A stretch of DNA of 58,821 nt from IMG/VR virus record IMGVR_UViG_3300037875_000261. The stretch is one strand, 5' to 3'. Positions within the stretch are counted from its first letter, which is position 1. Each line of letters starts with the position of its first letter. Made by a program: the position numbers and the translations under genes. The stretch comes from a virus. Below the pieces are notes generated by a model. It saw only the letters and a program-made list of their open reading frames with translations. It was not told where the DNA came from and made no database searches. Positions 1 to 58,821 of the stretch are shown here, piece by piece.

Positions 1-1
1 T

Positions 2-33
2 CATGTCGTTGCCTTTCGTGGTGGTGGTGGTGG
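2..33 (-). repeat. CA-rich start-associated leader, copy at the window edge. It belongs to gene 58507..58788 if the contig is circular.
   Basis: Minus strand reads CCACCACCACCACCACGAAAGGCAACGACATG. It is identical to 58786-58821. Confidence 0.8.
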
Positions 34-35
34 AC

Positions 36-67
36 GGGCGACGCGCGCTGTCTGTCACGCGTCGCCC
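36..67 (-). terminator. GC-rich hairpin downstream of gene 94..471
   Basis: Perfect 10-bp stem gggcgacgcg (36-45) / cgcgtcgccc (58-67) with a 12-nt loop. It is followed on the minus strand by the CA-rich leader rather than a U-tract. Confidence 0.4.
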
Positions 68-93
68 CGCGCAGTCGCTCTTGACTCCGCCGT

Positions 94-471
94 TCAGATC
101 GCGGCCTTCTCGCACCGCCAGCAGTCGCACCCGTCAACGTGCTCGACCGCGTGATCGACTCGGGTGACGTTCCTGCCGTTGACCTCGAAGCGCGGGTCGG
201 CGGCGATCGCCGCCATCATGTCGTGCTCCCAACTCGCCGCGCCGTGCGGCGCGTTGCACCACATCACGACGGCGGTCGGCTTGCGCCTCGTTCCGTTGCC
301 GCTCTCGGCAACCTGATACCCAGGCTCGCGATAGTGGAAGGAATGATATCCCCCCGACTTCTGGAAGCCCGCCTTGCGCAGCAGCGTCGATACCTGCCTC
401 GCGATCGCGATACCCTTCGCCTGCGTGCGATCGAACCTCGCGCGCTTCTGCCTGATCGTTTCCTTGCTCAT
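94..471 (-). CDS. hypothetical early protein (125 aa)
   Basis: ORF-track frame 94..642 trimmed to the internal ATG at 471 (MSKETIRQ...), which sits directly after a perfect leader copy. The C-terminus has CDCWRC. No family recognised. Confidence 0.6.
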   Translation of the reverse strand: MSKETIRQKRARFDRTQAKGIAIARQVSTLLRKAGFQKSGGYHSFHYREPGYQVAESGNGTRRKPTAVVMWCNAPHGAASWEHDMMAAIAADPRFEVNGRNVTRVDHAVEHVDGCDCWRCEKAAI

Positions 472-497
472 GTCGTTGCCTTTCGTGGTGGTGGTGG
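469..497 (-). repeat. CA-rich start-associated leader copy
   Basis: CCACCACCACCACGAAAGGCAACGACATG fills the entire 26-nt gap between the stop at 498 and the ATG at 471. Confidence 0.85.
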
Positions 498-1307
498 TTA
501 CGCCGCAGCCCTGTAGTGCGGTCGCTTGAAGAAGGCGAAGTGCGCCTTGTCGTCCGAACGCGTGAGCGTCGCCCTGAGCGTCAGAGTCATGCCCTTGAGT
601 TGCGGCTCGCGGTCGCCGCCGTACTCGTCCTCGCGGATCCACTCGACCGAATCGAGCAGGCTGCTCGGCGCGTTGCCGTTGGCGAGCCAGACGCCGTACT
701 CAGTCTCGACCTTGACCGTGACGCGCCAGTTCGTGCCGTAGTCGCTGAACGTCTCCTTCGCCGACACGATCGTGCCGGTGAACTCGACGCGACCCTCGGG
801 CGCGTCGGTCGTCGCCTCGGGGTGCGCGATGTCGTTCGCGATCTTCATCGCGAGCGCGATCTGCGCCTCGCTGATCGAGCCGTACAGCGCGACCTTGTCG
901 GCGAGGTCGCGGCTGATGCGGTGATCGGCCTTGAGCGCCTTGGCGAGCTTCGGTCGGCAGGCGAGGAACGAAAGACCGGCAGCGGCTTTCGCGTCGGCGA
1001 TCGCCTTGCGCTCGGCGACCTTCTTCGCTCGCGCCGTGTCGCCGCGCTTCAACTTCTGGGCGTACGCCTTCGGGCTGTACGTCGTCTTCGAGTTGCGGGT
1101 ATCAGCGCCGTGACACTTGAAGCAGATCCCGCCATCGACGTACCAGGGACCGTAGCCCGAGCCGCCGCAGCGGTAGCACGGCGTCGGCACGACGATCTCG
1201 CCGGTGCCGGTCAGGTACGCGGCGAGCGCGTCGGGGTGCATCTCTTCGAGATACGCGAGCCCCTGCTCGTCGGTGCGGATCGGCTTGCGTTTCGTGGTGG
1301 TGGTCAT
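498..1307 (-). CDS. hypothetical protein with zinc-ribbon-like CxxC..CxxC (269 aa)
   Basis: Frame 498..1445 trimmed to the ATG at 1307 (MTTTTKRKP...) after a perfect leader. Motif CYRCGGSG...CFKCHG. Confidence 0.6.
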   Translation of the reverse strand: MTTTTKRKPIRTDEQGLAYLEEMHPDALAAYLTGTGEIVVPTPCYRCGGSGYGPWYVDGGICFKCHGADTRNSKTTYSPKAYAQKLKRGDTARAKKVAERKAIADAKAAAGLSFLACRPKLAKALKADHRISRDLADKVALYGSISEAQIALAMKIANDIAHPEATTDAPEGRVEFTGTIVSAKETFSDYGTNWRVTVKVETEYGVWLANGNAPSSLLDSVEWIREDEYGGDREPQLKGMTLTLRATLTRSDDKAHFAFFKRPHYRAAA

Positions 1308-1335
1308 GTCGTTGCCTTTCGTGGTGGTGGTGGTG
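1305..1335 (-). repeat. CA-rich start-associated leader copy
   Basis: CACCACCACCACCACGAAAGGCAACGACATG. The coding start ATGACCACCACCACGAAACGCAAG repeats most of the motif again. Confidence 0.85.
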
Positions 1336-1345
1336 AGAGTGTCGA

Positions 1346-1723
1346 CTACCTGATCAGGTACTCGACCCCGCCGAAGTCGACGGCTGTGTAGTCCATCGCA
1401 AGCTCGCCAGCGGCCTGCTCCCAGTCGATGCAGTTCATCGGCCACGTCGCGGTCGAGTCGAACATGCCGCAGTCCTCCGCAATCTCGCGGGCGTAGTCCT
1501 CGAAGTACGAGAACCGGATCAGCGCCTCGCCGTACTCCCAGTCGTCGGCGTAGCCCGAGGCGTCAGCCTCAAGCCCGTCGAGCGCGACGAGTTCGGCGTC
1601 GTCTTCGTAGTCGCGATCCTCGCCGAGTTCGTTCAGGAACTCGATGCGCTCGATGACGTCGCGCGAGTCGATCACGTCGAGGCGGTTGTGGATCTGTTTC
1701 GGGGCCGTGTAGAGGTTCGTCAT
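1346..1723 (-). CDS. acidic protein, ArdA-like anti-restriction candidate (125 aa)
   Basis: Very Asp/Glu-rich. The C-terminal pattern YFEDYAREIAEDCGM...IDWEQAAGELAMDYTAVDFGGVEYLIR resembles the ArdA family C-terminus from memory. ATG follows the leader. Confidence 0.45.
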   Translation of the reverse strand: MTNLYTAPKQIHNRLDVIDSRDVIERIEFLNELGEDRDYEDDAELVALDGLEADASGYADDWEYGEALIRFSYFEDYAREIAEDCGMFDSTATWPMNCIDWEQAAGELAMDYTAVDFGGVEYLIR

Positions 1724-1751
1724 ATCGTTGCCTTTCGTGGTGGTGGTGGTG
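1721..1751 (-). repeat. CA-rich start-associated leader copy
   Basis: CACCACCACCACCACGAAAGGCAACGATATG. Confidence 0.85.
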
Positions 1752-1762
1752 TCGGTCGCGGA

Positions 1763-2266
1763 TCAGTCGACGGCGAGCGGCCAGAAGCCGAAGTCAGCGC
1801 CGTCGCCTTCGTGCGACCCGAAGTAGTGACCGGCGGGCGCGAACTCTTCGAGCAGGTCGAACAGCTCTTCGAGGTCGTAGGCCGACGCGTCCGTGGTGTT
1901 GTAGTCGTCGCCGTGCGTCGCGACGCGACGCTCGATCTCGCCGAGCCAGATGTCCTCCCTGCCGTGCTTGAGCGGGTTAGCGTCGGGGCCGAGGCTTCGA
2001 CGCTCGCGCAGCACGTCAAGCTCGGACAGGAATGTCGGCACCAGATCGTTCACGTTCATCGTGCCCGTCGAGATGCTACCGGCCTCGGCGACAGTCCGCA
2101 GACGATCGCGCTCGAACTCGATCTGATCCTTCGCGAACCGGACCGACCCCGGCGAGAAGATGTGCGCGAGCAGTCCGCCGCGACCGGCGTGCTTGCGTGC
2201 GTCTTCGATGTACTCCTCGCATACGCGGATCGTGTCGAGGATCTCGTTGCGTTCTTCGTTCGTCAT
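1763..2266 (-). CDS. hypothetical acidic early protein (167 aa)
   Basis: Complete ORF with ATG after a perfect leader. No family recognised. Confidence 0.6.
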   Translation of the reverse strand: MTNEERNEILDTIRVCEEYIEDARKHAGRGGLLAHIFSPGSVRFAKDQIEFERDRLRTVAEAGSISTGTMNVNDLVPTFLSELDVLRERRSLGPDANPLKHGREDIWLGEIERRVATHGDDYNTTDASAYDLEELFDLLEEFAPAGHYFGSHEGDGADFGFWPLAVD

Positions 2267-2294
2267 ATCGTTGCCTTTCGTGGTGGTGGTGGTG
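2264..2294 (-). repeat. CA-rich start-associated leader copy
   Basis: CACCACCACCACCACGAAAGGCAACGATATG. The gap to the upstream stop at 2300 is 33 nt. Confidence 0.85.
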
Positions 2295-2299
2295 TCGGT

Positions 2300-2524
2300 C
2301 TACGCGTCGGGGTGGTCGACGTAGATGTCGGATCCCGCGTCGTAGTACCGGCCCTCGATCGGGTCGTAGTACAGCACGCGGCTGTCGGCAAACTGGAACG
2401 GACCCTCAAGCCCGGCCCGCCTCGGATGATCCGTCGTGTCGATGGGGCGCACGCTCGTACCCTGCGCCCGAAGCGCACGTTCGAGGAGCGCGGCGTGCTC
2501 GGTTCTGTTCGTGGAGCTGGTCAT
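2300..2524 (-). CDS. hypothetical small protein (74 aa)
   Basis: Frame 2300..2701 trimmed to the ATG at 2524 (MTSSTNRT...). Degenerate leader CCACCACTCCAAACCAAAGGACCACGACATG. Confidence 0.5.
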   Translation of the reverse strand: MTSSTNRTEHAALLERALRAQGTSVRPIDTTDHPRRAGLEGPFQFADSRVLYYDPIEGRYYDAGSDIYVDHPDA

Positions 2525-2564
2525 GTCGTGGTCCTTTGGTTTGGAGTGGTGGTTGGTGAGGGCG

Positions 2565-2747
2565 TTAGCGGGGTGCCGCGTCTGCGGCGGACTGCTTCGC
2601 AGCTTCGAGCTTCTCAACGAGCTTGTGTGCGCGGAGGGTCTTCGGGTTCCAGTGAGCGCGGTTGCCCATCGGGGGGGCGGACGGGCAGGCGGCTTTCGCA
2701 AGTGAGATGAGCTTGGCGAGGTCGCGCTGGGTGATCGTGATGTTCAT
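2565..2747 (-). CDS. hypothetical small protein (60 aa)
   Basis: Frame 2565..3002 trimmed to the ATG at 2747 (MNITITQRD...). Degenerate leader CACCACTTCAAACCAAAGGACACCAGCCATG. Confidence 0.45.
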   Translation of the reverse strand: MNITITQRDLAKLISLAKAACPSAPPMGNRAHWNPKTLRAHKLVEKLEAAKQSAADAAPR

Positions 2748-2778
2748 GGCTGGTGTCCTTTGGTTTGAAGTGGTGATG

Positions 2779-3048
2779 TCAGCGACCGAGGTGACCTCGG
2801 CGAGAGTCGGCGGAACGCTGGCTCGCGGTGAAGCTGCGCTTCTTGCCGTTGAGCCAGTAGAACTTGTATCCGCCCGGTGCGTCACTCGGGGCGAGAGGGT
2901 GGAGACGGCTGCGGACAGTGAGCCAGCAGGCGCTGTAGACCTGAGTGACGGTAACGTAGCCGCCGGGGTTCGCGAGGCTCGCGGCCCTGGCGCGGTAGTC
3001 AACGTCCTCCCAGGAGGAGCAGTCGAGCGAGATGTCGATCTGGTGCAT
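2779..3048 (-). CDS. hypothetical small protein (89 aa)
   Basis: Frame 2779..3279 trimmed to the ATG at 3048 (MHQIDISLD...). Leader ACACCACCACCACGAAAGCAGAAAGATCATG. Confidence 0.45.
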   Translation of the reverse strand: MHQIDISLDCSSWEDVDYRARAASLANPGGYVTVTQVYSACWLTVRSRLHPLAPSDAPGGYKFYWLNGKKRSFTASQRSADSRRGHLGR

Positions 3049-3083
3049 GATCTTTCTGCTTTCGTGGTGGTGGTGTTGTCGGT

Positions 3084-3305
3084 CTACGCGTTGCGGCCAG
3101 CCTCGAAGGCTGCCGCAAGCGCGTCGCGCAGACCCGAGACGCCGACGTCGTGGAAGTCGAGCGAGTCGCTGTTGCGGGTTTCGAGCGTCTCGATGAAGAG
3201 GTGCTCGGCGGCGATCTCCGCGAGGAGCGCGTCGGCGGGGGCGGTCGGGCGTCCCGGCAGCAGATGGGTCGCGGCCCATGTCGTGGTGGTGGTGTTGTTC
3301 GTCAT
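3084..3305 (-). CDS. hypothetical small protein (73 aa)
   Basis: Frame 3084..3458 trimmed to the ATG at 3305 (MTNNTTTTTW...) after a perfect leader. Confidence 0.55.
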   Translation of the reverse strand: MTNNTTTTTWAATHLLPGRPTAPADALLAEIAAEHLFIETLETRNSDSLDFHDVGVSGLRDALAAAFEAGRNA

Positions 3306-3333
3306 GTCGTTGCCTTTCGTGGTGGTGGTGGTG
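3303..3333 (-). repeat. CA-rich start-associated leader copy
   Basis: CACCACCACCACCACGAAAGGCAACGACATG, directly downstream (minus sense) of box copy A. Confidence 0.85.
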
Positions 3334-3362
3334 AAGAGGTCACGCGCTACCGTCGCTCTTCC
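3333..3362 (-). repeat. 30-nt intergenic box, copy A
   Basis: Plus strand reads gaagaggtcacgcgctaccgtcgctcttcc. Identical to 3448-3477 and 29/30 with 4378-4407. Confidence 0.85.
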
Positions 3363-3364
3363 AC

Positions 3365-3389
3365 GCCGCCCCGGAGCTACGGGGGCGAC
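3365..3389 (-). promoter_or_regulatory. covarying stem-loop, copy A
   Basis: Minus strand GUCGCCCC-CGUAGCUCC-GGGGCGGC. The one non-Watson-Crick position is a G.U pair only when read on the minus strand. Confidence 0.45.
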
Positions 3390-3447
3390 CTGTCCGGTCG
3401 GCCAGTCGGCCAGTCGGATCCGTGGTGGTGGTGGTGATGGTGATGGC

Positions 3448-3477
3448 GAAGAGGTCACGCGCTACCGTCGCTCTTCC
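3448..3477 (-). repeat. 30-nt intergenic box, copy B
   Basis: Identical to 3333-3362. It lies about 115 nt away, so copies A and B form a tandem unit. Confidence 0.85.
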
Positions 3478-3479
3478 GC

Positions 3480-3506
3480 GCCGCCCTCTTAGCCATGGTG
3501 GGCGAC
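3480..3506 (-). promoter_or_regulatory. covarying stem-loop, copy B
   Basis: Minus strand GUCGCCC-ACCAUGGCUAAGA-GGGCGGC. Same position relative to the box as copy A. Confidence 0.45.
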
Positions 3507-3510
3507 CTGT

Positions 3511-3534
3511 CCGGTCGGCTGTCCCGGCACTGCC
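3511..3534 (-). repeat. 24-nt intergenic repeat
   Basis: ccggtcggctgtcccggcactgcc is identical to 4267-4290. Confidence 0.8.
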
Positions 3535-3538
3535 TCAG

Positions 3539-3570
3539 CCCCGGTCGCACTCGCTGTCGAGTGGCCGGGG
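3539..3570 (-). terminator. hairpin just downstream of the kinase-like gene
   Basis: ccccgg-tc-gcactcg-ctgt-cgagtgg-ccgggg. There is no clear U-tract. Confidence 0.4.
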
Positions 3571-3583
3571 TGGGCAGTCCTTT

Positions 3584-4063
3584 CTAGTAGTTCTCGACGA
3601 CGGTCACCGTGTCGGCGTGGGGCGCGATGATCTCGAAGGACGTCGAGATGTCGCGGCCCTTCGAGCGCACGATGTGCTCGGGCACGACTCGTTCGCGGTT
3701 GGCGTTTCGCTCAAGCGCGACCCGCATCGGGACCTTGACGTAGAGAAGCTCGATCTCGTAGCCGAAGCTCTTCGCATCGTTCATGCGTCGAAGCATCTTC
3801 TCCGAGTTCGTCCCCGTGCCGTCGACCAGCATGTCGGTGCCGCTCGCCATCGTCTCGGCAAGCAGCGCCTCGGCCTTGTCGTTGCTCCAGGCATGGAGCA
3901 CGCCGGGATCCTTCGGATCGTAGTCGGGGTGCGCCTCTTTGAAGAGGTCGGGGTCGATGACGGTCATGCGTCCGATCGGGTAGCGGTCGTTCGCGACCGT
4001 GCTCTTGCCCGAACCGGGCAGGCCCATCGTGAAGATCGCGAGCGGGGTGGTGGTCGTGTTCAT
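3584..4063 (-). CDS. P-loop kinase, zeta-toxin / AAA_33-like (159 aa)
   Basis: Walker A MGLPGSGKST, then IDPD and LVDGTG. Its size and layout are typical of zeta-toxin-like nucleotide/sugar kinases. Leader CCACCACCACCACCACCAAGGAGAACGACATG. Confidence 0.65.
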   Translation of the reverse strand: MNTTTTPLAIFTMGLPGSGKSTVANDRYPIGRMTVIDPDLFKEAHPDYDPKDPGVLHAWSNDKAEALLAETMASGTDMLVDGTGTNSEKMLRRMNDAKSFGYEIELLYVKVPMRVALERNANRERVVPEHIVRSKGRDISTSFEIIAPHADTVTVVENY

Positions 4064-4093
4064 GTCGTTCTCCTTGGTGGTGGTGGTGGTGGT

Positions 4094-4231
4094 CTAGCTG
4101 CGAGCCTCTTCGGCCATCGCGTCGAGTCGGTCCCTCGGGATGTCGGCCCATGTCGGGCGGCTGGCGAGGAACGCGGCGCGGATGTCTTCGACTTTGGTAG
4201 TCGTGTTGACGATGCGGATGGTGGTGGTCAT
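4094..4231 (-). CDS. hypothetical small protein (45 aa)
   Basis: Frame 4094..4303 trimmed to the ATG at 4231 (MTTTIRIV...). Leader CACCACCACCACCACGAAGGAGACAGCGATG. Confidence 0.4.
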   Translation of the reverse strand: MTTTIRIVNTTTKVEDIRAAFLASRPTWADIPRDRLDAMAEEARS

Positions 4232-4266
4232 CGCTGTCTCCTTCGTGGTGGTGGTGGTGTTGTTCG

Positions 4267-4290
4267 CCGGTCGGCTGTCCCGGCACTGCC
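4267..4290 (-). repeat. 24-nt intergenic repeat, second copy
   Basis: Identical to 3511-3534. Confidence 0.8.
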
Positions 4291-4305
4291 GAGGCCCCGT
4301 CACCT

Positions 4306-4331
4306 GTCACCCCTTAGCTATGGGGGGTGAC
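4306..4331 (-). promoter_or_regulatory. covarying stem-loop, copy C
   Basis: Minus strand GUCACCCC-CCAUAGCUAA-GGGGUGAC. The stem sequence differs from A and B but pairing is kept. The loop keeps the UAGCU core. Confidence 0.45.
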
Positions 4332-4377
4332 CTGCGCGGGGCTGGGTTCACGGTGTCGCTCGGGCCGTGCCCGAGAT

Positions 4378-4407
4378 GAAGAGGTGACGCGCTACCGTCG
4401 CTCTTCC
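4378..4407 (-). repeat. 30-nt intergenic box, copy C
   Basis: gaagaggtGacgcgctaccgtcgctcttcc, one mismatch to copies A and B. Confidence 0.8.
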
Positions 4408-4583
4408 CGTCGCCGCGTTTTCGTGCGCGGCTGCCCTCGGCTGTTGCTCTCCGGTGGGCGTTTCAGATTGTCAAAGATCTCGGGGGGCCGTCGCGGCCAG
4501 CCTCGCCGGGCGCATCACTGCGAGCCGGACTGGCGACAATACGGGAGGGGTGCGCCCGCATTCAAGGTTTCCGGGGATTGTTT

Positions 4584-4620
4584 CCCCGTATACCCCCCAC
4601 GGCCCTATACGGGGGCTTTT
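4584..4620 (+). terminator. hairpin plus T4 tract with no obvious plus-strand gene upstream
   Basis: 9-bp stem ccccgtata (4584-4592) / tatacgggg (4606-4614), then gcttttcc. Confidence 0.3.
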
Positions 4621-4662
4621 CCGCCCGTGGAGGCCCACGCGGGCGACCTCGCCCACATCGGC

Positions 4663-4705
4663 CCCCGGCCCCCGATCGCGCGAGGGACGCGGTCGGGGGC
4701 CGGGG
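4663..4705 (-). terminator. 13-bp perfect inverted repeat downstream of the last late gene
   Basis: ccccggcccccga (4663-4675) / tcgggggccgggg (4693-4705) with a 17-nt loop. It lies about 120 nt after the stop at 4827. Confidence 0.4.
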
Positions 4706-4722
4706 TCGGGGTCGGGGTCGGG
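4695..4722 (+). other. G-run array ((GGGGTC)n), a G-quadruplex-type motif
   Basis: Plus-strand G-runs GGGGG, GGGG, GGGG, GGGG and GGG separated by 1-2 nt. Confidence 0.5.
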
Positions 4723-4826
4723 CCGACAGGGAGTGAGGCGCGCGTCCCACCCGCAAGGTCGCGGTCATCCCTTGGGCAAGAGAGGCTGACCGCTACCAAA
4801 AACGAGACGCGCGCCCCGTGATCCCC

Positions 4827-5117
4827 TCACCCTCCTCGGGACATGAACGACCGCACCATGTCGAAGACAAGCGTCCCCGCGCCGACGACCATCGCCGCGA
4901 CCTGAATCTTGATCAGCCACGTCGCCTGCGACGCGAACCGCTCGACGTTGCGCACGCGCTCGAACAGTCCCGGCTCGCCGTTGCCCCTGATCATGTTCAT
5001 CACGTCCGACTCGTCGTCGGCGTGCCTGCGCATGTCATCTCGGAGATTCGCGTGCGCCTCTGACAGCGTGTCGATCTTCGCGTGTAGTCCCGTCACCGAT
5101 AGGTCTTTGTCGTTCAA
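4827..5117 (-). CDS. coiled-coil protein with a C-terminal TM segment (96 aa)
   Basis: Complete ORF. The C-terminal hydrophobic stretch is WLIKIQVAAMVVGAGTLVF. It is the last gene of the tail block. Confidence 0.55.
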   Translation of the reverse strand: MNDKDLSVTGLHAKIDTLSEAHANLRDDMRRHADDESDVMNMIRGNGEPGLFERVRNVERFASQATWLIKIQVAAMVVGAGTLVFDMVRSFMSRGG

Positions 5118-5135
5118 GGGCTCCGTCCGTTCCGT

Positions 5136-5792
5136 CTATCGGACTCGCTCGATCTGGGCGAACGATCCGGCAAGCAGCGTGCAAGAAGTTGTCGTCGTGC
5201 CGTCGCGCTGAGTCTGGAGGAAAATCGTATCGCCGCTGGTGACGGCGAATCGTTCGCTGATGGTCGATCCGCTCTCGACCTGCCCGTTCGCGTTCCTGTG
5301 GTACGACTGGTTCCAGACCCCGTAGCTCGCGACGCCTCCAACGGCGAGACGGTTCTTGATGCTGACGCGAGTTCCCGCCGACGTGGAGTAGACGTTCATC
5401 TCGACGCGCACCTCGCCCGTGAAGTTGCAGGTGACGAGCTGCGCGGTCTTCGTGGTCGTCTCAGTGAAGTCGACGTTCGGATCCCAGCCCGTCTTGTTCT
5501 GGTTGAAGATGTCGACCTGCGCGAACGAGGCGTTGTTGATCTCGTCGCCGACGCGCCCCTTCATCTTGATCCACGATCGCGTGCCGTCGTCGACGATCAG
5601 GTTCTCGTCCATGTCCAGATCGCCGGTCATCGCCGTCGATCCGTCGACGTCGAGGCGCGCGGCCAGACCAGTCGCGATCGAGTCGAGCAACTCTTGTAGG
5701 TCGTCGCCGGTCAGGCCGGACACGGCGGAGAGGATCGGGATCATGCGCGGGTCGGGCGCGGACGATCCGGGGTATCTGAGGTTCGATGACAT
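5136..5792 (-). CDS. tail fibre-like protein (218 aa)
   Basis: LDVDGSTAMTGDLDMDENLI resembles the common fibre repeat (GG..MtG.L.m..n.I). The C-terminus is beta-rich. The position follows the J-like gene. Confidence 0.55.
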   Translation of the reverse strand: MSSNLRYPGSSAPDPRMIPILSAVSGLTGDDLQELLDSIATGLAARLDVDGSTAMTGDLDMDENLIVDDGTRSWIKMKGRVGDEINNASFAQVDIFNQNKTGWDPNVDFTETTTKTAQLVTCNFTGEVRVEMNVYSTSAGTRVSIKNRLAVGGVASYGVWNQSYHRNANGQVESGSTISERFAVTSGDTIFLQTQRDGTTTTSCTLLAGSFAQIERVR

Positions 5793-5795
5793 GCG

Positions 5796-6203
5796 TCAGG
5801 CCGAGACGTCCTGCTCGAAGCGCGCAACCCAGCCGACGACCTTGATCTTGTCGGCCACGGGGGGCTCGACGCCGATGGTGTAGGTGGCACCCGTCACGTC
5901 GCGGCGAAAGCGTTCGCCCTGCAAGACCCAAGCGTAGCCCTCGGGCGGCACGACGACCTTGACGGTCCCGTTCGTCTCCGCCCCGCCGCTGCCACCGATC
6001 GGATTCAAGACGATGTCGACCGTTCGTCGAACGGTGTCGATGTTGAACAGCTTGAGCGACACGGCGTCGATGTACTCGCGCCCGGCGATCGCGTGGGCGG
6101 GCACCTGATGAACAGCCGTGATCGCGCCGGTCGTGCTCAAGCTGAGAGGGAAACCATCCGGCGAACCGGACAGGGACTCGGTGACGACTTCTTGCTCGGC
6201 CAT
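5796..6203 (-). CDS. hypothetical tail-associated protein (135 aa)
   Basis: Complete ORF packed between the J-like gene and the fibre gene. Confidence 0.5.
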   Translation of the reverse strand: MAEQEVVTESLSGSPDGFPLSLSTTGAITAVHQVPAHAIAGREYIDAVSLKLFNIDTVRRTVDIVLNPIGGSGGAETNGTVKVVVPPEGYAWVLQGERFRRDVTGATYTIGVEPPVADKIKVVGWVARFEQDVSA

Positions 6204-6204
6204 A

Positions 6205-9200
6205 TCAGAAGCTCTCGTTCAGGAGGAAGCGACGCGCGCTCGTCATGTCGTGCAGAGTCGCGGCGATCACGCGAACGCGGGTGCGGAAGGAATGAATGCG
6301 AACGTCGTACGTCGTGTCGGGACGCGTGGCGACGATCCTGAACTGGATGTCGACGAACGAGTAGAGCCCCGGCTTGAACTCGCGCCAAGCCTGCCAGCCG
6401 TCGCTCGCTCCGGTCGTGTTGATCCGAGCCTCGATACCGATCGTCGCGTTCGCCGTCTCGTTCGGCAGCACATGCGTCGGGCCTTCCCACGTCGCGCGTA
6501 CCGCGAGCGGGTCGCCCCACATCCCGGAGGCCGCTCCCCAGTGGATCGGACTGATCTGCTCCGCCGCGACCGACGCCTCGACGTAGCAGCGGCGGGGCTG
6601 GCTCTTGTGATACGCGACGCGCGTGCCCGTCTCAGCCGTCGTGTACGTCGCGCTCACTCCCGCGCTGAACTCAAGCCACCCGTCGGCGTGACGTTGCAGA
6701 TTCGATAACGCGGGATCGCCCGTCGGCGGGGCGCTGTCGGTTTTCCACCCGTTCGCGTAGGTCGACCACTCATTGTCGCCGAACTCGCCGGGCCATCGAC
6801 TTGTGTCCGTCAGCACGTCGGGCGTGAACGTGATCGTCGCGTGCTCGCTGTACTGCCCGAGCGTATTGCGTGCGCGGAAGTACAGGTCACCGATCGACCA
6901 GTCACTCAGCGGCGGAGACTCCGATGTACCGGGCTGGGAAACGAACACCACCGGGGCCGCGATCCATCCGCCGCGCCTGATCTCGACGACGTATGTGTCG
7001 CGGTTCGCGGTCGCGGGGATCCCCCACGAATAGATGACCTGATCGCCCTGCATGTCGGCTGCGACGTTCGTCGGCACGTCGGGATACGGGCCGATCCCGA
7101 CGACCGTGTGCGTCGCGCGTCCGCAGTTGTCGGCGATCGCGAACGCCCCCCGATGCGTCACGGGCTGGATCGCGACGTCGATCGAGCTACCGGCGACGGC
7201 GGCGTCGAGCGGTACGCGCGCGCTGGTCGCGTTTCCTTCTACCGTGCGTGCGATCTCCCACTGCGCCCCGTCCTCTCGCGTGAGCACGTTCGTCCGCGCG
7301 TGATGCACGACCGTCGCCGGGTCGTGCGCCCACGAAACGAACAACACGGCGCGAACACCGCCGGGGATGGCGACGTATCTGTCGTCGGTCGTGACACCTC
7401 GCACGCGACCGGGCGTGACCCTGTCGTCGCCTGGGACGTCGTCGCCGCCGACGCCGCTCTGAATGAGTTCCGTGACGGTGATCGGGTCGACCACGTCGTC
7501 GACGTAGATCGACGCGTTGTACTCTATGAACTGAATGGACTTCGTCATGTCGACGAGCTGCTCGGTGCTAGTCACCTCGACGAGAAGCTCGTCGCCGTTC
7601 CTGACGAGGATGTACGCGTCGTCCTTGCTGGCCTTGGCGGGCAGCGCCGTCCAGCCGCCGGTCGTGTCAAGCGTGACGGTGGTTCCCGCCGCGTACGATC
7701 CGCCGCCCGTGGTCAGCTTCGCCTGATGACGGTGCGACGCCTCGCCGACTTGAATGAACAGATAGTATTCGGACACGCCGTCGATCACGAAGTCTCGATC
7801 GAGCGTGGCCGTCGTCGTGCTCGCCGCGTCAGACAGAATCCGACCGGATACGCCGCGAGGAACGATGTCGTGCGCGATGCGCGCGATGTCGCCGGGCTCG
7901 ACGGCGATCGAGTCGACGGCCATCTTGAAACGACCCTGCCTGATCAGGTCGTTGTTCACGTTCAGCGAGAAGTTCCCGTGACGGATGATCTGCGCCCGAT
8001 CCGTGACTCCCCAGACGAAGGTCTGATCCCTGCGCAGATCGACCAGCGACGCGGGGTTCTTGATCGACTTGTGATTCACGATCTCGATCGCGCGTTCGTG
8101 ACGGTCGTCGGCGTCGAGGAAGCCGATGTCGATCGAGTTGTCTCGCTGCTCCGGTCCCTCGTACTCGATCTCGAACGACCCCTTGATGTACGAGCCCATC
8201 CCGACCTCGACGTCGGGCGACCTCGGGTGCGAATACTTGACGGAGATCACCGAGCCACGCTGTACGGGAACCGCGCGACCGACCGCACATATCTCGATGA
8301 GCGCATCCCACGCCGTGCGAGTCTCGTCGAAGATGCCGTTGAGCGCGAAGCGGTGCTGGCCCGTCGTGTAGAACGCGCCATTCGCCTCGGCCTCGGGCGT
8401 GACGATTCCGTCGGCGATCAGGTACTCGGACCCGCTGACGAATTCTTCCCAGGGCTCCGTTTCGTCCGTGCGATCCCACCAGCACTTGACAACCCACTGG
8501 ACCGCCTCCTGCACGATGTCGTGAATCTCGTACCCCGTACCCTCGGGCGAGTCGAGATCATTCGTCAGAAGATCGACGCCGCTCGCGGGCCAGTTCTCAA
8601 GGCGCACGAATCCGCCGATCCTGAACTCCTCCGGCAGCACGTCGCCGAAGCGCGGCAGCCCGGTCGTCTGCGATATGCGCGCGATGTACATCCACAGCGC
8701 ACCGCGCACCTCACCAGTGACGGGGTCGGTCGCCTCGACGCCTTGGGAGAACCAGCGAATGTCGTCATGGATGTATTCGACGTTCGTCGTGTGCTCGACC
8801 TTCGGTCGCCCGTCCCACACGACCTCGTCGCAGTAGTCGGCCCACGCCCGGAACGCGAGCAGGTCGACGCGGTCGATGCTGTAGGTCGTGCCGAGCCCGT
8901 ACTCCTTCGACAAGATCAGGTCGAGCGCGCACCACGCCGGGTTCGACGAGTGACTGCGCGCGATCGTCGGCACCGCGATCGACTCGCCGTCCCAGACGGG
9001 GACCGCGCGACCCTTGAGCAAGAACGAAAGCTCGGGCTGCGTCGTGTTGAGCTGCTCGGTCGCGCGAATCTTCACGCCGACGAGCGTCGAGTTGGGATAC
9101 CGAAGCTCGACGTCGAGCACGCTGACCACCGCCTCGACCTCAACCTCGTCGACTGTCGACGCGTGCGTCGAGTCGACGTTCGTGCGAAGCGCCTCGACGA

Positions 9201-11232
9201 GATACTGGCCGCGCCTGCGATCGCCGAATGAGGTCGTTGACATCAGCCCGCCGGTTACGCCAGCGACGACGCCCCCGTTCAACGTCGCGTCGCCGAAGAA
9301 GCCTCCCACGCTTTCCTCGCTCGACGGCGATCCCGCCGCGTCCCACTTCCAATGGCCGACTCCGGCCTGCGTTCCGGGCACGCCCTCGACGCCGAGGCGC
9401 GCATTGAAACGCGACAGAACCAGCGCGGGCGACCACGCCCCGCCCGTGCCGCCGTTCGGGGCGATGGTCACGATCGTGTCGTCGAAGTCGGCTTCGAGCA
9501 CATGCGCCGGGTTGTTGGCGGCGGTGTTCGGGTGGCCGAACCAGTACATATCGCCAGACGCCATGAACAGGCTGTACGACGTGACGCCCGAGTCGATGAT
9601 CATCTGGCCGTCGAGGAACACGCGGTACCTTCGCTGGGTCGCGGGGTCGTTGAGGTTGTCGATCTCCTGCGTGAAGACGAGGTGCTGCCATGTGTCGAAC
9701 CTGATCCGGGTGAATGGAAACGGCCCGTTGATGTTTAGGTGCTGCCCACCGAACGTCTGACCGGGCCAGACGAACCCCTGGTTGTAGCCGTTGTGGGTTC
9801 CAGCCGATACGCCGTCGTTGACGCGTAGCCAGTAGCTCCAAGTGTAGATCGGAGTCGCAGCCGAGCCGTGTTGCTGCCCATGGTAGTGTCGCGCCACAAT
9901 CTCCCAGCCCATGCCTTTGCCGCCGCCGAGCGTATCGTCGTAGTCGCCGCAGACAAAATACTCGGCACCGTCCGCGACGGAACCGTCGACGGGCAGTTCG
10001 CCAGCGGGGATCTTCAGCCACGTCTCGAAGGTCCAGCTACCGGGCGACGTCGTCAGAGGCTCGAAGGTGGAACTCGCGTCGCGAGTTGCGCGGGCGAACG
10101 AACCGGAAGCGCCGTCGCCTCTGAGGAGCTTGCCGTCCACCGGCACGACCCATGAGTCCTTGTCGAGAAAGTCGCCGCGCAACTCGATCTCGAAGGCGGA
10201 CCTCTGCGCTGCTGCGACAAGTCCTAGCGGCTTCGCCCGAACCCACCCGTCACCGTTCGGCCCGCCGGTCGTGATCGGCGAGCCGCCTCCGTCGAGTTGA
10301 CGATACCGCACCTGCGCCCCGATGAGCGACGAGGTCAGTCCCCCGCCCGACTGACTGTATAGACCGTTGGGGAATCGAAGCCGAACGATGTAGCTGTCTG
10401 ACACCTCGGTCAACGTGTAGCCGACCGCGTACTCGGTCCACAGCGCGTCGTCGCCCGTCCCATACGGATCGGTGGTCACAACCGCCGAGTTGTCGGCGGC
10501 GGTCGTCTCCGTCGAATTGAGCGCCTGCCCCACGGCGAACTCCTGCTTCACCTGCGTGAAACCGGGGATCGGATCCTGCGACTGCGTACCCATGCGGACG
10601 TGCATCTCGATGTCCGAGAAGTTCGTCGCGTCGTTGCCGTCGATCAACGTCAGCTCGGGAGCCGCCGCGATACCGACGCCATTCGGCAGCAGCGGCACGT
10701 CCGTCGCGTTGTCCTCGGTGATGCCGCCGATCGCGTAGTTCGGACCCTCGCCGAGATGAATCAGGATGAACAGCGTCGTCGTCGCGGGAAGCGCGAATAC
10801 CTCTTTCCATTCCGCGATGACCTGACCGCCGACGCGCATGGTGCCGTATGTGACTGGAATCGGCAGGCCCTCGGTGCGACTGTTCGCGATGCCGCCGAAG
10901 CCATACGTCGGGGAACCCTCGTCACCTCTTTTCTTCGCGGCCTTGGGCGGCGGAAGAAGTGCTCTGATCACAAAGCTCACGGCGGTTGAGATCAGGAAGT
11001 TGATGATGAGCGCCTCGACCCCGGCGTTCACCACCAGAACCACGTCGCCTCCGTCACGCACGGGATCCCCGAGATCCATCGCCGCGCCTTCGCTGTACGG
11101 CACGATCCCACCGATGCCGTCCATGTTCGACGGGATCAGGTCGCCGTACGTCAGACCTTCGCGCCACGCGACGACGTGCCGCTCGCGCTCGGTACGGTTG
11201 ACGGGGTTCGTATGAATGACGACGTTGATCAC
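6205..11232 (-). CDS. host-specificity / central tail fibre protein, gpJ-like with a gpI-like N-terminus (about 1675 aa)
   Basis: Largest ORF, and its position follows the K-like gene. The proposed GTG at 11232 overlaps the K stop (GTGA). The N-terminus VINVVIHTNPVNR...hydrophobic LIINFLISTAVSFVIRALL resembles lambda gpI-type assembly proteins. Confidence 0.7.
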   Translation of the reverse strand: MINVVIHTNPVNRTERERHVVAWREGLTYGDLIPSNMDGIGGIVPYSEGAAMDLGDPVRDGGDVVLVVNAGVEALIINFLISTAVSFVIRALLPPPKAAKKRGDEGSPTYGFGGIANSRTEGLPIPVTYGTMRVGGQVIAEWKEVFALPATTTLFILIHLGEGPNYAIGGITEDNATDVPLLPNGVGIAAAPELTLIDGNDATNFSDIEMHVRMGTQSQDPIPGFTQVKQEFAVGQALNSTETTAADNSAVVTTDPYGTGDDALWTEYAVGYTLTEVSDSYIVRLRFPNGLYSQSGGGLTSSLIGAQVRYRQLDGGGSPITTGGPNGDGWVRAKPLGLVAAAQRSAFEIELRGDFLDKDSWVVPVDGKLLRGDGASGSFARATRDASSTFEPLTTSPGSWTFETWLKIPAGELPVDGSVADGAEYFVCGDYDDTLGGGKGMGWEIVARHYHGQQHGSAATPIYTWSYWLRVNDGVSAGTHNGYNQGFVWPGQTFGGQHLNINGPFPFTRIRFDTWQHLVFTQEIDNLNDPATQRRYRVFLDGQMIIDSGVTSYSLFMASGDMYWFGHPNTAANNPAHVLEADFDDTIVTIAPNGGTGGAWSPALVLSRFNARLGVEGVPGTQAGVGHWKWDAAGSPSSEESVGGFFGDATLNGGVVAGVTGGLMSTTSFGDRRRGQYLVEALRTNVDSTHASTVDEVEVEAVVSVLDVELRYPNSTLVGVKIRATEQLNTTQPELSFLLKGRAVPVWDGESIAVPTIARSHSSNPAWCALDLILSKEYGLGTTYSIDRVDLLAFRAWADYCDEVVWDGRPKVEHTTNVEYIHDDIRWFSQGVEATDPVTGEVRGALWMYIARISQTTGLPRFGDVLPEEFRIGGFVRLENWPASGVDLLTNDLDSPEGTGYEIHDIVQEAVQWVVKCWWDRTDETEPWEEFVSGSEYLIADGIVTPEAEANGAFYTTGQHRFALNGIFDETRTAWDALIEICAVGRAVPVQRGSVISVKYSHPRSPDVEVGMGSYIKGSFEIEYEGPEQRDNSIDIGFLDADDRHERAIEIVNHKSIKNPASLVDLRRDQTFVWGVTDRAQIIRHGNFSLNVNNDLIRQGRFKMAVDSIAVEPGDIARIAHDIVPRGVSGRILSDAASTTTATLDRDFVIDGVSEYYLFIQVGEASHRHQAKLTTGGGSYAAGTTVTLDTTGGWTALPAKASKDDAYILVRNGDELLVEVTSTEQLVDMTKSIQFIEYNASIYVDDVVDPITVTELIQSGVGGDDVPGDDRVTPGRVRGVTTDDRYVAIPGGVRAVLFVSWAHDPATVVHHARTNVLTREDGAQWEIARTVEGNATSARVPLDAAVAGSSIDVAIQPVTHRGAFAIADNCGRATHTVVGIGPYPDVPTNVAADMQGDQVIYSWGIPATANRDTYVVEIRRGGWIAAPVVFVSQPGTSESPPLSDWSIGDLYFRARNTLGQYSEHATITFTPDVLTDTSRWPGEFGDNEWSTYANGWKTDSAPPTGDPALSNLQRHADGWLEFSAGVSATYTTAETGTRVAYHKSQPRRCYVEASVAAEQISPIHWGAASGMWGDPLAVRATWEGPTHVLPNETANATIGIEARINTTGASDGWQAWREFKPGLYSFVDIQFRIVATRPDTTYDVRIHSFRTRVRVIAATLHDMTSARRFLLNESF

Positions 11233-11705
11233 TGCGTTCGCCCCGACAGGAAGTGAGACGGCAGACGGTATACGCAGATCACGCGACGGGCGAGGGCCAG
11301 ATGTCCTCGCCGCTTGAATACGTTGCGTCCTTGCGTCGCCGTCAGGAACTCCGGGCCGCGCTCGTTCACAAGAATGTCGATGTGATACTCGCACGCGACG
11401 CCACGGTCGCTGGACATCGACAGCACGACATCGAACAACTGCTTCGCCTGCGCGAGATCGTCACCGATCGCGACCCACGACGTGCCCGGAGGTAACGCGG
11501 ACGCGTCGGCGACGAGAGTGCTCTCCATGCGCGGCCTGTACGGGAAGCCGTGGGCGCGATACGGGATCCCGGCCTCGCGGCATACGGTCGCCGCGACGCC
11601 CTCGCAGTCCAGACCGCCGTCGGATTCGACGTCGACTCCTCCGCGCACGAACGGCTTGCCGATCAGATGATCAACTCGCACCTGGGTCGTCCGTCCGCGC
11701 ATCAT
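11229..11705 (-). CDS. NlpC/P60-type tail peptidase (gpK / GTA g14-like, 158 aa)
   Basis: GKPFVRGGVDVESDGGLDCEGV matches the NlpC/P60 catalytic-Cys context. The ATG overlaps the upstream stop. Confidence 0.65.
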   Translation of the reverse strand: MMRGRTTQVRVDHLIGKPFVRGGVDVESDGGLDCEGVAATVCREAGIPYRAHGFPYRPRMESTLVADASALPPGTSWVAIGDDLAQAKQLFDVVLSMSSDRGVACEYHIDILVNERGPEFLTATQGRNVFKRRGHLALARRVICVYRLPSHFLSGRTQ

Positions 11706-12376
11706 GATCGCCCCTTCGGAATACCGGGGAACGCGCCGAAGTTCTTCGGGTGGTTCTTCGTGACGCCTGTCAGAACCTCGTCGGCCCCGACGAGTTCGCA
11801 CGCGGTGTAGTCGTATCCGGGGCACTCCGTGTACGCAGCGCCGATCGTCTCAAGGTTGTAGCCGCATCCGGGTCCGCCGAGGAAGTATCGGCACTTGCGA
11901 CGGGAGAAGAGACTGCCCGGCACCTTGGCCTTGTAGAGATTCGACGCGCCGATCTCCAGCGCGACGACGTCCGCCGTGCATCTCGTTCGGACGATCTCCG
12001 CGTTCTCGATGATCGCGGTCGACGGGTTCGACAGCTCCTTCTCCGACACGATCATGATTCGAGCCGCCCGCCCGGTGAAACCGTCGCCGACGTCGATCGC
12101 GGTGCTGACCAGGATCGAGTTGCCGATGTTGATCGTGATCGTCGGCAGGTCGCCGTTGATCGCGTTCTTGATCCCCCCGTGCGCGATGGACGCGGGCGAG
12201 TAGGTTATCGGCACGCCGTCGTCGTCCTCACCGAAGTTGACAGCCGTGGTGCTGTTCGTCATCCGGTATCGCTTCGTCGGGTCGCTCGCGTCCTCGAACT
12301 CGTAGAGCCAGATGAACGGGGCCTCGCTCTTCAACTGGCGCGCGTGCAGCGTCGTCACCTGGGAGACGCTCTTCAC
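11702..12376 (-). CDS. minor tail protein, gpL / GTA g13-like (224 aa)
   Basis: C-terminal 4-Cys cluster KCRYFLGGPGCGYN...ECPGYDYTACE, and the position lies before the K-like gene. Confidence 0.55.
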   Translation of the reverse strand: MKSVSQVTTLHARQLKSEAPFIWLYEFEDASDPTKRYRMTNSTTAVNFGEDDDGVPITYSPASIAHGGIKNAINGDLPTITINIGNSILVSTAIDVGDGFTGRAARIMIVSEKELSNPSTAIIENAEIVRTRCTADVVALEIGASNLYKAKVPGSLFSRRKCRYFLGGPGCGYNLETIGAAYTECPGYDYTACELVGADEVLTGVTKNHPKNFGAFPGIPKGRS

Positions 12377-14520
12377 GCGAACAGCTCCTCAAGCACGAAC
12401 GTCGCGCGTTCCGCGTCGGGTCGCAGGAACGTGTGCGCGAGGTTGTCGTTCAGGAAGTGAACGACGAGCGCCTCGCCCGTCTCGGGATGTACCCAGTCGA
12501 ACGGTATCTCTGACCCGTTGTGATCGTTGAAGAACGTCACAAGTGTCGCTCGCTCCGCCGAGTCCTTGTTCATGTTGACGGACCAGTGGCGACGCTTGCT
12601 CGCCCAGCGAAGGAATAAGAATCTGTGACCGAGTTCGAGTTCCTGCCGGTAATGCTCGAACGCCGTCGACGTCTCGATCTCGTACGAAAGCTGAAGGGCA
12701 AGCGTGCCCGACTTGCTGTCCGTCTCACCGGCCATCGCGACGGACGCCTGCGAGTTGATACCGATCAGCGGCGGATCGGTCAACGTCTCCTCGGTCCAGT
12801 GCTTGATCTCAAGCAGGTCGGCGGTTCCATGCGGGTCTGCGAAGAAGTAGAACGCCTCGCCGAAGCCCACGTTGATAGCCTCGGTTCGATAGTCGTACAG
12901 CCAGTCTCCGATGACCTCGATACCCGACACCAGCGGGTTGACGACGAGCGCAGCCGTCGTGGCCTTGACGATGCACTTCATCGCGACCTTGCCTCCGAGC
13001 CCGTTCGCGTCCGTGTTGAAGTTGCGCACCTCGAAGTCGACGTCGAACGCGGTGCCGAGCGCGAGCCCAGCCGACGACAAGTCGAACGTCGCGAGCACGA
13101 TCACTGGCGCGGGCGACGTGTTGCTCGGGCTGCCCGTGTAGAACCTGATCTCAAGCAGCCACACGGGCGACGCGCCATTGTCGTACACGACGCACGCCAT
13201 GTACCCCGAGCGGTTACTGGAAACCGCGCCACGGAAGTTCGGATTCGTCCCGCTGAAGCCGACGCGCAAGGCGACCCCGAACTCGCGCACGACACCGGCC
13301 TCGCCCGAGATCGGCTTGAAGTTGATCTTGCGATGCTGCCCGGTTTCGAGCGCGGGGCGCGACGATACATACCAGCCGTAATGAGGCGAACCAGTCTGCG
13401 CGGTGATGTCGATGCCGACGGTGATCGCGTCCGCCGTGTTGTCGTGCTTCATCGTATCGTAGAAGCCTGGGCCGACCGTCTTCGATTGACCGTCACCCGA
13501 CCACGCCGTCATGAGCGACCGCCCCGTCACGGCGGCGACCGGCGTCTGTTCATCGTCGAACTTGTTGCGACCGGCGTATGCGTTCCACCTGTTGAAGATA
13601 TCGCGCATTACGACGGCACCACTCAGCGGTGCGATCTTGAACCAGTCGACGCCGATGGCCGACGTGTCGCTGCCCGCGTTGTGCATGCACGCCGCGCCGA
13701 ATCCGCAACGACCGACGCCCGTGAACGGTGACGACGAATCGACGACCGTCCCAAGGAGGATCTCGTTGCTGCGGTCGTCCGTCTTGTACAGCTTGATCTC
13801 GACCTCGGTGCCGCCCGTGATGTCCTCGCACGTCATGCGCAACGGGCCAATGTGGTTGACGTTGTTGTTCAGCAGGTCGTCGTCGTAGTCGTTCAGCGAT
13901 ACGTTGTGATCCCAAAGGATCGACGTCACCGCACCGCTGACGACCTTCAGTAGCCACAGCCTGCGCGGTTGACCGGCGCGCTTGTCAACGTGGACGAAGA
14001 AGTACCCGTTGACGTCGTACAGCACCGCATCGTCCGCGCTCGTATTCACGGGCGACGAGTCGGTCGGCGGATCGAGGAGCGTGCCGCCGGTAACGCGAGC
14101 GCAGATACCGTATCCCTTCAGGTGACCGTCGGGCGGATCGCCTTCTGCAATGTAGTGGTTCGGCGCGATCGCGACGTTCACGTCCTGCATCACCGTCGCC
14201 GCGTTACGCGCGAGCGTCCAGCAGATCCAGTCACTATTGCCCGGACCCGACGTCTGCTGCGACTCCTCGCTCGGGTGGAACACCGCGCGCCCCATCATGC
14301 CGACGACCGGGTGAGGGAACGCCTGATAGGCGTCGTGCAGCGTGCCCCATCCCTGGAAGGCGGCGGTCAGGTATCCGGTCGCGCCGTCGATCCTCCACGG
14401 CAGCATGTTCATGTAGAGCGAGGGCGAATCCCCGTAGTCCTCGGCGGTCGCCGCGAACGTGTCGCCGGTCGGAAGTATCTGATCGGGGAAGAGTAGAGCC
14501 ATGTTGTTCACTCCAGGCAT
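12373..14520 (-). CDS. tail-tip / distal tail protein (715 aa)
   Basis: Complete ORF immediately after the tape measure. Function inferred from synteny only. Confidence 0.5.
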   Translation of the reverse strand: MPGVNNMALLFPDQILPTGDTFAATAEDYGDSPSLYMNMLPWRIDGATGYLTAAFQGWGTLHDAYQAFPHPVVGMMGRAVFHPSEESQQTSGPGNSDWICWTLARNAATVMQDVNVAIAPNHYIAEGDPPDGHLKGYGICARVTGGTLLDPPTDSSPVNTSADDAVLYDVNGYFFVHVDKRAGQPRRLWLLKVVSGAVTSILWDHNVSLNDYDDDLLNNNVNHIGPLRMTCEDITGGTEVEIKLYKTDDRSNEILLGTVVDSSSPFTGVGRCGFGAACMHNAGSDTSAIGVDWFKIAPLSGAVVMRDIFNRWNAYAGRNKFDDEQTPVAAVTGRSLMTAWSGDGQSKTVGPGFYDTMKHDNTADAITVGIDITAQTGSPHYGWYVSSRPALETGQHRKINFKPISGEAGVVREFGVALRVGFSGTNPNFRGAVSSNRSGYMACVVYDNGASPVWLLEIRFYTGSPSNTSPAPVIVLATFDLSSAGLALGTAFDVDFEVRNFNTDANGLGGKVAMKCIVKATTAALVVNPLVSGIEVIGDWLYDYRTEAINVGFGEAFYFFADPHGTADLLEIKHWTEETLTDPPLIGINSQASVAMAGETDSKSGTLALQLSYEIETSTAFEHYRQELELGHRFLFLRWASKRRHWSVNMNKDSAERATLVTFFNDHNGSEIPFDWVHPETGEALVVHFLNDNLAHTFLRPDAERATFVLEELFA

Positions 14521-14521
14521 A

Positions 14522-17500
14522 TCAACCCCGAGCCGCCTGTCGCACGCCTTCGATTAGATCGCGGCTGCTGCCGTCGATGAGCTTCGCAGCGACGCCCGCG
14601 ACGATCTCGGGCATGCGCTGAAGAACCGCGTCGCCCGCGCGCTCAGGATCGGGCGACGTGATCTCGAAGTTCAACGAGACATTGTTGTCGCCGCCTCCAC
14701 CTCCGTTCGCCGTGCTCCCGACTTCCGCGCGTACGGTGCGGGCGATTCGAGATATGAATTCGTCCTGCCCCGCGAACGGGACGCCGCCGCCTTCCAGCGG
14801 AACGAACAGTTCAGACTTGCCGGGCACCTCGCCGAACAGCCCGAGCGTCGGCTGACTCACGACGCCGCCGCTCGCGAACGAACGGGTCAAGACGCCGCCG
14901 TCCGCAAACTGCGGGGGCAGTACGTCAACGCCGGGGAGGGCGGGCGCTCCAGCGGCGGCAGACCCGGCTTGACCACCCAGGGCGGCTGCGCTGAATATGC
15001 TGGACAGGAATCCGCCGTCGTCCGTTAGCGAGCCAGCAGCCATAGTGGTCGTGAGGGCTGTAGTCGCAGTGGTGAGCGCGATCGTGGCAGTCGTCTGGGC
15101 GCTGATACCCAGGGTCAGCGACGTGGTCGCGGCGATTTGCTCGACCTCCACGGCATCGTCGACGCCAAGCCCCAGGCTCCCGAGGAGACGAATGGTCAGC
15201 TCCTCGGTAGCCAGCGCGGCGAGGTCGGCGGTGAACGCCTCAAGGGCCGCGCTGCCGTCCTCGAATCCGTCCGCTATCGAACGTCCCAAGTTGCTGCCGA
15301 AGTTCGCGGTCGCGCCCGCGATGTCGCGGGCAAAATCTGCCCCGCGCTCTGCTGCGGTGCCGAGTTCTTCGCCGACCTGACGCATACCTTCAGAGAAGCC
15401 CTCGCCGAAGGTGCCGTCCTCCATGATCTTTCGGACGCGCTCTGCCTCGTCGGAGATCTCCTGCTGGACGACCCGATCCTCTTCGTGAACGCGCAAGCGT
15501 TCGAGGTCGATGAGGAGACGCTGCGCGAGCGAACTAAGCTGACGCCCCGCGAGTTCGTCGCCGATGTCTGCGCGCTGCGCCTCGATCGCCGCGACCTGCG
15601 CCTCGTTGCGAAGAAGCAACGCCTCGCGGGATCCCATGTACTCGCTCGTCAGATCGGCTTCAAGCTGGCGCGCGTTCGCGAGCGCGGAGCTATAAACGTC
15701 GAGCACGCGACCGGCCTCGATCTCGGCGTCGTTCATCGCCTTCAGCTCGGCGACGGTTAGCCCGATGTTCGCGATGAAGCCGATGAGCGACGCGGCTGCG
15801 CGATTTGCGCCTTCGGTGAACTCTCCGTCGTCGAACCCCGCCTTGAGCTTGACGGCGGCGTCGGCTTGAAGCAGCTTGATCTTGCGCGCACGCTCGTCGA
15901 GGATCGCAAGCTCGGCAGCGGCGACCTCGTCCGTTTGCTTCTGAAGTTTCGCGAGGTCTTTTCGTTTCTCGTCCGTCGACTTCGCGCTCTGCTCGATCAG
16001 CAGCTTGCCCGCTGCGACTTCCTCCGTGATCCCGTTGAGCTTCTTCTTTCGCAGCACCTCGATCAGCGCGAGTTCCTTGTCGAGCCCGGTGAGCAGTTGC
16101 GCGTGCAGAGCTTCGAGACGTAGAGCCCCGTCGACGTTGCCCTTCGCCGCCTCGTTGATCTCGTTGAAACTCGAAGCGCCCTCTTCGCCTAGCGTGCCGA
16201 AGTCCTGCGTCAAGCGAAGGATCCCATCGCCGTACGTCGACAGAACCGGGAGCAACCTACCCTTGATCGTTTCGCCCAGATCATCTCCGACGATCTTCGC
16301 GCCAGCCTCGACGACCTTGAAGATCGGAGTCAGGAATCGCTTACCCTCTTTCGTGACCCCCTGATCGAACCCTTGAAGCATGCGCTTCACGCCATCCTCG
16401 CCGACGACGATCAAGTCGTTCGCGAGACGCTCGTCGAACTTCAGCCTTCCCGTCAGCTCGATCGCGGTGTCGAAGCGCCCGCGCCTTTTCGCGTCCTTGA
16501 TCGCGACCTCAAGAGAGTCCTTGAATTTAGGACCGATGCCGACCCCGATGTCGGCGTCCGAGAAGTCGAAGAGATCGAAGACGAGAGCTTCCAGCGCGTC
16601 CTTGTCGAACTCTGCGCCGACCTTCGTCAGCTTCTCGAAGCGCGCGACGAACTCGTCAAGCTGCTTTTGTCGCGGCCCGTCAAGCTCACCGGTGGCGGCG
16701 GCGAGTTCGCGCAGCTCGGCAGCGAGCCCGCCGAGGAATGCGACCTGCGTTTCAGGCAGCGCGTCGCCGACATCTGCGAGCGTCGTCCGAAGGTGCTCGC
16801 CGATCTCGCGGAACACTTCGGCACGAACGTCGGGGACGACGGGCACTTCGAGCACGATCTCTTGATCGTCGAGCTGCACCGTGTCGAAGAGGCGGTCCAC
16901 CGCATCGCCGAAGTCCTGCACGCCCGTCTGATCCAACTTCGTCTCTAACTTGATCGCGAGCGTCCTGCCGAGATCCTCCTGACCGACGGTCGCGATCACG
17001 GTGACGAGGTCGGAGATTTCGTCCGCAGAGAACCCGGCAGCTTCGCCCAGTCGGATCAAGCCCTCGGTCGTAGCGGCCAGCTCTGTCGGCTCGTCGATGC
17101 CGAGCAGTTCCTGCGCGAGGTCGAGCGTGTCACTCGTCGCGATCGAGATGCCTTCGGCGAGAGCCTTCACGCCGTCGACGGTCAAGAACACCGTGTCGAG
17201 AAACCCCTCGCCGACCGTCGCGAGCACGTTGCCGAACACCTTGAGGGCGTCGAGCGCGCGCTTGCCGCTCGACTGCTGGATGCGATCGAACGACTGCGCT
17301 GTCGACCCGAGGCGATCGTCGAGCGACGCGAGCTTGTCGGACAGAAGCTGCGACTGGTCGCCGGTCAGGGCAAGGAAGCCCGTAACCGCACGGATCTCGA
17401 CCAGCATCTCGCGGATCGCAGTCGTGTCGCCATCGAGTGCGATGAAGATGTCCTGCAACGTGTCGGCGAATCCCTGCCCCGACAGGTTCGCGCGGTCGAA

Positions 17501-18358
17501 GCCCTTGCCGAGCTTCGAGCGGAACAGGTCGTCGATCTTGTCGCCGCTCTTGATCAACTGAATGAAGACGGCGTTCAGCTTCGTGATCGCCTCGTTCGTG
17601 TTGATGCCCTGCGCGGTCATCGCGGCGATCGCACTCGCGACGGTCGCGAAGTCGACGCCAAGCTGCGCGGCAAGCGGCAGCACGCTACCGATCGAAGACG
17701 CAAGCTCGCCGGTCGTCGTCTTGCCCTCGAAGACCGCCTTCAAGAAGACGTCAGATACGTCGGCTGCGTCCGACGCCTCAAGACCGTACGCGTTCAGCAC
17801 GGACGTCAACCCGTCCACCGCGACGTCGACCGTCGTGAGGCCAGCGACACTCAGCCGCGTCGCGACTTCGAGCAACTCAAGCGCATCGGTCGCGTCGGTG
17901 ACTCCTGCCGAGATCGTCTGATACAGACCCTTCGCGACTTCGGCTTGCGCGACGCCCATCGCGAACGCCAACCGACGCACGCCCTCCTCCATCTGCTCGG
18001 ACTCTTCCGCCGACGCGTTGATCAGCGTGCCGACTTCCGCGAGCGAGAGCGACAACTCGGTGCCAGCCGTCGCGGCTTCGCGCAGCACGGCAGCGATCGC
18101 GAGGAAGGGCACCGCCGTCTTGAGCGCGGCCCCGAGCCCCGCGACAGCCGTCTTCGCCGTCGACGCTGACGTAGCGATCGTGCCCATCGCCGTGCTCGCT
18201 CCGACGGCTGCCGACTTCGCGCCCGTCTCGATCTCCTTGAACGCGCGTCTGCCCTTCTTGCCAGTCGCTTCCAGCTTCTTCGAGAACTTGCCGAGCGTGT
18301 TGCCCGACAGATCCCTGATCGCGATCTCGACGTCCAGCCGTGTCGATGCCTTGACCAT
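14522..18358 (-). CDS. tail tape measure protein (1278 aa)
   Basis: Long Ala/Leu/Glu-rich helical ORF with a Gly-rich C-terminal part, in the canonical position after the chaperone pair. Confidence 0.85.
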   Translation of the reverse strand: MVKASTRLDVEIAIRDLSGNTLGKFSKKLEATGKKGRRAFKEIETGAKSAAVGASTAMGTIATSASTAKTAVAGLGAALKTAVPFLAIAAVLREAATAGTELSLSLAEVGTLINASAEESEQMEEGVRRLAFAMGVAQAEVAKGLYQTISAGVTDATDALELLEVATRLSVAGLTTVDVAVDGLTSVLNAYGLEASDAADVSDVFLKAVFEGKTTTGELASSIGSVLPLAAQLGVDFATVASAIAAMTAQGINTNEAITKLNAVFIQLIKSGDKIDDLFRSKLGKGFDRANLSGQGFADTLQDIFIALDGDTTAIREMLVEIRAVTGFLALTGDQSQLLSDKLASLDDRLGSTAQSFDRIQQSSGKRALDALKVFGNVLATVGEGFLDTVFLTVDGVKALAEGISIATSDTLDLAQELLGIDEPTELAATTEGLIRLGEAAGFSADEISDLVTVIATVGQEDLGRTLAIKLETKLDQTGVQDFGDAVDRLFDTVQLDDQEIVLEVPVVPDVRAEVFREIGEHLRTTLADVGDALPETQVAFLGGLAAELRELAAATGELDGPRQKQLDEFVARFEKLTKVGAEFDKDALEALVFDLFDFSDADIGVGIGPKFKDSLEVAIKDAKRRGRFDTAIELTGRLKFDERLANDLIVVGEDGVKRMLQGFDQGVTKEGKRFLTPIFKVVEAGAKIVGDDLGETIKGRLLPVLSTYGDGILRLTQDFGTLGEEGASSFNEINEAAKGNVDGALRLEALHAQLLTGLDKELALIEVLRKKKLNGITEEVAAGKLLIEQSAKSTDEKRKDLAKLQKQTDEVAAAELAILDERARKIKLLQADAAVKLKAGFDDGEFTEGANRAAASLIGFIANIGLTVAELKAMNDAEIEAGRVLDVYSSALANARQLEADLTSEYMGSREALLLRNEAQVAAIEAQRADIGDELAGRQLSSLAQRLLIDLERLRVHEEDRVVQQEISDEAERVRKIMEDGTFGEGFSEGMRQVGEELGTAAERGADFARDIAGATANFGSNLGRSIADGFEDGSAALEAFTADLAALATEELTIRLLGSLGLGVDDAVEVEQIAATTSLTLGISAQTTATIALTTATTALTTTMAAGSLTDDGGFLSSIFSAAALGGQAGSAAAGAPALPGVDVLPPQFADGGVLTRSFASGGVVSQPTLGLFGEVPGKSELFVPLEGGGVPFAGQDEFISRIARTVRAEVGSTANGGGGGDNNVSLNFEITSPDPERAGDAVLQRMPEIVAGVAAKLIDGSSRDLIEGVRQAARG

Positions 18359-18362
18359 CAGG

Positions 18363-18770
18363 TCACTTCGCTTTCTTTCGTGACGCCTCGCGCTCTTCGT
18401 CTTCTTCGAGCTGCACCTGCGACCGCTCTGACTCGAACAGCTCGACCAGCGAGATGAACGTCGGGCTCTGCTTTTCCATGCCGCCAGCCACGGGGAACTC
18501 GTTCGACCGCTTGAGCCATGAGTACGCGTTCGCGCCGTCGATCATCTCCGGGGTCTTGTAGTGACCGGGACATCGGTGCATGTAGACGAACCCCGTCGGG
18601 GGCGCATCGGGATTCCCAGGCGGCACGCACTTCTCGCACATCTCCGTCGTCGTGTTGTCGCCGTCCCCAGAGACGATCACCCTCGCGCCGTGACACGACG
18701 TGCAGGTGATCTTCCATCTTGGAGTCTCCGTGGGCGCGTCGCATCCCCAGCGTTCCCGAGTCGTCTGCAT
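18363..18770 (-). CDS. Cys-rich protein in the gpT position. It is either independent (ATG 18770) or the -1 frameshift extension of 18842..19258.
   Basis: The frame is open up to 18941 and overlaps the end of the upstream ORF in the -1 frame. It contains CTSCHG, CEKC and HRCPGH. Confidence 0.45.
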   Translation of the reverse strand: MQTTRERWGCDAPTETPRWKITCTSCHGARVIVSGDGDNTTTEMCEKCVPPGNPDAPPTGFVYMHRCPGHYKTPEMIDGANAYSWLKRSNEFPVAGGMEKQSPTFISLVELFESERSQVQLEEDEEREASRKKAK

Positions 18771-18841
18771 GTCCGCAGGTAGCTTCTCCGCGTCCGCGCG
18801 CCTGCCTCCACATTCGGTCGGGCATCTGGGAAAGCCTCGCT

Positions 18842-19258
18842 CTACGAATCCTCTGAGGACGGCGCGAGCTTTTCCACGTCGGACGCCACGACGAGTACGC
18901 GCGACTGAAGCTCCTCGGACATCTCGCGCTTGACGGGCCACGGTATGCGCGAGAGCGTATCGTCCGACACTCGACCGGCTGCGTCAGTCTCGAAGCCGAC
19001 GGCGTTTCCGGTTTCGGGGTCGGTCATCGGATGATCGTCGTCGATGCCGACGAGGCACGCGCGAACGAGCAGGTCGATACGCGAGCCGACTGCAAACTGA
19101 TGAAGGCTGCCCGACATCCTGATCGAATCCATCAGGCGCGTGCAGGTCGCGTGATCGGGCGTATCGAGAAGGAACCACGTCTGCCGATCCTCGTCGACGC
19201 CTTCGTCGTCAGAGCATACCCACCGAAACCCCTTCTCGGGGCGAACTGCGAAAACCAT
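18842..19258 (-). CDS. tail assembly chaperone (gpG-like, 138 aa)
   Basis: Acidic ORF between the tail tube gene and the tape measure gene. Confidence 0.55.
   Translation of the reverse strand: MVFAVRPEKGFRWVCSDDEGVDEDRQTWFLLDTPDHATCTRLMDSIRMSGSLHQFAVGSRIDLLVRACLVGIDDDHPMTDPETGNAVGFETDAAGRVSDDTLSRIPWPVKREMSEELQSRVLVVASDVEKLAPSSEDS
18869..18875 (-). other. candidate -1 slippery site G-GAA-AAG
   Basis: This is the only A-run in the 100-nt overlap of the G frame and the -1 (T) frame. It is not a perfect X-XXY-YYZ heptamer. Confidence 0.3.
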
Positions 19259-19349
19259 TGAACATCTCCTTGCGGGTGAGAGTTTTGAAGAGAGCGAAGC
19301 GACGGTCGACGTCTTTGCACGCCGACCGTCGCCCGTTACGAACCGGGGA

Positions 19350-20798
19350 TCATGCGCTCGTCAAGTAGAGCAACGTGAACTCGTTGTCGTCGGTGATGGT
19401 GCGCTCGCCGCCCGTCGCGCGGAACGCGATCGAGCGGGCCATGCGTCCGTTCTTGTCGGTGACCGGAGCGCCAGTAGTTTGCAGCGCGGGCCACGTCAGG
19501 ATGAACTTGTTGCCGAGCGCGGTGCCGACCTCGACATCGAAGTTCGCGAGGGTTCCGTCCTGCCACTTGCCGACCCAGGGGAACACCGACTCGGGCGTCG
19601 CCTCGGGGTCCATCGTGCCAGTGCCAGACCGTCCCGTGGTCACGACCTCGCGCAAGCCCGTCGCGGACGACGCGCAGAAGACGTCGTTCAGCTCGTTGCC
19701 GAAGTCGTACGTCAGCGCCTCAAGGCACGGCGCATAGTCATCATCGGTCGTCGTCTTCGCGGGCAAGCCGATCGTCATCACCGCCGAGTTCCACACGGGC
19801 GCGGTCGTGAAGTCGAGCGACACGGCGGAGATGTTCGCGACATCGCCGACGGCGTCGAGCGCACCGCGACCCGTTACCTGTACCTCGGCGGGTCGGTTCA
19901 CCGCGAGGCTGAACGAGCAATTCGTGCGCATGCCCTTCGCGGTCGTCGCGATGCCGTCTTCGTACAGTCGGCAGGAAAGCGAGTGCCCCTTCGTGTAAGT
20001 CTGCGCCGACGCGGCCCCGACGGTCTGATACGTCGCGTCGTACGCGCCCGGCCCAAGGAGTTCGAGCACCTCATCGTTATCGAACGCGATGTTGTTCAGC
20101 GGCAGGAACTTCAGGGTCGTCCCGGCAGCCGCGAGATCCTCGCTCACGCGTCCCATCGCTCCAGTGTCGACACCTCGGAACGTGTCGCCAGCCGTGGGCT
20201 CGGGAGACACGGCAGCGACGACCGTCATCGACTGCTCGACGACGCTCGTCGGGGTCCACGCGAAGCCGCCCACCGAGTTCGTATTCGTACTCGTCGCGAC
20301 CGCGCCACTCGGCGCACTTAGCGCGCCGTTGGTTATCGCCCCGGTGATCGGCGTGATGTACAGCGACGTCTCTCCGTTGTGGCACTCCTTGAGCACGCGC
20401 CCGGTGCCCGCCGTTCCCGTTACGATCTCGCCCATGATAAATGGGCCGGTGCCGCTCACGGCACCGATCGTCAAGATCGTCAGCGGTTCTTCGACCATCA
20501 TCGCCGCTTGGAGCAGCGGCGAGAAGTTCGGAGCGCCATCGGCGACCTCGCCGCCGGATGTCCCCTTCAGGTCGAACGTCGCGTCGAGCACGGCTGTCTT
20601 CGCTCCGACTTGGTTCGGCGAGGGCGTGAAGCCGTCGCGGAGAAACTCTTGTTCGAGCGATTCGATCTCGGGTACGAGGCTCGCGTTCTTGAGGAGCAGC
20701 GTGGCGTTCGCGGCGGATGTCATCGAGCCCGCCGGGATGACCGACGCAACGTCCTCCGCCTTGATCGCCAGTTGCTTCTTACTTGTGAAAAGCGGCAT
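19350..20798 (-). CDS. major tail (tube) protein with inserted domains (482 aa)
   Basis: Frame 19350..21083 trimmed to the ATG at 20798 (MPLFTSKKQ...), preceded by GAAGGAAACAACATG. Call based on position and size. Confidence 0.55.
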   Translation of the reverse strand: MPLFTSKKQLAIKAEDVASVIPAGSMTSAANATLLLKNASLVPEIESLEQEFLRDGFTPSPNQVGAKTAVLDATFDLKGTSGGEVADGAPNFSPLLQAAMMVEEPLTILTIGAVSGTGPFIMGEIVTGTAGTGRVLKECHNGETSLYITPITGAITNGALSAPSGAVATSTNTNSVGGFAWTPTSVVEQSMTVVAAVSPEPTAGDTFRGVDTGAMGRVSEDLAAAGTTLKFLPLNNIAFDNDEVLELLGPGAYDATYQTVGAASAQTYTKGHSLSCRLYEDGIATTAKGMRTNCSFSLAVNRPAEVQVTGRGALDAVGDVANISAVSLDFTTAPVWNSAVMTIGLPAKTTTDDDYAPCLEALTYDFGNELNDVFCASSATGLREVVTTGRSGTGTMDPEATPESVFPWVGKWQDGTLANFDVEVGTALGNKFILTWPALQTTGAPVTDKNGRMARSIAFRATGGERTITDDNEFTLLYLTSA

Positions 20799-20809
20799 GT
20801 TGTTTCCTT

Positions 20810-21283
20810 CTACGAGGCGTTGACAGACGGGTCTGTCGTGGAGTGACGGTAATGCGCCGTCACAAGAATTTGACCGATACCGACACCGTCGGTTTCGTCG
20901 TACATATCCTCGCGGTCGGGTTCGACCCATGTGGCCGTGAGCGCGAGTTGGTTGTCGAGTTCGATCGCGTGAGCGATGTCCTTCATGAGATCGGCGAGGG
21001 ACGTCTTCCACGTCTCGCCGCCCGCCGTCGACACGATACCGATACAGGCGATCGCGACGTCGTGCGCGACCGCGCCATAACATTCCTGGTGATCCGACTT
21101 GTCCTCGCCGGGCACGATGAAGATCGCGGGCGTCGGGGTGCCGGTGATAATCGCCTCGCCCTCCCAGAGATGGACGCGGTTCGCGACGTTCGTCTTATAT
21201 GCGACGCCGTCGATCAACTTCATGCGCGTGACGAGGGCGTCGAGCATCGTTCGCTGAACGGACGTATCTGCGGGCCACGCCAC
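20810..21283 (-). CDS. tail completion / terminator-like protein (157 aa)
   Basis: Frame 20810..21490 trimmed to the GTG at 21283, which overlaps the upstream TAG (TAGTG). Synteny only. Confidence 0.45.
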   Translation of the reverse strand: MAWPADTSVQRTMLDALVTRMKLIDGVAYKTNVANRVHLWEGEAIITGTPTPAIFIVPGEDKSDHQECYGAVAHDVAIACIGIVSTAGGETWKTSLADLMKDIAHAIELDNQLALTATWVEPDREDMYDETDGVGIGQILVTAHYRHSTTDPSVNAS

Positions 21284-21627
21284 TACAGCACCTCCTCCAA
21301 CTGAAACGACAGGCGCACCTTGCCGTGACCCGACTTCGTGGAACGAATGTCGGGCTGACGGGCGAAGCAGACCTCGAACGAGTCGCCAGTATCGGGCGCG
21401 GTGAAGTCGATGTTCTTGACGCCCCCCGACGTGAGCTTGTGCAGGAGCACGATGTAGTCGGCATATCCTTCGCCGACCTCGCCCGACCATTCGACGAGGC
21501 GACGACCGCGCTCGTAGACCGCGCGCTTCGCTGCGAATCCCTGGGCGCGATCAGATCCGACGGTCGCGCGCTCGATCGTCGTCGTGAGCGGGAACGGAAA
21601 GCAGGTGTCGAAGGCGTAATCAGCCAC
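21283..21627 (-). CDS. head-tail joining protein (114 aa)
   Basis: Complete ORF with a GTG start that overlaps the upstream gene by 8 nt. Synteny only. Confidence 0.45.
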   Translation of the reverse strand: MADYAFDTCFPFPLTTTIERATVGSDRAQGFAAKRAVYERGRRLVEWSGEVGEGYADYIVLLHKLTSGGVKNIDFTAPDTGDSFEVCFARQPDIRSTKSGHGKVRLSFQLEEVL

Positions 21628-22309
21628 GGCGATTCCCCTCGATGTTCCTCAGCGCGCGGTTCGCGGCGGAGAGGAAGCGACGCTCGCCGTCGGCGCGGAC
21701 CTTCGGCGAGTTGAACACGTTGACGAAGTACGGGCGCGCGGGGACCTCGACCTCGTCCTTCAGGATCGCGAGGTACTGTAGCTTCTTCTTCTTCCCCCGA
21801 CCGACCTTGCGCGCGATGATCGCGTTGCCAGCCTTCGACGTGGTGATGAACGTGTTCGACACGTTACGGAGATTCTTGAATCGGACGTTACCTGCGGGCG
21901 TGAGGTTATCGGGCAGCGGGATGGCGAGCGCACCGCCCGGTCGCGCTTTGATCACGCCGCCCGGCAGGCCCTTCGAGCCGTCATGTACGAGACGCGCGTA
22001 CGGCGTACGCGCGTTGCCGACGGTCATGCGAAGGCGCAGCGACGATAGCTTGCGCCCGTCCTTGCCGATGATCTTGTGCCTGAGCGAGCGCGACAGCGTG
22101 CCCGATCGGATGCCCAGCTTGGTCACCGACGCCGTCCTGCGGAACGGGCCGATACGATTGCCGCGTGCGAACCCTTTGAGCACCTCGCCCTCGAAGAACA
22201 GCGCGTGTCGCTCCATCGCCGCGATCATCTCGATCTTGAGCTTCTTCGGCGCACGACGAATCGCTTCGGAGATCTTCTTCGAGTTGTCCTTGTAGCTGGC
22301 GCGTACCAC
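21620..22309 (-). CDS. HK97 gp10-like head-tail joining protein (229 aa)
   Basis: Basic ORF with a GTG start overlapping the upstream TAG. Position follows the connector. Confidence 0.5.
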   Translation of the reverse strand: MVRASYKDNSKKISEAIRRAPKKLKIEMIAAMERHALFFEGEVLKGFARGNRIGPFRRTASVTKLGIRSGTLSRSLRHKIIGKDGRKLSSLRLRMTVGNARTPYARLVHDGSKGLPGGVIKARPGGALAIPLPDNLTPAGNVRFKNLRNVSNTFITTSKAGNAIIARKVGRGKKKKLQYLAILKDEVEVPARPYFVNVFNSPKVRADGERRFLSAANRALRNIEGNRRG

Positions 22310-22923
22310 TAGAAGCCACCCCCGCGCGCGATCGCGTGCAGGTGATCCCGCACTTCGCGTAGCAGCCCGAACTCGCCCGTGTACGTTGCGTTCTGCCCCG
22401 CGCCCGAGTTGACGCTACCTCCGAGCGCGCGACGACGTGACAACGTGTAGCCGACCTGCATGTCACACTTCTCGGCAAGCTCGGGCTCGTTCGAGATCGC
22501 GTTCGCCGCGTCGGTGCCCCACCCGCCCGTGTACATGACCTGCACATAACCCGGCGCGTAGTTCGTCTCGAAGTCGAGCATGACCGTGCCGTTCACGACG
22601 TCGAGTACATAGTCCGTCGTCGCCTGCGCGGCGACGTCGGTGAAGTCCGTGTGCGACGAATACTTGATCTCGGAGATCGCGGTCACGGGCTTCGCGTCGA
22701 TGGTCAGCCGCTTCGCGAACCTGTTGATCTTGTAGACCTCGGTCCTCGACGCGATCAGTCCGTGCAGGTTCGTCTCGCGACAGAACCGCGCGGACACCGA
22801 CGAGATGAGCTGGGCGATCAGCGTGTCGTCGGACGTGTCTGCGACGGCGTCCGCGCCCCGCAGCGACTTGACTCGCGTGGGGGTCGTGAGGTCGACGGGC
22901 TGAAGCGGGTTCGTCAGGTTCAT
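22309..22923 (-). CDS. head-tail connector / adaptor (gp6-like, 204 aa)
   Basis: The N-terminal pattern VKSLRGADAVADTSDDTLIAQLISSVSARFCRETN is typical of head-tail adaptor proteins. Confidence 0.55.
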   Translation of the reverse strand: MNLTNPLQPVDLTTPTRVKSLRGADAVADTSDDTLIAQLISSVSARFCRETNLHGLIASRTEVYKINRFAKRLTIDAKPVTAISEIKYSSHTDFTDVAAQATTDYVLDVVNGTVMLDFETNYAPGYVQVMYTGGWGTDAANAISNEPELAEKCDMQVGYTLSRRRALGGSVNSGAGQNATYTGEFGLLREVRDHLHAIARGGGF

Positions 22924-22928
22924 CGCGA

Positions 22929-23276
22929 TCAGTCGTCGCTGCGCTTCCGCCGCTTGGCGCGTGCGCCCCTGGGAGCCTTCGTGTCGGCCTCAGGATCGAG
23001 CCCGTCGTCCGAGTCGGATTCGCTGGCCGGAGGCGACACGGCGGCAGCCACGGGCGCTGGCGACGCCGTACGCGTCCCGAAGTCGTGCGTCAGGTACGAG
23101 CTGTGGGACACGCGGCACGGGTGGCCCTCGGGGATCGACTCGCCCGGCGAGAAGTTGCGCCCGCCGCACTCGAAGGTACGACCGCGCCTCACCTTCAACG
23201 GCATCATGGCGATGCCTTCCGGCATGCGCGGCCCGTCGGGCTCGCTCTCGCTCATGCGCTTGATGTCGTCACTCAT
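22929..23276 (-). CDS. hypothetical head-module protein (115 aa)
   Basis: The ATG at 23276 is preceded by GAAGGTGG. An alternative GTG lies at 23285. Confidence 0.45.
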   Translation of the reverse strand: MSDDIKRMSESEPDGPRMPEGIAMMPLKVRRGRTFECGGRNFSPGESIPEGHPCRVSHSSYLTHDFGTRTASPAPVAAAVSPPASESDSDDGLDPEADTKAPRGARAKRRKRSDD

Positions 23277-23739
23277 CTGAACCACCTTCTGGAGAGCGGT
23301 CGACCGACTCCGGCTCCGCGCCCGACGCGGCGGCTGCCGCCGACGCCGAGATGCGGCTCGTCGTCTTCTTGCGGCTCTTCTTCTTCGCCTGCCTCGGGGC
23401 CGAATCGGCGAGCGCCTCCTCAGGCGTCATGCCGGGATCGCCCACGGCGTGGCGCAGCTTGTCGCGCATGTAAGCCGCCGCGCTCGGCGACGGCTTCACG
23501 GGCGGCGGGGCACCCTTCAGCATCCCCGACGACATCACCTCGACCTTGTGCATCTCGTCGTCCAGCGACGATCGCTCAAGGTCGTTCGTGACGATGATGA
23601 TCTGGTTCGCAGCGGCCCAGCACGTCTCGGACGGAAACAGCCCCCACGCTCGGGGGAAGTGAACCGCTCGACCTGCGCGCACTTTGTAGCTCATGCCGAG
23701 TGCAGCCTTCGGCAAGCCGTTGTCGTTTCGTGTCGCCAT
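23269..23739 (-). CDS. hypothetical head-module protein (156 aa)
   Basis: Complete ORF with a Lys/Ser-rich tail. Confidence 0.5.
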   Translation of the reverse strand: MATRNDNGLPKAALGMSYKVRAGRAVHFPRAWGLFPSETCWAAANQIIIVTNDLERSSLDDEMHKVEVMSSGMLKGAPPPVKPSPSAAAYMRDKLRHAVGDPGMTPEEALADSAPRQAKKKSRKKTTSRISASAAAAASGAEPESVDRSPEGGSDE

Positions 23740-23822
23740 GTGCTTCTATCCTCGTTTCGTATGCGGGTGGATAAAAGCGGGGGGGGCGAGGAGCACTCGC
23801 CCCCCCCGCGTCGCGTATCGGA

Positions 23823-24257
23823 TCAGACGGAGAACGTCGCGTCGTTCGCGGACGTCATGTCCACCGAGCCATCCTTCGGGCTGGACAGCACGAACGACGC
23901 GCTGATAGCGGTCGTGCCGCCTGCCCCCGAGTTGTAGACGGCGCGGATGAACTCCGGCTGCTGTTCGAGGTCGATGACGCCCCAGAAGATCGTGTCGTCG
24001 TCGGTCGCCGTTACGGTGATCGACGCGCCCGCGATCGGGTTCGCCTCGTACGCGGCGTCGACGTCCGTCGCCGACATCTCGATCGTGAGGGTGCCGTCGG
24101 CGGATGCGCCGACGGTGCCCGTCGTGACGACGACCATGCAGCGCCGCCACCCGACGGTCGAGAAGCCTGCGCCCTCGACCTCGGTGGATAGCGCGATGAC
24201 CTGGGGAGAGATCGACGCGCGGACGTTCCTTGTTGAGCCCGGATCTGTGCGGACCAT
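23823..24257 (-). CDS. beta-rich protein after the capsid gene, a possible decoration protein (144 aa)
   Basis: Strong AAGGAG RBS. Position only. Confidence 0.5.
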   Translation of the reverse strand: MVRTDPGSTRNVRASISPQVIALSTEVEGAGFSTVGWRRCMVVVTTGTVGASADGTLTIEMSATDVDAAYEANPIAGASITVTATDDDTIFWGVIDLEQQPEFIRAVYNSGAGGTTAISASFVLSSPKDGSVDMTSANDATFSV

Positions 24258-24312
24258 GAGTTAGCTCCTTAGTTTCTGTTTCGTTGAAGAGTTGGAGGTC
24301 GTCGAGGTCTGA

Positions 24313-25572
24313 CTAGATGCCGGTGACGTCGAGGCCAGTTGCGAACGAGAATGCGGTCGGCTGCTCGATCGCGACGTCGATTTCCATCGCCGCGAGCAGA
24401 GCGGCCTGACGCGCCTTGAAGGTGCCGTCGGCCTCGGTGGTCATCTCAAGGGTGAGGTTTCCGAAGGTGACGATCGTCATCCAGTCGAAGTCCCCGAAGA
24501 TGAGGTCTGAGGTCGCCGTGCTGTCAAGCAGCGACGTCGCGGCGAACGGGTAGCCGATCACCTGAGTCTCAGCGCCCTCGCTGAAGATCTTGTGCGGGAC
24601 GGTCAGGTGTACGCCGGTCGTGGCTTCCGAGCTGATCGAGCGCATCGCGCGCTTGACCGTGAGGCCCATCGCCCAGCCGGGCGAGACAGCGCCGTCGAGA
24701 GCTTCCGCTTCGGCGACCTTCTCCTCCATCTGAAGCAGACCCTCGTAGAACGAGGCGAGCACGTTCGCGCCAGCGATGTGCGAACCGAAGGCCACGCCGT
24801 TACCCGACGGGATCGAGTTCGCCAGACCGCGCGGCTCACCGTCCGCCCCGGTGCCCTTGAGCGCCCAGGTATTCCAGGTGATGCCGATCTCGCGAAGCAT
24901 CCGAGAGCGAATGCGCGACTCGGCGTTGACGCCAAGCTCGAAGAACTTGCGCGACCCCTTGAGGTAGCTCACCGCCGCATGACCTTCGAGGCGCATGTTC
25001 TGGTACGCGATCTCGGAGGTCGTCGCGGGCGCGGCGTTCTCGGCGACCGCCTCGGTCGTCGGGACGCTCGTCTCGATCGGGATCTCGACGACGCTCACGC
25101 CGCCGCTGTCCATCGTGTTCGCGCCGAGCTTCTCGGTGATGAGTCGCGGTCGCAGCTTCTCGATGAACTTGTCGTGCCAGACGGCGTTCGGAACGATGAA
25201 GCCGCCCTTCGTGCCGACGGTCGTGTCCTGAGCGTACCGCTCTTCGCCGTCAAGCTCACCGCGCGCGGCGTCCGACATCTCCCACTCCATCGGAGCGAGG
25301 CTGCGGTCGCCGTGCAGCAGCGACTTCGTGATGCGACCCACGGAGAACTCCTGTCCCTCATGCGTCGCGTCTTCGGAGCCGGGCACCATGCCACGGCGAC
25401 GCTTCTTCTCGACGGCCTTGAGGCGCTCGTCGTATTGCTCCATGCCGACCTTGATGGCCGTGAGGGCCTCCGACTGGGAGGCGAGCCCGTTCTCGACGGC
25501 AGCGCCGACGAGTTTGGCAAGGCGCTCCTCCGCTTGCTTCCGGGTCTTCGCCCGAAGTGTGACCTGAGTCAT
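24313..25572 (-). CDS. major capsid protein, HK97 fold (419 aa)
   Basis: Frame 24313..25719 trimmed to the ATG at 25572 (MTQVTLRAKTRKQAEERL...). It has an N-terminal delta-like helical region, and the length and position are typical. Confidence 0.8.
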   Translation of the reverse strand: MTQVTLRAKTRKQAEERLAKLVGAAVENGLASQSEALTAIKVGMEQYDERLKAVEKKRRRGMVPGSEDATHEGQEFSVGRITKSLLHGDRSLAPMEWEMSDAARGELDGEERYAQDTTVGTKGGFIVPNAVWHDKFIEKLRPRLITEKLGANTMDSGGVSVVEIPIETSVPTTEAVAENAAPATTSEIAYQNMRLEGHAAVSYLKGSRKFFELGVNAESRIRSRMLREIGITWNTWALKGTGADGEPRGLANSIPSGNGVAFGSHIAGANVLASFYEGLLQMEEKVAEAEALDGAVSPGWAMGLTVKRAMRSISSEATTGVHLTVPHKIFSEGAETQVIGYPFAATSLLDSTATSDLIFGDFDWMTIVTFGNLTLEMTTEADGTFKARQAALLAAMEIDVAIEQPTAFSFATGLDVTGI

Positions 25573-25609
25573 GTCTGTTTCCTTCGTTGATGTTTCGGCG
25601 GAATGCCTG

Positions 25610-26872
25610 TTACTCGGCGTCGGCGAGCGCCTCGATCTCTTCGTCGGTGAAGAGGCCGATGTAGATGCTCTCGTCGATGCCTTCGGGTTCGCCGTCGCCG
25701 TGCTCGTCGAGCGCGACATCGGTGGTCTTTTCTTCTTCGTCCTCGACGTCGTCGAGGCCGAACATCTCGATCAGCGGATCGGCCTGAGCGACTCGCGCTT
25801 CGAGGGCTCCGACGCGGTCGAGCAGAGCGGTAAGCTCCTCGGCGAGTTCGACGACCCGCTCGACGCCGCCGTCGATCTTCGTCACGGGCGCGACCGCGAC
25901 TTGGGGCGTCTCGGCCACCGGGGTCTTCTCGTACGCGATCTCCTCCTCGTCGGCGGCGATGTCCTCGCTCAAGGCTTCCGCCTCGGCTTCGTCGAAGCTC
26001 TCGCTGCCGTCGTCGTCGAGGTCGTCCTCGTCCTCGATCACGCGGCCCCCCTCGTCGATCGCGTACCACTCGCCGCCGCCGAGCGTGATCTGGAAGCGGT
26101 CGTCAGACTCGCAGCCGACGACGTGATCCATGAACTGCTGAATCATCTCCTCGTCGTACACGCCAGCCTCGCGCCACTCAGCGATCGTCGCGTTGAGCTT
26201 GCGGCGGCGGGACATCGCGTCCTCGTCCGACTCGCCGTACATGACGAGGGCCTTCTCGTCGCGACCGACGTCGACCGCGCTGAACTCCGTCGCGCGCGTC
26301 TTGTCGTACACGATCGACCCCTGGTCGACGCCGTACTGCTTCTCCTCGCGCCCGTTCGGCAGGCGTGATTCGAGAATGCGGAAGCCCATCGACCCGGCGG
26401 GCATCGAGCCATTCAGCACGGCGGCGTGGATCATGTCGGCGAACGGGTTGTCGCCCTCGGGGGTGAAGCGCACGTCGCCGAGCCATGCCTTGTGACCGTC
26501 GGGCGTCTTGCCCTTCACGACCTTCGGCACGTTCCCGAGCGGCGGCTGGGGGATCGCGCTCTTGCCGTGCATGAACAGGAAGGGACCGCCGCGATCTCGG
26601 AACTGCGAGAAGTCCATGCCGTCGCGTAGCGGCAGGTCTTTGAAGTTGCCGATCGCGTGCTCGCTGATCATGACGTAGCGGATCGGGTCGCTGAACTTGT
26701 CGGCGGTCGACTTCGGCGCGACGTACGAGACGTTCGCGTACCTCACGAACTCCGACTCGCCGCGAATCTTCAGCGCCTCTTCGACGGGGATGTCGGCGAA
26801 CTCTTCGCGGGTCGCGGTGCCAGCGGCGTAACGCTTCGCAAGATCGAACCAGCGTTTCGAGATGTATGCCAT
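25610..26872 (-). CDS. prohead protease fused to an acidic scaffold-like C-terminus (420 aa)
   Basis: S78-like elements (HAIGNF..., GSMGFRILE) followed by an Asp/Glu-rich helical tail. It lies between the portal and capsid genes. Confidence 0.65.
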   Translation of the reverse strand: MAYISKRWFDLAKRYAAGTATREEFADIPVEEALKIRGESEFVRYANVSYVAPKSTADKFSDPIRYVMISEHAIGNFKDLPLRDGMDFSQFRDRGGPFLFMHGKSAIPQPPLGNVPKVVKGKTPDGHKAWLGDVRFTPEGDNPFADMIHAAVLNGSMPAGSMGFRILESRLPNGREEKQYGVDQGSIVYDKTRATEFSAVDVGRDEKALVMYGESDEDAMSRRRKLNATIAEWREAGVYDEEMIQQFMDHVVGCESDDRFQITLGGGEWYAIDEGGRVIEDEDDLDDDGSESFDEAEAEALSEDIAADEEEIAYEKTPVAETPQVAVAPVTKIDGGVERVVELAEELTALLDRVGALEARVAQADPLIEMFGLDDVEDEEEKTTDVALDEHGDGEPEGIDESIYIGLFTDEEIEALADAE

Positions 26873-26875
26873 GAT

Positions 26876-29272
26876 CTATGCCTTCTTCTTCGCCGACTTG
26901 AGCGGCGTGAACTTGTGAACGCGGAACGCGCAGCGGCAGTTGACGACCTCGCCAGCGGGCGCGTTCTCGTCATGCGGATACCGCAGCCCGTTCGAGAACT
27001 TGCTCCCGAGCTTCACGCGGGTGCGGTGTACCTTGAGGTGGGAGTCGCGGGTCACGTTGTCCCCGACCGCGAGCCACTCGATCTCGCTCACGACCTCGCT
27101 CGCCTTCATCTGCGTGAAGCGCGCGCCGTTCTGGGCGATGCCCGTCTCGGTGCGAGCGATCGCGTTCGCGCGAGCCTCCTTCGTTCCGAACACTCGACGA
27201 AGATTCTCGGTGAGCTTCGGAAGAGATCGCTGCACCATCTCACTCAGCAGCATCTTCTTGCCGCCCGGAGACGAGAGGCCCTTGAGCAGATTCGATCGAA
27301 CCGTCTTCGCGAGCGTACCGGTCACGCCCTCGGTCAGCGCCACCTGATGCGACGCGAGGAAGTTGACGACCGACGGATCGGTGACGGTGACGAAGTTGCC
27401 GCCGATCGCCCCGAGGTCGCGGGCCGTCTGGCGCAGCGCCTCCTCGAACAGATCGCGAATCACCGCTCGCGTCTTGCGATCGAGGGACTCGGCCCACGTC
27501 TCCTCGTTGAGAAGTAATGCCTCGATGTCGTCTTCGGTCAGGTCCGACGCGAGGATGCGCTTCGTCAATGACAGCCCCGCGTTCTCGCTGTTCTTCGACT
27601 TCGACGCGATCTTGCGCAGCTTCGCGATCTGCGCCTTCTCGAACGCACCCAGCCACGAACTGATGCGCGCGCGCAGCTTCGGGTCGGGCTCTATCGAGAG
27701 CCCGTACGTCAACGCGTTGTCGTCGCCGTCGCCGAGGCGCAGTTGTGCGGACGTCCCGAAGTCCGTCGATGCCGCCAGCGCGGGAGCATGTCGCCCCGGA
27801 CCTTGAGCTTCAACGGCTTCGAGAACATCAAGGCTCGCGGAGATCAGCCGGGTGTCACCGCCCTCTGTAGTATCTTCAGCCTCGATGCCGAGTTCGGCTT
27901 TGGCTTCGTTGTAAGAGACTCCGACACCCTGCGCGGCGATATCCGCCGCGACCTTGAGCTTGTCGCTGCTGTCCTCTTGCAGCGCCTTGACGTTCGACGA
28001 GTCGAAGGTCGCGCGCAGCGTAACCGCTCGCAACTCTCCGAGCTGCGGCGACAGGCGACCGATGAACTTGTGCTGGACGATGTCGATCGTGAGGTCGGCG
28101 AACGCGAGGATCCCGTTCGGGCCGGTCCACATCTCGCGATGGGCCGTCTCGATGTTGTTGTACGTCGCGTCCGTGTACACGCCGATGACCGGAGGCGGCA
28201 CGCCCATCCCCGAGCAGATCGCGTCACGCGTCCACTCGAACATGCTCATGTACTCCATGTCCTTCGGCTTCGTCGTGTTCGGCACGAACTTCGCCTTGCG
28301 ATCGAGCAGCTTGTACCGACCGGCGTCGTCGCTGTTGAACTGTTCGTCGGCCTCGTCTTGTCGACGCTGAAGCTCACCCGACGTCAGGCGCTCGTCGAAG
28401 ATGATGAAGCCGCCGGGGTCGCCGCCGTTGCGCACCGAGCTGTCGAGGTAGCGCATCCCCTGGAAGTACAGGTCGACCTCGCGGAACAGCGCCTTCACGT
28501 CGCCGAGTCCGCGCACCGGGTTGTCGGGATCGTAGTCGCAGAAGTGAACGACCTCGGTGCGATGGAAGACCTCGCTGTACTGGATCGAGTTGCCCTTGCC
28601 GCCGAGCGGGAACCTGAACCACTCGGGCATGCCGAGCTTGTCGACTTTGTGCTCGACCTGATCGCCGCGCACGATCAGGATCTGATCGGGCATATCGGTG
28701 ATGACCATCTCGTCGCGGTTCGACGACACGGGCTCACCGTCGTCGTCCATCAGGAACCAGAACACGTCGCCGTCGAGCAGGAAGTTCGTCGCGTGCGCGC
28801 GCCAGAACTCCGCCTCGGTCTGCATCGGGTTCGGGTCCGCCAGCAGTTCGAGGATCGGGTGATCGTCGAGCGCCTCGATGTCCTTGTCGAGCGGGTCGCC
28901 TGGGAAGAGCTTGAATTCAAGCTGGCCGAACCCCGCGCGCTTCGCCTTCGCGCAGGCCCGGATCCAGACGTTCTCCTCGAACGGCTTCTCGGCCTTCTCC
29001 TTGTCGCCCAGCGAGTTGCGGATCGCGAAGCCGATGCCCGAGTCGAAGAACCCAGTCTCCCCGCCGTTCAGCATCGTCGTGTCGTATCGACCGGGGCCGT
29101 TCTTTCTGAACAGCGCGTTCCCGTCGTTGTCGAAGAAGCGGGGCGCGACGAGCCCCCCGCCGTTGCCGCCGCCAGCGTCGATCAGCTTCGCCTTGAGCCC
29201 ACCGGGGGCCGGTCCCCTCTTCGGGACGCTCGCACGGTTCCATCGCTTGCGATTGGTACTGACCACGAACAA
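26876..29272 (-). CDS. portal protein fused to a Mu F / SPP1 gp7-like head morphogenesis domain (798 aa)
   Basis: Portal signature ILELLADPNPMQTEAEFW...LLDGDVFWFL. The C-terminal part GDNVTRDSHLKVHRT...EVVNCRCAF is MuF-like. TTG or GTG start. Confidence 0.8.
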   Translation of the reverse strand: MFVVSTNRKRWNRASVPKRGPAPGGLKAKLIDAGGGNGGGLVAPRFFDNDGNALFRKNGPGRYDTTMLNGGETGFFDSGIGFAIRNSLGDKEKAEKPFEENVWIRACAKAKRAGFGQLEFKLFPGDPLDKDIEALDDHPILELLADPNPMQTEAEFWRAHATNFLLDGDVFWFLMDDDGEPVSSNRDEMVITDMPDQILIVRGDQVEHKVDKLGMPEWFRFPLGGKGNSIQYSEVFHRTEVVHFCDYDPDNPVRGLGDVKALFREVDLYFQGMRYLDSSVRNGGDPGGFIIFDERLTSGELQRRQDEADEQFNSDDAGRYKLLDRKAKFVPNTTKPKDMEYMSMFEWTRDAICSGMGVPPPVIGVYTDATYNNIETAHREMWTGPNGILAFADLTIDIVQHKFIGRLSPQLGELRAVTLRATFDSSNVKALQEDSSDKLKVAADIAAQGVGVSYNEAKAELGIEAEDTTEGGDTRLISASLDVLEAVEAQGPGRHAPALAASTDFGTSAQLRLGDGDDNALTYGLSIEPDPKLRARISSWLGAFEKAQIAKLRKIASKSKNSENAGLSLTKRILASDLTEDDIEALLLNEETWAESLDRKTRAVIRDLFEEALRQTARDLGAIGGNFVTVTDPSVVNFLASHQVALTEGVTGTLAKTVRSNLLKGLSSPGGKKMLLSEMVQRSLPKLTENLRRVFGTKEARANAIARTETGIAQNGARFTQMKASEVVSEIEWLAVGDNVTRDSHLKVHRTRVKLGSKFSNGLRYPHDENAPAGEVVNCRCAFRVHKFTPLKSAKKKA

Positions 29273-29329
29273 AAGTTAGAACGCGAACCAGTAGCGCGCA
29301 GCTTTTCGTCTACTCAGAAAGGGGTGCCC
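29273..29329. promoter_or_regulatory. divergent intergenic region between the portal gene and the plus-strand cassette
   Basis: It is visibly more A/T-rich: acaaaagttagaacgcgaaccagtagcgcgcagcttttcgtctactcagaaagggg. GAAC-N18-CGTC is ECF-promoter-like. No -35/-10 element was assigned with confidence. Confidence 0.3.
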
Positions 29330-29530
29330 TTGGATAGTCACAATCAGAGCAGCGCGGGCAGGCCGAGGCTCGACGACAGTAGCATCAGGGACAAGCTCAT
29401 TTCGATACGCTTGTCGTCCAGCGAACTCGCGCAACTCGCGCGGGTCGTGCCACCGAACAAGACCCTGTCGTCATGGATGCGTACGATGCTGCTGCGCATG
29501 GCGAACGACAACGAGGAAAGGGACCGATGA
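29330..29530 (+). CDS. ribbon-helix-helix (CopG/MobC-like) protein (66 aa)
   Basis: TTG start 6 nt after GAAAGGGG. GRPRLDD..ISIRLSSSELAQLARV...LSSWMRTMLL is a typical RHH pattern. The stop overlaps the next ATG (ATGA). Confidence 0.6.
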   Translation: MDSHNQSSAGRPRLDDSSIRDKLISIRLSSSELAQLARVVPPNKTLSSWMRTMLLRMANDNEERDR

Positions 29531-30075
29531 CATACGAAACGATCGCGGCTCAAGACACACTCAGCGAAACGCGCGACAAGCTGAACGGGTTCACGACACG
29601 CACCATCCTCCTGCCCATGCGACGCTACCAGTGGAGCGCGGGCGGCACGTCCATCGGCCAGTCGGGCGACGCCGTCGTCGAGTCGTTCACCCTCGGCGAC
29701 AAGTGCAACGGGCTCTTCATGTTTCCCGACGAGTTCGACGGCGCGGCGAACGCGACGATCAAGCTATACCTCGCGCCCGATACATCAGTCTCGGGCAAGC
29801 AGGTTTCGTTCGCCGTGGACGTCACCGCGATCAAGATCGGCAGCGCAGTCAACGTGGCAGAGGGAACGGTTCTGGTCACGGATCTCGTCGTGCCGAACAC
29901 CGCGCACGAACTCTTCGTCGCGACGATCACGATCGACGCCGGGACGTATCTGAAGACAGCCGACCCCGACTTCCTCGGGTTGCAGTTCTCGTTCGAGCGC
30001 ACCGCGCCGACGACCGCGCACAGCGGGGAGATATACACGCCCGCCGCGACCATCACCTACAGCATCGAGAGGTAG
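29527..30075 (+). CDS. beta-rich hypothetical protein (182 aa)
   Basis: Frame 29473..30075 trimmed to the ATG at 29527 after GGAAAGGGA. No family recognised. Confidence 0.55.
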   Translation: MTYETIAAQDTLSETRDKLNGFTTRTILLPMRRYQWSAGGTSIGQSGDAVVESFTLGDKCNGLFMFPDEFDGAANATIKLYLAPDTSVSGKQVSFAVDVTAIKIGSAVNVAEGTVLVTDLVVPNTAHELFVATITIDAGTYLKTADPDFLGLQFSFERTAPTTAHSGEIYTPAATITYSIER

Positions 30076-30079
30076 CGCC

Positions 30080-30592
30080 ATGAGAGCAGGCAGCGCATTC
30101 GCCCCGACGACCCTCGCCCTGTTCGCGTTCGCGACGATGGCGCTGCCGATGTCCGCGCCCGATCCGGCGCGGGATCACTTCTGGCAGCAACGCGGCACGC
30201 TCGTCGACGTCGTGAAAAGGCCGGGCCACGTTGCGGAGTACCGCCTCAGCTTCGGGCCGCAGCAGTCGTACGAGGGCAGCGGCGGCGGGCTCGGCTTCGA
30301 GCGTCGCGTGTTCGAGAACGGGCTGACGTACATCGACCACGGCGAGCCGCCGTTCCGTCAGTGGCGCGACGAGTTCACGCAAGACGAACTCGACGCGTGG
30401 TCGGACGCCGGGCACGTCATCCCGAGCTACACCGCACCGATGCGCGTGCTGCATCCCGAGACGTACGCGATCATCCTGACGCAGCACCGTCGCGTCGAGA
30501 ACGGCGACCGTGACTATCTGTTCGGCGGCGTGCAGATCGTGACGCGAACGCAGTACGAAGAGGCGTGCGAGTTCCTCGGGGTCGCGCCTTGA
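30080..30592 (+). CDS. secreted hypothetical protein (170 aa)
   Basis: N-terminal signal-like segment MRAGSAFAPTTLALFAFATMALPMSAP. Confidence 0.55.
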   Translation: MRAGSAFAPTTLALFAFATMALPMSAPDPARDHFWQQRGTLVDVVKRPGHVAEYRLSFGPQQSYEGSGGGLGFERRVFENGLTYIDHGEPPFRQWRDEFTQDELDAWSDAGHVIPSYTAPMRVLHPETYAIILTQHRRVENGDRDYLFGGVQIVTRTQYEEACEFLGVAP

Positions 30593-30720
30593 TCCGCGCG
30601 CCCGCCTCCGTCGTCGTCGAGCGCATCCGGCAGATCGTGCAGCTACGAGACGACGGGCAGATCACCGACGACGAAACCCTGCGCGCCATCATGCGCGTGC
30701 TCACGAAAGGACTGGAATGA
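30589..30720 (+). CDS. small coupled ORF (43 aa), not in the ORF track
   Basis: The TTG start overlaps the upstream TGA (TTGA) and its own stop overlaps the next ATG (ATGA). It reads LIRAPASVVVERIRQIVQLRDDGQITDDETLRAIMRVLTKGLE. Confidence 0.35.
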   Translation: MIRAPASVVVERIRQIVQLRDDGQITDDETLRAIMRVLTKGLE

Positions 30721-31409
30721 GAAAGCTACTCACGACGATCGTGCTCCTGATGCCGCTCGCATCCTGCAAGCTCAACGACATCGCGCGACCCGAAGACATC
30801 GCCGCAATCGAGCAGGCCGAGCAGGCGCGAGACGCCGCGCTCGTACTGCAAGACGAAGCCGAGGCCAGAGCGAAGGCGACCGCCGAGCGGTTGAAGGATG
30901 CCGTCGCGTCAGGCAACTCGCTCGCGTTCGACATGGAGCGCGTTCAGCTCATGGAGGAACTCGAACAGCTTGAGGCCGCGATCGCAGCAGCCGCCGCCGA
31001 GCAGGCGGATGTGCAAGCCGCGTTCACGACCGCGAAGGACAACGCGACCGTGCCGCTGCTCTCGGCGATCGCCCCGTTCGTGCCCGCACCACTCAAGCCG
31101 TTCATCCCCCTGACCTCGACGCTCGTCCTGCCGTTCCTGTTTCCGCGCGGACGCCAGAACATCAGGCGCGCGGTGAAGGGCGCGGCGAAGGGTAACGCCG
31201 CCGCCGTCATCCGTGGCGTGCTCGGATCCGTCGGCGCGATGCACACGGCGGGCTCGTCCGAGGATGTGCTCAAGGCGGCGGCTGCCGTACTCCGCAAGGA
31301 GAACGTCGAGAGCGGTGCGATGGAAGTTGAACTCGCAGACATCGCCGCGAGGATTCGCGACGGCAAGATCGACGCGGCTGCCGCAGCCGCCAAAGCGAAC
31401 GCTGCTTGA
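30717..31409 (+). CDS. lipoprotein with coiled-coil and internal hydrophobic segments (230 aa)
   Basis: Signal plus lipobox MRKLLTTIVLLMPLASC. Ala/Glu-rich helices. Hydrophobic segment PLLSAIAPFVPAPLKPFIPLTSTLVLPFLF. Confidence 0.65.
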   Translation: MRKLLTTIVLLMPLASCKLNDIARPEDIAAIEQAEQARDAALVLQDEAEARAKATAERLKDAVASGNSLAFDMERVQLMEELEQLEAAIAAAAAEQADVQAAFTTAKDNATVPLLSAIAPFVPAPLKPFIPLTSTLVLPFLFPRGRQNIRRAVKGAAKGNAAAVIRGVLGSVGAMHTAGSSEDVLKAAAAVLRKENVESGAMEVELADIAARIRDGKIDAAAAAAKANAA

Positions 31410-31528
31410 CGCGTCGACCCGAGGGAGGGCACACGGAGCGCGACCCGATACCGCCGCAACTCAGGATCCTGATCTGGATCATGCTCGGCGTGGTCGCGGT
31501 CCTCGCGCTCGTCGACCTCGCGAAGTAG
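31406..31528 (+). CDS. small membrane peptide (40 aa), not in the ORF track
   Basis: The TTG start overlaps the upstream TGA (TTGA). TM segment LRILIWIMLGVVAVLALV. The terminator follows. Confidence 0.35.
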   Translation: MTRRPEGGHTERDPIPPQLRILIWIMLGVVAVLALVDLAK

Positions 31529-31552
31529 AGCCCGACTTCTGCGCGGGCACGA

Positions 31553-31597
31553 AGAAGCCCCCGGCCCGGCACTCGCCGAGTCGGGGGCTTCTCTTTC
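31553..31597. terminator. bidirectional intrinsic terminator between convergent genes
   Basis: Perfect 10-bp stem gaagcccccg (31553-31562) / cgggggcttc (31581-31590), then tctttct on the plus strand. Confidence 0.6.
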
Positions 31598-32334
31598 TAT
31601 CCGGCAGTGCGCGCAGCCCAGCCTGTCGCCTTGCGTACGTCCCGCTGCGCCCTCGCGAGCAACTTCTCGACCCGCGACGCCTCCTGCTCGTAGCGCTCGA
31701 CACGCGCGCTCGCGCGGGCCAGCTTCTCGACCCATCGGTCGTGCGTCGACGTCGCCGCCTTCGATGCCGCGACGCGAGCCTTCGCCTTGCGCTTCGTCAC
31801 GCCGGGCGTCGCGCTGTCGCGCAGCTTGCGCATGTCGAGCTTCGGCCAGCCCTTCGCGAGCGCCTTGCGCATCAGGATGCGCATCGTCTGATGCGCCTTG
31901 TCGAACTCGGGGCCGTGCGGCTTCGTGCCGGGGCGCTGCTCGTTGTGGCCCATCTCATGCGCGAACGTGCGGAGCCCGTAGACCTTGAAGGTCGCGTCGC
32001 GCACGGGCTTCTTCCCCGCGAGGTACGCCTTGCCGATCGAGCCGAACTGCGGTCGAGTGATCCAGAGCTGCCGACGCCCGTATGTGCCGTACCCGAGGTT
32101 CCCGCTCTCGCGGGTCATCGGATAGATGCGGGACTCTCTGTCCATCGCCTTCGCGATCGCGCGACACACCGCAACCCCGACGCGTTGATCGTGCGTCAGT
32201 GCGACGTGTGTCCAATCGCGCATCACCGACAGCGACTCGTAGATGTAGCGACCATCTTCGTGACGACCGGCGTACGTCAGTCCTGTCTGATCCTTCTTGC
32301 GTTGCTTCACCGGGTAGGTAATTTTCGCAGTCAT
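31597..32334 (-). CDS. HExxH zinc-metallopeptidase-like protein (245 aa)
   Basis: Frame 31597..32406 trimmed to the ATG at 32334 (MTAKITYPV...). Motif FAHEMGHNE. Basic coiled-coil C-terminus. Leader CACCACCACTTTGACAACACGAAAGAAGAGAGACATG. Confidence 0.55.
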   Translation of the reverse strand: MTAKITYPVKQRKKDQTGLTYAGRHEDGRYIYESLSVMRDWTHVALTHDQRVGVAVCRAIAKAMDRESRIYPMTRESGNLGYGTYGRRQLWITRPQFGSIGKAYLAGKKPVRDATFKVYGLRTFAHEMGHNEQRPGTKPHGPEFDKAHQTMRILMRKALAKGWPKLDMRKLRDSATPGVTKRKAKARVAASKAATSTHDRWVEKLARASARVERYEQEASRVEKLLARAQRDVRKATGWAARTAG

Positions 32335-32404
32335 GTCTCTCTTCTTTCGTGTTGTCAAAGTGGTGGTGCGTCGGGCGAACCGTTTCGCCCGCGCCTCTGA
32401 ACCC

Positions 32405-32413
32405 ATTATAACA
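32405..32413 (-). promoter_or_regulatory. extended -10 promoter element TGTTATAAT
   Basis: The minus strand reads TGTTATAAT (TGnTATAAT consensus) inside the most A/T-rich stretch of the window, about 70 nt upstream of the ATG at 32334. Confidence 0.4.
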
Positions 32414-32559
32414 TTTGGGCACTTTTCACTTTTGCGGTTTGGGCTCGAACGGGAAGTTGCGACTCGCGGTTCGTCGAGTACGCGCCGAATGTAAGCGGTA
32501 AAGTTTTTTCAACTTTGTACGTCGGCGCGAATCGACGCGCACTCGCCGAACGACGAAGA

Positions 32560-32594
32560 GACGCCCCCGAGGTTTCGCGGTCCTCGGGGGCGTC
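32560..32594 (-). terminator. hairpin after the sigma-factor gene
   Basis: Perfect 13-bp stem gacgcccccgagg / cctcgggggcgtc with a 9-nt loop. The minus strand continues TCTTCGTCGTT. Confidence 0.55.
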
Positions 32595-32650
32595 TGGCGG
32601 CTTTCCTTCTGCGACGATCACTCCCAACCGCCGCCCGTCACACTCGGGAG

Positions 32651-33295
32651 TCACCGCAACGTGTGAGCGCCATCATCGACGTCAGCATAACCCAACCCGG
32701 CGCGCTTCGCATTCGCCCGCATCCCGTCCTTGGCCTTCTCGACTAACTGGCGTACGCGCTCGCGAGTCACGACGCCGATGCAGTCGTCGTGCTTGATCGA
32801 CTCCAGCGTGCGTCCCATCACGATGTGCTCGTACGCCGCGTGCCGATGTCGCGGCTTCACGCCGTAGAACAGGCGGTCGATCATGTCGCGGAACTCGACG
32901 CCGTACGTCGTGTCTTCGAGATCGGCGTCGGGCTGCGCGACCGTCGCGAAGAAGTCGTCGCCCTCGTCGTCGCCACGATCGGGCGACGACACGCGCGCGG
33001 TCGCGTGGAACTGGTTGCCGCCCGGTGTCCCCGCCGCGTGTCGAATGAAGTCCCACACGGCACCGCGCACCTGCCAGTACGCGCACGTCGTCCACGCACC
33101 GCGCGCCGGATCCCATCGGTCCTTCGCGGCGATCAGCCCGACGCGACCTGCTTGCAGGAGGTCGTCGCGATCGAAGCAGACCCGATAGCGTTCGTGCAGC
33201 GCCCACGCGAAGAACTGATGCACGACGCGCTTCACGATCCGGTCGTGGTCGATCACGTCGATGTCGTCGGGGCGCGCCGGTCGCTTCGTCTTCAC
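32651..33295 (-). CDS. sigma-70-family RNA polymerase sigma factor with regions 2 and 4 only (214 aa)
   Basis: Region 2 DDLLQAGRVGLIAAKDRWDPARGAWTTCAYWQVRGAVWDFIR. Region 4.2 IGVVTRERVRQLVEKAKDGMR. The GTG start overlaps the terminase stop (GTGA). Confidence 0.8.
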   Translation of the reverse strand: MKTKRPARPDDIDVIDHDRIVKRVVHQFFAWALHERYRVCFDRDDLLQAGRVGLIAAKDRWDPARGAWTTCAYWQVRGAVWDFIRHAAGTPGGNQFHATARVSSPDRGDDEGDDFFATVAQPDADLEDTTYGVEFRDMIDRLFYGVKPRHRHAAYEHIVMGRTLESIKHDDCIGVVTRERVRQLVEKAKDGMRANAKRAGLGYADVDDGAHTLR

Positions 33296-35085
33296 AACGA
33301 TCTCGAACCGGGCAGGTACTTGCCCGTGCGCCTGTTCTTCTTCCACTGGCGCTGGGGCTGCCCGTGCGTCGTCTGCGCGGGTGCGCCCATCGTCGCGAAC
33401 ATGCCGTCGCTGTCGACCTCGCGGCAGAGCAGCATGAACATATCCCAGTCGTCGGGGGACCGCTTGTACCTCGCGCGTATGTCCTCCTTCTTCTCGATCG
33501 TAACCAGCGGGCCGAGCGGACCCATGTCGCGCTTGAACTCCGCCCACGTCGCCTGCTCCCAGACGTCGTGCATCTCCTCGGGCACGCGGAAGTATCCCTC
33601 CTGCAATCCGCGACGGACGACCCAGTGCATCTCGCCGCGCTGGTTCTTGAAGTACACGCCAGCCGTCAGGTCGCTGTACGAGCCCGACGGTCCAGCGCCG
33701 AAGTTCACGTCGTCGATCAGCACGCCACGCGACGCGAGGATGTCGCCGACGCCCACGATGCCCGAGCAGTCGACCGACGTGCGCTGCCCAGGTATCGGTC
33801 GACCGTCCCAGCGATCGGGGAACAGCTCCCCGAGTTCCTTGCCCCATCGAACGAGGCACGACGCGATCCACGTCGCGATCGTCACCTGCATCTCGCGGTC
33901 CTCCCTGTCAGCGCGGAACTCCTCCTTCGCGAGAAGCGTGCCGTCCCATCCGACGCCGCCGACACTCGGGTCGCCCGTCTCGCCGATGTCGAACGCCGCG
34001 CGCGGACCTCGCGGCCCCTCGGGATGGTTGCGGGTGATGAGCGCGGCTTCGAGGAACGCGCGCGGGCAGACCTTGTTCCTGCCGTCGCCGCGTCCGAACT
34101 GCCCGAGGTAGTCCGACAGGAACAGCGGGTCGGTCGGGTCGTACTTCTTCAGCGCGGCCTTGCGCGCTTCGAGCGACGTGATGTAGTACGGGATGTCGTC
34201 GAAGACCTCGTCGGCGGGGACCGGGTCGGGGAACATCTCCTCGGGGAACAGCGACAGCTTGATCGAGTGCCACTCGCTCCCCGGCTTGCACGCTCGAACG
34301 CTCCAGTGATCCTCGTCCATGCCCCTGAACGGGTTCATCACGGCGAGCACCTTGACGTTGCTCTTCGCGATCATGCCTTCGAGCATGCGCATAGATTCGT
34401 CGGGCACGCTCTCGGCCTCCTCGATCACAAGGAACAGCTCGCGGTCGCCCTTCACGTTGTCCATCGCCTCGATCCATTCGAGGTCTTCTTCGCTGAAGTC
34501 TTCGGCGTCCGCGTCACCGGGTACGACGAGCCCGCCGTGTCGACCCTTCATGAACTTCGGATTGTTCGACGCGATGCTGACGATCTTGTGCTCGTCGTCG
34601 AGACGCAGCGCGCGCATCGTGATCGTGTCCTTCCCCGTGACGCCTTGCAGGTGCGTGCTATCGGCTGCACCGCGCAACGTCCTCCAAGTCTCCGCGAGCG
34701 TGATGTCGCGCACCTGATCGAGCGTCGGGGCCGTGACGAGGATCGTCGACGGGCGCGTGTAGAAGAACGTCGGGATCGCGACAGCTCCCGCCGCGTGCGA
34801 CTTCGACGTACCGCGCGCACCGCGAACGATCGTGAGCTTGTTCGCGAAGACGCTGTTGATGATCGCGCGCTCGCCTTCCCATAGCGTGATGTTGCCCGTG
34901 CGCGCGTGCTTGTGCCCGAGATGCTCCTTCGCGAACTCAAGCTCGCGGCCCTGGTATTCCGTGTACCAGATCCGCTCGGGGTCTTCAGTCCTCCGCGCCG
35001 GTTCCAGCAGCTTCGGTATCCGCGAGCGTAAGGCGTCCCCCCATGCACTCTCGATCAATCTCGACGATCCCGCGCTCTGCGTCAT
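33292..35085 (-). CDS. terL: terminase large subunit (597 aa)
   Basis: Walker A-like GARGTSKS, Walker B-like LFLVIEEAE, and a C-terminal nuclease-sized domain. Position lies upstream of the portal block. Confidence 0.8.
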   Translation of the reverse strand: MTQSAGSSRLIESAWGDALRSRIPKLLEPARRTEDPERIWYTEYQGRELEFAKEHLGHKHARTGNITLWEGERAIINSVFANKLTIVRGARGTSKSHAAGAVAIPTFFYTRPSTILVTAPTLDQVRDITLAETWRTLRGAADSTHLQGVTGKDTITMRALRLDDEHKIVSIASNNPKFMKGRHGGLVVPGDADAEDFSEEDLEWIEAMDNVKGDRELFLVIEEAESVPDESMRMLEGMIAKSNVKVLAVMNPFRGMDEDHWSVRACKPGSEWHSIKLSLFPEEMFPDPVPADEVFDDIPYYITSLEARKAALKKYDPTDPLFLSDYLGQFGRGDGRNKVCPRAFLEAALITRNHPEGPRGPRAAFDIGETGDPSVGGVGWDGTLLAKEEFRADREDREMQVTIATWIASCLVRWGKELGELFPDRWDGRPIPGQRTSVDCSGIVGVGDILASRGVLIDDVNFGAGPSGSYSDLTAGVYFKNQRGEMHWVVRRGLQEGYFRVPEEMHDVWEQATWAEFKRDMGPLGPLVTIEKKEDIRARYKRSPDDWDMFMLLCREVDSDGMFATMGAPAQTTHGQPQRQWKKNRRTGKYLPGSRSL

Positions 35086-35935
35086 CTCCGTATACCCTCA
35101 GTAGAACGCCGATCATACGGCGGAACATCGCGCCCACCTGAGCGGTCGTCATCGTTTCGTGCCCGCGAATCTGAATCGACCAGAACTTCTCAACGCCCTG
35201 CTGGAATCGAGTCACCGTATCGACCAGCCGATCCATCGACCGATCGTGATCGAGCCCGCGTTGCAGCAGCGTGTCGAGTTCCTTCTCGATCTCCTTCGCA
35301 CCGCTGTCGAGGTACGCCGCGCTCACTAGCTCGCGCACCTTCCCGGCCACGGCCTCGCGCCAGTCGATCGTGTCGTTCTCGTCCATGCGCTGCATCGCCT
35401 TCTGGACGACGACGTCGAGCGTCGCGAGCCCGCGTCGCAGGTTGACGAGTTCGTCGTCGTCGAGCGCGGCCTCGTACGCCACGCCGACGCGCTCGCCCAT
35501 CGAGCGCCCCCATCTCGAATCGCCGTCATGCTGCGCGGGCTTCTGCCCCTTCGCTGCGACGCCGCCGTGGTAGTAACAGACGCCGCCCCTCGGCCCAGCC
35601 GGTCGACGGCAGCGCCCCGGCGTGCCGTCCTTCATCTTCGTCTGCTTCGAGTTCGCGGTGCAGCGCCCGTATGTGTACTGACGTACGATCGGCGACTCGT
35701 CGTACTCGCGAACGAAGCGCGGGTCGGTCGGCTTCTCGGGGATCGCGATGCCCGCGTCGGCAGCGGCCTCCTTGAGCTGACGCTTGCGACGCGCGGTCGT
35801 GCTGCCGCCCGCGTTCTTCTTCTTCGGCGTCGGGATCGTCTTCTGCTTCTTCGCCGCCTTGCGTCTCGCCTTCTTCTTCGGCGCGCGCCCGTTCCCGTTC
35901 GACTCGGGCTGCCCATTCCCGTTCGCGTTGTTCAA
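34985..35935 (-). CDS. candidate terminase small subunit / DNA-binding packaging protein (about 316 aa)
   Basis: Only the C-terminal third of ORF 34985..37444 is used. The proposed TTG at 35935 overlaps the upstream TGA (TTGA). Lys/Arg-rich N-terminus, motif CRRPAGPRGGVCYYHGG, helical C-terminus. Start uncertain. Confidence 0.4.
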   Translation of the reverse strand: MNNANGNGQPESNGNGRAPKKKARRKAAKKQKTIPTPKKKNAGGSTTARRKRQLKEAAADAGIAIPEKPTDPRFVREYDESPIVRQYTYGRCTANSKQTKMKDGTPGRCRRPAGPRGGVCYYHGGVAAKGQKPAQHDGDSRWGRSMGERVGVAYEAALDDDELVNLRRGLATLDVVVQKAMQRMDENDTIDWREAVAGKVRELVSAAYLDSGAKEIEKELDTLLQRGLDHDRSMDRLVDTVTRFQQGVEKFWSIQIRGHETMTTAQVGAMFRRMIGVLLRVYGDDAERGIVEIDRECMGGRLTLADTEAAGTGAED

Positions 35936-36204
35936 CCTAGCCTCACCGATCCGATCAGAGCCGCGAGCACGTCGCTCGGGATATTGAGCGTGCCGTTCTG
36001 CCCGTAGACGAACGAGCACACGGTCAGCCACGAATCGTCGCCGTCGCGCTTCTCGATGCGACCCGCAGCCGGGTGCAGCTTCGGCTTCGGCTGCCCCTCG
36101 CGGGGCGGCTTGTCCCAGTACGCTGCGGAATGAATCACGCGGTGCTGCTCGCCGTTCACGACGAAGCCCGCGATTGATGTCTCTGACCTTGCATGTATTG
36201 CCAT
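35932..36204 (-). CDS. hypothetical protein (90 aa)
   Basis: Complete ORF with an AAGGAGA RBS. Confidence 0.5.
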   Translation of the reverse strand: MAIHARSETSIAGFVVNGEQHRVIHSAAYWDKPPREGQPKPKLHPAAGRIEKRDGDDSWLTVCSFVYGQNGTLNIPSDVLAALIGSVRLG

Positions 36205-36213
36205 CGGTTCTCC

Positions 36214-38523
36214 TTACCAGTCGTTCGCGCTCATGTCGCCCTTGAGGTTTCCAAGCGCGGTGAAGACGACGCCGAACGCTTGCCGATACGTCGCTGCCCC
36301 GTCGGTTCGCACGCCTTGAATGCTCTGACCGCCCGGCGTCGTGTCCGTCGCCAGTTCCCACGGGTCGGCGTCGCCCGTCGTCGATCCGTCTGCGTTGCGC
36401 AGCTTGTAGAACGCCCGCCCGTTCTGATCCGTGTGGCTGGCGGCGTTGCCCGTCGCGCCTGACGACGGCAGACCGTTCCGCTCGATCAGCTTGAACAGCC
36501 CGATGATGTCGCCCGATCCGGGCGGCGTGTACAGATCGTCCGTGACCCACATCGTCAGCGACCGCACCTTCGTATCGGATCCCTCGTCCTTCAGGTTCGT
36601 CGTCGTGTTCAGCGTCGGGTCGCCCGTCGGGATCACCAGTTCGGAGAACGACTGCTTGCGCCTCTCCGTGATCGAGTAGCTCGGCGCGTGCTTCCAGTCC
36701 GTGCGCCAGCTCGCGCCGACGCCCGGCTCGCTCGATGCGCCCGACGTGTGCGTCGTGCGCGCGACGTATATCTCGCCGTCTGCGCCCTTCGTGTGCGCGT
36801 TGATCGCGAAGGCCACGCCGCTCGCCCACGCGATCGCGTTGCCCATCCCGTGCTCGTAGTTCCAGTTCAGCGTCCGCATCGCCGGGAGCAGCGACGTGCC
36901 GTCGACCGGGCGACCGTCCGTCACGATGTCCGTCACCTTCGAGCCAGCGATCTCGATCAGCGTCTGGTGCAGATCGGGACCGAGATCGACGAGCGCGTCG
37001 CACTTGCGATTGTTGCCGCGCACGAACCGCACCGGCCCGTTGACGATCAGCGGAACGCGGATGCCCATCTCGTAGCACGACCGCTTGTACCTGCGCTGCC
37101 GACCGGCCTCGCCGTCCGCTCGCGCGTGATCGTGAACCGCCTCCATCGTCGCGCCGAACGTGCGAGCGAAGTCGCCCGCCGTCACAGCGCCGTCGGGATG
37201 GTCGGCGTCGTCGACCTCCGCGCCGTCGCGCATCGAGTCGATGATCTCTTGCGACGTGCCGTTGTCGCTGGTGATGATGAAGATCGTGTTGTCGCGCACC
37301 CCCGACGACATGCCGGTCAGGAACCGACCGAGATGCGTGTCGAACGACTCCAGCATCCCGCCGCTGATTCCCGCGAGCCATGACTCGTCGCTGTTCAGGA
37401 ACTCGGGCGTCGTGACGTCTGCGCGAGGCGCTCCGTCGTACCACGGCGAATGCACCGCGTTAGCCGGGCAGTACATGAAGAACGGCTTCGTCATGTCGCG
37501 CTTGTTCGCGCCGGTCCAGTTGCCCGTCCCCTCGCCGTTGTCGCCGTTGACGTAGTCGATCATCTCGTCGAACGTGCGCTTGATCAGCCACTGCGCCTCG
37601 CCGACGTTCTCCTCGATCACCTTCGTCGAGGTCGTCGTCTCCTTCGTGCATGACGTGTAGTTGTCGTAGCCTGTCGACCGACCCTCGAATACCGGCTGCC
37701 CCGGCTGAATGCCTGGGCTCGGCGAGCCCTTCGGGTTCTGCCACAGCACGAACCCTTTCTCGAACTGACCGACAGCCGTCGAGCCGTCCGTCGTCACGCC
37801 CGTGAAGATGTGCTCCCAGCCCGGCCCCTCGCTGCCGTCGAGCTTGCGCATCACCGTGTCGGGCGAGTCGTTCGTCGTCATCGTGTCGTCGCCCACGCCG
37901 AGGTGCCACTTGCCGAAGATCGACGTCTCGTATCCCTTCGCCTTCATGTGGCGGGCGATGCTGTACTCGTACTTGTGATCGGGGTCGCCGAGGAACTGAC
38001 CGCCCGCGCCGACGACGAGGGACTGGCCGGGAACGATCTTGCCGTCGGCGACCGTGTACTCGACCTGCCCGCCGATCACCCACGTCATGCCCGTACGCGA
38101 CGGGTAGCGTCCCGAGATGAACGACGCGCGCCACGGAGTGCAGACCGGCATCGCTCGCGCCTGCGAGAACACCACGCCCGACGACGCGAGCGAATGGATC
38201 GTCGGCGTGTACGGGTAGACCGCATCCGCCCCGCCGTCCTTGAGGTAGTCGCCCGACGTCCACGCGTTCTCGTCGACGGAGTTCGCGCCGTACCCGTTGC
38301 CGTATGTGTACAGCAGGTCGATGCCGATGTCGTCGAGCACGATCAGCACGACGTTCGGTCGCTCGCGGTTCGCGTCGGGGTACGTCGCGACAGTCGCGCC
38401 AACGCCGAGCGGCTTGGCGGCTGCGACCGTCGCGCCCTCCGCCTGCTGCACTGTCGCCGTCGGCTTCGCCCCCTCCGCGAACGGGAGCGGTGCGGGCGTC
38501 GGCGTCGTCGGTGTCGTGCTCAT
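36214..38523 (-). CDS. sulfatase (alkaline-phosphatase superfamily, Cys-type) with a long C-terminal extension (769 aa)
   Basis: Metal-site start VVLIVLDDIG. Formylglycine motif CTPWRASFISGRYPSRTG (C-x-P-x-R...G). No N-terminal signal peptide is visible. Confidence 0.75.
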   Translation of the reverse strand: MSTTPTTPTPAPLPFAEGAKPTATVQQAEGATVAAAKPLGVGATVATYPDANRERPNVVLIVLDDIGIDLLYTYGNGYGANSVDENAWTSGDYLKDGGADAVYPYTPTIHSLASSGVVFSQARAMPVCTPWRASFISGRYPSRTGMTWVIGGQVEYTVADGKIVPGQSLVVGAGGQFLGDPDHKYEYSIARHMKAKGYETSIFGKWHLGVGDDTMTTNDSPDTVMRKLDGSEGPGWEHIFTGVTTDGSTAVGQFEKGFVLWQNPKGSPSPGIQPGQPVFEGRSTGYDNYTSCTKETTTSTKVIEENVGEAQWLIKRTFDEMIDYVNGDNGEGTGNWTGANKRDMTKPFFMYCPANAVHSPWYDGAPRADVTTPEFLNSDESWLAGISGGMLESFDTHLGRFLTGMSSGVRDNTIFIITSDNGTSQEIIDSMRDGAEVDDADHPDGAVTAGDFARTFGATMEAVHDHARADGEAGRQRRYKRSCYEMGIRVPLIVNGPVRFVRGNNRKCDALVDLGPDLHQTLIEIAGSKVTDIVTDGRPVDGTSLLPAMRTLNWNYEHGMGNAIAWASGVAFAINAHTKGADGEIYVARTTHTSGASSEPGVGASWRTDWKHAPSYSITERRKQSFSELVIPTGDPTLNTTTNLKDEGSDTKVRSLTMWVTDDLYTPPGSGDIIGLFKLIERNGLPSSGATGNAASHTDQNGRAFYKLRNADGSTTGDADPWELATDTTPGGQSIQGVRTDGAATYRQAFGVVFTALGNLKGDMSANDW

Positions 38524-38541
38524 GCGTGCCTTCTCCCCGTG

Positions 38542-39099
38542 CTAGTCATTCGCGACCTCGATCCCGTCTTCGACATCCGATCCCTTTCGCCTCTTGAATC
38601 CCCTGTACTCCATCCACGACCAGAACCCCGCGATCAGCGCCATGCCCACGCCCGATAGAATCTTGCCGAGCATCCCGGCCCACCACGGCTCGTCGGCGTC
38701 GGGCGGGGGGTCGGGACCAATGGGCGCATGCTGAATACGCGAATCGCTGTCGGCGTCGCCGCCGATGGCTCCACCCCCGCGCGTATCATCTTGACTGCCC
38801 CCACCGGCCCCGGTGTGCGCGTCGATCTCGTCGTGCGTCGCTTCCGTGATCACGTCGCGCAGCCATCGCCGCATGACGTCGTGATCGTCCGCGCCCTCGC
38901 CCTCGACCCATCGGCGCAAGCGCGACGGTGCCGAGAACGTGAGCGCACCGCCGACCGTCGTCTGCTCCGTGTCGTACTGACCGGCGCTCGATCCCGCGCG
39001 CGAGATTGTCCCGCCGCCCCTCTCGACGTAGAGCGTGAGCGAAGGCAACGCGCACGCGGTGACGCCGATCAGGAGAAGAACGAGCGCGAGGCGATTCAA
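38542..39099 (-). CDS. lipoprotein with a C-terminal TM segment (u-spanin-like architecture, 185 aa)
   Basis: A TTG start gives (M)NRLALVLLLIGVTAC, a signal plus lipobox. C-terminal TM GMLGKILSGVGMALIAGFWSW. Confidence 0.45.
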   Translation of the reverse strand: MNRLALVLLLIGVTACALPSLTLYVERGGGTISRAGSSAGQYDTEQTTVGGALTFSAPSRLRRWVEGEGADDHDVMRRWLRDVITEATHDEIDAHTGAGGGSQDDTRGGGAIGGDADSDSRIQHAPIGPDPPPDADEPWWAGMLGKILSGVGMALIAGFWSWMEYRGFKRRKGSDVEDGIEVAND

Positions 39100-39101
39100 G
39101 G

Positions 39102-39356
39102 CTACGCCTCGTCCTCGTCGACGGCCACGCGCTCGATCCACTCAGCCGCGCCTTCGTGGTCGTCCCACCCGCCGCCGTGGTCGATGCGATGCACGACGCG
39201 AAAGAGCCAGTCGTACGCGGTCGACCCGCCTGCGTCCATCTGCTCAAGCGTCTCGCCCGACGACTCCTCGATGCGCCCGCGATACGCCTCGACGTACGAC
39301 CAGCGAATCGACGTGACGCCGTGCGAGACGTCGGGCGTGATCTGGAAGGTGTCCAT
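39102..39356 (-). CDS. hypothetical acidic protein (84 aa)
   Basis: Complete ORF. Confidence 0.5.
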   Translation of the reverse strand: MDTFQITPDVSHGVTSIRWSYVEAYRGRIEESSGETLEQMDAGGSTAYDWLFRVVHRIDHGGGWDDHEGAAEWIERVAVDEDEA

Positions 39357-39359
39357 TGT

Positions 39360-39602
39360 CTACATCCCCATCGCGTTCGTCATCAGCCGATCGCGCAGAC
39401 GATCCCGTCTCGCGCGCTGTAGTGCCCCCGGTTCGACGACGGCGTCGAGCGCGAGTCGATACGCCTTCAGGCTCTCGATCGCTTGCGCGCGCTTCTGCCC
39501 GCACTGCGGGCCACGCCGGAACGCGTCCGCGAGTTCCATGCCGTGCGCCATGCCTCGCGCGTACGCGATCTCCTCCCGCGCAGCGGGCGTCGGGTCGCTC
39601 AC
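39360..39602 (-). CDS. hypothetical protein (80 aa)
   Basis: Tail of frame 39360..40172. The GTG start overlaps the upstream TAG (TAGTG). Confidence 0.4.
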   Translation of the reverse strand: MSDPTPAAREEIAYARGMAHGMELADAFRRGPQCGQKRAQAIESLKAYRLALDAVVEPGALQRARRDRLRDRLMTNAMGM

Positions 39603-40021
39603 TAGGTGACGTCCGACACGCCGTTGTCGATCTCGAACGATCCCTGCATCAGTCGGTCCTTCACCGTCGGCGTGGATCCCGAGGTCAGGCCGACCACGTC
39701 GTACACCCCGGCCTCGACGAGCGCGGCCTGAGCGATCTCCGTCGTCGCGTCCGAGATCGTGATCTCGATCAGCCCGAGCGTCGCGTCGCCGCTGATGTCG
39801 ATACCGTCCGAGCCCGCCTGAGCGCCCGCGCCCGCGAGGTCGAAGACCTTCGACGCGTTGTTCGCGTCGAGCCTGAACTCGGCTTCGAGCCCGTTCGCCG
39901 AGTACGGCGTCAGGTCGACCGCGTCGCCGTTCGGGTACTGAAGGGCGAACGTCTTCTTGAACGTATGCCGACCTGGGATCGCATTCGCGCCCGTGAGCGC
40001 AACCTCTGCCGCTGTAGCCAT
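39602..40021 (-). CDS. beta-sandwich-like hypothetical protein (139 aa)
   Basis: Complete ORF with RBS AGAGGAG. It is the first gene after a 173-nt intergenic region. Confidence 0.55.
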   Translation of the reverse strand: MATAAEVALTGANAIPGRHTFKKTFALQYPNGDAVDLTPYSANGLEAEFRLDANNASKVFDLAGAGAQAGSDGIDISGDATLGLIEITISDATTEIAQAALVEAGVYDVVGLTSGSTPTVKDRLMQGSFEIDNGVSDVT

Positions 40022-40077
40022 CGCTATTCTCCTCTGGTGTCAGACGCCCCGTCGCCCGCCCGGAGCCGCGAGAGCCC

Positions 40078-40106
40078 GTTGTACGGCGCGAGGGACGCCG
40101 CTGCAA
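40078..40106 (-). promoter_or_regulatory. sigma-70-like promoter candidate TTGCAG-N17-TACAAC
   Basis: Minus strand: TTGCAG (40106-40101), a 17-nt spacer, then TACAAC (40083-40078). It lies about 55 nt upstream of the ATG at 40021. Confidence 0.35.
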
Positions 40107-40138
40107 GTGCGGCGGCTGGTCGCCCGGCTGGTCGATGC

Positions 40139-40152
40139 CACGCGCGCGCGCG
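40139..40152. repeat. perfect 14-bp palindrome CACGCGCGCGCGTG
   Basis: An alternating CG core, located just upstream of the promoter candidate. Confidence 0.6.
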
Positions 40153-40194
40153 TGAGGAGGAAAAGGATCCAAGAGGTTATAGCGTCACCGGCAC

Positions 40195-42627
40195 CTATTC
40201 GGTCCCCTGCCCCGGCCCCTCGATATGCCCGGCCTCGATCGCCTGCGCGAACTGGATCAGCTCGGCCCCGTTCTTCGGGTGTACCTGCCGGAAGCCCACG
40301 CCGTAGATCGTCTGGGCTGCCTCGTAGAGTTGCGCGTACGCCTGACGATCGCGGCGTGCGATCGCGATGCGCATGGCGAACGCGAACGAGTTGCCGCCCT
40401 GGAACGTCTCGGTGCCGACGTTGTAGTCGGGGAAGCGCGGCGACGTCGAGCCGTCTGGCGTCGGCCCGGTGGCCTCGGTCGGCTGTGGGTCGTACGCCGT
40501 CTCGCCGTCCCACGACGCGACGGCTGCCTGCGAGATGATGCCGAAGCGTTCGCGCCCCTTCGAGTCGACCTCGCCGTCGAGCCACCACGGGCCGTCGGGG
40601 TCGGTCATCGCGAGCATGGTCTTGAAGATCGTGTCGTGGCATGCGTTGACGAGATCGGTGTCGGTCGCGAACGCGCGAGCGAGCCCGCGTAGCCCGTGCT
40701 CACCGATGCGCACCTCGTACGCTTGACAGGCGCGGTGCTCGTTCTTGAATATCTTGTTCGCCTTGGCCGACCATGTGCATGTCGACGTCATCGCGTTGCC
40801 GACGACCTCGACCGCGTTCCGCGCGAAGTCCGCGAGAACGTCGCGGCGATCGTCACCGGGCCGAAGGAGCTGCGCTGCGGTCGCGACCGTGTCCCATAGC
40901 CAGCCGTCCTCGCGTCCCATCTGCGCTCCGGTGGCGGGGTCGGTCGTCGTATGCTCCTGAAGTCGAGCGAGTCGACCGTGCGGGTGGCCGTTCGTCCAGA
41001 GCGTGCCGCTGAACGCGTGCTCGATCAGCATGTCGATCGACGCTGCGTCGCCCGTCAGCCACGCGAGTTGCGCGCACTCGTTCGTGAATCGTCGGTCGTG
41101 CTGCCGGTCGTAGCTCTTGAACTTCTGGCCGTCGGGCATCGACCGATACGCCCCATCATCGTCGCCCTTCTCGCCGCCCGACAACTCGATCGCGATCTCG
41201 CTGTCCATTCCCGCTGACGTGATCGGGTTGCCGTCGTCGTCGACGTACAGGTCGCACTGCCGGTCGGCCTTCATGCGTTGCTTCAGACACGCGAGCTTGT
41301 AGCCGACGTGCGAGTCGAACCAGTCGGTGAAGTAGATGCCCTCGCCTCCGGTACCGCCGCCGTACTTCGGGCCGTACGGGTGAACGCCGCCAGCCTCGTC
41401 GGTCGTGATCGGGTACGCGTCGGCGAAGCCCGACGAGAGCACCGAGGAGAAGCGCGCGAGGTCAGCGCCGACGTTCGTCTGCACCGAGCCGATCGGCAGG
41501 CGGAACCCTTGCGCGAAGTACGCGTTCGTCGCGGTCCACGTCCACGACGCCGACTGGTTCTGGTCCTCGTTGTCGAGTACGTCGACTGTGTCGGGCTGCA
41601 CGGCGCAGAACGTCGGCAAGTTCGACGACTCGTCGTGGCCGTGTATCAGGGTGAAGCGACGAATGATCTGCGCGCCGGGCGGCATAACGGTTCCGGTCGC
41701 GCCGTCGATGATCGCGACGTACCTGACACCGCGCCACGCGATGGGCGACGGAAACTGCGGGGCGAGCGCGAGCCCGTCGGGGGCGATGGGCGACGGAAAC
41801 TGCGCGACGTCCCTGACACCGCGCCACGCGATGGGCGACGGAAACTGCGGGGCGAGCGCGAGCCCGTCGGGGGCGATGATGCTGACCGATACCGAATCGG
41901 CTCCGACTGCGTACCGCTCGATCTCGCCGCCGTCAGTTTGCCTCGATGCGTGTAGCAGGCGCACGACCATCTCGACCGAGCCGCTGCCCGACCACGCTGT
42001 CGTGTAGACCTTCGCGACGATACCGCCGCGCAGCTTGACGGTGTTCAGCATCGTCGCCGTATGCGAGCCGCGCGAGATGACGCGACCGCGCGCCGGGGAG
42101 AACGCGAACTCGTTCGGGCCGATGTGGCGGACGTACGAGGCAGACGACGCGGGGGTTCCAGCGACCGAGCACGCGAAGCGGAACTCGCCGCGCAGCGCCG
42201 ATGCGACGTTCGACGGCAGCCAGAAGCGCGGGCGTATGCCGCCGCGTTCCGCGATGCGCACCTCGTACGCGTCCGACTCGTCGAGGTCGCTGACTGTCCA
42301 GCGCACGACCGACGGCATCCCGTGCGCGTCGAAGACGACGGGCTGGATCTGCGCGAGCTTGTCGCCGACGTAGATGTCGATCAGGTTCTTGTGGAGTTGA
42401 ATGCGTCGGTGCATCGGCACCGGCAGCGTGCCGAAGGACGGGCCGCCGGGTCCGCCGCCGAGGATCGCGGCGACACTCGCCGCGCTGCGTTGCGTGAAGT
42501 TGTCGCCCTCGCCGTGCGGGATCTCGGGCGCGACGTCGCGCCCCGACTCGACGCGCGCGCCCGCGCCTTCCTCGCCTCGCCCGTGCTTATTCCAGAGGCT
42601 TCGTCGTGACGTCGTCGGATTCTGCAT
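40195..42627 (-). CDS. large unknown protein (about 810 aa) with a beta-rich N-terminal half and a helical C-terminal half
   Basis: Frame 40195..42882 trimmed to the ATG at 42627 (MQNPTTSRR...), preceded by GAAGGGCAATCGCATG. An alternative ATG lies at 42414. No family recognised. Confidence 0.55.
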   Translation of the reverse strand: MQNPTTSRRSLWNKHGRGEEGAGARVESGRDVAPEIPHGEGDNFTQRSAASVAAILGGGPGGPSFGTLPVPMHRRIQLHKNLIDIYVGDKLAQIQPVVFDAHGMPSVVRWTVSDLDESDAYEVRIAERGGIRPRFWLPSNVASALRGEFRFACSVAGTPASSASYVRHIGPNEFAFSPARGRVISRGSHTATMLNTVKLRGGIVAKVYTTAWSGSGSVEMVVRLLHASRQTDGGEIERYAVGADSVSVSIIAPDGLALAPQFPSPIAWRGVRDVAQFPSPIAPDGLALAPQFPSPIAWRGVRYVAIIDGATGTVMPPGAQIIRRFTLIHGHDESSNLPTFCAVQPDTVDVLDNEDQNQSASWTWTATNAYFAQGFRLPIGSVQTNVGADLARFSSVLSSGFADAYPITTDEAGGVHPYGPKYGGGTGGEGIYFTDWFDSHVGYKLACLKQRMKADRQCDLYVDDDGNPITSAGMDSEIAIELSGGEKGDDDGAYRSMPDGQKFKSYDRQHDRRFTNECAQLAWLTGDAASIDMLIEHAFSGTLWTNGHPHGRLARLQEHTTTDPATGAQMGREDGWLWDTVATAAQLLRPGDDRRDVLADFARNAVEVVGNAMTSTCTWSAKANKIFKNEHRACQAYEVRIGEHGLRGLARAFATDTDLVNACHDTIFKTMLAMTDPDGPWWLDGEVDSKGRERFGIISQAAVASWDGETAYDPQPTEATGPTPDGSTSPRFPDYNVGTETFQGGNSFAFAMRIAIARRDRQAYAQLYEAAQTIYGVGFRQVHPKNGAELIQFAQAIEAGHIEGPGQGTE
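41722..41878 (-). repeat. in-frame tandem duplication with a 90-nt period
   Basis: 41722-41788 and 41812-41878 are 67/67 identical. The protein reads APDGLALAPQFPSPIAWRGVR twice. Confidence 0.85.
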
Positions 42628-42940
42628 GCGATTGCCCTTCGCTTTTCGGTTTCGTGATGTTGACGGTCGCGGCCCATGTATAGCAGCCGCCGGGGATCGC
42701 ACGACGGTCGACGTGACCGCCATGCCATAGCTTCGAGAGTTCGACCTGAGTGCAGCCGAAGAGGTCGGCGGCTTGTACTGAGGTGAGCGCGCGACCGTCG
42801 TCGCGCATCGCTGCGAGCAGAACGCGCATGCGACGGGTGAGGTTCGCCTCGCGCTGCGCCGGTTGCTGTCGGCTCCAGCCAATCGGCGTGTTGTCCTCGC
42901 CGAAGAGGTTGCCGGTTGACGACGACCCGCTCACGCCCAC
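42587..42940 (-). CDS. HTH-containing small protein (up to 117 aa)
   Basis: ALTSVQAADLFGCTQVELSKL is HTH-like. It has a GTG start and an alternative internal ATG (MRVLLAAM). The 3' end overlaps the next gene by 41 nt. Confidence 0.4.
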   Translation of the reverse strand: MGVSGSSSTGNLFGEDNTPIGWSRQQPAQREANLTRRMRVLLAAMRDDGRALTSVQAADLFGCTQVELSKLWHGGHVDRRAIPGGCYTWAATVNITKPKSEGQSHAESDDVTTKPLE

Positions 42941-42980
42941 GCGCCCCCGGTCGTCCGCGTCCCTTCGGGCCGGGTCTGTC

Positions 42981-43247
42981 TCACCCCGAGATCTCCCTCA
43001 AGATCAGACCGCAAAGAACCACAGTCGCAACTCCGAGCAGCCACTTCAGTACCTGGGCTTGATACTCAAGCCTCTGAAGTACCTTTGACTGTCGCTCCAC
43101 AGACTCCTCCAGCTTCTCGAAGGAACTGATGAGGTGCGCGGTCTTTGTGCTGAGTTCGATCATTTCAATGTTCGCGACCATCACCTGATTCGACAGGTCG
43201 TGAGTCCTTTTTCTTAGAGCGTCCATCCACCTGCTGTCCTCTGCCAT
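42981..43247 (-). CDS. coiled-coil protein with a C-terminal TM segment (88 aa)
   Basis: Tail of frame 42981..43886 from the ATG at 43247. TM WLLGVATVVLCGLIL. The DNA is visibly more A/T-rich than its flanks. Confidence 0.5.
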   Translation of the reverse strand: MAEDSRWMDALRKRTHDLSNQVMVANIEMIELSTKTAHLISSFEKLEESVERQSKVLQRLEYQAQVLKWLLGVATVVLCGLILREISG

Positions 43248-43267
43248 AGGTGCCGATCCGATCTTGC

Positions 43268-43780
43268 TCACCCCTTGCGACCCCACGCGCCCTCGGTCGT
43301 CTGCGCGCTCTCGGGTTGCGGCACGCGGCGAGCGCGCCCGCTCGCGATGTCGACGAGCGCGCGACGCAGCGCGACCATACCGGCGGGGACCAGTCGCGAA
43401 TAGTAGAACGACCCCGGCGAGCCGAAGCTGGCGCGGTCGATCTCGACAATCTCCTGCTCGCAGATGTCGCCCATGTCGGGGTCGCGAAGGTCGCCCCAGA
43501 ACCACGTCGCGCCCGTGTACGCCTCGTCGCCGAAGTAGGTATGCCGAACGGCGTCCGGCCCCCTGTGTCGCGGGAGCAGCGACGGGTGCAGAATCAGCGT
43601 CCCGAGTTGTGGGGCCAGTAGCTCGCTGGCCGGGAGTATCCGAAGCAACGACGGCGCGATGGCGACGGTCGCCGTCTGCGGCGACGGGGCTTCGGGAATG
43701 CCGAGGTCGCGCAGCGCGTCCCTCGCGCCGACGTACGCGGGGTGACCGGGGTTCTTGGTCGGGTAGACGTACGCGTTCAT
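43268..43780 (-). CDS. formyltransferase-like protein, N-terminally truncated core (170 aa)
   Basis: ILHPSLLPRHRGPDAV matches the formyl_trans_N HxSLLPxxRG motif, and DPDMGDI matches the catalytic-Asp motif. The usual Asn two residues before the His is absent. The ATG overlaps the upstream TGA (ATGA). Confidence 0.55.
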   Translation of the reverse strand: MNAYVYPTKNPGHPAYVGARDALRDLGIPEAPSPQTATVAIAPSLLRILPASELLAPQLGTLILHPSLLPRHRGPDAVRHTYFGDEAYTGATWFWGDLRDPDMGDICEQEIVEIDRASFGSPGSFYYSRLVPAGMVALRRALVDIASGRARRVPQPESAQTTEGAWGRKG

Positions 43781-44931
43781 TTCTTCGCGGCCTCGATCCC
43801 GGCGGGGCCGTAGTAGCGGAATCCCTGGACGGCGCGAAAGTGCCCGCCGAAGCCCGCGTTGAAAGCCTGCGACCGCGCGTTCGCAATGTGGGAGGAGACG
43901 TACGACCTCGCCGACTTCACCTTGTTCGCCCCGTATAGCATGGCGGAAAGCTGACGCCATCTTCTGTCGCGGCGAAGCGCCGAGCATAGACCGGGGTGGC
44001 TGGTGTGGAAGATCGTCGTGACCCTTCGACCGGCGAGCCGTCCCCCCCCGTCCGCCTGCATCTGGCAGACGTGGTTCAGGAACTTCATCCCGACGCCCGC
44101 GCCCTGCCACTCGGGCATGACGACGAGGCGACATCCCCTGGCCTCGACCCTCCTGCCCCTGTTCTTCGTTCCGATGCCCATGAAGCACACGGGCTCGTCG
44201 TCCACGAATCCGCCGTAGCAATGGGCCGCAGGCATGATCGGCAGTTTCAGATAGTGATGCGGCTCAAAAAGCGGCCACAGCTTCCAGTCGACCTGCCGAA
44301 TCTCAAGCTCAAAAGCTGGCCTTCGCCGAAGTGACCCCCTTGCGAACTTCGCGGTGGCGGTATCGAAGATCCAGTCGGGTTCGAGCCAGTCCAGAATGTC
44401 GTAGTGGCAGGAGAGCAGGACGCACTTGCCGCCCGTTCGCCTCCACGCCTTGCCGAACGCGAGCGCGCCGAACTTCGCGACCTGTCGGTCGACGACCGAC
44501 GTGAACTCGTCGACGACGACGCGGTCGGGGGCCTCGGAGATCACCCTCGCGAGATCGGCCCTGAACTTCTCCCCGTTCGACAGGACCGCGTAAGGCCGCA
44601 GCCAAGTTGGTACCGACCCGAGCCCGACGGCGGACAGCGCGCCGGTCACGGCGTCGAAGTTTCCGGCGGGCGCGATCTCGTCGACGATGGGCGAGCCCGC
44701 GTTCCACGACCCCTCGTACATCGCGCCCTCGCCGAGAACCTGTCGACCCATGCTGGTCTTCCCCGAGCCCGACGGGCCGACGATGACGCCGAGCCCCCAG
44801 TCGTCGTCGTCGATGTCGAGCGACGCGTCGAGGCTAAAGTTCGCGCCGGACTCCACGTTGAACAGCGACTTCACGCGCGACGCCCGATAGGTATCGTAGT
44901 CCGCGCACTCGTTGCGCACGGAGATGTTCAC
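43777..44931 (-). CDS. ABC-type ATPase fused to a GNAT-like acyltransferase domain (384 aa)
   Basis: Walker A GPSGSGKT, ABC signature LSNGEKF, Walker B VVVDEF, H-loop CHYD. The C-terminal VVMPEWQGAGVG is the GNAT acyl-CoA loop (Q/RxxGxG/A). The GTG start overlaps the ParB stop. Confidence 0.65.
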   Translation of the reverse strand: MNISVRNECADYDTYRASRVKSLFNVESGANFSLDASLDIDDDDWGLGVIVGPSGSGKTSMGRQVLGEGAMYEGSWNAGSPIVDEIAPAGNFDAVTGALSAVGLGSVPTWLRPYAVLSNGEKFRADLARVISEAPDRVVVDEFTSVVDRQVAKFGALAFGKAWRRTGGKCVLLSCHYDILDWLEPDWIFDTATAKFARGSLRRRPAFELEIRQVDWKLWPLFEPHHYLKLPIMPAAHCYGGFVDDEPVCFMGIGTKNRGRRVEARGCRLVVMPEWQGAGVGMKFLNHVCQMQADGGGRLAGRRVTTIFHTSHPGLCSALRRDRRWRQLSAMLYGANKVKSARSYVSSHIANARSQAFNAGFGGHFRAVQGFRYYGPAGIEAAKK

Positions 44932-45518
44932 GTCGTCACCACCCGGCAGTCCCGACCGCCGTCGCGAAGCTCCGCGAACACCTTCTCCTGCTCGGCCTCG
45001 TCGGCGCAGATCACGATGACGCCGTACTGCTCAAGGTACTTGTCGTCGGGTACGTCGCCCGGCGGGTCGAGACTGTCCGACCCGCCGATCTTCATCAGCG
45101 CCAGATCGTCGACCGACCACCCGATCAGCAGATCCCCGTCGTCGTCGTCGCGCATGTCGAACAGGAAGTCGGGGAGAACGTCGCTATCCCAGGTCGCCAG
45201 TTCGGCGGTGCGGTTGTCGGCGATGGCGAACGCGGTCGCCTCGCGGTCGGACTCGTCGACGACGATCGCGGCGATCTCGGTCCAGCCCAGGTTCCTCGCG
45301 GCCTCAAGCCTTCCGCTCCCCGCGCGGACCACCATACCCCGCTTCTGAACGACGATCGGGCTGCGCTGCCCAAACTTCGACAGCGACGCCTCAATCGCGC
45401 CGATGTTGCGCTCGTTGTGCAGCCGCGCGTTCGCGGGGTCGGGAACCAGATCCCCGATCGGAACCGCCAGCGCCCTCAGGTCGCCGACGATACGCGCGGC
45501 GTTCTTCCTCGTCTCCAT
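44928..45518 (-). CDS. ParB-like nuclease-domain protein (196 aa)
   Basis: LVPDPANARLHNERNIGAIEASLSKFGQRSPIVV...GSGRLEAARNLGW is a typical ParB/Srx N-terminal domain. No methylase domain is attached. Confidence 0.7.
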   Translation of the reverse strand: METRKNAARIVGDLRALAVPIGDLVPDPANARLHNERNIGAIEASLSKFGQRSPIVVQKRGMVVRAGSGRLEAARNLGWTEIAAIVVDESDREATAFAIADNRTAELATWDSDVLPDFLFDMRDDDDGDLLIGWSVDDLALMKIGGSDSLDPPGDVPDDKYLEQYGVIVICADEAEQEKVFAELRDGGRDCRVVTT

Positions 45519-45805
45519 CACTTGCCCTTTCGTTGGTGGGCCTTCCAGCCCGATTGCGTGAGCCAAAACTTCGCCGCGTCGATCCACCCGTCGTCTTCGC
45601 TCATCGCGTGGGCGTAGAGCTTGCGGGCGACGGCGACCGTCGCCTTCATCATGCCGACCTCGATGTCGTTCGCGTAGTGCCTGCCGATGTCGGCGAGCCT
45701 GACGTCGAGGTAGAGCGCGATCTCGGCGGGGTTCATGCCGGTCGCGGCAAGCTGCTGGATTCGATCCCGAGTCTCCTCGGAGAAGGCGTGCTCGTCCGTG
45801 CCCAT
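45518..45805 (-). CDS. small HTH protein (95 aa), TerS- or regulator-like
   Basis: Frame 45518..45865 trimmed to the ATG at 45805. GMNPAEIALYLDVRLADI is HTH-like. The AAKFWLTQSGW tail resembles some small-terminase/HTH_23 proteins. Confidence 0.45.
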   Translation of the reverse strand: MGTDEHAFSEETRDRIQQLAATGMNPAEIALYLDVRLADIGRHYANDIEVGMMKATVAVARKLYAHAMSEDDGWIDAAKFWLTQSGWKAHQRKGK

Positions 45806-46132
45806 AGTTGTCCCTCGATGATGGCGGGGTGGCCCCCCGATAGGTTGCTCGTCGATCACCACCACGGGACCGCGCGAGGCGAACCGGGGGGCCGATGCGC
45901 GTGCAGACTGTAGTCAACGCCGACGGAAACACGCGCGAGAAAATCTCTTGAGATAAATGAAGGGTGACTAGTATCTCGGGCGCAGGCGGAGGCGTGCGCG
46001 CGTTGATACTTGTACGCGCGGACGTACGCGCCTCCGCGCAGCGCGCCCGGGGGATTCGTCACCCTCCCTGTTGAGGGCCAATTTTTTCGCCCCCCCGTCC
46101 GTCGCGGGCGACCGAGCGCGCCCCCCCCCCGT

Positions 46133-46181
46133 GGTGCCCCTGCGGTGCCCCCGTGGTGCCCCCCACGCGGTGCCCCCCCCC
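46133..46181. repeat. four phased iterons GGTGCCCC(C)n
   Basis: Starts at 46133, 46144, 46155 and 46169, giving spacings of 11, 11 and 14 nt. On the minus strand these are G4 to G11 runs. Confidence 0.75.
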
Positions 46182-46220
46182 GTGGGGCGTAGGAGGCCCT
46201 GTGAGGCCTCTGTAAGCCCC

Positions 46221-46246
46221 CGTGCTGGACTTTGGGCGGAAACGGG
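46221..46246. repeat. 26-nt element, copy 1
   Basis: cgtgctggactttgggcggaaacggg matches 57205-57230 at 24/26 positions. Confidence 0.8.
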
Positions 46247-46276
46247 GGCCGCGACCCGTATCCGCCCCGGAAGCCG

Positions 46277-49200
46277 TTAGGCGCGCTCTGAGGGCGTCGT
46301 ACGGCCAGCCCCCGCGAGGGGGTCGCCGACGTCGCTCGCGTCCGCCCCTGCCGGTGCGCTCGACCGCATCCTGAACGCGAACCGGGCGACGCCCTTGCGG
46401 GTCGTCTCGACATCGACGTCGATCCCGGCTTCGCGGAGGAAGCCGAGCCCGTCGATCAGCCTCGCGCCGAGTTGCCCCGCGCGCAGCCAGATCGACAGGG
46501 TGCCCGGCGCGTTCAGATCCTTCGCGGCTGACCGAACGATCCGCGCGAGGTGCGACGCGCGCATCGGCCCGAGGAACATCTCACGCTTCGCCGTGTCCTC
46601 GACGAACTTGCCGTCGTACGCGTGCCGCTGCTCGCTGCCGGGGATCTGCTCGGCCACCGATCGACAATGCGCGAACGCGTACCTGATCGCCGTCACCGAA
46701 AGCTCCTCCTGAATCAACGACTGCAACGCGTAGCACCCGAGCGACGAGAACGCGTCGCGCCACAACGGGTCGACCTCTTCGAGATGCGCGGCCTGCTCCT
46801 CTTCGGGGAAGCCCGCGACCCACGCGAAGTACATCAGCCGCAGGTAGCGCGACAGCCGACCGATGCGCGTGTTGCCGAATATCTCCTCGATGTTCGCGCC
46901 GATGCCCTCGCCCCACTGCTCGTCGAGTTCGAGGGCGCGAGCGCAGCGACGCGTCGCGTCGGACCAGAACAGGTCACGCGACTCGATGATCGCCTCGGCC
47001 AACGCGTCGTCAGCGCGCGGCGAACCGAGACGCTGGTGCGCTTGGGAACACTGGAGCGTGAGCATCCGACTCGCGAGTTCGGACTTGCCGTCGTGGATCG
47101 GCTCGATGCCGTTCATCAGCAGCGCACCGCACACGCGCTCGATCACCGTGCCCGTGTCGCTGTTGCCCTTGCGCTTCTCGCGGGCACCGAGGTTCGTCGC
47201 TTGCAGTAGCGTGCCGCGCAGCGCGCTGTTGACGTCAGCCGACTCGCGGTTGTCGTCGATCGTCAGCATCTCGGTCGACAGTCGCGAGATCATCGCGGCA
47301 CTCGTCGGCACGCTCGAACTCTTGCGACCGTTGACGAGCACCGACACGGCGTCGACCGCCCGCGTCTTGCCCGACGCGCTGCCGCCCTCGATGCGAACGA
47401 TGGGGGCCGCGCCGATCTTGCGGATGACGGGCAGGCAGACCAGCCAGTAGATGAGCACCAGCCGGTCGCCGTCCGAGAGCGACGTCCACTTGAAGCAGGT
47501 CAGCGCGCGCTCGATGCCGCCGCCCTCCTCGACGTACTCGAACGGCATGAAGTCGTGACCCGCGACCGCCGGTACGCGGGCCTCGGCCATGCGCGTACGC
47601 TCGACGGTGCCGACCCCGATCTTGATGATGCGCCCGGCGAGATCGCCGGTAGGGAAGAAGATCGACCCGTCCTTGCCGACGTGCGACCACGACACGTCAG
47701 CCGCCTCGCGCGATGCGTGTTCGAGGAAGTAGATCGCCGCCGCGATATAGGGGCGGTGCGATGACTTGTCCTTCGACAGACCCGACGCGCGATAGATCAG
47801 GCTGCGGAACCTCGGCTGCATTCGATCGACGCCGACGGCGACGCGCTCGTTCCCTCGTACGAGGTACAGTTCGTCGGGGGTTCTGAACGGCGTGTATCCC
47901 ATCGAGATCGTCACGGTCTGCGCGACGTGCTTGCCGAGCGCCTCCTCGTCGGCCTTGTTGTCGACCGCCCGCATGACTGACTGACGCACGGACGCGTATC
48001 GGTCGTGCTCGTCGCCGACCGCGTGGCCGGGCGCTGGCGGTGCGGCTGGCGCGTCGCTGTCGCCCTCGGGTGCGGCGGGTGCGGCTGGCTGCGAGTGCGC
48101 GACCTCGGGCGGCAGCAGATTCAACGTCACGGCGCTCGCCTCGACATCGTTCGCGATCTTGGACTCGTCGTCCTTGCGCGCGGGAAGCACCGACTGCTTG
48201 CGGACCTTCGAGATCCGCTGAAGCACGTCGGCCTTCGATACGCTCTTGCCCGCCGCCTTCGCGATCGCGCCTGCGTAGAGCGCACGCATCATTCGCTCGT
48301 CGACGTGAGCCGCGAGCACGATCGACTCGGCGAACAGGTTCAGACGCGTCAACGCGTCGGCGGTCATGTCGATGTCGCGCGCGTCCTCGTCGACCTGAAG
48401 CTCGACCACGTCGCGGCCAGCCTTGCGGATGGCGTCGAGCTTGCCCGCCGCGCCCGCGCCCTCGATCGCCGCCCACTCGGCGGCGTCGATCTTCGACGCC
48501 GCGATCTGCGCGTGAACCCATTCGCGGTTATCGGCGTCGCACTCCTCGACGATCTCCTTGCGTCGCTTCGGCTCGGCACGCTCCAGCTCGGCGAACGCCT
48601 TCTCGCCGAGAGACTTCATCACCTCGTCACGCGCGGCGAGTTGATGCGCGCCAAGAGGTAGCGTGAGGATCGTCACGGCGAGGCCGCGCCTGACGAGCTT
48701 CATTCCAGCGCGACGCGCGCCGTGGTTTCCGCTGCCCGACAGTTCGTTGTCGAACAGGATCTCGACGCGACCGATGCCGTGCTCGCCGCACTTGCGAACG
48801 AAGCGTTCGAGGTCCGTCTTGTTGAAGTTGATCGTGACCGGCGACACGACCGGGACGCCGAGAGCGGAGAGCGCGACGGCGTCGGCAACTCCTTCGGCGA
48901 CGACGACGGTCGTCGACTCCGCGAGCACCGGCTCGTTGTACAGGTGGTCGTTCGTGATCGACTTCGAGATGTAGGGTCGCGTGTCGCTGTGGACCGGGAG
49001 CTTGTAATACTTCGACGGCGTGCGACCGTCGCGCTTCGGGGTCCACTGCGTCGACCTCCCGATGAGGTAGACCGCGCGGCCCATCTCCAGATACGGGAAC
49101 AGCACGCGACCCTCGAACGGAGTCACAAGCTGCACGCCGCCGCCGGGGTAGAACCCGACGCCCGACGACCTGAAGTCGCTCATCGACCCGGAGCCCGACG

Positions 49201-49741
49201 ACTCGCGCACGATCGCCGGAAGTAGCGGGCTCGGCATGTAGCCGATGCCGTACTGCTCGACGGTCGCGCGGTCGAAGCCCCACCGATCCTGTACCCACGC
49301 GAGTACGTCGGGCGACGCGAGCAGGTGATCGTGAGCGGCCATCGCGAAGAGATGCACAACGTCGAGCGCGTTGTCCGCGCCGACGCCGTTCGGCTCGTAC
49401 GGGATGGCGTACTGCTCGCAGAGCCACCGCACCGCGTCGCGATGCGACTGCGACGTGGACTGCGACGACCCGCGCGACGGCATGCCGCCGCCGGTCAACG
49501 CGTACTCGGCGAACTGGATCAGGTCGCCGTTGATCCCGTCGCACGCCCGGCAGATCCATCGCCCTGTGTGCGTGTTGATCTGTAGCGCCTCGCGCGATGT
49601 CGATTCGTGGCAGAGCGGGTCGCATAGCAACTCGCTGCCAGCCTCGCGAACGATCGGGATGTTCAGTCGCGCGAGCAGATCCTTCGCCGTGAGGATCTCC
49701 CGAAGTTTGTCGTACACGCTCTGCTTTCTCGTTGTCGTCAT
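46277..49741 (-). CDS. DNA primase (CHC2 zinc finger plus Toprim) fused to a P-loop NTPase domain (about 1154 aa)
   Basis: CDPLCHES...GRWICRACDGINGDLIQF is zf-CHC2. VVVAEGVADAVAL is Toprim. Walker A IEGGSASGKT occurs in the C-terminal half. Start set at the ATG at 49741 (MTTTRKQ...). The ORF track extends to a GTG at 49777. Confidence 0.75.
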   Translation of the reverse strand: MTTTRKQSVYDKLREILTAKDLLARLNIPIVREAGSELLCDPLCHESTSREALQINTHTGRWICRACDGINGDLIQFAEYALTGGGMPSRGSSQSTSQSHRDAVRWLCEQYAIPYEPNGVGADNALDVVHLFAMAAHDHLLASPDVLAWVQDRWGFDRATVEQYGIGYMPSPLLPAIVRESSGSGSMSDFRSSGVGFYPGGGVQLVTPFEGRVLFPYLEMGRAVYLIGRSTQWTPKRDGRTPSKYYKLPVHSDTRPYISKSITNDHLYNEPVLAESTTVVVAEGVADAVALSALGVPVVSPVTINFNKTDLERFVRKCGEHGIGRVEILFDNELSGSGNHGARRAGMKLVRRGLAVTILTLPLGAHQLAARDEVMKSLGEKAFAELERAEPKRRKEIVEECDADNREWVHAQIAASKIDAAEWAAIEGAGAAGKLDAIRKAGRDVVELQVDEDARDIDMTADALTRLNLFAESIVLAAHVDERMMRALYAGAIAKAAGKSVSKADVLQRISKVRKQSVLPARKDDESKIANDVEASAVTLNLLPPEVAHSQPAAPAAPEGDSDAPAAPPAPGHAVGDEHDRYASVRQSVMRAVDNKADEEALGKHVAQTVTISMGYTPFRTPDELYLVRGNERVAVGVDRMQPRFRSLIYRASGLSKDKSSHRPYIAAAIYFLEHASREAADVSWSHVGKDGSIFFPTGDLAGRIIKIGVGTVERTRMAEARVPAVAGHDFMPFEYVEEGGGIERALTCFKWTSLSDGDRLVLIYWLVCLPVIRKIGAAPIVRIEGGSASGKTRAVDAVSVLVNGRKSSSVPTSAAMISRLSTEMLTIDDNRESADVNSALRGTLLQATNLGAREKRKGNSDTGTVIERVCGALLMNGIEPIHDGKSELASRMLTLQCSQAHQRLGSPRADDALAEAIIESRDLFWSDATRRCARALELDEQWGEGIGANIEEIFGNTRIGRLSRYLRLMYFAWVAGFPEEEQAAHLEEVDPLWRDAFSSLGCYALQSLIQEELSVTAIRYAFAHCRSVAEQIPGSEQRHAYDGKFVEDTAKREMFLGPMRASHLARIVRSAAKDLNAPGTLSIWLRAGQLGARLIDGLGFLREAGIDVDVETTRKGVARFAFRMRSSAPAGADASDVGDPLAGAGRTTPSERA

Positions 49742-49819
49742 TCCCTCTGGTGTTTCTTTGCTTGGGTTAGTTCGCACGGCGCGAAGCCGTGCATGGGGGG
49801 TAGCAAGATGTGATGAAAC

Positions 49820-49844
49820 GCGAGCGACGTGATACGCCGCTCGC
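49820..49844 (-). terminator. hairpin after the helicase gene
   Basis: 7-bp stem gcgagcg/cgctcgc. The minus strand continues GTTTCATC. Confidence 0.4.
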
Positions 49845-49852
49845 GCTTGCGA

Positions 49853-52102
49853 TTATGACTCGACGGGCGCGAGGCCCGGCTGCCATCCGTGAACGAGAAA
49901 GCCGCCGAACGTCTGACGCGCTGCGCTCTTCTTCTCGCGTGCGAAGTGACTCATGCCCTGCACGTCGCCGATGATCGTCACGGCTTCCGCCGCGCGACTC
50001 ACCCCGGTGTAGAGCAGGTTGCGGTCGTGCATGATCCAATGTTTCGACGACGCGACGACGACGACCATCGGCCACTCACTCCCCTGCGCCTTGTGGATCG
50101 TCATCGCGTACGCCACCTCGACGTTGATGCGCTTCGCCGCCGGGATCGTAACCTCGCGACCGCTGTCGGTGATGAGGTTCATCGCGCCGCCCTTGAGCAT
50201 GCCGACGACCGTCGCCTGCGTGCCGTTGAACAGGTCAAGCTCGTAGTCGTTCTTCGTCCAGATCACGCGGTCGCCGATAACCGGCTTCGGCGATCGACCG
50301 TCGGGCGTCGTCTCGGGCGGCGCGTTGCCGAGCAACCGCTGCCGCAGCTTCTGTAGCTCGACGTTCAGCGCCCACGTTCCGAGCGGTCCCTTCTTCATCG
50401 GCGCGAGCACCTGAATGTCCCACGCCGGATCGAGATGCCGGTTGAACGGTTGCAGCGGAGTCGGCGCGGTGACGATCGACTCGATCATCATCGCGACCAT
50501 CGCCGCCGTTCCCTCTTCGTGTCCCTTCTCGGTTCGCTGCACCCCCCACGGCGGCGTCTCCTGCATGACGACGACGCCGTCGAGCAGCGCGGTCGTGTTG
50601 ACCGCGAGCACGCCAGCCTGACGCACGATCTCCGTGAGCACATGCACCGACTCGGGGTACGAATCCCGAGCCGCGAGGATGTCGCGCAGGATCGCGCCCG
50701 GCCCGACGCTCGGGATCTGGTGGTGATCGCCGACGAGCAGCAGTCGCGTCGTCGGCTTCAGCGCATCGAGGAGCGAACGCATCAGGCGCACGTCGACCAT
50801 CGACACCTCGTCGAGTACGACGAGCCCGACGTCCAGCGGGTTGCCCGAGTTGCGCGTGAACGTGAAGCCACCCGTCTCGCTGTCGAATATCGGCTCAAGC
50901 AGGCGATGGATCGTCTGCGCCGAACGCCCGGTCGCCTGCGACAGTTTGCGCGCGGCCTTGCCGGTCGGCGCGCACAACTCGACGCTGACGCCAGCCGACT
51001 CGGCGATCGAGCACACGGCGTCCATCGCGTACGTCTTGCCGACGCCCGCGCCCCCCGAGATCACGCTGTACCTGCGCCGTGCGAACCCTTCGAGCGCAGC
51101 GGCCTGCCCGTCGTTCAGGGACGCGACGAGCGCGCGCAGCTTGGGCGTGGACGCACCGCGTAGCGGGGCGACGCCGCCGTCGTCGAGCCCCCGACGCAGC
51201 GCGCTGAACACGCTGAACTCCGCCGCCGCGAGCCGGGCGTCGGCGACGACCTCGGCACCGAGCGGCGATCGGTCGACGTGGATCGAGCCGTCGGCGATCA
51301 GGGACGCGAGCGCCCCGGCGATCTTGTCCTCGCCGTCGATCGTGTCGGGCCGAAGCTCCTGCGTCGACTCGTCCAGCAGCGCCTCGCGCGTCGTCCATGT
51401 GTTCCCGTTCTGCGATATGCGATCAATGCAGAACGCGACGCCAGCGTAGAGCCGCTGCGGGTCGGTCGACTTGACGCCCATCTTGCGCGCGACGGTGTCG
51501 ACCGTCTTGAAGCCGAAGCGGGGGATCTTGCCGATCAGCATGTAGGGATCACTGCCGACGAGCGCGGGCGCGTTGTCGCCGAGCTTGTTGACGATCGCCT
51601 GAGCCTGCGCGTTCGACCAGCCGACGTCGGCGAGCGCAGCGAGCGCGTCGAAGTATGCGCGCTTCTCGTTCCAGAGCGCAGCCGCGTCGGTGACGATACC
51701 GATCGTCACGCCCGAGCGTTCGGCGACTTCGGCGGGGTACTCGCACAGCGCACTCGCGACGCTGCCGTCGGTCGAGAGGGACAGCGCGGCGTCGACGACC
51801 TTCTTGGCGCGCGACGGGCCGAGCCCCTTGAACCGCTTGTCAGTCGCGAGCATGTGCGCGAGCGCGTCGGGACTCTCGTCCATCTTGACGAGCCCAGTCT
51901 CGACCTCGAACTGCTTGCCGAACTTCGGATGACGGGTCCACTTGCCCGTGACTTCGAGCTTGTCGCCCGGCTGCGCGGCGACCTTGCCGCTGAAGCGGAT
52001 CTCGCCGCCGCCCTCTTCGGCGAGAACGCCAGCCATGAACGGCGAGTCTGGGTTGCAGAAGAACACGCGGCCAACGACGCCGCGACGGATTTCGGTTGTC
52101 AT
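49853..52102 (-). CDS. RecD-like SF1 DNA helicase (749 aa)
   Basis: Walker A ISGGAGVGKT, Walker B VVLDEVSMV, LLLVGDHHQIPSVGPG, and a C-terminal YAMTIHKAQGSEW motif. Confidence 0.85.
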   Translation of the reverse strand: MTTEIRRGVVGRVFFCNPDSPFMAGVLAEEGGGEIRFSGKVAAQPGDKLEVTGKWTRHPKFGKQFEVETGLVKMDESPDALAHMLATDKRFKGLGPSRAKKVVDAALSLSTDGSVASALCEYPAEVAERSGVTIGIVTDAAALWNEKRAYFDALAALADVGWSNAQAQAIVNKLGDNAPALVGSDPYMLIGKIPRFGFKTVDTVARKMGVKSTDPQRLYAGVAFCIDRISQNGNTWTTREALLDESTQELRPDTIDGEDKIAGALASLIADGSIHVDRSPLGAEVVADARLAAAEFSVFSALRRGLDDGGVAPLRGASTPKLRALVASLNDGQAAALEGFARRRYSVISGGAGVGKTYAMDAVCSIAESAGVSVELCAPTGKAARKLSQATGRSAQTIHRLLEPIFDSETGGFTFTRNSGNPLDVGLVVLDEVSMVDVRLMRSLLDALKPTTRLLLVGDHHQIPSVGPGAILRDILAARDSYPESVHVLTEIVRQAGVLAVNTTALLDGVVVMQETPPWGVQRTEKGHEEGTAAMVAMMIESIVTAPTPLQPFNRHLDPAWDIQVLAPMKKGPLGTWALNVELQKLRQRLLGNAPPETTPDGRSPKPVIGDRVIWTKNDYELDLFNGTQATVVGMLKGGAMNLITDSGREVTIPAAKRINVEVAYAMTIHKAQGSEWPMVVVVASSKHWIMHDRNLLYTGVSRAAEAVTIIGDVQGMSHFAREKKSAARQTFGGFLVHGWQPGLAPVES

Positions 52103-52148
52103 GATTTTCTCTCGGTGGTGGTTACGGGTTGTGGATGGATCGCCGGTT

Positions 52149-52195
52149 GCCTCGCTCTTGCGAGGCGACGTCCATGCCGACGCGTATCGCGTCGG
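52149..52195 (-). terminator. two tandem hairpins upstream of the helicase leader
   Basis: gcctcgc-tctt-gcgaggc (52149-52166) and ccgacgcg-tat-cgcgtcgg (52177-52195). Confidence 0.35.
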
Positions 52196-52219
52196 TGTTC
52201 GATGTCGAAGCCGTCGCGG

Positions 52220-52648
52220 TTACGCGCCGAGCTTCTTCGCTGCCATGCCCAGGAACGCGCCCGCGAGCACCTGCGCCTCGGCGCGGCTGCCAGCGAGATG
52301 CACCTGTACGTTCTGCGCGACGCTGACCTCGGCGACGAATCCCATCACGACGGATGGCGATACTCGCGAGGTGTACCTGCCCGCCATGATCTCGCGCACG
52401 CCCGCCTCGACGATCACACATCGGAAGTCGAACGCGCGCAGGCGTTCAAGCTCGCGATAGAACCGAGCGCGTTCACGCAGCACGGTTCCGGTCCAGTCGT
52501 CGAGAGACTTGCGCTCGATCGCGACGCGATGTTCGAGCCCCCTGATCGAGTAGTCCCCGCTGTCGAGCTTCGCGCGTTCGAGCGTGACGCCCCGCTGGCC
52601 CTCGAAGGTCCACGGTGTACGCTCGCGCGTGTCGACGACGACGATCAT
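52220..52648 (-). CDS. ERCC4/Mus81-type nuclease, a possible junction resolvase (142 aa)
   Basis: VVVDTRE...SGDYSI...AIERKSLDD matches the ERCC4 signature (DxRE, GDY, ERKxxxD). Confidence 0.65.
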   Translation of the reverse strand: MIVVVDTRERTPWTFEGQRGVTLERAKLDSGDYSIRGLEHRVAIERKSLDDWTGTVLRERARFYRELERLRAFDFRCVIVEAGVREIMAGRYTSRVSPSVVMGFVAEVSVAQNVQVHLAGSRAEAQVLAGAFLGMAAKKLGA

Positions 52649-52753
52649 GCCGCGACCGTACGACTGCGATGGGAGTGAAACAAGAAAGGCCCCCCGACAA
52701 CGACGTGGTGCGCACGTTGCCGGGGAGCCCCCGAGAGAGTTGACGCCATCAGC

Positions 52754-53479
52754 CTACGCTGTGGGCGTCCAGTCCTCAAGCCCACCAGCCGACGCGTTCC
52801 CGTCGCCGTGGAGGAACGCCTGACTGGCGCTGGTGTCGATGCCGAGCGGGTCGATGCCCTGCGGCGGACCCGGGGGCGCGGGCGGCGTGGGCGTCGCGAG
52901 AGGATCGCCGACGATCCCAGGCGCGGGCGGTGCGACCTGGGTCTGCGGCGGTGCGGGCGGCGATCCGCCAGCGGGTGCGCCACCGACGATCGCGCTCGTC
53001 TGGGACTGGAACCTCTGCCGCAGTTGCGCGAGCAGATCAGTATCGACGGGCTTGAAGCCGCTGCCCCGCTCGACCGGGCGGTCGGCGTTCGGATTGATCC
53101 ACTCCGCACGGTAGCTCACGTTGCCCTGCCACTCGCTGCGCTGCACGTCGATGATGACGACGACGTCGGGCGGATCACCCGCGAGCAGATCCCAGTTTCC
53201 ATTCCAGATCCCCGCGTCGGCGAGCCCCTTGACCGCGCCGTCGTTCATGTTGCCATCCTTCTTGATGACATACGTCCGGTTGTAGGTGTAGTACCCCGGG
53301 GGCCACGGCTGCGACCATGTGCCCTCGCCCTCGGGGTGCCACTTCTGGATGATGCCGAACTGGATCGCGATCGCTACCGACCCCGAGTCCTTCTTCTCGA
53401 TCGTCCAAGACAACGGCTTCGCACGGTAGCTGCCCGCGCCTTGCTGCTCGTCGATCTGCGTCTGTGCATTCTCGTTCAT
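52754..53479 (-). CDS. hypothetical protein with a Pro-rich C-terminus, in the SSB/annealase-partner position (241 aa)
   Basis: Frame trimmed to the ATG at 53479 (MNENAQTQ...). It lies next to the Sak4-like ATPase. Function not established. Confidence 0.45.
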   Translation of the reverse strand: MNENAQTQIDEQQGAGSYRAKPLSWTIEKKDSGSVAIAIQFGIIQKWHPEGEGTWSQPWPPGYYTYNRTYVIKKDGNMNDGAVKGLADAGIWNGNWDLLAGDPPDVVVIIDVQRSEWQGNVSYRAEWINPNADRPVERGSGFKPVDTDLLAQLRQRFQSQTSAIVGGAPAGGSPPAPPQTQVAPPAPGIVGDPLATPTPPAPPGPPQGIDPLGIDTSASQAFLHGDGNASAGGLEDWTPTA

Positions 53480-53529
53480 AGTTTTCTTTCTGCGCACCGA
53501 ATCGATGTGGTGCGCGGTGGTGGTGAAGG

Positions 53530-54387
53530 TTACTGCGTGATGCCGAGCGCGGACCAGACCGCGCCGGGGTTCTCAAGTTGGAAAGGAAGCGCGACCTGAG
53601 AGACGCGCGACTTCGCGATGTGGGTCGGCATCTCAGCCGAGTAGATAGTTCGGGTGCCGCTGCCCTGGGCCTTGCCCTCCTTCGCGTACACGTCGTACGC
53701 GACGAACAGAACGTGGTCGGCCCACTGCTTGACGCGATCCCGAACGGAACCGCGCCCCTTCTTGTCGCCCGAGAACAGGTGAGGCTCCCATCGGATGTAG
53801 TCCTCGCCCATCGGGTTCGGCACGGGCGACGCGACTTCGTGAGCGATCAGGCAGACGTTGATACCCTTGCTCCAGATCCGGTCGAGGTCGGCGAGCAGTC
53901 CGTTGAACTCTTCGTACACGAACTGCCACCCCTTCCCCCATCCGAAGCCTTCGATCGAGTCGACGCTCTTGCCCTTCTCGGTCGAGCGCGTCGAGATGAC
54001 GTGCTCCTTCGCGAGTTCTTCGGCGACGGTCACCGTGTCGACCACGATCGACTTGACGCCCTTCGGCGGGCTGGCCTCGATCGACGCGAGCATGCCGCGC
54101 AACGTGAGCCAGTCGGTGACGTCGCCAGCGTTGGCGATGGGAAGGTGGGTCGCACCGTTCTCGACGTCGAACCAGAGGGCACCGGGCAAGTACATCGCGA
54201 GCGTGCTCTTGCCGATGCCTCCGGTCCCGTAGATGACAATGCGTTCCGCTGTACTGCGGACGCCTGTCGTGATCTTGAGCGGCAGCGCCGTCGGCACGGA
54301 TGCGCGCGGCGACTGCTTCAAGGTTGCGGCGGGGGCCGACGGCGGTGCGGGTGCAGGCGCGGGCGGCGGGGCGGGTGTTTTACTCAT
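53530..54387 (-). CDS. RecA-like/AAA_24 (Sak4-like) ATPase (285 aa)
   Basis: Frame trimmed to the ATG at 54387. Walker A IYGTGGIGKST, Walker B-like SIVVDTV. Confidence 0.65.
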   Translation of the reverse strand: MSKTPAPPPAPAPAPPSAPAATLKQSPRASVPTALPLKITTGVRSTAERIVIYGTGGIGKSTLAMYLPGALWFDVENGATHLPIANAGDVTDWLTLRGMLASIEASPPKGVKSIVVDTVTVAEELAKEHVISTRSTEKGKSVDSIEGFGWGKGWQFVYEEFNGLLADLDRIWSKGINVCLIAHEVASPVPNPMGEDYIRWEPHLFSGDKKGRGSVRDRVKQWADHVLFVAYDVYAKEGKAQGSGTRTIYSAEMPTHIAKSRVSQVALPFQLENPGAVWSALGITQ

Positions 54388-54433
54388 GAACGAATCCTTG
54401 TGTCCTCTGAGCGAGGTGGTGGGTTGTGAAGTG

Positions 54434-55924
54434 CTACGAGAGTTCCGGGTGGAGTTTCTCGCGGCGGCGAAAGCCGGTCGGGACGATACCCGATTGCGGG
54501 CGTACGTTGCTCTCACAAAGTGAGAAGAAGTCGCACGAATACTGTTCGCACGCTCCGGGGTTGCGGTGCAGCAGACCGTTCTGCTCGGCGTAGCTGATCA
54601 GATCGACCTGCGACTTGAGGTTGTGCATCAGCTCGTCGTAGTCGCCCTCGGTGCGAGTGATCTCGCGACGGGCGAAGTAGAACTCGGGACGCTCCCCGAT
54701 GTCCTGCGTGAGTCGTGCGCCGTACATCTCGTTCGATTCCTGACCGACGGCGATCGCGTCTTCGATGTGCGATTCGTGAAACTGCTCGCCGCAGTAGTCG
54801 GCGTAAGCGGGCGAGATCGTGTCGCCGAATTCCGCGCGCATCCTCTCGACGTCCTTCTTGATCAGACGCTTCGGCTTGATCGTCGGCTTCTTCGTCACGT
54901 CGAGCAGGATGAACGACGGGCGCTCACCGAGCGCAAGCGCGTACAGACCGACCTGCGTGTTCAGCCGCCAGCGTCGCCAGTACATCGAGTCGTCGCCGAG
55001 CGAGTCGCCGGTCGTCTTGATCTCCTTCACGCCGATCCGCCCGGTCGCCTTGTGCCGCAGCACGTCGTCGATCGCGCCCTTGTAGGTGACGCCTTCGTGC
55101 TCGATCTCGAATTCGTGCTCGGCACCGACCGACTCGTACGCGTCGTCGTGCTGCGACCAGTACCAGCCGTGCGCGGCGTACATGCGACGCAGCTTCTCGT
55201 TCCAGAGTTCGTTCGGCGCGTGCTTCGCGATCGCGAGGTACGGATCGAGCAGAGCACTTAGCGCGCTGTCGCCGCTCGCCGAGGTGGCTTCGTGCGCCTT
55301 GTGCCAGCACGTCCCGACAGCGAGCGCCTCCTTCTCCTCGTCGGCGTCGAGTTCGATGCGCTCGACGTACTGCCACTGGTACTTGCGCAGGCACGACCGC
55401 GCGGTCGTGAGCAGCGAGTTCGTGTACGACCCGACCGACTGCGTGGTGGCGTGTCGCCTCGGCACGACCTCCTCGTCGGGCGCTACCTCGACGCGGCTGC
55501 CCGGCGACCCGAACTGCCGCCGGTCGGCGACCATCCCCGACAGCGTGCCGCGCTTCGTCGTCAGCCCGTTGCGACCGACGCCCTCGTATGTAAGGCGACG
55601 CTCCTTCGCGGGGCTGTGCGCCATCGAGAGCGGAGCGTACGCGCGGAGCATGGAATTCGGCGTCGTGTCCCCCTTGCCGACGACGACGACGTCGTCGCCG
55701 CACTGCATGTCGATGAGTTCGTGCAGCGCCTCGACGACGGTCAACTCGAACGACCGCTTCTTCTTCGGCGGCCTCTCCTTGTCGGCGCACACGTTGCACA
55801 ACCAGCGCCCCGAGACGACGCCGACGTGCGCCTCGTCCTTCGTGGCCCCCGCGTACGTCCCGCTGATATGCGCTTCGCACATTTCGCAGCAGAGGTAATC
55901 GGTTTCATTCGTGGTGGTATTCAT
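54434..55924 (-). CDS. PD-(D/E)XK nuclease, Cas4/RecB-like, with a C-terminal Cys cluster (496 aa)
   Basis: Frame trimmed to the ATG at 55924 (MNTTTNETD...). GAIDDVL...VKEIKTTG is the D...ExK core. C-terminal cluster CEQYSCDFFSLC. N-terminal zinc-ribbon-like CCEMCE...CNVC. Confidence 0.6.
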   Translation of the reverse strand: MNTTTNETDYLCCEMCEAHISGTYAGATKDEAHVGVVSGRWLCNVCADKERPPKKKRSFELTVVEALHELIDMQCGDDVVVVGKGDTTPNSMLRAYAPLSMAHSPAKERRLTYEGVGRNGLTTKRGTLSGMVADRRQFGSPGSRVEVAPDEEVVPRRHATTQSVGSYTNSLLTTARSCLRKYQWQYVERIELDADEEKEALAVGTCWHKAHEATSASGDSALSALLDPYLAIAKHAPNELWNEKLRRMYAAHGWYWSQHDDAYESVGAEHEFEIEHEGVTYKGAIDDVLRHKATGRIGVKEIKTTGDSLGDDSMYWRRWRLNTQVGLYALALGERPSFILLDVTKKPTIKPKRLIKKDVERMRAEFGDTISPAYADYCGEQFHESHIEDAIAVGQESNEMYGARLTQDIGERPEFYFARREITRTEGDYDELMHNLKSQVDLISYAEQNGLLHRNPGACEQYSCDFFSLCESNVRPQSGIVPTGFRRREKLHPELS

Positions 55925-55929
55925 ATCCT

Positions 55930-56427
55930 TCAGTTTCCTTTTCTCGCACAGACCGGGCCGATGCCCAGTTCGATGCTTTCTGGTGTAGTGAGTTTGCGAT
56001 TGCAGCGGACGCACGCACCTGCTCGAAGCAGCTCGTAGCCTTCCGCGTGCCAGAATCCTTCGTCGCCGCGCAGCGCGAGGTCGAGCATCATCGTGAGCTT
56101 GCGCTCGACGATACTGAACGCCTCGCTCCACGCGTAGCCGTCCACGACTCCGCGCGACCCGTCGCCCCGGTGCTTCCTCCACACGTTCGCCTTGCCCTTG
56201 CCTTCCGCGTCGTCGTCCCAGAAGGCGACGCCCATGTAGTCGGCGGTGTTGTCGGAACCGACGAGCAGCGCGATGATGCGCTTCCCCGCGAGCCCGCCCT
56301 TCAACGCCGTGCGCACCTCGACGGTGAAGTGCGCGCGGTCGGGATGCGACACGGTGTAGGTTCCGTTCTGCAAGCGCGGGGCGGCAGAGCGCATGGCTTC
56401 GAGAATCCGGTCAGCCTCTCTTTTCAT
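55930..56427 (-). CDS. hypothetical protein with a DUF6011-like C-terminus (165 aa)
   Basis: The ATG at 56427 follows GAAAGGAACCACCACC. C-terminal CVRCNRKLTTPESIELGIGPVCARK. Confidence 0.5.
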   Translation of the reverse strand: MKREADRILEAMRSAAPRLQNGTYTVSHPDRAHFTVEVRTALKGGLAGKRIIALLVGSDNTADYMGVAFWDDDAEGKGKANVWRKHRGDGSRGVVDGYAWSEAFSIVERKLTMMLDLALRGDEGFWHAEGYELLRAGACVRCNRKLTTPESIELGIGPVCARKGN

Positions 56428-56445
56428 GGTGGTGGTTCCTTTCAA

Positions 56446-56736
56446 TTACTTCTTCGTGGTGGTTCCGAGCGCGCGGCGTGTACAGCCGAGCGCCTTCGAT
56501 ACGGCTGTCGCCTGCGAGGCCGTCGGCGTTGCCTCGCCGAGTTCCCAGCGCGCGAGCGTCGAGCTAGTGGCGGGCGTGCTGAACTGCACGCGCAACATCG
56601 CCGCCAGCATCGTCCGCGTCATGCCCTTCAGTTCACGACGATCGCGCATCGCGACGCCGTTCCATCCGAGCCGACCGGGATCAGACTTCGGTCGCCCGCC
56701 CCGCTTCGTCGCGCCGCGTCGTGTCGTCTTCTTCAT
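56446..56736 (-). CDS. XRE-family HTH regulator (96 aa)
   Basis: RRELKGMTRTMLAAML...TLARWELGEATPTASQATAVSKALG. Confidence 0.6.
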   Translation of the reverse strand: MKKTTRRGATKRGGRPKSDPGRLGWNGVAMRDRRELKGMTRTMLAAMLRVQFSTPATSSTLARWELGEATPTASQATAVSKALGCTRRALGTTTKK

Positions 56737-56737
56737 G

Positions 56738-57079
56738 TCAGTCCTTCGTGGGTAGGGTCGGCAGCGTGCCGACGTTCAGTTGAACATTGCCGTCATCGTC
56801 GACGGAAACGGCGGCGGCGGATGGTGCCGCCTTCGGGTCACGCGACTCGGGCTGCGCGAACGGCATCGGCTCGTCGATCGGTTCGTCGAGCGAGGCCCGC
56901 AGCGTCTCGATCCCTTCGCCGAGCGCGACGACGCAGTCGCGTCGGATCTCAGTCTCGAACGCGAGCAGCGCGATGCGGATACCGACGACGTCGAGCCCGA
57001 ACCGATCCCCCCGCGTATCGTTCACGATCTCGCAGATTCTTCCGAGCGTCGCTTCGTAGCTCGTCTGGTCCGCGCTCAT
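56738..57079 (-). CDS. hypothetical acidic protein (113 aa)
   Basis: Frame trimmed to the ATG at 57079, which overlaps the upstream TGA (ATGA). Confidence 0.5.
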   Translation of the reverse strand: MSADQTSYEATLGRICEIVNDTRGDRFGLDVVGIRIALLAFETEIRRDCVVALGEGIETLRASLDEPIDEPMPFAQPESRDPKAAPSAAAVSVDDDGNVQLNVGTLPTLPTKD

Positions 57080-57333
57080 CGGACCACCCACTCGCAGACG
57101 TCGCCCGGCTGCCCGTGCCCGACGTGGTAGGTGCCGCCGCTGCCCGTCCGCACCGGGGCTGGGGGGGTGCCCCGTAGCGCCCCACACGGCGCGCTGTGCG
57201 GGCGCGTGCTGGACTTTGGGCCGATACGGGACTCGGACGCCGGGTGGATCATCGAGTGCGCCACAGCGACGCACGCGGCGAGCCCGAGCCCGAGCACGAT
57301 GCCGAGCAGAAGATAGAATCGGGTGTCGGTCAT
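57076..57333 (-). CDS. small lipoprotein (85 aa)
   Basis: MTDTRFYLLLGIVLGLGLAAC is a signal plus lipobox. It is coupled at both ends (TGATG and ATGA). The gene contains the 26-nt element and a GGTGCCCC copy. Confidence 0.45.
   Translation of the reverse strand: MTDTRFYLLLGIVLGLGLAACVAVAHSMIHPASESRIGPKSSTRPHSAPCGALRGTPPAPVRTGSGGTYHVGHGQPGDVCEWVVR
57205..57230. repeat. 26-nt element, copy 2
   Basis: cgtgctggactttgggccgatacggg matches 46221-46246 at 24/26 positions. GGTGCCCC lies at 57166-57173. Confidence 0.8.
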
Positions 57334-57545
57334 CAGGATACCTCGACCCATCGCATGCACGTCGCGAGCAGGTTGTCGTAGTCGCCGCTCATCGCTTCGC
57401 TGACGAACGTCTCGATCTCGGCGCGATCAACCGCCGCCCGGTCCAGCGCCCTCTTGACGATCCCGATCAGGTTGAAGGCGTTCCCGTCTTCGCCCGTGAG
57501 CGCGACCTCGATGTCGGGGTACTTGGGTCCGTTAGTTGTAACCAT
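57333..57545 (-). CDS. hypothetical protein (70 aa)
   Basis: Complete ORF. Leader ACCACCACCGAACGAAAGGACAGGAATG. Confidence 0.55.
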   Translation of the reverse strand: MVTTNGPKYPDIEVALTGEDGNAFNLIGIVKRALDRAAVDRAEIETFVSEAMSGDYDNLLATCMRWVEVS

Positions 57546-57608
57546 TCCTGTCCTTTCGTTCGGTGGTGGTTCGCCGACCGACGAACGTGTCGCCCGGCAC
57601 CGCGTAAA

Positions 57609-57642
57609 CCCCGCGCCCCCTGCCGAAGCAGAGGACGCGGGG
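57609..57642 (-). terminator. 15-bp hairpin with a UUCG tetraloop
   Basis: Minus strand CCCCGCGUCCUCUGC-UUCG-GCAGGGGGCGCGGGG (two G.U pairs), followed by TTTAC. Confidence 0.55.
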
Positions 57643-57697
57643 GAACAACACTAGCCACCACGTCGGCCACCACAGCCGACGGGTGATTGTCGATCTG

Positions 57698-57784
57698 CTA
57701 CGCGAGGAAGCAGATCATGATCAACGCGCCGAGGAGCGCGTAGACCAAGAAGATCGTGACGCAGTCGAGGCATCGGGTGCTCAT
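57698..57784 (-). CDS. 28-aa hydrophobic peptide
   Basis: MSTRCLDCVTIFLVYALLGALIMICFLA. The ATG overlaps the upstream TGA (ATGA). Confidence 0.3.
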   Translation of the reverse strand: MSTRCLDCVTIFLVYALLGALIMICFLA

Positions 57785-58191
57785 CCGTATATTACCTCGC
57801 CGAACACGCAGCACTGAACGAAGGCGTCGCCAGTATCCGCGTCGTCGTTCTCGTTGACGAGGTCGGCGAAGTGCCTCGGGTAGTCCGCCGCCATGATGCG
57901 CAGACCGACCGCGATCGACTCGCGGTCGAGCCTGTAGCGAGGCTTCTTGCCGTCCTCGTCGTCCTCGATGTCCTCGATGGTGACGTAGCCCTGGGGGTGA
58001 ACCGCGTGCTCGTAGTAATACGAGACGACCGGCCACTCGGCGGGGCTGGCGACGGTGTAGCCGTACTCGGGGCATCGCGCCCAGTAGCCGATGCCGCCCT
58101 CGAACGCGGTGCAGAGCGTGTCCCTGATTCGCTGCTCGCTGATCTCGACGGTCGTGACGATGTTGAAGTTGCTCTCGGTGGTGGTGCTCAT
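57781..58191 (-). CDS. hypothetical protein (136 aa)
   Basis: Frame trimmed to the ATG at 58191 (MSTTTESN...), which overlaps the upstream TGA. Confidence 0.55.
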   Translation of the reverse strand: MSTTTESNFNIVTTVEISEQRIRDTLCTAFEGGIGYWARCPEYGYTVASPAEWPVVSYYYEHAVHPQGYVTIEDIEDDEDGKKPRYRLDRESIAVGLRIMAADYPRHFADLVNENDDADTGDAFVQCCVFGEVIYG

Positions 58192-58505
58192 ACTGGCCTT
58201 TCGGTAGTGGTGTCGGGTCGGGGTATTTCGGCGGGCACTTCGCCAGCGGGGAACACTCGCTCCTCGCCCGCGCCGTTCGTGATCTTCAGCGTCTCCATCT
58301 CGGGCGTATACCTGCCGTTCGCTCGTACCTCGGAAGGTCGGCTCAAGCGGTTGCGGGCGGCCCACGTTGCCGTCGCCGTTCCGTGCGCGAAGACGTCGGG
58401 CCATATCGACTCAAGCGCGAGCGACCGCCGCAACCGGGCGACCTCCTCTGCGTACTTGGCCGACAACTCGGCGAGCCTGCGCGCGCTGTCTTGGATGTCG
58501 TTCAT
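58188..58505 (-). CDS. hypothetical protein (105 aa)
   Basis: Complete ORF. Confidence 0.55.
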   Translation of the reverse strand: MNDIQDSARRLAELSAKYAEEVARLRRSLALESIWPDVFAHGTATATWAARNRLSRPSEVRANGRYTPEMETLKITNGAGEERVFPAGEVPAEIPRPDTTTERPV

Positions 58506-58506
58506 G

Positions 58507-58788
58507 TCAGTCTCCTCCTTCTTCGGTGGGGGGTCCGGGCGTCAGGTGCATCTTCAGCACGGCGATGATCTCGCGCCCGGCGTCGGTCGACGGGTTCACG
58601 TCGTCGCCAGCCTCGACCGACGCGATCAGCGCCGGGTCGGCGGACGCCGCGCGCAGTCCGCTGATGACGACCTGTCGATCAGTGGGCATGCCTTGAAGCG
58701 CGAAGTCGGCGTCGTCTCTCGTCTCGAACACGCTGCCCGTGCAGCGCCAGAGATAATACTCGGGCTCGATGTGTACATGGTTCTTCAT
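58507..58788 (-). CDS. hypothetical protein (93 aa)
   Basis: Complete ORF. The ATG is preceded by the perfect leader that runs off the window end and reappears at 1-33. Confidence 0.6.
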   Translation of the reverse strand: MKNHVHIEPEYYLWRCTGSVFETRDDADFALQGMPTDRQVVISGLRAASADPALIASVEAGDDVNPSTDAGREIIAVLKMHLTPGPPTEEGGD

Positions 58789-58821
58789 GTCGTTGCCTTT
58801 CGTGGTGGTGGTGGTGGACGG
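58785..58821. repeat. 37-nt terminal identity with positions 1-37
   Basis: tcatgtcgttgcctttcgtggtggtggtggtggacgg occurs at both window ends. Confidence 0.9.

Follow-up and report, generated by a model that had tools for sequence, protein, structure and literature searches.

Tails of CA repeats at the 5' end of an mRNA provide standby sites for ribosomes, are optimal at 16 to 18 nt, and outperform AU tails by about 11-fold (PMC5934652). C/A-rich and ACA elements located just 5' of the Shine-Dalgarno (SD) sequence are translational enhancers (PMC3879156). In the window analyzed here, a 58,821-nucleotide stretch of DNA from an uncultured phage (IMG/VR record IMGVR_UViG_3300037875_000261), the same 32- to 37-base leader, a "CCA-repeat + ribosome-binding site" with a G-free tract, fronts six or seven unrelated early genes. 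Like the GcvB targets, the yifK and dppA ACA motifs, and synthetic (CA)n tails, this leader carries a G-poor C/A tract directly 5' of the SD. The tract is predicted to be single-stranded, as in CA standby sites, and measures 15 to 20 nt against the experimental optimum of 16 to 18 nt, while the CA-rich codons that follow the AUG of the leader genes parallel downstream CA-multimer enhancers. However, each known enhancer is a single site, present in an enterobacterial mRNA or a synthetic construct, with CA or ACA as the unit, whereas the leader, known here from sequence, is a fixed 29- to 37-nt cassette built on CCA and present on six to seven genes of a GC-rich phage.

Two families of repeated phage sequences are also comparable. 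The first-pass annotation cited the start-associated sequences (SAS and ESAS) of Cluster K mycobacteriophages (PMC3203893) as an analogy with a different sequence, and the analogy is apt. Both elements are short, asymmetric, SD-containing repeats a few nucleotides 5' of ATG, and both occur in a single orientation, before nonstructural genes only, in front of unrelated gene families, and are absent from other genomes. The phage of this window is nonetheless unrelated to Cluster K, and the SAS consensus GGGATAGGAGCCC is indeed absent here. The leader also has a longer conserved part that is dominated by the upstream G-free tract rather than by the bases flanking the SD, and ESAS-type 17-bp inverted repeats are absent. 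The second family, the T4-type PeSLs (PMC2839356, PMC4122927), consists of repeated intergenic cassettes that end in an SD and ATG before small early ORFans, and recombination from copy to copy yields insertions and deletions between close relatives, as with the leader. PeSLs, however, carry a strong sigma-70 promoter and a terminator stem-loop, whereas the 26- to 39-nt gaps that hold the leader contain neither; it would be a pure translation-initiation module within a polycistronic unit. A true PeSL-like cassette of about 98 nt in another GC-rich phage (L416) illustrates this contrast. The leader belongs with these known kinds of element (Cluster K SAS, PeSL, and C/A-rich enhancers and standby sites), and its copies, like T4 PeSLs, mediate the gain and loss of a cassette, though they have neither a promoter nor a terminator.

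Placement of the leader before early start codons

The window was searched for CCACCACCACCACGAAAGGCAACGAYATG with up to three mismatches allowed. Seven exact matches, six of them distinct, were found, all on the minus strand (2-30, 469-497, 1305-1333, 1721-1749, 2264-2292, 3303-3331, and 58786-58814), and there were no further matches with one to three mismatches. No match occurred in 100 dinucleotide-preserving shuffles, and the chance expectation is 0. All seven copies lie on the coding strand with their 3' end forming the ATG of an early ORF, in agreement with the initial report of the string at starts 471, 1307, 1723, 2266, 3305, and 58788, and a search of the window for exact copies away from a start codon returned none. 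The ORFs downstream have the GC3 signature typical of coding sequence, and both JGI and ENA, in annotating this phage, called their starts independently; their expression is presumably early. An orphan CA tract at 3436-3422 lies inside a duplicated noncoding unit and is followed by GGATCC, with no SD or ATG. Searches of phages and genomes outside this phage did not find the exact motif, so conservation across relatives cannot serve as evidence.

The copies, all on the minus strand, precede diverse genes. The leader at 469..499 occupies the entire 26-nt gap before a 125-amino-acid (aa) ORF (471->94), and that at 1305..1335 sits in a 38-nt gap before a 269-aa ORF (1307->498) with the N terminus MTTTTK. 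Two copies have T at -3: 1721..1752, in a 39-nt gap before a 125-aa ArdA-like ORF (1723->1346), and 2264..2295, in a 33-nt gap before a 167-aa ORF (2266->1763). The copy at 3303..3333 precedes a 73-aa DUF6900 ORF (3305->3084; N terminus MTNNTTTTT), lies directly 3' of a repeated element, GGAAGAGCGACGGTAGCGCGTGACCTCTTC, and has a longer gap of 278 nt that contains repeats. At the contig ends the leader is a repeat, R. The copy at 1..37 reads CCGTCC + (ACC)n + GAAAGG + CAACGAC + ATGA and leads in variant A to a 141-aa gene that is missing from the window and in variant B to a 93-aa gene; the copy at 58786..58821 precedes the 93-aa ORF (58788->58507) and forms the second edge of a presence/absence bubble. 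The 89-nt gap before the 4/58788 copy includes a perfect 12-bp GC hairpin (35..67, minus strand; GGGCGACGCGUG-8 nt-CGCGCGUCGCCC) directly 5' of the 1..37 leader. This hairpin has no U-tract and could be an attenuator, a stabilizer, or a processing hairpin.

The stop-to-start gaps at 2266, 1723, 1307, and 471 thus reproduce the range of 26 to 39 nt given originally, and they are filled almost entirely by the motif. The accompanying argument, that such gaps leave no room for both a promoter and a terminator, holds, and a search of 1-5200 returned no sigma-70-like promoter. The noncoding head of the early region (4265..4826, minus strand) holds the late-operon terminator (4819-4802) and a candidate promoter, TTGAAT-18-TATTGT (~4563-4534, minus strand); in this context the leaders are read as internal to a single polycistronic early transcript. 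It is highly improbable that the leader acts in transcription, whether as a compact phage-specific or alternative-sigma promoter, as a C-rich, G-poor, rut-like Rho-loading site, or as a G-rich structure on the template strand. The tract does resemble rut sites in being C-rich, G-free, and unstructured. In certain other phages it directly follows -10-like elements, so that the mRNA probably begins with the tract, and in another phage a promoter-like motif is reused immediately before start codons. Nevertheless, the 26- to 39-nt gaps start at the upstream stop codon, 16 nt is far below the size of a rut site, TANNNT is absent at leaderless-start spacing, and none of the phage proteins was recognized as an RNA polymerase or a sigma factor.

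A probable translation-initiation cassette

Taken with the data below, this placement makes it probable that the motif serves early genes as a portable cassette for translation initiation, that its copies are nearly identical by descent, and that they double as recombination homology. The cassette would have four parts. The first is a 15- to 16-nt tract, (CCA)n, composed solely of C and A. Unable to pair with itself, it would remain single-stranded within a 65% GC mRNA, serving as an open standby or enhancer platform for the 30S subunit, probably via protein S1. The second is GAAAGG, which would act as a 6-bp SD by pairing with CCUUUC in the 3' tail of a 16S rRNA ending in ...CCUCCUUUCU. The third would be a 7-nt A/C-rich spacer, and the fourth the AUG, frequently followed by ACC or ACG (Thr) codons that may lengthen the open zone. 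With its own copy of the leader, every cistron of the packed early operon could be translated strongly and independently of its neighbors.

Predicted RNA structures are consistent with the first part. The predicted unpaired fraction of the CA tract was 0.83 to 0.92 in most copies and 0.62 to 0.63 at 3305 and 4231, whereas replacement of the tract by random genome segments gave 0.31 to 0.41 (about 38%). The gain in SD/AUG accessibility due to the tract was modest: predicted SD-to-AUG accessibility was about 0.1 higher in seven copies, in which 4 to 15% of random replacements matched the tract, and there was no gain at 4231. In 100-nt start-site windows, predicted folding was -17.4 kcal/mol for leader genes versus -28.6 kcal/mol for late genes, and a 91-nt stretch around one leader was predicted to fold with just -9.1 kcal/mol.

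GAAAGG had been described initially as merely a weak SD, which fails for a 16S tail ending in ...CCUCCUUUCU-3'. Against such a tail (...CCUUUCU-3'), which is a common one, pairing was -7.4 kcal/mol, equal in strength to late AAGGAG sites (-7.4 to -8.8 kcal/mol), and only an E. coli-type tail gave a weak value (-3.2); the strength of GAAAGG is thus conditional on the 16S tail of the host. The use of AAGGAG by other genes was confirmed at 24257 and 36204, both of which are late genes. The 7-nt spacer from SD to ATG, CAACGAC, is identical among the exact copies. Part of it, AACGAC, recurs among unrelated phages, and both features could reflect sequence-specific recognition rather than mere descent.

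Related but degenerate leaders precede about 10 further genes, all of them early or middle and none late. On the minus strand, the first early gene (45 aa, MTTTIR) is preceded by AACAACACCACCACCACCAC-GAAGGAG-ACAGCG-ATG (4229..4264), a zeta-toxin/AAA_33-like kinase (4063->3584, MNTTTT) by (ACC)6AA-GGAG-AACGAC-ATG (4061..4093), an 89-aa ORF by ACAACACCACCACCAC-GAAAG-CAGAAAGATC-ATG (3046..3079), and a 74-aa ORF by CACCAACCACCACTCCAAACCAAAGGACCACGAC-ATG (2522..2558). Middle genes with starts at 58191, 57545, 56427, 54387, 53479, and 52102 have looser leaders of the form "ACCACCACC + purine-rich SD" (52100..58215, minus strand). These variants differ in sequence and share one architecture, a CA tract, a purine SD, 5 to 9 nt, and ATG. 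The sense strand has 27 runs of 10 nt or more that consist only of C and A. Of these, 22 are no more than about 35 nt from an early or middle start (17 upstream of the start and 5 inside the first codons), no run stands before a late gene, and the whole antisense strand has three. In a comparison set of 160 unrelated viral loci, 4% of C/A-only runs precede a start site versus 1.3% of random positions.

The core of the tract also fronts start codons across many unrelated phages. The 15-mer CACCACCACGAAAGG gave at least 120 matches in IMG/VR, 66% of which are followed by ATG or GTG at 4 to 10 nt (about 20% expected). The phages that bear it range from 40 to 70% GC, and a single locus holds four such leaders in 1.1 kb. 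A homologue 42% identical to the 269-aa gene, located in another contig, has its own leader, composed of a CA tract, GGAG, and ATGACTACC.

These findings bear on another explanation, that the leader is an ordinary ribosome-binding site copied in serial local duplications, with a functionless CA tract and repetition by neutral hitchhiking. Such an origin would account for the greatest likeness being between neighboring copies, for the restriction of the exact motif to the present phage among the phages and genomes searched, and for the modest gain in predicted accessibility. We regard it as very unlikely. The downstream proteins are not paralogues, so the genes were not duplicated along with their leaders, and the codons of their N termini, MT(T/N)n, are independently CA-rich. 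Moreover, diverged leaders retain a G/U-free tract of 10 to 20 nt, the combination of tract and SD recurs at start codons of many unrelated phages, and CA tails of this length are strong standby sites experimentally (PMC5934652).

It is also unlikely that the leader is a shared target of a sequence-specific trans-acting factor that coregulates the early genes, with identity kept by selection for recognition. Candidates for such a factor would be a phage or host RNA-binding protein comparable to the T4 repressor RegA, an endoribonuclease such as T4 RegB, or a G/U-rich small RNA that, as GcvB does, acts on C/A-rich enhancers. As in T4, a common sequence at early-gene initiation regions could permit coordinated shutoff. 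Approximately 27 to 29 nt 5' of the ATG, the pairing-free spacer included, are identical in five copies, with a C/T difference at -3 in the other two; the motif is limited to one temporal gene class; and C/A-rich enhancers are known targets of small RNAs (PMC3879156). One sense-strand GUGGUGGUG, noncoding and complementary to the tract, is present at 45864-45856, but a lone 9-mer complement is close to chance (about 0.2 per strand). Unlike RegB targets, the exact leader lacks GGAG, the RegB cleavage motif. No RNA-binding, RegA/RegB-like, or nuclease-toxin domain was recognized among the early proteins, and no Rfam family was found in the window. In addition, architecture and not sequence is kept in the variant leaders and in other phages, and the pairwise identity of neighbors runs into their flanks, a signature of descent or conversion. 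The broader proposal of the first-pass annotation, an element acting at the RNA or translation level, is retained, and among its options the standby platform is favored by the predicted single-strandedness of the tract, its restriction to start codons, the occurrence of the 15-mer elsewhere, and the match to CA tails (PMC5934652).

Gene presence and absence between two leaders

The ends of the window share a 37-nt "terminal overlap," which corresponds to two leader copies that flank the 141-aa gene missing here. The equation of 58788 with position 4 in the first-pass annotation is consequently true for this contig only, since elsewhere two distinct copies flank this gene. A 37-nt copy stands on either side of the 141-aa gene; the two are identical, and their identity ends precisely at the repeat edges. 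JGI 3300072015 and 3300037842 hold the gene-containing allele A as contiguous sequence, and allele B, without the gene, is contiguous within an 18.5-kb contig of JGI 3300038326. The length of the JGI contig fits the sum 58,784 + 460 + 127 + 78 = 59,449. Both alleles were established from assemblies, with junctions at k = 127 and k = 55; given these junctions and the interior position in the 18.5-kb contig, chimeric assembly is an unlikely origin. The apparent circular junction of the window is this presence/absence polymorphism, and the occurrence of gene-containing and deleted alleles in other metagenome contigs indicates that cassettes are gained and lost through the repeats. The same region has another repeat-mediated indel, one unit of about 115 nt.

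Identity between copies is longest for neighbors. The leaders at 2266 and 1723 are exactly alike over 43 nt and those of the 141-aa gene and 58788 over 37 nt, both extending into the flanks, while other pairs of copies with C at -3 (3305, 1307, 471, the 141-aa gene, and 58788) are exactly alike over 31 to 35 nt. The identity of adjacent copies exceeds any plausible functional core and belongs to the DNA-level side of the leader.

This raises an explanation in which the selected function itself lies at the DNA level. The leaders would be recombination adaptors for the capture, loss, and exchange of early (anti-defense or ORFan) cassettes between coinfecting relatives, a promoterless counterpart of the T4 PeSLs or the boundary sequences of lambdoid phages, in which the translation signals are cargo and not the cause of identity. 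In keeping with it, some natural populations have the gene between the two identical 37-nt copies and others lack it, the ~115-nt indel lies nearby, and the leader-flanked genes are unrelated small ORFs, an ArdA-like protein among them. The phage encodes a Sak4-like/exonuclease module, another GC-rich phage pair has PeSL-like repeated cassettes with differing gene content, and PeSL itself is a precedent (PMC2839356). We nevertheless judge this explanation improbable. Direct repeats of such length always recombine, so polymorphism is no proof of selection for recombination, and the single leader-bounded indel observed does no more than remove or add a resident gene. No case of exchange with a different phage was seen, the exact motif was found in no other genome searched, and the strict 7-nt SD-ATG placement and codon-level CA bias point to translation as the constrained function.

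As a translation-initiation cassette, the leader would owe the near-identity of its copies to spread and homogenization via duplication and recombination and not to a need for each base. Recombination at leaders would then be a consequence of identity, possibly one advantageous to the phage. The identical copies of 32 to 37 bp would provide homology by which whole early-gene cassettes are deleted and presumably also inserted, probably aided by the Sak4-like annealing protein and exonuclease of the phage. Candidate actors on these repeats, all on the minus strand, are a PDDEXK exonuclease (55924->54434), the Sak4-like/AAA_24 annealing protein (54387->53530), and an ERCC4 nuclease (52648->52220).

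Leader copies in the early-gene array

The window is a near-complete genome of an uncultured tailed phage with a GC content of 65.5%, and nearly all of its genes lie on the minus strand. The structural proteins recognized are a portal, a major head protein, and proteins of tape-measure and fiber size; those of replication and recombination are a primase, a RecD-like helicase, a PDDEXK exonuclease, a Sak4-like/AAA_24 annealing protein, and an ERCC4 nuclease. Positions 1 to 8000 had no match in a nucleotide search against deposited phages, and at the protein level, the portal and the helicase had only relatives of about 32% identity or less (at most 25% for the portal), which indicated no host. 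A widespread 384-aa protein was also tried for host assignment; a reference-genome scan found Proteobacteria, Planctomycetes, Bacteroidetes, and one Microbacterium at similar identity, which made it uninformative. No tRNAs or Rfam families were found in the window. An unusual phage cargo, a 769-aa protein with a sulfatase domain (PF00884; 36214 to 38523, minus strand), is encoded among otherwise unannotated genes that separate the replication module from the head module. The apparently sole plausibly coding plus-strand ORF (29473 to 30075) encodes 200 aa and has no family match, and an 810-aa ORF of unrecognized function (40195 to 42627) contains a 90-nt repeat unit at 41713 to 41878, with two 76-nt copies, 99% alike, that start 90 nt apart.

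The late operon closes at a terminator (4819 to 4802, minus strand) that is followed by a 540-nt noncoding stretch. An array of small minus-strand ORFs then runs from 4231 to 1 and, with falling coordinates from 58788, leads on to the genes for replication and recombination; judging by gene order and content, this array is probably early. Its recognized products are a zeta-toxin/AAA_33-like kinase, a DUF6900 protein, and a weak ArdA-like anti-restriction protein, and the ORFs preceded by the repeated leader encode 45 to 269 aa, mostly of unrecognized function.

The first-pass annotation described a near-identical leader directly upstream of early start codons, and this observation was confirmed. 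The 29-mer CCACCACCACCACGAAAGGCAACGAYATG has seven exact matches, all on the minus strand, and none in 100 shuffles; a search allowing up to 3 mismatches gave no matches beyond these. All seven end with the start codon (ATG) of an ORF whose GC3 is typical of coding sequence, and the same starts were called independently by the JGI and ENA pipelines on identical contigs. Since two matches (2 to 30 and 58786 to 58814) fall inside the 37-nt overlap of the window ends, the window has six distinct copies, with start codons at 471, 1307, 1723, 2266, 3305, and 58788/4. Four of the intercistronic gaps had been put at 26 to 39 nt with little besides the motif in them; they measured 33, 39, 38, and 26 nt, and the motif is nearly their entire length. 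The ATGs at 4231, 4063, 3048, and 2524 follow looser relatives of the leader, and still looser leaders, composed of ACCACCACC and a purine-rich Shine-Dalgarno (SD) sequence, precede 58191, 57545, 56427, 54387, 53479, and 52102.

Each leader consists, in order, of a (CCA)n tract of 15 to 16 nt that is free of G and U, the sequence GAAAGG, the spacer CAACGA(C/T), and ATG. The C/A-only tract stops 0 to 1 nt ahead of GAAAGG in every exact copy, the SD-ATG distance is 7 nt, and the tracts of variant leaders are 10 to 20 nt long. Every copy is in sense orientation, and all are confined to the early/middle region. Behind them, many ORFs open with ACC, ACG, or AAC codons (MTTTIR, MNTTTT, MTNNTTTTT, MTTTTK, MSTTTE, and MTTRTY). 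Because the proteins behind the leaders are unrelated to one another, the C/A-rich zone thus extends beyond the start codon through independent codon choice. Genome-wide, 27 C/A-only runs of at least 10 nt are present on the sense strand, of which 17 lie just 5' of an SD and start codon and 5 lie in the first codons. These 22 are all in the early/middle region. Late genes have none upstream, and just 3 such runs occur on the antisense strand. Mononucleotide shuffles yield 33.5 runs, so that 27 is no enrichment, and the signal is one of placement, not number. Among 160 unrelated viral loci, only 4% of such runs lie ahead of a start site, versus 1.3% for random positions.

Predicted translation initiation at the leaders

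A GC-rich setting makes open initiation sites hard to achieve. The tract is predicted to be unpaired with a probability of 0.83 to 0.92 in most copies (0.62 to 0.63 at 3305 and 4231), and random segments of the same genome substituted for it are predicted at 0.31 to 0.41. With the tract in place, predicted accessibility from SD to AUG rises by about 0.1. Predicted folding energies of 100-nt windows centered on the start are -17.4 kcal/mol for leader genes versus -28.6 kcal/mol for late genes, and the 91 nt surrounding the 2266 leader are predicted to fold at merely -9.1 kcal/mol, in a 65% GC genome. GAAAGG had been considered a weak SD. That is correct only relative to an enterobacterial-type 16S rRNA tail: against the E. 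coli-type tail, pairing is worth -3.2 kcal/mol, whereas against the CCUUUC of a tail ending in CCUCCUUUCU-3' it would be worth -7.4 kcal/mol; the range for the late AAGGAG sites is -7.4 to -8.8 kcal/mol.

CA-repeat unstructured tails act as ribosome standby sites, with an optimum of 16 to 18 nt and an increase of about 11-fold over AU tails, and the same work ties them to C/A-rich enhancers and to CA multimers 3' of start codons (PMC5934652). C/A and ACA elements just 5' of the SD are strong translational enhancers (PMC3879156). The leader has the C/A-rich, G-poor tract directly 5' of the SD, the tract is predicted to be single-stranded as in those systems, and its length (15 to 20 nt) fits the optimum for CA tails. 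Position, composition, predicted single-strandedness, and length are consistent with a leader that works like these enhancers and standby tails. A translational role is plausible from sequence and folding models. The interpretation in the first-pass annotation, an action on RNA or translation, is supported in part. The mechanism that we consider most likely, and probable overall, is that the leader is a self-contained translation-initiation cassette, in which the open tract (a standby/enhancer platform), a full-strength SD 7 nt from the AUG, and the AUG itself would give every cistron of a packed, GC-rich polycistronic early mRNA efficient, context-independent ribosome entry. Recombination would have spread and homogenized the copies, producing their near-identity, and the near-identical leaders would in turn be breakpoints for gain and loss of early-gene cassettes. 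The leader would then be a natural multicopy standby site or enhancer of the CA type outside the enterobacteria and, given its GC-rich setting, a compact "insulated RBS" that could be taken over as it stands in designs for high-GC hosts.

An element acting on transcription, such as a promoter or rut site, is extremely improbable: the gaps of 26 to 39 nt begin at the upstream stop codon and leave no room for one, nothing promoter-like was seen in positions 1 to 5200, and neither a phage polymerase nor a sigma factor was recognized. The invariant spacer would suit recognition by a sequence-specific trans-acting regulator of the RegA/RegB or GcvB kind. We regard such a regulator as unlikely, as no candidate factor was found, the leader sequence is not conserved elsewhere, and identity between copies spills over into the flanks. 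The targets of T4 RegB/RegA have a GGAG cleavage motif in the SD, whereas the exact leader has GAAAGG and no GGAG, and neither Pfam nor PHROGs searches revealed RegA/RegB-like domains.

Other candidate control sequences were seen in the window. GGAAGAGCGACGGTAGCGCGTGACCTCTTC, which has an outer inverted repeat (GAAGAG...CTCTTC), occurs on the minus strand at about 4402 to 4372, 3477 to 3448, and 3362 to 3333; the first early gene and the 3305 leader lie downstream of these copies. A short segment, GGCAGTGCCGGGACAGCCGACCGG, is common to about 4290 and 3533. Binding of a regulator or activity as an unconventional promoter is a possible role of these repeats. A 470-nt noncoding region at 45806 to 46276 (minus strand) contains G-rich repeats (GGGGCACCAC/GGGGGCACCGC units between runs of G8 to G10) and a TTGACT box; it may serve as an origin or in the control of middle/late genes. 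Within it (45864 to 45856) is the only sense-strand GUGGUGGUG, which is complementary to the CA tract; as a source of an anti-leader RNA it was rejected, a single 9-mer being near chance expectation.

Presence and absence of the 141-aa gene

The ends of the window share 37 nt (CCGTCC, the leader, and ATGA), referred to here as R, and the start at 58788 had been equated with position 4. This identification holds only for the present contig, and the overlap is not a plain circularization overlap: both ends carry R, and the R copies flank a 141-aa gene in a longer allele (allele A). At one end of the 59,449-bp JGI contig Ga0427874_000122, the order is the end of a 125-aa gene, a hairpin, R, the 141-aa ORF, R, and a 93-aa gene. 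The two R copies there are identical and 460 nt apart, and identity ceases exactly at both repeat edges. At the opposite end of the same contig, hairpin, R, and 93-aa gene are joined directly (allele B). Its length fits an allele A circle plus a 127-nt k-mer overlap and a 78-nt run into allele B (58,784 + 460 + 127 + 78 = 59,449).

Both alleles are found in other assemblies. A 52.9-kb contig of JGI 3300072015 also has allele A uninterrupted, and two short contigs that start within the 141-aa gene carry its right-hand junction (gene end, R, and 93-aa gene). For allele B, the uninterrupted sequence lies well inside an 18.5-kb contig of JGI 3300038326, and an ENA contig (k = 55) terminates in the B junction. 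The window starts with R and stops with R, exactly as is expected of a unitig bounded by an A/B bubble at any k above 37. As an R-bounded unitig, it is without the 460-bp segment that includes the 141-aa gene; it is not the complete circle of the longer allele, which is about 59,244 bp with seven exact leaders. A short "direct terminal repeat" taken as a sign of completeness can thus be an internal repeat that bounds a polymorphic cassette. The hairpin directly 5' of the contig-end leader (35 to 67, minus strand) has a perfect 12-bp GC stem and an 8-nt loop, with no U-tract, and the 93-nt stretch that includes it has a folding z-score of -2.5.

The copies themselves bear marks of recombination. 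The 2266 and 1723 leaders share an exact stretch of 43 nt, the two R copies share 37 nt, and other pairs of exact copies with C at -3 share 31 to 35 nt; neighbors are the most alike. Shared identity extends to the upstream flank and codons 2 and 3, where common function is not expected, and this is the signature of descent or gene conversion. Two tandem-like noncoding units of about 115 nt separate the kinase gene from the 3305 leader (3340 to 3565, minus strand), one of which ends in an orphan CA tract (3436 to 3422) followed by neither an SD nor an ATG. Strain L164 has one hybrid unit in place of the two, which is a second repeat-mediated indel near the leaders and points to unequal crossing-over. 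Phage annealing proteins are described as recombining short and diverged homologies. The Sak4-like annealing protein, the PDDEXK exonuclease, and the ERCC4 nuclease are phage encoded, and they may act on the leaders.

These data bear on what the leader was selected for. One reading is that it was selected as a recombination adaptor; the polymorphism demonstrates this activity but not selection for it, and we consider the reading improbable. It is doubtful, too, that the phage lineage keeps the leader on purpose as a dual-purpose adaptor, a promoter-less cassette junction that would combine strong, context-independent translation with about 35 bp of homology for capture, loss, and swap of early anti-defense genes between coinfecting genomes by the Sak4-like protein and exonuclease. 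If true, this would be a functionally integron-like gene-cassette system without an integrase. An integron attC site is an imperfect inverted repeat, whereas the leader is a nonpalindromic direct repeat, and no integrase was recognized among the phage proteins.

Natural populations show directly that identical translation leaders double as breakpoints for early-gene gain and loss. Such breakpoints help to explain the turnover of small early/anti-defense ORFan arrays. The evidence from populations for this leader-mediated cassette turnover and the miscalled "terminal repeat" are the most useful new facts.

Leaders of other phages and known repeat systems

The first-pass annotation had proposed a search for the motif in relatives; the viral, metagenome, and genome collections have no exact match to its 21-mer. 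The motif is also absent from the closest helicase relatives among the comparison loci (L084, L081, and L083; 53 to 62% identity). Hints only came from L084, which has one CA-tract leader, and L081, which has a different repeated C-rich leader. The latter (helicase 59% identical; 4990 to 5330, minus strand of the locus) has the form CCCCAGCCCCCAGCCAAGCC-ATGACCATCGCC, is without an obvious SD, and precedes two or more small genes that are adjacent. A search of viral contigs for relatives of the 269-aa early protein was unsuccessful, and those of the 167-aa protein were too distant to help.

A scan of IMG/VR with the 15-mer CACCACCACGAAAGG found at least 120 places. Among the matches listed, an ATG or GTG lies 4 to 10 nt 3' of the 15-mer in 79 (66%), versus about 20% expected, the contigs span 40 to 70% GC, and ACC codons often follow the start. 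One locus has four leaders of this type in 1.1 kb. At several loci, the tract directly follows a -10-like element, so that it probably begins the mRNA there. Another version of the leader, CCACCACCACCCAAC-GGAG-...-ATGACTACC, is present in a contig that encodes a homologue, 42% identical, of the 269-aa early protein. The architecture thus recurs across phages, and the exact sequence does not. An ordinary ribosome-binding site carried along by neutral hitchhiking is contradicted by these convergence data and is highly unlikely.

An early-gene array in a JGI 3300031997 contig (L212, positions 1 to 7200; 61% GC) has a different repeat, GGAAACTTT-N(14-17)-CCGTATACCCTTCC, abutting ATGAGCA on at least nine genes. 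It resembles a leaderless-mRNA promoter (ECF-like GGAAC...CGT), and a similar motif, GGAAACCTT...CCGTATTGT, lies at about 4570 to 4534 in the window. A leaderless-promoter reading of our leader, modeled on this repeat, was rejected, since no TANNNT is present at the needed distance.

An analogy to the start-associated sequences (SAS) of Cluster K mycobacteriophages had also been drawn. The likeness in placement, orientation, and gene class stands: both repeats lie near the ATG of nonstructural genes in one orientation. In sequence the two differ, as that annotation had said: the 13-bp SAS consensus GGGATAGGAGCCC has no matches with up to 2 mismatches. About half of the SAS sites have upstream 17-bp imperfect inverted repeats (ESAS), whereas no recurrent inverted repeat was found upstream of the leaders, a hairpin being present at one copy only. 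With the consensus and ESAS repeats absent and the phage unrelated (no nucleotide match to deposited phages; portal at most 25% identical), the leader is not a member of this family.

The leaders behave in part like T4 PeSLs. Those sit upstream of small nonessential early ORFs in a plastic region; the leaders likewise precede small early ORFs, in a region with two indel polymorphisms, and PeSL-type indels between close relatives by copy-copy recombination are matched by the 141-aa gene, both alleles of which are present in separate contigs. In contrast, a PeSL has a sigma-70-like early promoter and a terminator/attenuator stem-loop, whereas no promoter-like site was found in window positions 1 to 5200 and the leaders are unstructured, with only the copy at 1 to 37 adjoining a hairpin. 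The leaders extend the PeSL idea, that of regulatory repeats as shuffling sites, to elements without a promoter or terminator.

Two contigs of another GC-rich phage pair (67% GC; GCA_024449685.1, positions 1 to 10100, and GCA_024449665.1) have about 20 small genes, each after a near-identical cassette of about 98 nt. This cassette has a stem-loop, CGGGGAGGAG-TGTTGAC-CTCCTCCCCG, overlapping a TTGACC -35 element, then GATACT, and lastly an SD-less leader rich in C and A. The two contigs differ in gene content, which together with the repeated cassette indicates a PeSL-like system in a high-GC phage and underlines that our leader is the minimal, translation-only version. Several ORFs in these two contigs were mis-started by gene callers at an ATG within the promoter.

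Follow-up and report, generated by a model that had tools for sequence, protein, structure and literature searches.

The early region of a circular, high-GC phage genome of 58.8 kb, from an uncultured phage, was found to carry composite intergenic units, in which a conserved 30-nt box lies 3' of a GC hairpin and 5' of a gene leader or its remnant. These units are tentatively read as composite punctuation cassettes of the early operon that act like the PeSL cassettes of T4-type phages, a possibility rather than a settled assignment, and a role at the RNA level only is nearly as likely. The window analysed here is the whole stretch of DNA, with a length of 58,821 nucleotides.

Table 1. Features of the repeat units and their surroundings in the window, and unit promoters of three relatives
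Feature	Position	Strand	Description
Degenerate fourth unit	36-82	minus	AAGAGCGAC (74-82), 12-bp hairpin (36-67), then leader of gene 58507-58788
CA-rich leader with SD	3306-3332	minus	ACCACCACCACCACGAAAGGCAACGAC; before ATG at 3305; one of about 10 copies
Box A	3333-3362	minus	30-nt conserved box GGAAGAGCGACGGTAGCGCGTGACCTCTTC; abuts CA-rich leader of gene 3084-3305 with no gap
Hairpin A	3365-3389	minus	Stem of 8 bp, one of them U.G; loop of 9 nt; 2 nt from box A on its 5' side; -20.2 kcal/mol, z -1.6
Truncated leader remnant	3421-3447	minus	GCCATCACCATCACCACCACCACCACG; left by 115-nt tandem duplication
Box B	3448-3477	minus	Same sequence as box A; then truncated leader without SD or ATG
Hairpin B	3480-3506	minus	Stem of 7 bp, one of them U.G; loop of 13 nt; 2 nt from box B on its 5' side; -12.7 kcal/mol, z -0.4
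X string, copy 2	3511-3534	minus	Just 5' of hairpin B
Hairpin T	3539-3570	minus	After kinase stop codon; -22.7 kcal/mol, z -4.1; no U-tract
X string, copy 1	4267-4290	minus	GGCAGTGCCGGGACAGCCGACCGG; just 5' of leader of first early gene
Compound hairpin C'	4294-4342	minus	Core 4306-4331, paralogue of hairpins A/B, plus outer stem
Hairpin C1	4359-4375	minus	CUCGGGC-ACG-GCCCGAG; 2 nt 3' of box C; -12.0 kcal/mol, z -3.5
Box C	4378-4407	minus	Agrees with A and B at 29/30 positions, with G to C at 4386
Hairpin C0	4412-4431	minus	GCCGCG-CACGAAAA-CGCGGC; 4 nt 5' of box C; -11.9 kcal/mol, z -1.7
Candidate sigma-70-type early (hub) promoter	4536-4565	minus	TTGAAT-N18-TATTGT; 130 nt upstream of box C
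Canonical hairpin-plus-U-tract terminator	4802-4819	minus	Ends late operon
Unit promoter, L002			TGAAT-N18-TACTTA; spacing constant, spacer sequence variable
Unit promoter, L005			TGGACA-N15-TGgTATAGAT
Unit promoter, L015			TAGACT-N16-TATAAT

The box was present in three minus-strand copies with a single differing base (Table 1), as reported by the first-pass annotation, and no matches were expected in shuffles. Further copies were not found in this genome at up to 3 mismatches or with at least 18 of 30 matching positions, the degenerate fourth unit being counted separately. All copies are intergenic, share one orientation and head early gene blocks with a common CA-rich leader, in agreement with the earlier general claim of control elements in the early region. 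Their placement is regular, always 3' of a hairpin and 5' of a leader or gene start. Unit A, unit C and the fourth unit lead into a leader and an ATG (at 3305, 4231 and 58788, respectively), and unit B leads into a leader remnant only.

The box was conserved far beyond the hairpin paralogues beside it, which have diverged by 20-25% and contain indels. If it had diverged at the rate of the hairpins, a single difference in 30 nt would have a probability of 0.002-0.05. Box C is a 30-nt island of near identity inside non-homologous flanks. Folded alone, the box gave no significant structure (-8.7 kcal/mol, z -0.7). Its ends are 6-bp inverted arms, 18 nt apart, which are missing from the fourth unit. 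A MITE-like element was considered and rejected, as the inverted ends are present but a target-site duplication is not. A coding reading was likewise rejected, with G or C at 6 of 10 third-codon positions of the box versus about 0.85 in genes.

GC hairpins lie 2-4 nt 5' of boxes A, B and C, with folding energies from -11.9 to -20.2 kcal/mol. The three hairpins drawn previously (A, B and the core of C') were recovered with the same stems. Their combination with boxes into units held for A and B, but the pairing of box C with the core of C', 46 nt 3' of it, was abandoned: this core is a separate paralogue, and box C has a non-homologous 5' hairpin of its own (C0), overlooked in the first-pass annotation. 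Hairpins A and B indeed each have a G.U pair, at stem position 2, that exists on the minus strand only. The loop core UAGCU, described as common to all three, occurs in hairpins A and C' but reads UGGCU in hairpin B. As to the proposed covariation of the stems, pairing is kept, but the changes between C' and A and B comprise just one double-sided replacement (G-C to A-U) and one G.U to A-U change; three random substitutions left all 8 pairs intact in 2-8% of simulations.

The significance of the folds was uneven, with z -3.2 for the core of C' (-19.2 kcal/mol), z -1.6 for hairpin A and z -0.4 for hairpin B. The 114-nt context of C' (4232-4345, 5'UTR) reached z -2.9, and the 95-125-nt contexts of hairpins A and B folded no better than shuffles. 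Hairpin A was more stable in the sense direction (-20.2 kcal/mol on the minus versus -14.0 kcal/mol on the plus strand). A run of U was absent after hairpins A, B, C0, C' and T, so that none of them has the form of an intrinsic terminator.

A comparison of all intergenic regions for dyads and shared k-mers brought out the leader, the X string and the fourth unit, and nothing else. The leader has the sequence ACCACCACCACCACGAAAGGCAACGAyATG. The motif of the fourth unit, which the first-pass annotation had missed, reads AAGAGCGAC-N13-GCGTGAC at 54-82, and its GCGTGAC part (54-60) falls inside the 12-bp hairpin, which folds with -29.7 kcal/mol (z -2.8). This unit sits across the circular junction; the other copies all lie within 1.1 kb. 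The X string corresponds to a 24-nt duplication seen earlier, and the two copies agree exactly at 22 of 22 positions, with none expected by chance, and over 33 nt at 91%. These direct repeats bracket a two-gene cassette that consists of a 45-aa gene and the kinase gene. No complementary stretch was found in a search for trans-acting RNA pairing with the box or the leader.

The tandem of units A and B has a period of 115 nt and lies directly upstream of a leader and the ATG at 3305, as described before. On the two sides of a loop that has changed at about half of its positions, these units share 58 identical flanking nt. A near-identical contig (L010) has a single unit in place of the tandem pair, exactly one 115-nt unit fewer. 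Its unit is chimeric and combines hairpin B, the box and leader A, which is the pattern expected from crossing-over within the box. The indel may also have arisen when the assembly collapsed over the exact 30-nt repeat, the coverage of this contig being 6.5-fold.

A relaxed pattern search yielded the hub promoter as the only sigma-70-like match on the coding strand, outside all units. It matches 8 of 12 consensus positions and stays below the threshold of the promoter scan, which returned 0 sites in 2900-5000. An alignment places it in register with the four promoter units repeated in L002, the nearest relative, and in L004 its hexamers are unchanged and its spacer has 2 substitutions. Since this sole candidate lies upstream of all boxes, the boxes are probably situated within the early transcription unit. 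By inspection, a TTGnnn / TAnnnT pair at 16-19 nt was not found in any of the three units; together with the promoter scan, this agrees with the previous failure to assign -35/-10 elements there.

Other promoter classes were compared with the box. An ECF promoter was rejected on the spacing of GGAAG-N13-CGT (13 versus 16-17), and a sigma-54 promoter gave no fit by inspection. For sigma-28 (FliA), with the consensus TAAAGTTT-N11-GCCGATAA, the box segments GGAAGAGC and GTGACCTC match at no more than 2 of 8 positions each. The phage does encode a sigma factor, as stated in the first-pass annotation; the gene at 32651-33292 is FliA-like, with 53% and 42% identity to its closest homologues. Neither Pfam nor PHROGs detected a single-subunit RNA polymerase of the phage, and the unassigned 895-aa protein has no polymerase motif. 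Besides the terminator of the late operon (Table 1), canonical U-tract terminators are located in 23740-23822, 52649-52753 and 57546-57780.

Searches with the kinase and DUF6900 proteins yielded no intermediate relatives, identities falling from 99-100% (same population) directly to 71% or less. The phage is present in the JGI samples 3300037842 and 3300038301 and in the ENA assemblies ERZ4231630, ERZ4231633, ERZ4231635 and ERZ23495111. Relatives located via the kinase have repeated units in front of their early genes, with clear or plausible promoters (Table 1). The order in L002 is promoter-like unit, hairpin, CA-rich leader and ATG, the same as here. The units of L002, L005 and L015 are like those of the window in their place, before the kinase and neighbouring small early genes, and in the order of unit, hairpin, leader and ATG. 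They differ in that their conserved part aligns with the hub promoter and not with the box, which none of them contains.

Exact and degenerate box patterns retrieved no homologous box from viral, genome and metagenome contig collections. The sole match to a box pattern, in a Bacteroidales contig (L016), was taken as chance, about 0.3 matches being expected. The leader pattern gave one leader-like match each in L017 and L018 (viral and metagenome contigs), both unrelated to the phage. A blastn search of INPHARED phages returned nothing relevant, and the 218-aa late protein had no relatives in IMG/VR. Rfam gave no match at E up to 1 in 2500-5500 and none at the gathering score in the whole genome, and ARAGORN detected neither tRNA nor tmRNA. 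Homologues of the DUF6900 gene occur in genomes of Rhodobacteraceae, which hints at an alphaproteobacterial host.

As punctuation cassettes, the units would work as follows. Host RNA polymerase would start at the hub promoter and read through the region. The hairpin would form in the RNA and would end, insulate or protect the message from upstream; since it has no U-tract, it would not be a classical terminator. At the head of the next block, the 30-nt box would be recognised in the DNA by a sequence-specific protein. The box may be a secondary promoter of a non-sigma-70 type, possibly for the FliA-like sigma of the phage, or alternatively an operator or roadblock at which an early regulator binds, for example the XRE protein encoded at 56446-56736. 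The repeats may double as recombination points, and recombination at them would account for the 115-nt duplication, for the lack of it in the variant contig and for modules being shuffled around the kinase cassette.

The following points were counted for the PeSL-type reading: copy number and orientation of the box, a hairpin 5' of every box, conservation beyond the flanks, the position of boxes A and C ahead of a leader, the matching order of parts in L002, the repeated promoter units of the relatives, the identity of A and B around their diverged loop, retained pairing of the stems, sense stability of hairpin A, the chimeric unit of L010, and X repeats on both sides of the kinase cassette. 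Counted against it were the invariance of the box over all 30 positions, with no variable spacer as in real promoter families, and the low copy number (3-4 here versus about 50 PeSLs per T4-type genome). The inverted ends, 18 nt apart and missing from the fourth unit, are odd for a dimeric operator. The contexts of A and B, which fold like shuffles, the absence from the box of a sigma-70, ECF, sigma-54 or sigma-28 consensus, the absence of box-like motifs before middle and late genes, and the possible assembly collapse in L010 were also placed on this side. The options listed before (promoter, operator, antitermination site or small RNA) were not decisively narrowed: neither -35/-10 elements nor Rfam matches were found, and a nut-like arrangement fits unit C only.

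Nearly as likely as the PeSL-type reading, and possible on the same tentative footing, is an RNA-only role, with hairpin and box as a processing and stability site inside a long early transcript from the hub promoter. After endonuclease cleavage in the box, the hairpin would stay on the upstream message and shield its 3' end, and the message downstream would begin with the unstructured leader or, for unit C, with hairpin C1 at its 5' end. In phage T7, RNase III cuts early mRNA at conserved intergenic hairpins. The position of the single sigma-70-like promoter upstream of every box, and hence the probable transcription of the boxes, is consistent with this role, but the hub promoter is just a candidate with its 8 of 12 positions. 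The stems point in the same direction, with pairing kept via one compensatory change, G.U pairs in the sense strand only and an advantage of 6 kcal/mol for hairpin A in sense, as does the significantly structured 5'UTR segment 4232-4345. The hairpins have no U-tracts, though the phage has canonical terminators elsewhere. A cleavage site, however, needs no conserved stretch of 30 nt, and neither the box by itself nor the contexts of A and B are structured beyond shuffles. The helices are too short for RNase III, an AU-rich site of the RNase E type is absent, and Rfam gave no match.

That the box is the cognate promoter of the very divergent FliA-like phage sigma, of a compact 8+11+8 form unlike any known consensus and insulated from read-through by its 5' hairpin, was considered unlikely. 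The length of 30 nt would suit the 8+11+8 layout of a sigma-28 promoter. No bipartite or degenerate motif resembling the box was found above chance before middle or late genes, and the box is therefore not the general promoter of the phage sigma.

Equally improbable is that the units have no function of their own and are remnants of recent local duplication and gene conversion in a recombination-prone intergenic zone. Such an origin would agree with the small number of copies (3-4, within 1.1 kb plus one over the circular junction), with the simple tandem duplication of A and B that is missing in one contig, and with the lack of a homologous box in the viral, genome and metagenome collections and in L002. 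It does not account well for the 29/30 identity of box C amid non-homologous flanks, next to hairpin paralogues that have diverged by 20-25% with indels, nor for the 58 identical nt of A and B around a half-changed loop, the stem changes that keep pairing and the regular placement of the copies.

Processive antitermination of the nut or put type, in which the box would provide a boxA-like CCUCUUCA, a nearby hairpin would bind a phage or host factor and polymerase would pass the early-region hairpins, is very doubtful. In its favour, CCUCUUCA(CCAC) at the 3' end of the box is similar on inspection to boxA (CGCUCUUA / GCUCUUUAACAA), with agreement at 5-6 of 8 and at 8 of 12 positions, a tight hairpin follows 2 nt past the box in unit C, and the sites have the candidate promoter upstream of them and hairpins downstream. 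Against it, no hairpin follows the box in units A and B, which leaves unit C as the only fit. The hairpin of unit C (7-bp stem, 3-nt loop) does not look like boxB, the first G and the run of U are lacking from the match to boxA, the fourth unit has no CUCUUC end, and no N-like protein was identified.

Among known systems, stoperators of the L5 type are more than 20 short asymmetric repressor sites, in one orientation and spread through transcribed regions. They were rejected as a model; the uniform orientation is seen here too, but there are only 3-4 sites, all in the early region. In the nut site of lambda, boxA (CGCUCUUA) is followed within about 10 nt by the boxB hairpin, which has a 5-bp stem and a 5-nt purine-rich loop. 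The units share with it a conserved short box with a CUCUU core that adjoins a hairpin inside early transcription units. They differ in the reversed order of box and hairpin in A and B, in a hairpin geometry unlike boxB and in the imperfect match to boxA.

Cluster K mycobacteriophages carry the 13-nt SAS, GGGATAGGAGCCC, 3-8 nt upstream of start codons, and immediately upstream of SAS the ESAS, imperfect 17-bp inverted repeats with a 4-13-bp spacer (PMC3203893, PMC12699233). The CA-rich leader (ACCACC...GAAAGG) is likewise a conserved sequence right 5' of many start codons, and the hairpins are inverted repeats with a variable spacer just upstream at a subset of the genes, in one orientation throughout. 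The leader sequence is unlike GGGATAGGAGCCC, and the two are analogous, not homologous. The arms here have 7-8 bp and the loops 9-13 nt, the 30-nt box stands between hairpin and leader, and host and phage lineage differ.

T4-type phages have repeated promoter/stem-loop cassettes and cluster K mycobacteriophages have start-associated repeats; the former organise early expression and help gene swapping, and the latter probably do so too. The window has an architecture of this kind that is made of unrelated sequence, and its genome encodes a sigma factor and has just one promoter recognisable as host-type. If the box is a promoter or an operator, it would define the regulatory code of a sparsely sampled phage lineage and offer a small, testable case of cassette duplication and shuffling. 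If it is a promoter of the phage sigma, the phage would gain another entry point under its own control, shortly after the lone host-type promoter that heads a genome-long array of co-directional genes.

PeSLs combine a promoter, a G/C stem-loop and SD/ATG, with recombination between copies, and occur in the T4-type phages RB49, phi1, PST and nt-1 (PMC2839356, PMC4122927). They have strong sigma-70 -35/-10 elements with an AT-rich upstream region, whereas the box has neither hexamer. Their stem-loops were shown to terminate transcription, whereas the hairpins here, whose role in the RNA is putative, are without U-tracts, and there is no sequence similarity between PeSLs and the units. The likeness lies in the design. 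Both are short composite intergenic repeats in an early, variable region, with a G/C stem-loop beside a conserved recognition sequence (here 2-4 nt from the box) and with the SD and start codon of a small gene at the end (here in unit A, unit C and the fourth unit), and the copies, which in PeSLs are crossover points that add or remove cassettes, may act in this way here too. The units are a well-documented example of a known theme, with a putative function in early gene expression.

A 37-nt direct repeat at its ends shows the window to be a closed circular contig, about 58.8 kb long. The sequence is 65% GC and places almost every gene on the minus strand; its genes are those of a tailed phage. 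DUF6900 homologues occur in Pararhodobacter and Gemmobacter, which hints at a Rhodobacteraceae host. The late operon (minus sense) extends to 4827 and is closed by a canonical terminator of hairpin plus U-tract; small early genes run from the hub on past the circular junction. About ten early genes are preceded by a near-identical CA-rich leader of 27-31 nt (ACCACCACCACCACGAAAGGCAACGAyATG); variants such as CACCACTyCAAACCAAAGGAC precede genes 2300-2479 and 2565-2789. Gene 57333-57545 has an X-like string (GGTGCCGGGCGACA...GGCGAAC) that separates its leader from a canonical terminator; string and leader together resemble the X-plus-leader order before the first early gene. The kinase is found again in early regions of many uncultured phages.

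Coordinates of features in the window
Feature	Position	Strand	Remark
Box A	3333-3362	minus	30 nt
Box B	3448-3477	minus	30 nt
Box C	4378-4407	minus	30 nt
Hairpin A	3365-3389	minus	
Hairpin B	3480-3506	minus	
Hairpin C'	4306-4331 (core)	minus	extra outer stem, 4294-4342
5' hairpin of box C	4412-4431	minus	unrelated to A and B
3' hairpin of box C	4359-4375	minus	
X string	4267-4290, 3511-3534	minus	24 nt
X-like string	57580-57601	minus	
Hub	4826-4232	minus	non-coding, 595 nt, after late operon
Late terminator	4819-4802	minus	
Candidate early promoter	4565-4536	minus	
Two-gene cassette	3584-4231	minus	45-aa gene and 159-aa Zeta_toxin/AAA_33-type kinase, direct X repeats on both sides
Leader copies	1-4262, 57543-57570, 58785-58816	minus	
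Sigma factor	32651-33292	minus	213 aa, very divergent
XRE protein	56446-56736		
Primase, RecD-like helicase, exonuclease, AAA_24 protein			encoded in window
45-nt tandem repeats	41713-41878		within 895-aa ORF, encode repeated peptide (APDGLALAPQFPSPIAWRGVR)

The three box copies reported by the first-pass annotation were recovered exactly, with one difference among them, and none occurred in shuffled sequences; no further copy was found on either strand of the whole window even at 21 of 30 matches. The three hairpins with their stems, the G.U pairs existing in the sense strand only, the duplicated X string and the 115-nt tandem period of units A and B were likewise present. The assigned hairpin stands 2 nt 5' of the box in units A and B, but 46 nt 3' of the box in the case of C. 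A different hairpin sits 4 nt 5' of box C and a further one 2 nt 3' of it; because of the former, the order "hairpin, then box" is constant. Hairpin C' is a free-standing paralogue of hairpins A and B. Gene 58507-58788 is directly preceded by a degenerate fourth unit: GGCGGAGTC-AAGAGCGAC-N13-GCGTGAC, a 12-bp hairpin and, after it, the leader. The units were tentatively read as punctuation cassettes similar to the promoter-early stem-loops (PeSLs) of T4-type phages, which is the favoured reading but is held with low confidence.

The UAGCU loop core was confirmed in hairpins A and C' and is replaced by UGGCU in B. The stems of A/B and C' differ at three positions, comprising one compensatory pair and one change from G.U to A-U. 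The covariation claimed earlier is thus suggestive, not strong, as three random substitutions left all eight pairs intact in 2-8% of simulations. Against shuffled sequences only C' folded clearly better (z -3.2); z was -1.6 for A, -0.4 for B and near 0 for the wider contexts of both. An RNA-only element of processing and stability was considered almost as likely as the cassette reading.

Box C is a 30-nt island of 29/30 identity with flanks non-homologous to those of A and B, while the hairpin paralogues adjoining the boxes diverge by 20-25% plus indels. If the box had diverged at the hairpin rate, at most one difference in 30 nt would have a probability of 0.002-0.05. Units A and B are identical across 20 + 8 + 30 nt flanking the loop, and the loop differs at about half its positions. 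Box and stems are maintained by either selection or gene conversion, and the loops are free to vary. Leftovers of neutral duplication are an improbable explanation.

Six near-identical contigs from other samples (98.8-100% identity) held hardly any informative variation. One of them, L004, showed no change in 4232-4474 and five in the hub upstream of it; another (L012, 1.4-fold coverage) carried an uncompensated change in the closing pair of hairpin A. In L010 (2838-3000, against window 3306-3583) exactly 115 nt are missing. It keeps hairpin B together with a single box and leader A, the product expected of crossing-over within the box, and reflects either a real copy-number polymorphism or assembly collapse. 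Outside this population the identity of flanking proteins falls straight to 71% or less, and the box was not found in viral, genome and metagenome contig collections.

Distant relatives recovered via the kinase gene (L002, L005, L015) carry repeated units upstream of early genes. In the closest, L002 (71%), four units consist of TGAAT, an 18-nt spacer constant in length and variable in sequence, TACTTA, a hairpin and a ACCAACCACCACAGGAGA leader. Just upstream of the first promoter unit, its hub holds a 28-30-nt repeat (GAGGGGGsTAmCAAAGCCCTAmCGGGCT) in three tandem copies (L002:5433-5520). The L015 unit is TAGACT-N16-TATAAT followed by a CGAAACGAAA leader. In L005, of lower GC, the units (3046-3165, 4318-4437, 5892-6019, 8176-8295) contain TGGACA-N15-TGgTATAGAT near the ATG, with AAAsTTT-N11-CCCACAAA upstream. 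The latter has sigma-28-like geometry with a variable spacer and the promoter downstream of it; the ATG follows the -10 by about 12 nt, so the mRNA would be nearly leaderless.

The L002 units align in register with the hub sequence GGGGAAACAATCCCCGGAAACC-TTGAAT-N18-TATTGT, not with the box. This site, with GGAAAC...GGAAAC upstream, is the sole relaxed sigma-70-type match in coding-strand intergenic regions of the whole genome; in L004 its hexamers are unchanged and its spacer has two substitutions. It matches 8 of 12 consensus positions, under the threshold of the promoter scan, and therefore stays a candidate early promoter. If it is one, all boxes and hairpins would lie within the early transcription unit, and box C would sit in a 300-nt structured 5'UTR; region 4232-4345 is significantly structured (z -2.9).

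The box itself was ruled out as a sigma-70 promoter by scan and inspection, and rejected as sigma-54 promoter, consensus sigma-28 promoter and coding sequence. As an ECF-like promoter GGAAG-N13-CGT is too short. The phage sigma factor (Sigma70_r2, E 2.7e-5; top solved relative FliA, 6pmi, E 1.4e-6) has a FliA-like region 2 and VTRERVRQLVEKA as region 4.2; comparison with 1.84 billion representative proteins gave 53% and 42% identity for its nearest homologues. The box is not its general promoter, because no middle or late gene is preceded by a similar bipartite motif. No phage RNA polymerase was found among the window proteins. The box matched no Rfam family, tRNA or tmRNA. A terminator was rejected, since the hairpins lack the U-tracts of the canonical terminators present elsewhere in the genome, and so was a MITE, since 6-bp inverted ends occur without a target-site duplication. 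A nut/put-like antitermination site is very improbable.

Beyond the observed placement, orientation, conservation and preserved pairing of the PeSL-like cassettes, we infer every functional step. The hairpin would work in RNA, where it may serve the upstream message as an end point, an insulator or a protective structure. The box would be a protein recognition site where the next block begins, perhaps an operator/roadblock or else a secondary promoter of a type other than sigma-70, and the repeats may also serve as recombination points.

Architecture, and perhaps recombination behaviour, is common to these cassettes and PeSLs (PMC2839356, PMC4122927); however, what defines PeSLs is a strong sigma-70 promoter, and the window units have none. 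The CA-rich leader is analogous to the start-associated sequences (SAS) of cluster K mycobacteriophages, and the layout of leader plus upstream inverted repeat resembles SAS and extended SAS (ESAS) (PMC3203893, PMC12699233), whereas sequence and geometry differ. For lack of the PeSL promoter and because of these differences from SAS/ESAS, the cassettes belong to neither family and are a variant of a known theme.

Follow-up and report, generated by a model that had tools for sequence, protein, structure and literature searches.

Six plus-strand ORFs interrupt an otherwise minus-strand phage genome in the window, by which we mean the whole stretch of viral DNA analysed (58,821 nucleotides; IMG/VR record IMGVR_UViG_3300037875_000261). 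All six were found where the original prediction had placed them, tightly coupled, and we refer to them as RHH (for ribbon-helix-helix), p182, p170, p43, lipo230 and tm40 (Table 1). The adjoining portal protein matches Pfam PF04860 at 1e-40 and PF04233 at 1e-11; its homologues (40–49% identity) were used to fetch 29 related loci, which form the basis of the comparisons below.

Table 1 Features of the plus-strand block and its borders (positions in the window)
Feature	Positions	Strand	Description
Portal gene	26876–29272	−	Phage_portal + Mu F-like fusion; conserved neighbour anchoring the RHH/p182 pair
Divergent intergenic region	29273–29329		57 nt, portal start (29272) to RHH start (29330)
RHH	29330–29530	+	66 aa, TTG start
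p182	29527–30075	+	182 aa
p170	30080–30592	+	170 aa
p43	30589–30720	+	43 aa, TTG start
lipo230	30717–31409	+	230 aa
tm40	31406–31528	+	40 aa, TTG start
Stem-loop	31553–31597		45 nt, G+C-rich, ~17 pairs; between convergent tm40 and HExxH genes

A codon model built from the long genes of the phage ranks, for each of the six ORFs, its own frame first among the six possible ones. This includes the short p43 and tm40 (own-frame scores of 0.42 and 0.47), and the GC3 of the six ORFs lies between 0.79 and 0.88. Applied to every plus-strand ORF in the window that reaches 40 aa, the comparison yields only one other own-frame winner, a marginal ORF at 11550–11810; on that basis, the cassette does hold the only plus-strand genes of the 58.8-kb genome. 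On identical public contigs, gene callers place an antisense 51-aa ORF where RHH sits, and some of these assemblies leave p43 and tm40 uncalled. The antisense ORF has a GC3 of only 0.51 and is rejected as non-coding. Overlaps within TTGA or ATGA were anticipated at three junctions; they are present at four (ATGA at 29527 and 30717, TTGA at 30589 and 31406), with the fifth junction being a 4-nt gap. The six genes form a single coupled unit with a strong hairpin at its end, and three of the products are predicted exported or membrane proteins, as proposed originally.

Upstream, the divergent start is A/T-richer as described (57% GC over 29200–29424 vs 65.5% for the genome). The GAAC-N18-CGTC string noted previously is present on the plus strand at 29285–29310, but the window contains 50 matches to the degenerate pattern where ~32 would be expected, a near-chance frequency that by itself offers no promoter evidence. 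The minus strand of the intergenic region carries TAGACG-N13-TACTGG directed at the portal gene, and no operator repeat was established there. By motif comparison, RHH orthologues in the relatives have housekeeping-type promoter motifs. Downstream, the 86-nt segment 31525–31610 folds with a centroid energy of −35.4 kcal/mol (z = −3.83), equalled by 0 of 200 shuffles. A simple terminator scan leaves the hairpin unflagged because its T-tract is weak on both strands; what had been called a strong bidirectional terminator is a strong hairpin that is probably a bidirectional terminator.

RHH is predicted to be a NikA/MobC-like DNA-binding protein. It diverges from the portal gene in 21 of the 29 related loci (jackhmmer gathers 21 loci), and a phmmer search of the relatives' 2,805 ORFs returned 14 matches (best E = 2.4e-4), every one occupying the RHH slot immediately upstream of the portal gene. 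The profile of this clade family finds PDB 2kke at 5.9e-6 and NikA (2ba3) at 0.026, and six of 12 members match Pfam NikA-like (best 7.3e-6). The window's own copy reaches no Pfam gathering score, matching DUF6290 below threshold (E = 0.019; 15.6 bits vs a cutoff of 27); we place it in the RHH family because the profile of its positional orthologues supports the fold. Judged by position and sequence together, RHH is a core gene in this clade of uncultured phages, with orthologues fixed beside the portal gene and always divergent from it.

In its small size and its order of basic arm, β-strand and two helices, the protein resembles NikA/MobC-type RHH structures (2ba3 and 2kke). Arc and Mnt are phage RHH repressors of the P22 immI region, where a divergent RHH gene likewise lies inside the late region of the genome. 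Unlike both groups, RHH has no relaxase partner and no ant-like gene, and it stays beside the portal gene in the whole clade. We propose that it would bind the short shared control region and thereby regulate transcription of its own gene, the onset of the structural operon (portal to tail), or both.

The second gene also belongs to the clade. Of the 29 related loci, 20 have a p182 homologue next to the portal gene; in 17 of them the two genes share a strand, and in three they lie on opposite strands. A profile search gave 215 matches, many of them to the C-terminal ~130 aa of proteins of 300–1400 aa whose N-terminal parts match tail-fibre and central-fibre-J PHROGs as well as Pfam FNIII-A_GpJ. 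Structure prediction followed by Foldseek, the check suggested for this protein, yielded an all-β jelly-roll of fibre/CBM-like character (AF2 model with pLDDT 72 and pTM 0.70). Foldseek retrieves CBM15, CBM36, CBM11, the lambda J tail tip and viral fibres at modest TM-scores of 0.45–0.65, with carbohydrate-binding modules as the top PDB matches. The N-terminal 25-residue peptide is conserved (48% pairwise identity vs 16–28% for the body), and a signal peptide was not found.

The homologues of p182 are virion structural proteins, a tail-fibre C-terminal domain family; the original prediction had named such an outcome as refuting. As in lambda J and side tail fibres, the domain can sit at the extreme C terminus of a longer protein (the J-like P0138), and the fold is akin to that of the lambda tail tip complex and of CBMs. 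p182 differs from the lambda J C-terminal domain in being free-standing, 182 aa long and equipped with a conserved N-terminal peptide of its own, and its gene lies beside the portal gene, not in the tail module as for J and side tail fibres. Because its domain also forms the C terminus of J-like and side tail fibres, p182 is probably a virion adhesin rather than a moron product, and a candidate accessory receptor-binding protein. The N-terminal peptide may act as a docking element, with the variable CBM-like jelly-roll as the receptor-binding part.

Most relatives carry RHH as a solitary divergent gene, with p182 read with the portal gene and convergent with RHH. Two related loci (L011 and L016) show the order portal, RHH-like ORF and p179, with a stop/start overlap as in the window; the RHH-like ORF there was recognised by eye only. 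We suggest that the p182 gene was inverted in this lineage and is therefore read after the RHH gene. The distal four genes (p170 to tm40) have no homologue in any of the 29 relatives. Between terL and the portal gene, relatives also carry genes for exported or membrane proteins, but these are not homologous. We read the block as a composite operon of three layers—RHH, p182 and the distal four genes—with the distal layer serving lysis, and put the chances of this reading a little below even.

The arrangement bears on the original prediction of an autonomously regulated moron, in which the six genes would have been acquired together with their own RHH repressor, promoter and terminator for a dispensable accessory envelope function. 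The block does lie on the strand opposite to everything else, between an A/T-richer start and a strong, terminator-like hairpin, and its distal four genes are missing from relatives. Only those four are lineage-specific, however; the clade as a whole keeps RHH and p182 at this position, the GC content of the cassette resembles the rest of the genome, so that composition does not set it apart, and the promoter string is indistinguishable from chance. Since most relatives have a solitary RHH gene and read p182 together with the portal gene, the six genes did not arrive together. We regard acquisition as one moron as quite improbable.

A second suggestion, a toxin–antitoxin-like pair headed by RHH as antitoxin with p182 or a downstream gene as toxin, is barely plausible. 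It could draw on the sub-threshold match to DUF6290, which we take to be an RHH antitoxin-like family, and on the overlap of the RHH stop with the next gene's start. Against it, p182 has a jelly-roll of the fibre type, PADLOC gives no match for any of the six proteins, and in most relatives RHH, alone and convergent with p182, is therefore not co-transcribed with it.

The distal layer is made up of small proteins with few or no relatives. p43 is a soluble helical peptide starting at the TTG of a TTGA overlap; its match to Pfam SHOCT is sub-threshold (E = 0.078), and no homologue was found in any relative. lipo230 has the expected LASC lipobox (residues 14–17, with Lys at +2), followed by an Ala/Glu-rich helical region, a Pro-rich hydrophobic stretch (111–141) and an Ala-rich C-terminal region. 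Past the signal peptide no segment reaches a Kyte–Doolittle(19) value of 1.6 or has a favourable Hessa sum, and no transmembrane (TM) insertion is predicted for the Pro-rich stretch (crude Hessa-scale sum). Identical copies of lipo230 occur on ten contigs, and no homologue was found in relatives or viral contigs. As a unimolecular spanin (u-spanin) lipo230 falls short: the lipobox Cys is present, but no C-terminal TM anchor is predicted. We regard it as a candidate partner that would work at the outer membrane.

The 40-aa TM peptide bears out its description, with one strong TM segment (Kyte–Doolittle 2.73 over residues 14–40). It has a charged N terminus and a single C-terminal helix (Hessa sum about −1), ending one residue past the helix; no homologues were found in PHROGs or the relatives. 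Holins have at least one TM helix and a charged hydrophilic C-terminal tail, and are usually at least 50–60 aa. tm40 departs from known small holins in its single TM, its length of 40 aa and its lack of a charged C-terminal tail, and we know of no holin as short. We consider it a candidate membrane-depolarising (holin-like) or regulatory peptide.

The signal peptide attributed to p170 corresponds to an N-terminal hydrophobic segment that is present but weak (residues 4–26; 57% Gly/Ala/Ser/Thr, then Pro). The protein has no match in Pfam, PHROGs, NCBIfam, PADLOC or the PDB, and neither the single sequence nor a two-sequence profile finds a muralytic family in Pfam, PHROGs, NCBIfam or the PDB; no muralytic motif or fold was apparent. 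Structure prediction, also suggested for p170, gave an unusable single-sequence AF2 model (pLDDT 42). The sole homologue found (67% identical, 175 aa; L038) is on C283, a phage contig of 39.8 kb that is unrelated in other respects and was binned with a Planctomycetota MAG. Its N-terminal segment (residues 7–27) is again 57% Gly/Ala/Ser/Thr and followed by Pro. On a crude scale, the Hessa sums are +1.7 to +3.3 for the p170 segment and −1.0 to −0.1 for that of L038. The N termini of the two proteins are non-homologous, yet both are rich in Gly/Ala/Ser/Thr and marginally hydrophobic.

The genomic company of this homologue speaks for lysis. In C283 it is the last gene of an overlapping trio. Of the other two products, one is a lipoprotein of 126 aa whose C terminus carries a TM and a charged tail, and the other (99 aa) combines a TM at its N terminus with a charged coiled coil. 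If the contig is taken as circular, the trio sits at the end of the structural-gene run, as lysis cassettes do, and by analogy its layout is that of a textbook lysis cassette. The p170 family clusters with lipo230 and tm40 downstream in the window, and with a lipoprotein and a TM/coiled-coil protein upstream in C283, the partner identities (holin, spanin) being read from architecture only. The family has two members in the material searched, so the association amounts to a single independent context.

No known endolysin or holin family was found by Pfam among the ~58 proteins scanned, in agreement with the original prediction, and lysis is therefore a function otherwise without assigned genes. 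The envelope proteins p170, p43, lipo230 and tm40 are specific to this lineage, and their most likely role is that of the lysis module which the rest of the genome lacks. Lysis had been one option among several for the cassette; it gains real support from the p170 homologue in a lysis-like trio, tempered by the lack of a known muralytic family for p170. We infer that the host is a Planctomycetota-like diderm bacterium. p170 would be exported with an uncleaved SAR-like N terminus and degrade the cell wall once released; tm40, in the inner membrane, would be the candidate trigger, and lipo230, as an outer-membrane lipoprotein, may help to breach the last barrier. The proposal that makes p170 a SAR-like endolysin of a new kind, exported and working with envelope partners, is slightly more apt to fail than to hold.

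Phage 21 (S21/R21/Rz/Rz1) and P1 (Lyz) are known examples of lysis cassettes that combine a SAR endolysin with a small holin and spanins. The window shares with them overlapping small genes, a lipoprotein and a small TM protein, and p170 resembles SAR endolysins in being a predicted exported protein with a weakly hydrophobic, Gly/Ala/Ser/Thr-rich N-terminal segment. Unlike them, it could not be matched to a muralytic family or fold that is already known. Nor does lipo230 have the typical form of an o-spanin or a u-spanin. It has the N-terminal lipoprotein signal of T1 gp11, a unimolecular spanin, but differs in lacking a predicted C-terminal TM, in its larger size and in its α-helical Ala/Glu-rich region and Pro-rich stretch. 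The full gp11-like layout of lipobox and C-terminal TM is found in the 126-aa protein of C283, in a 112-aa protein of the same contig and in a 185-aa protein of the window (38542–39099), a better u-spanin-shaped gene than lipo230. Holin-shaped genes also occur elsewhere in the genome (4827–5117 and 42981–43247), and these alternative candidates weigh against the block as the lysis module. Unlike in known lysis cassettes, the block lies downstream of genes for a regulator and a fibre-like protein and is read from the strand opposite the structural genes. The placement of lysis genes behind the RHH gene is odd and counts against the lysis reading: given the housekeeping-type promoter motifs of RHH orthologues, tight control of the lysis genes would be needed.

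The main rival role for the distal genes, which we consider unlikely, is receptor masking or superinfection exclusion: lipo230, p170 and tm40 would block the receptor recognised by p182, shielding the infected cell from superinfection and progeny from trapping on debris. Such blocking of the receptor in the infected cell is the work of T5 Llp and of the Cor lipoproteins of T1-like phages (PMC9586334). In T5, llp adjoins, and lies downstream of, the receptor-binding protein gene pb5 (PMC9586334), much as the lipoprotein gene here lies near that of a putative receptor-binding-type protein, p182 being homologous to the receptor-binding ends of tail fibres. The +2 residue of the lipo230 lipobox is non-Asp, the distal block is lineage-specific as expected of genes tracking receptor specificity, and the promoter motifs of RHH orthologues would suit early expression. 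Yet Llp, Cor and other known exclusion lipoproteins are encoded by single small genes, whereas here four genes follow the fibre-like gene and the lipoprotein has 230 aa, and there is no sequence similarity to the Llp/Cor families in PHROGs or Pfam. The lysis reading better accommodates the sole p170 homologue, which sits in a lysis-layout trio beside a TM protein and a lipoprotein of u-spanin shape (at the structural-gene end if the contig is circular), and the lack of identified lysis genes elsewhere in the genome.

Both phages that carry p170 also encode a sulfatase-like protein of ~770 aa. With the CBM15, CBM36 and CBM11 folds that head the PDB matches of p182, this could point to a glycan-handling module, in which soluble p182, p170 and lipo230 bind or remodel a polysaccharide on the host surface, perhaps a sulfated one on which the phage's sulfatase acts, instead of serving virion or lysis. 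We see only a slim chance of this. The sequence relatives of p182 are tail fibres and its conserved N-terminal peptide resembles a docking element; moreover, without a signal peptide p182 would have no contact with surface glycans unless on the virion.

A wider version of the lysis reading seems rather doubtful to us, though less so than exclusion. In it, p170 would found a new exported, SAR-type hydrolase family, swapped between unrelated phages of Planctomycetota-like hosts along with non-homologous lipoprotein and TM partners; separately, RHH would be a clade-wide switch for entry into structural-gene expression that has captured lysis genes here. If so, one small RHH repressor would time both virion assembly and lysis.

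The window (65.5% GC, 58.8 kb) carries nearly all of its genes on the minus strand. Besides the portal and central fibre listed in the table, it encodes an HK97-type capsid, a tape-measure protein, a sulfatase, a large terminase and an ECF-like sigma factor, and more than ten public contigs hold identical or near-identical copies of it. All six plus-strand ORFs of the original prediction are present: a 66-aa ribbon-helix-helix protein (RHH, start TTG 29330), p182, p170, p43, lipo230 and tm40 (numbers are lengths in aa). When the six are scored frame by frame with codon log-odds learned from the long genes of the phage, each comes out best in its own frame. Among all plus-strand ORFs of the window of at least 40 aa, the sole further own-frame winner is a marginal one; it falls within a minus-strand gene call (table), and gene calls around the lambda K/I/J-like part of the tail module may need revision. 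The six genes are tightly coupled, as described, but by four overlaps rather than three (two ATGA, two TTGA), with a 4-nt gap at the fifth junction. In the near-identical public copies L004–L008 an antisense ORF is called over the RHH gene, and automatic gene callers leave p43 and tm40 uncalled in several assemblies; these three products are therefore absent from database protein sets. Because the cassette is 99.96–100% identical across L004–L008, a codon-position substitution check yields no signal.

Features of the window, of related loci (L-numbers) and of C283, a phage contig from a Planctomycetota metagenome-assembled genome (MAG)
Feature	Sequence	Position	Strand	Basis or remark
Lambda-J-like central fibre	window	6205-11394		phrog_31 at 1e-74
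Portal/Mu-F fusion	window	26876-29272		Pfam
86-aa ORF	window	11550-11810	+	own-frame score 0.12, marginally best
198-aa gene call	window	11229-11825	-	GC3 only 0.73
51-aa ORF antisense to RHH	window	29276-29434	-	GC3 0.51
GAAC-N18-CGTC	window	29285-29310
TAGACG-N13-TACTGG	window	29291-29315	-	faces portal gene
Hairpin	window	31553-31597
HExxH protein, adjoining cassette	window	31597-32406	-	HEMGH then PHGPEF
96-aa coiled-coil protein, one C-terminal TM	window	4827-5117	-	architecture
u-spanin-shaped 185-aa lipoprotein, C-terminal TM and charged tail	window	38542-39099	-	architecture
88-aa coiled-coil protein, one C-terminal TM	window	42981-43247	-	architecture
94-aa lipoprotein	window	57076-57360	-	architecture; lipobox LAAC
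Sulfatase-like match	window	36214-38523
Sulfatase-like 772-aa protein	C283	23466-25784		E = 5e-12 against window
Second lipoprotein	C283	27456-27794		Ala-rich helix, C-terminal TM
Trio gene 1, 126-aa lipoprotein	C283			LLAAC, C-terminal TM and charged tail; u-spanin layout
Trio gene 2, 99 aa	C283			N-terminal TM and charged coiled coil; holin- or i-spanin-like
Trio gene 3, 175 aa	C283			p170 homologue
TTGACA-N12-TACAGT type	L014, L019, L025, L026, L028, L035	upstream of RHH starts
TTGACT/G-N16-17-TAAGAC type	L020, L036	upstream of RHH starts
Giant Calx-beta gene	L010, L013, L014, L019, L025	about 2100-7340
Giant Calx-beta gene	L012	3116-9628
Four-gene opposite-strand block	L026	terL-portal interval		2-TM 77-aa protein and conserved exported 157-aa protein
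Lipoprotein	L031	terL-portal interval
TM protein and lipoprotein	L011	terL-portal interval
AIRHAENGxAGREYG family	L026	3475-3948	-
AIRHAENGxAGREYG family	L015	8757-9374	+
AIRHAENGxAGREYG family	L032	723-1283	+
AIRHAENGxAGREYG family	L037	145-552	+
AIRHAENGxAGREYG family	L018	34-321	+
HEVAH...HGRLW protein	L026	4848-5504	+	terL-portal interval

Portal homologues (40–49% identity), followed up by exact-protein look-ups and one metagenome scan, gave 29 related loci, which include many near-duplicates and amount to an estimated ten or so distinct lineages. Searching the window RHH against 2805 ORFs of these relatives with phmmer places all 14 matches in an RHH slot immediately upstream of the portal gene (best E = 2.4e-4); jackhmmer raises the family to 21 loci. 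The family profile matches structure 2kke (5.9e-6) and NikA (0.026), and six of twelve members match Pfam NikA-like. The usual gene order in relatives is p182 > < RHH | portal >, the 3′ ends of p182 and RHH overlapping. L011 and L016 instead read portal | RHH-like > p179 > 105 aa, with a stop/start overlap as in the window; their RHH-like ORF, missed by the HMM, was recognised by eye. Across the clade, then, the RHH gene stands beside the portal gene and faces away from it; it is not a repressor peculiar to an imported cassette. In the window lineage the p182 gene has become inverted and is read after RHH. The RHH/p182 pair beside the portal provides a new conserved landmark for annotating genomes of this clade, as well as a candidate switch for late genes.

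In at least eight relatives the RHH gene is preceded by a conserved promoter-like motif in two parts (TTGACA-N12-TACAGT or TTGACT-N16/17-TAAGAC), with a short spacing like that of the Caulobacter-type housekeeping consensus TTGACGS-N10-14-GCTANAWC. The closest equivalent in the window faces the portal gene instead of RHH (table), and a sigma-70 scan of the cassette start region found no promoter. At 57% GC this region is indeed A/T-richer. The GAAC-N18-CGTC string reported there is present, but by itself carries no meaning, since its degenerate pattern matches the window 50 times where about 32 matches are expected; the ECF-like form GAAC-N16-19-CGTC was dropped as promoter evidence, being too frequent to interpret. 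The sigma factor encoded by the phage itself (32651-33295) may control the plus-strand operon. Downstream, what had been described as a strong bidirectional terminator is a strong hairpin (z = -3.8; 0 of 200 shuffles fold equally well), but with weak T-tracts.

With a family HMM, 20 of the 29 loci show a p182 homologue immediately upstream of the portal gene, 17 on the portal's strand and three (L009, L011 and L016), like the window, on the opposite strand; five loci have it coupled to the stop codon of a gene for a Calx-beta protein (~1635 aa). A word-indexed homologue search with p182 returned nothing beyond the same phage, and one with the family alignment gave just five matches; the p182 alignment diverged too strongly for loci to be retrieved by pattern. 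An exhaustive profile search yields 215 relatives, many of which are proteins of 300–1400 aa that match over 130 residues at their extreme C terminus. In ten such proteins that were scanned, the N-terminal parts match 'tail fiber protein' PHROGs, 'central tail fiber J' (P0138) and Pfam FNIII-A_GpJ. An AF2 model from a 10-sequence alignment is an all-beta jelly-roll (pLDDT 72, pTM 0.70), with Foldseek matches to carbohydrate-binding modules, the lambda tail-tip J protein, and viral fibre and tailspike proteins. Pairwise identity is 48% over the first 25 residues and 16–28% in the body, and residues 9–20 are low-confidence in the monomer model. The predicted layout is a docking peptide followed by a variable binding domain, a design that argues for p182 as a core, probably structural, adhesin-like protein. 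In several relatives, a gene for a giant Calx-beta-containing protein (1633–2170 aa) directly precedes p182 or the portal and itself follows one for a conserved beta-rich protein of 145 aa. Neither protein has a window homologue or a PHROG match; these could be fibres of the head or tail on which p182 docks.

The original prediction saw p182 as a moron gene within an autonomously regulated moron. p182 is instead a probably structural protein, with homologues beside the portal in 20 of 29 loci and at the C termini of tail-fibre-type proteins, an outcome which that prediction had itself named as refuting; RHH, too, is kept beside the portal across related loci. That all six genes form a single-unit moron is thus unlikely, and a toxin–antitoxin pair highly improbable, both being weakened by this conservation pattern. 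We favour a composite operon in which a conserved regulator and a fibre-like adhesin, also conserved, are followed by an envelope block specific to the lineage (p170, p43, lipo230 and tm40); the most likely role of this block is lysis, p170 being an exported endolysin of a new family. We hold this reading tentatively, at a little under even confidence. The enzymatic claim draws on one independent genomic context and the absence of alternatives rather than on a catalytic signature. An apparent moron can therefore be composite, with a regulator and a fibre-like gene fixed beside the portal across an uncultured clade.

The distal four genes have no homologue in the 29 related loci. No cassette protein scores above threshold against Pfam, PHROGs, NCBIfam or PADLOC, the cassette DNA matches no GenBank phage, and lipo230 and p170 have no relatives in IMG/VR. 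Species-representative genomes hold one p170 homologue (p175; 67% identity over the mature domain), on C283, a 39.8-kb Planctomycetota MAG contig; across 401 Planctomycetota genomes, p170 is present only in that MAG, and p175 as protein query matches no GenBank phage. C283 looks like an entire phage genome: it carries genes of terminase, portal and capsid size along with large tail genes, and shares with the window, besides p170, only a weak sulfatase-like match (table). Its p170 homologue is the last of an overlapping trio, which comes after the structural genes on a circular reading of the contig. A second C283 lipoprotein, non-homologous, resembles the N-terminal half of lipo230 in architecture.

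Signal-peptide, lipoprotein, transmembrane (TM) and coiled-coil calls were made with hydropathy scales and motif rules. Where the original prediction gave p170 a signal peptide, hydropathy shows a weakly hydrophobic N-terminal segment. The N-terminal segments of the two p170 proteins are mutually unrelated, marginally hydrophobic and 57% Gly/Ala/Ser/Thr, followed by Pro; such features are typical of signal-anchor-release domains, and a Pro in the +1 position is unfavourable for cleavage by signal peptidase I. The single TM segment of tm40 was likewise recovered. In lipo230 the lipobox LASC stands, but a crude Hessa sum gives the Pro-rich hydrophobic stretch no TM character; lipo230 was rejected as a u-spanin because it lacks a C-terminal TM. 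Neither the single p170 sequence nor a two-sequence profile matches the PDB, and the single-sequence AF2 model is unusable (pLDDT 42).

By analogy with T5, the distal block could instead serve receptor masking or superinfection exclusion, a less probable though serious alternative: there the gene for the exclusion lipoprotein Llp lies next to that for the receptor-binding protein pb5, on its downstream side (PMC9586334), an arrangement that lipo230 and the adhesin-like p182 would recall. Under the lysis reading, the four-gene block, with one family common to two unrelated phages, is a testable candidate for a new endolysin class; should that reading fail, the block would be ordinary orphan envelope genes. 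That the p170 homologue was binned with a Planctomycetota MAG, and that both phages carry sulfatases, suggests a Planctomycetota-like diderm host; the portal profile found no prophage relative or host among species-representative genomes. A search of an available set of papers yielded no work on lysis genes of phages infecting Planctomycetota-like bacteria, and the candidate block offers a way into how such phages breach an unusual envelope.

The reported absence of a recognisable endolysin or holin holds in a Pfam scan of the 52 other window proteins, which gave no match to a lysozyme, amidase, peptidase-type endolysin or holin family; a canonical spanin is likewise unrecognised. Any of four window membrane proteins listed by architecture in the table could be part of the lysis system. 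In relatives, the terL–portal interval also holds non-homologous exported or membrane genes (table). At least five related loci encode there a conserved exported family whose mature part, ~130 residues long, bears the motif AIRHAENGxAGREYG without variation; it could be the endolysin of that sub-clade. Its L026 member sits in the opposite-strand four-gene block, beside the two-TM 77-aa protein. Against Pfam, PHROGs and the PDB the family gives nothing significant (best 'tail lysozyme', E = 0.037). Kinship of p170 with this exported L026/L015 family was rejected (profile–profile probability 0.4%). The motifs of the window HExxH protein we take to be a SprT-like metalloprotease signature, not that of an endolysin-type peptidase, and a non-homologous L026 protein carries a signature of the same type.
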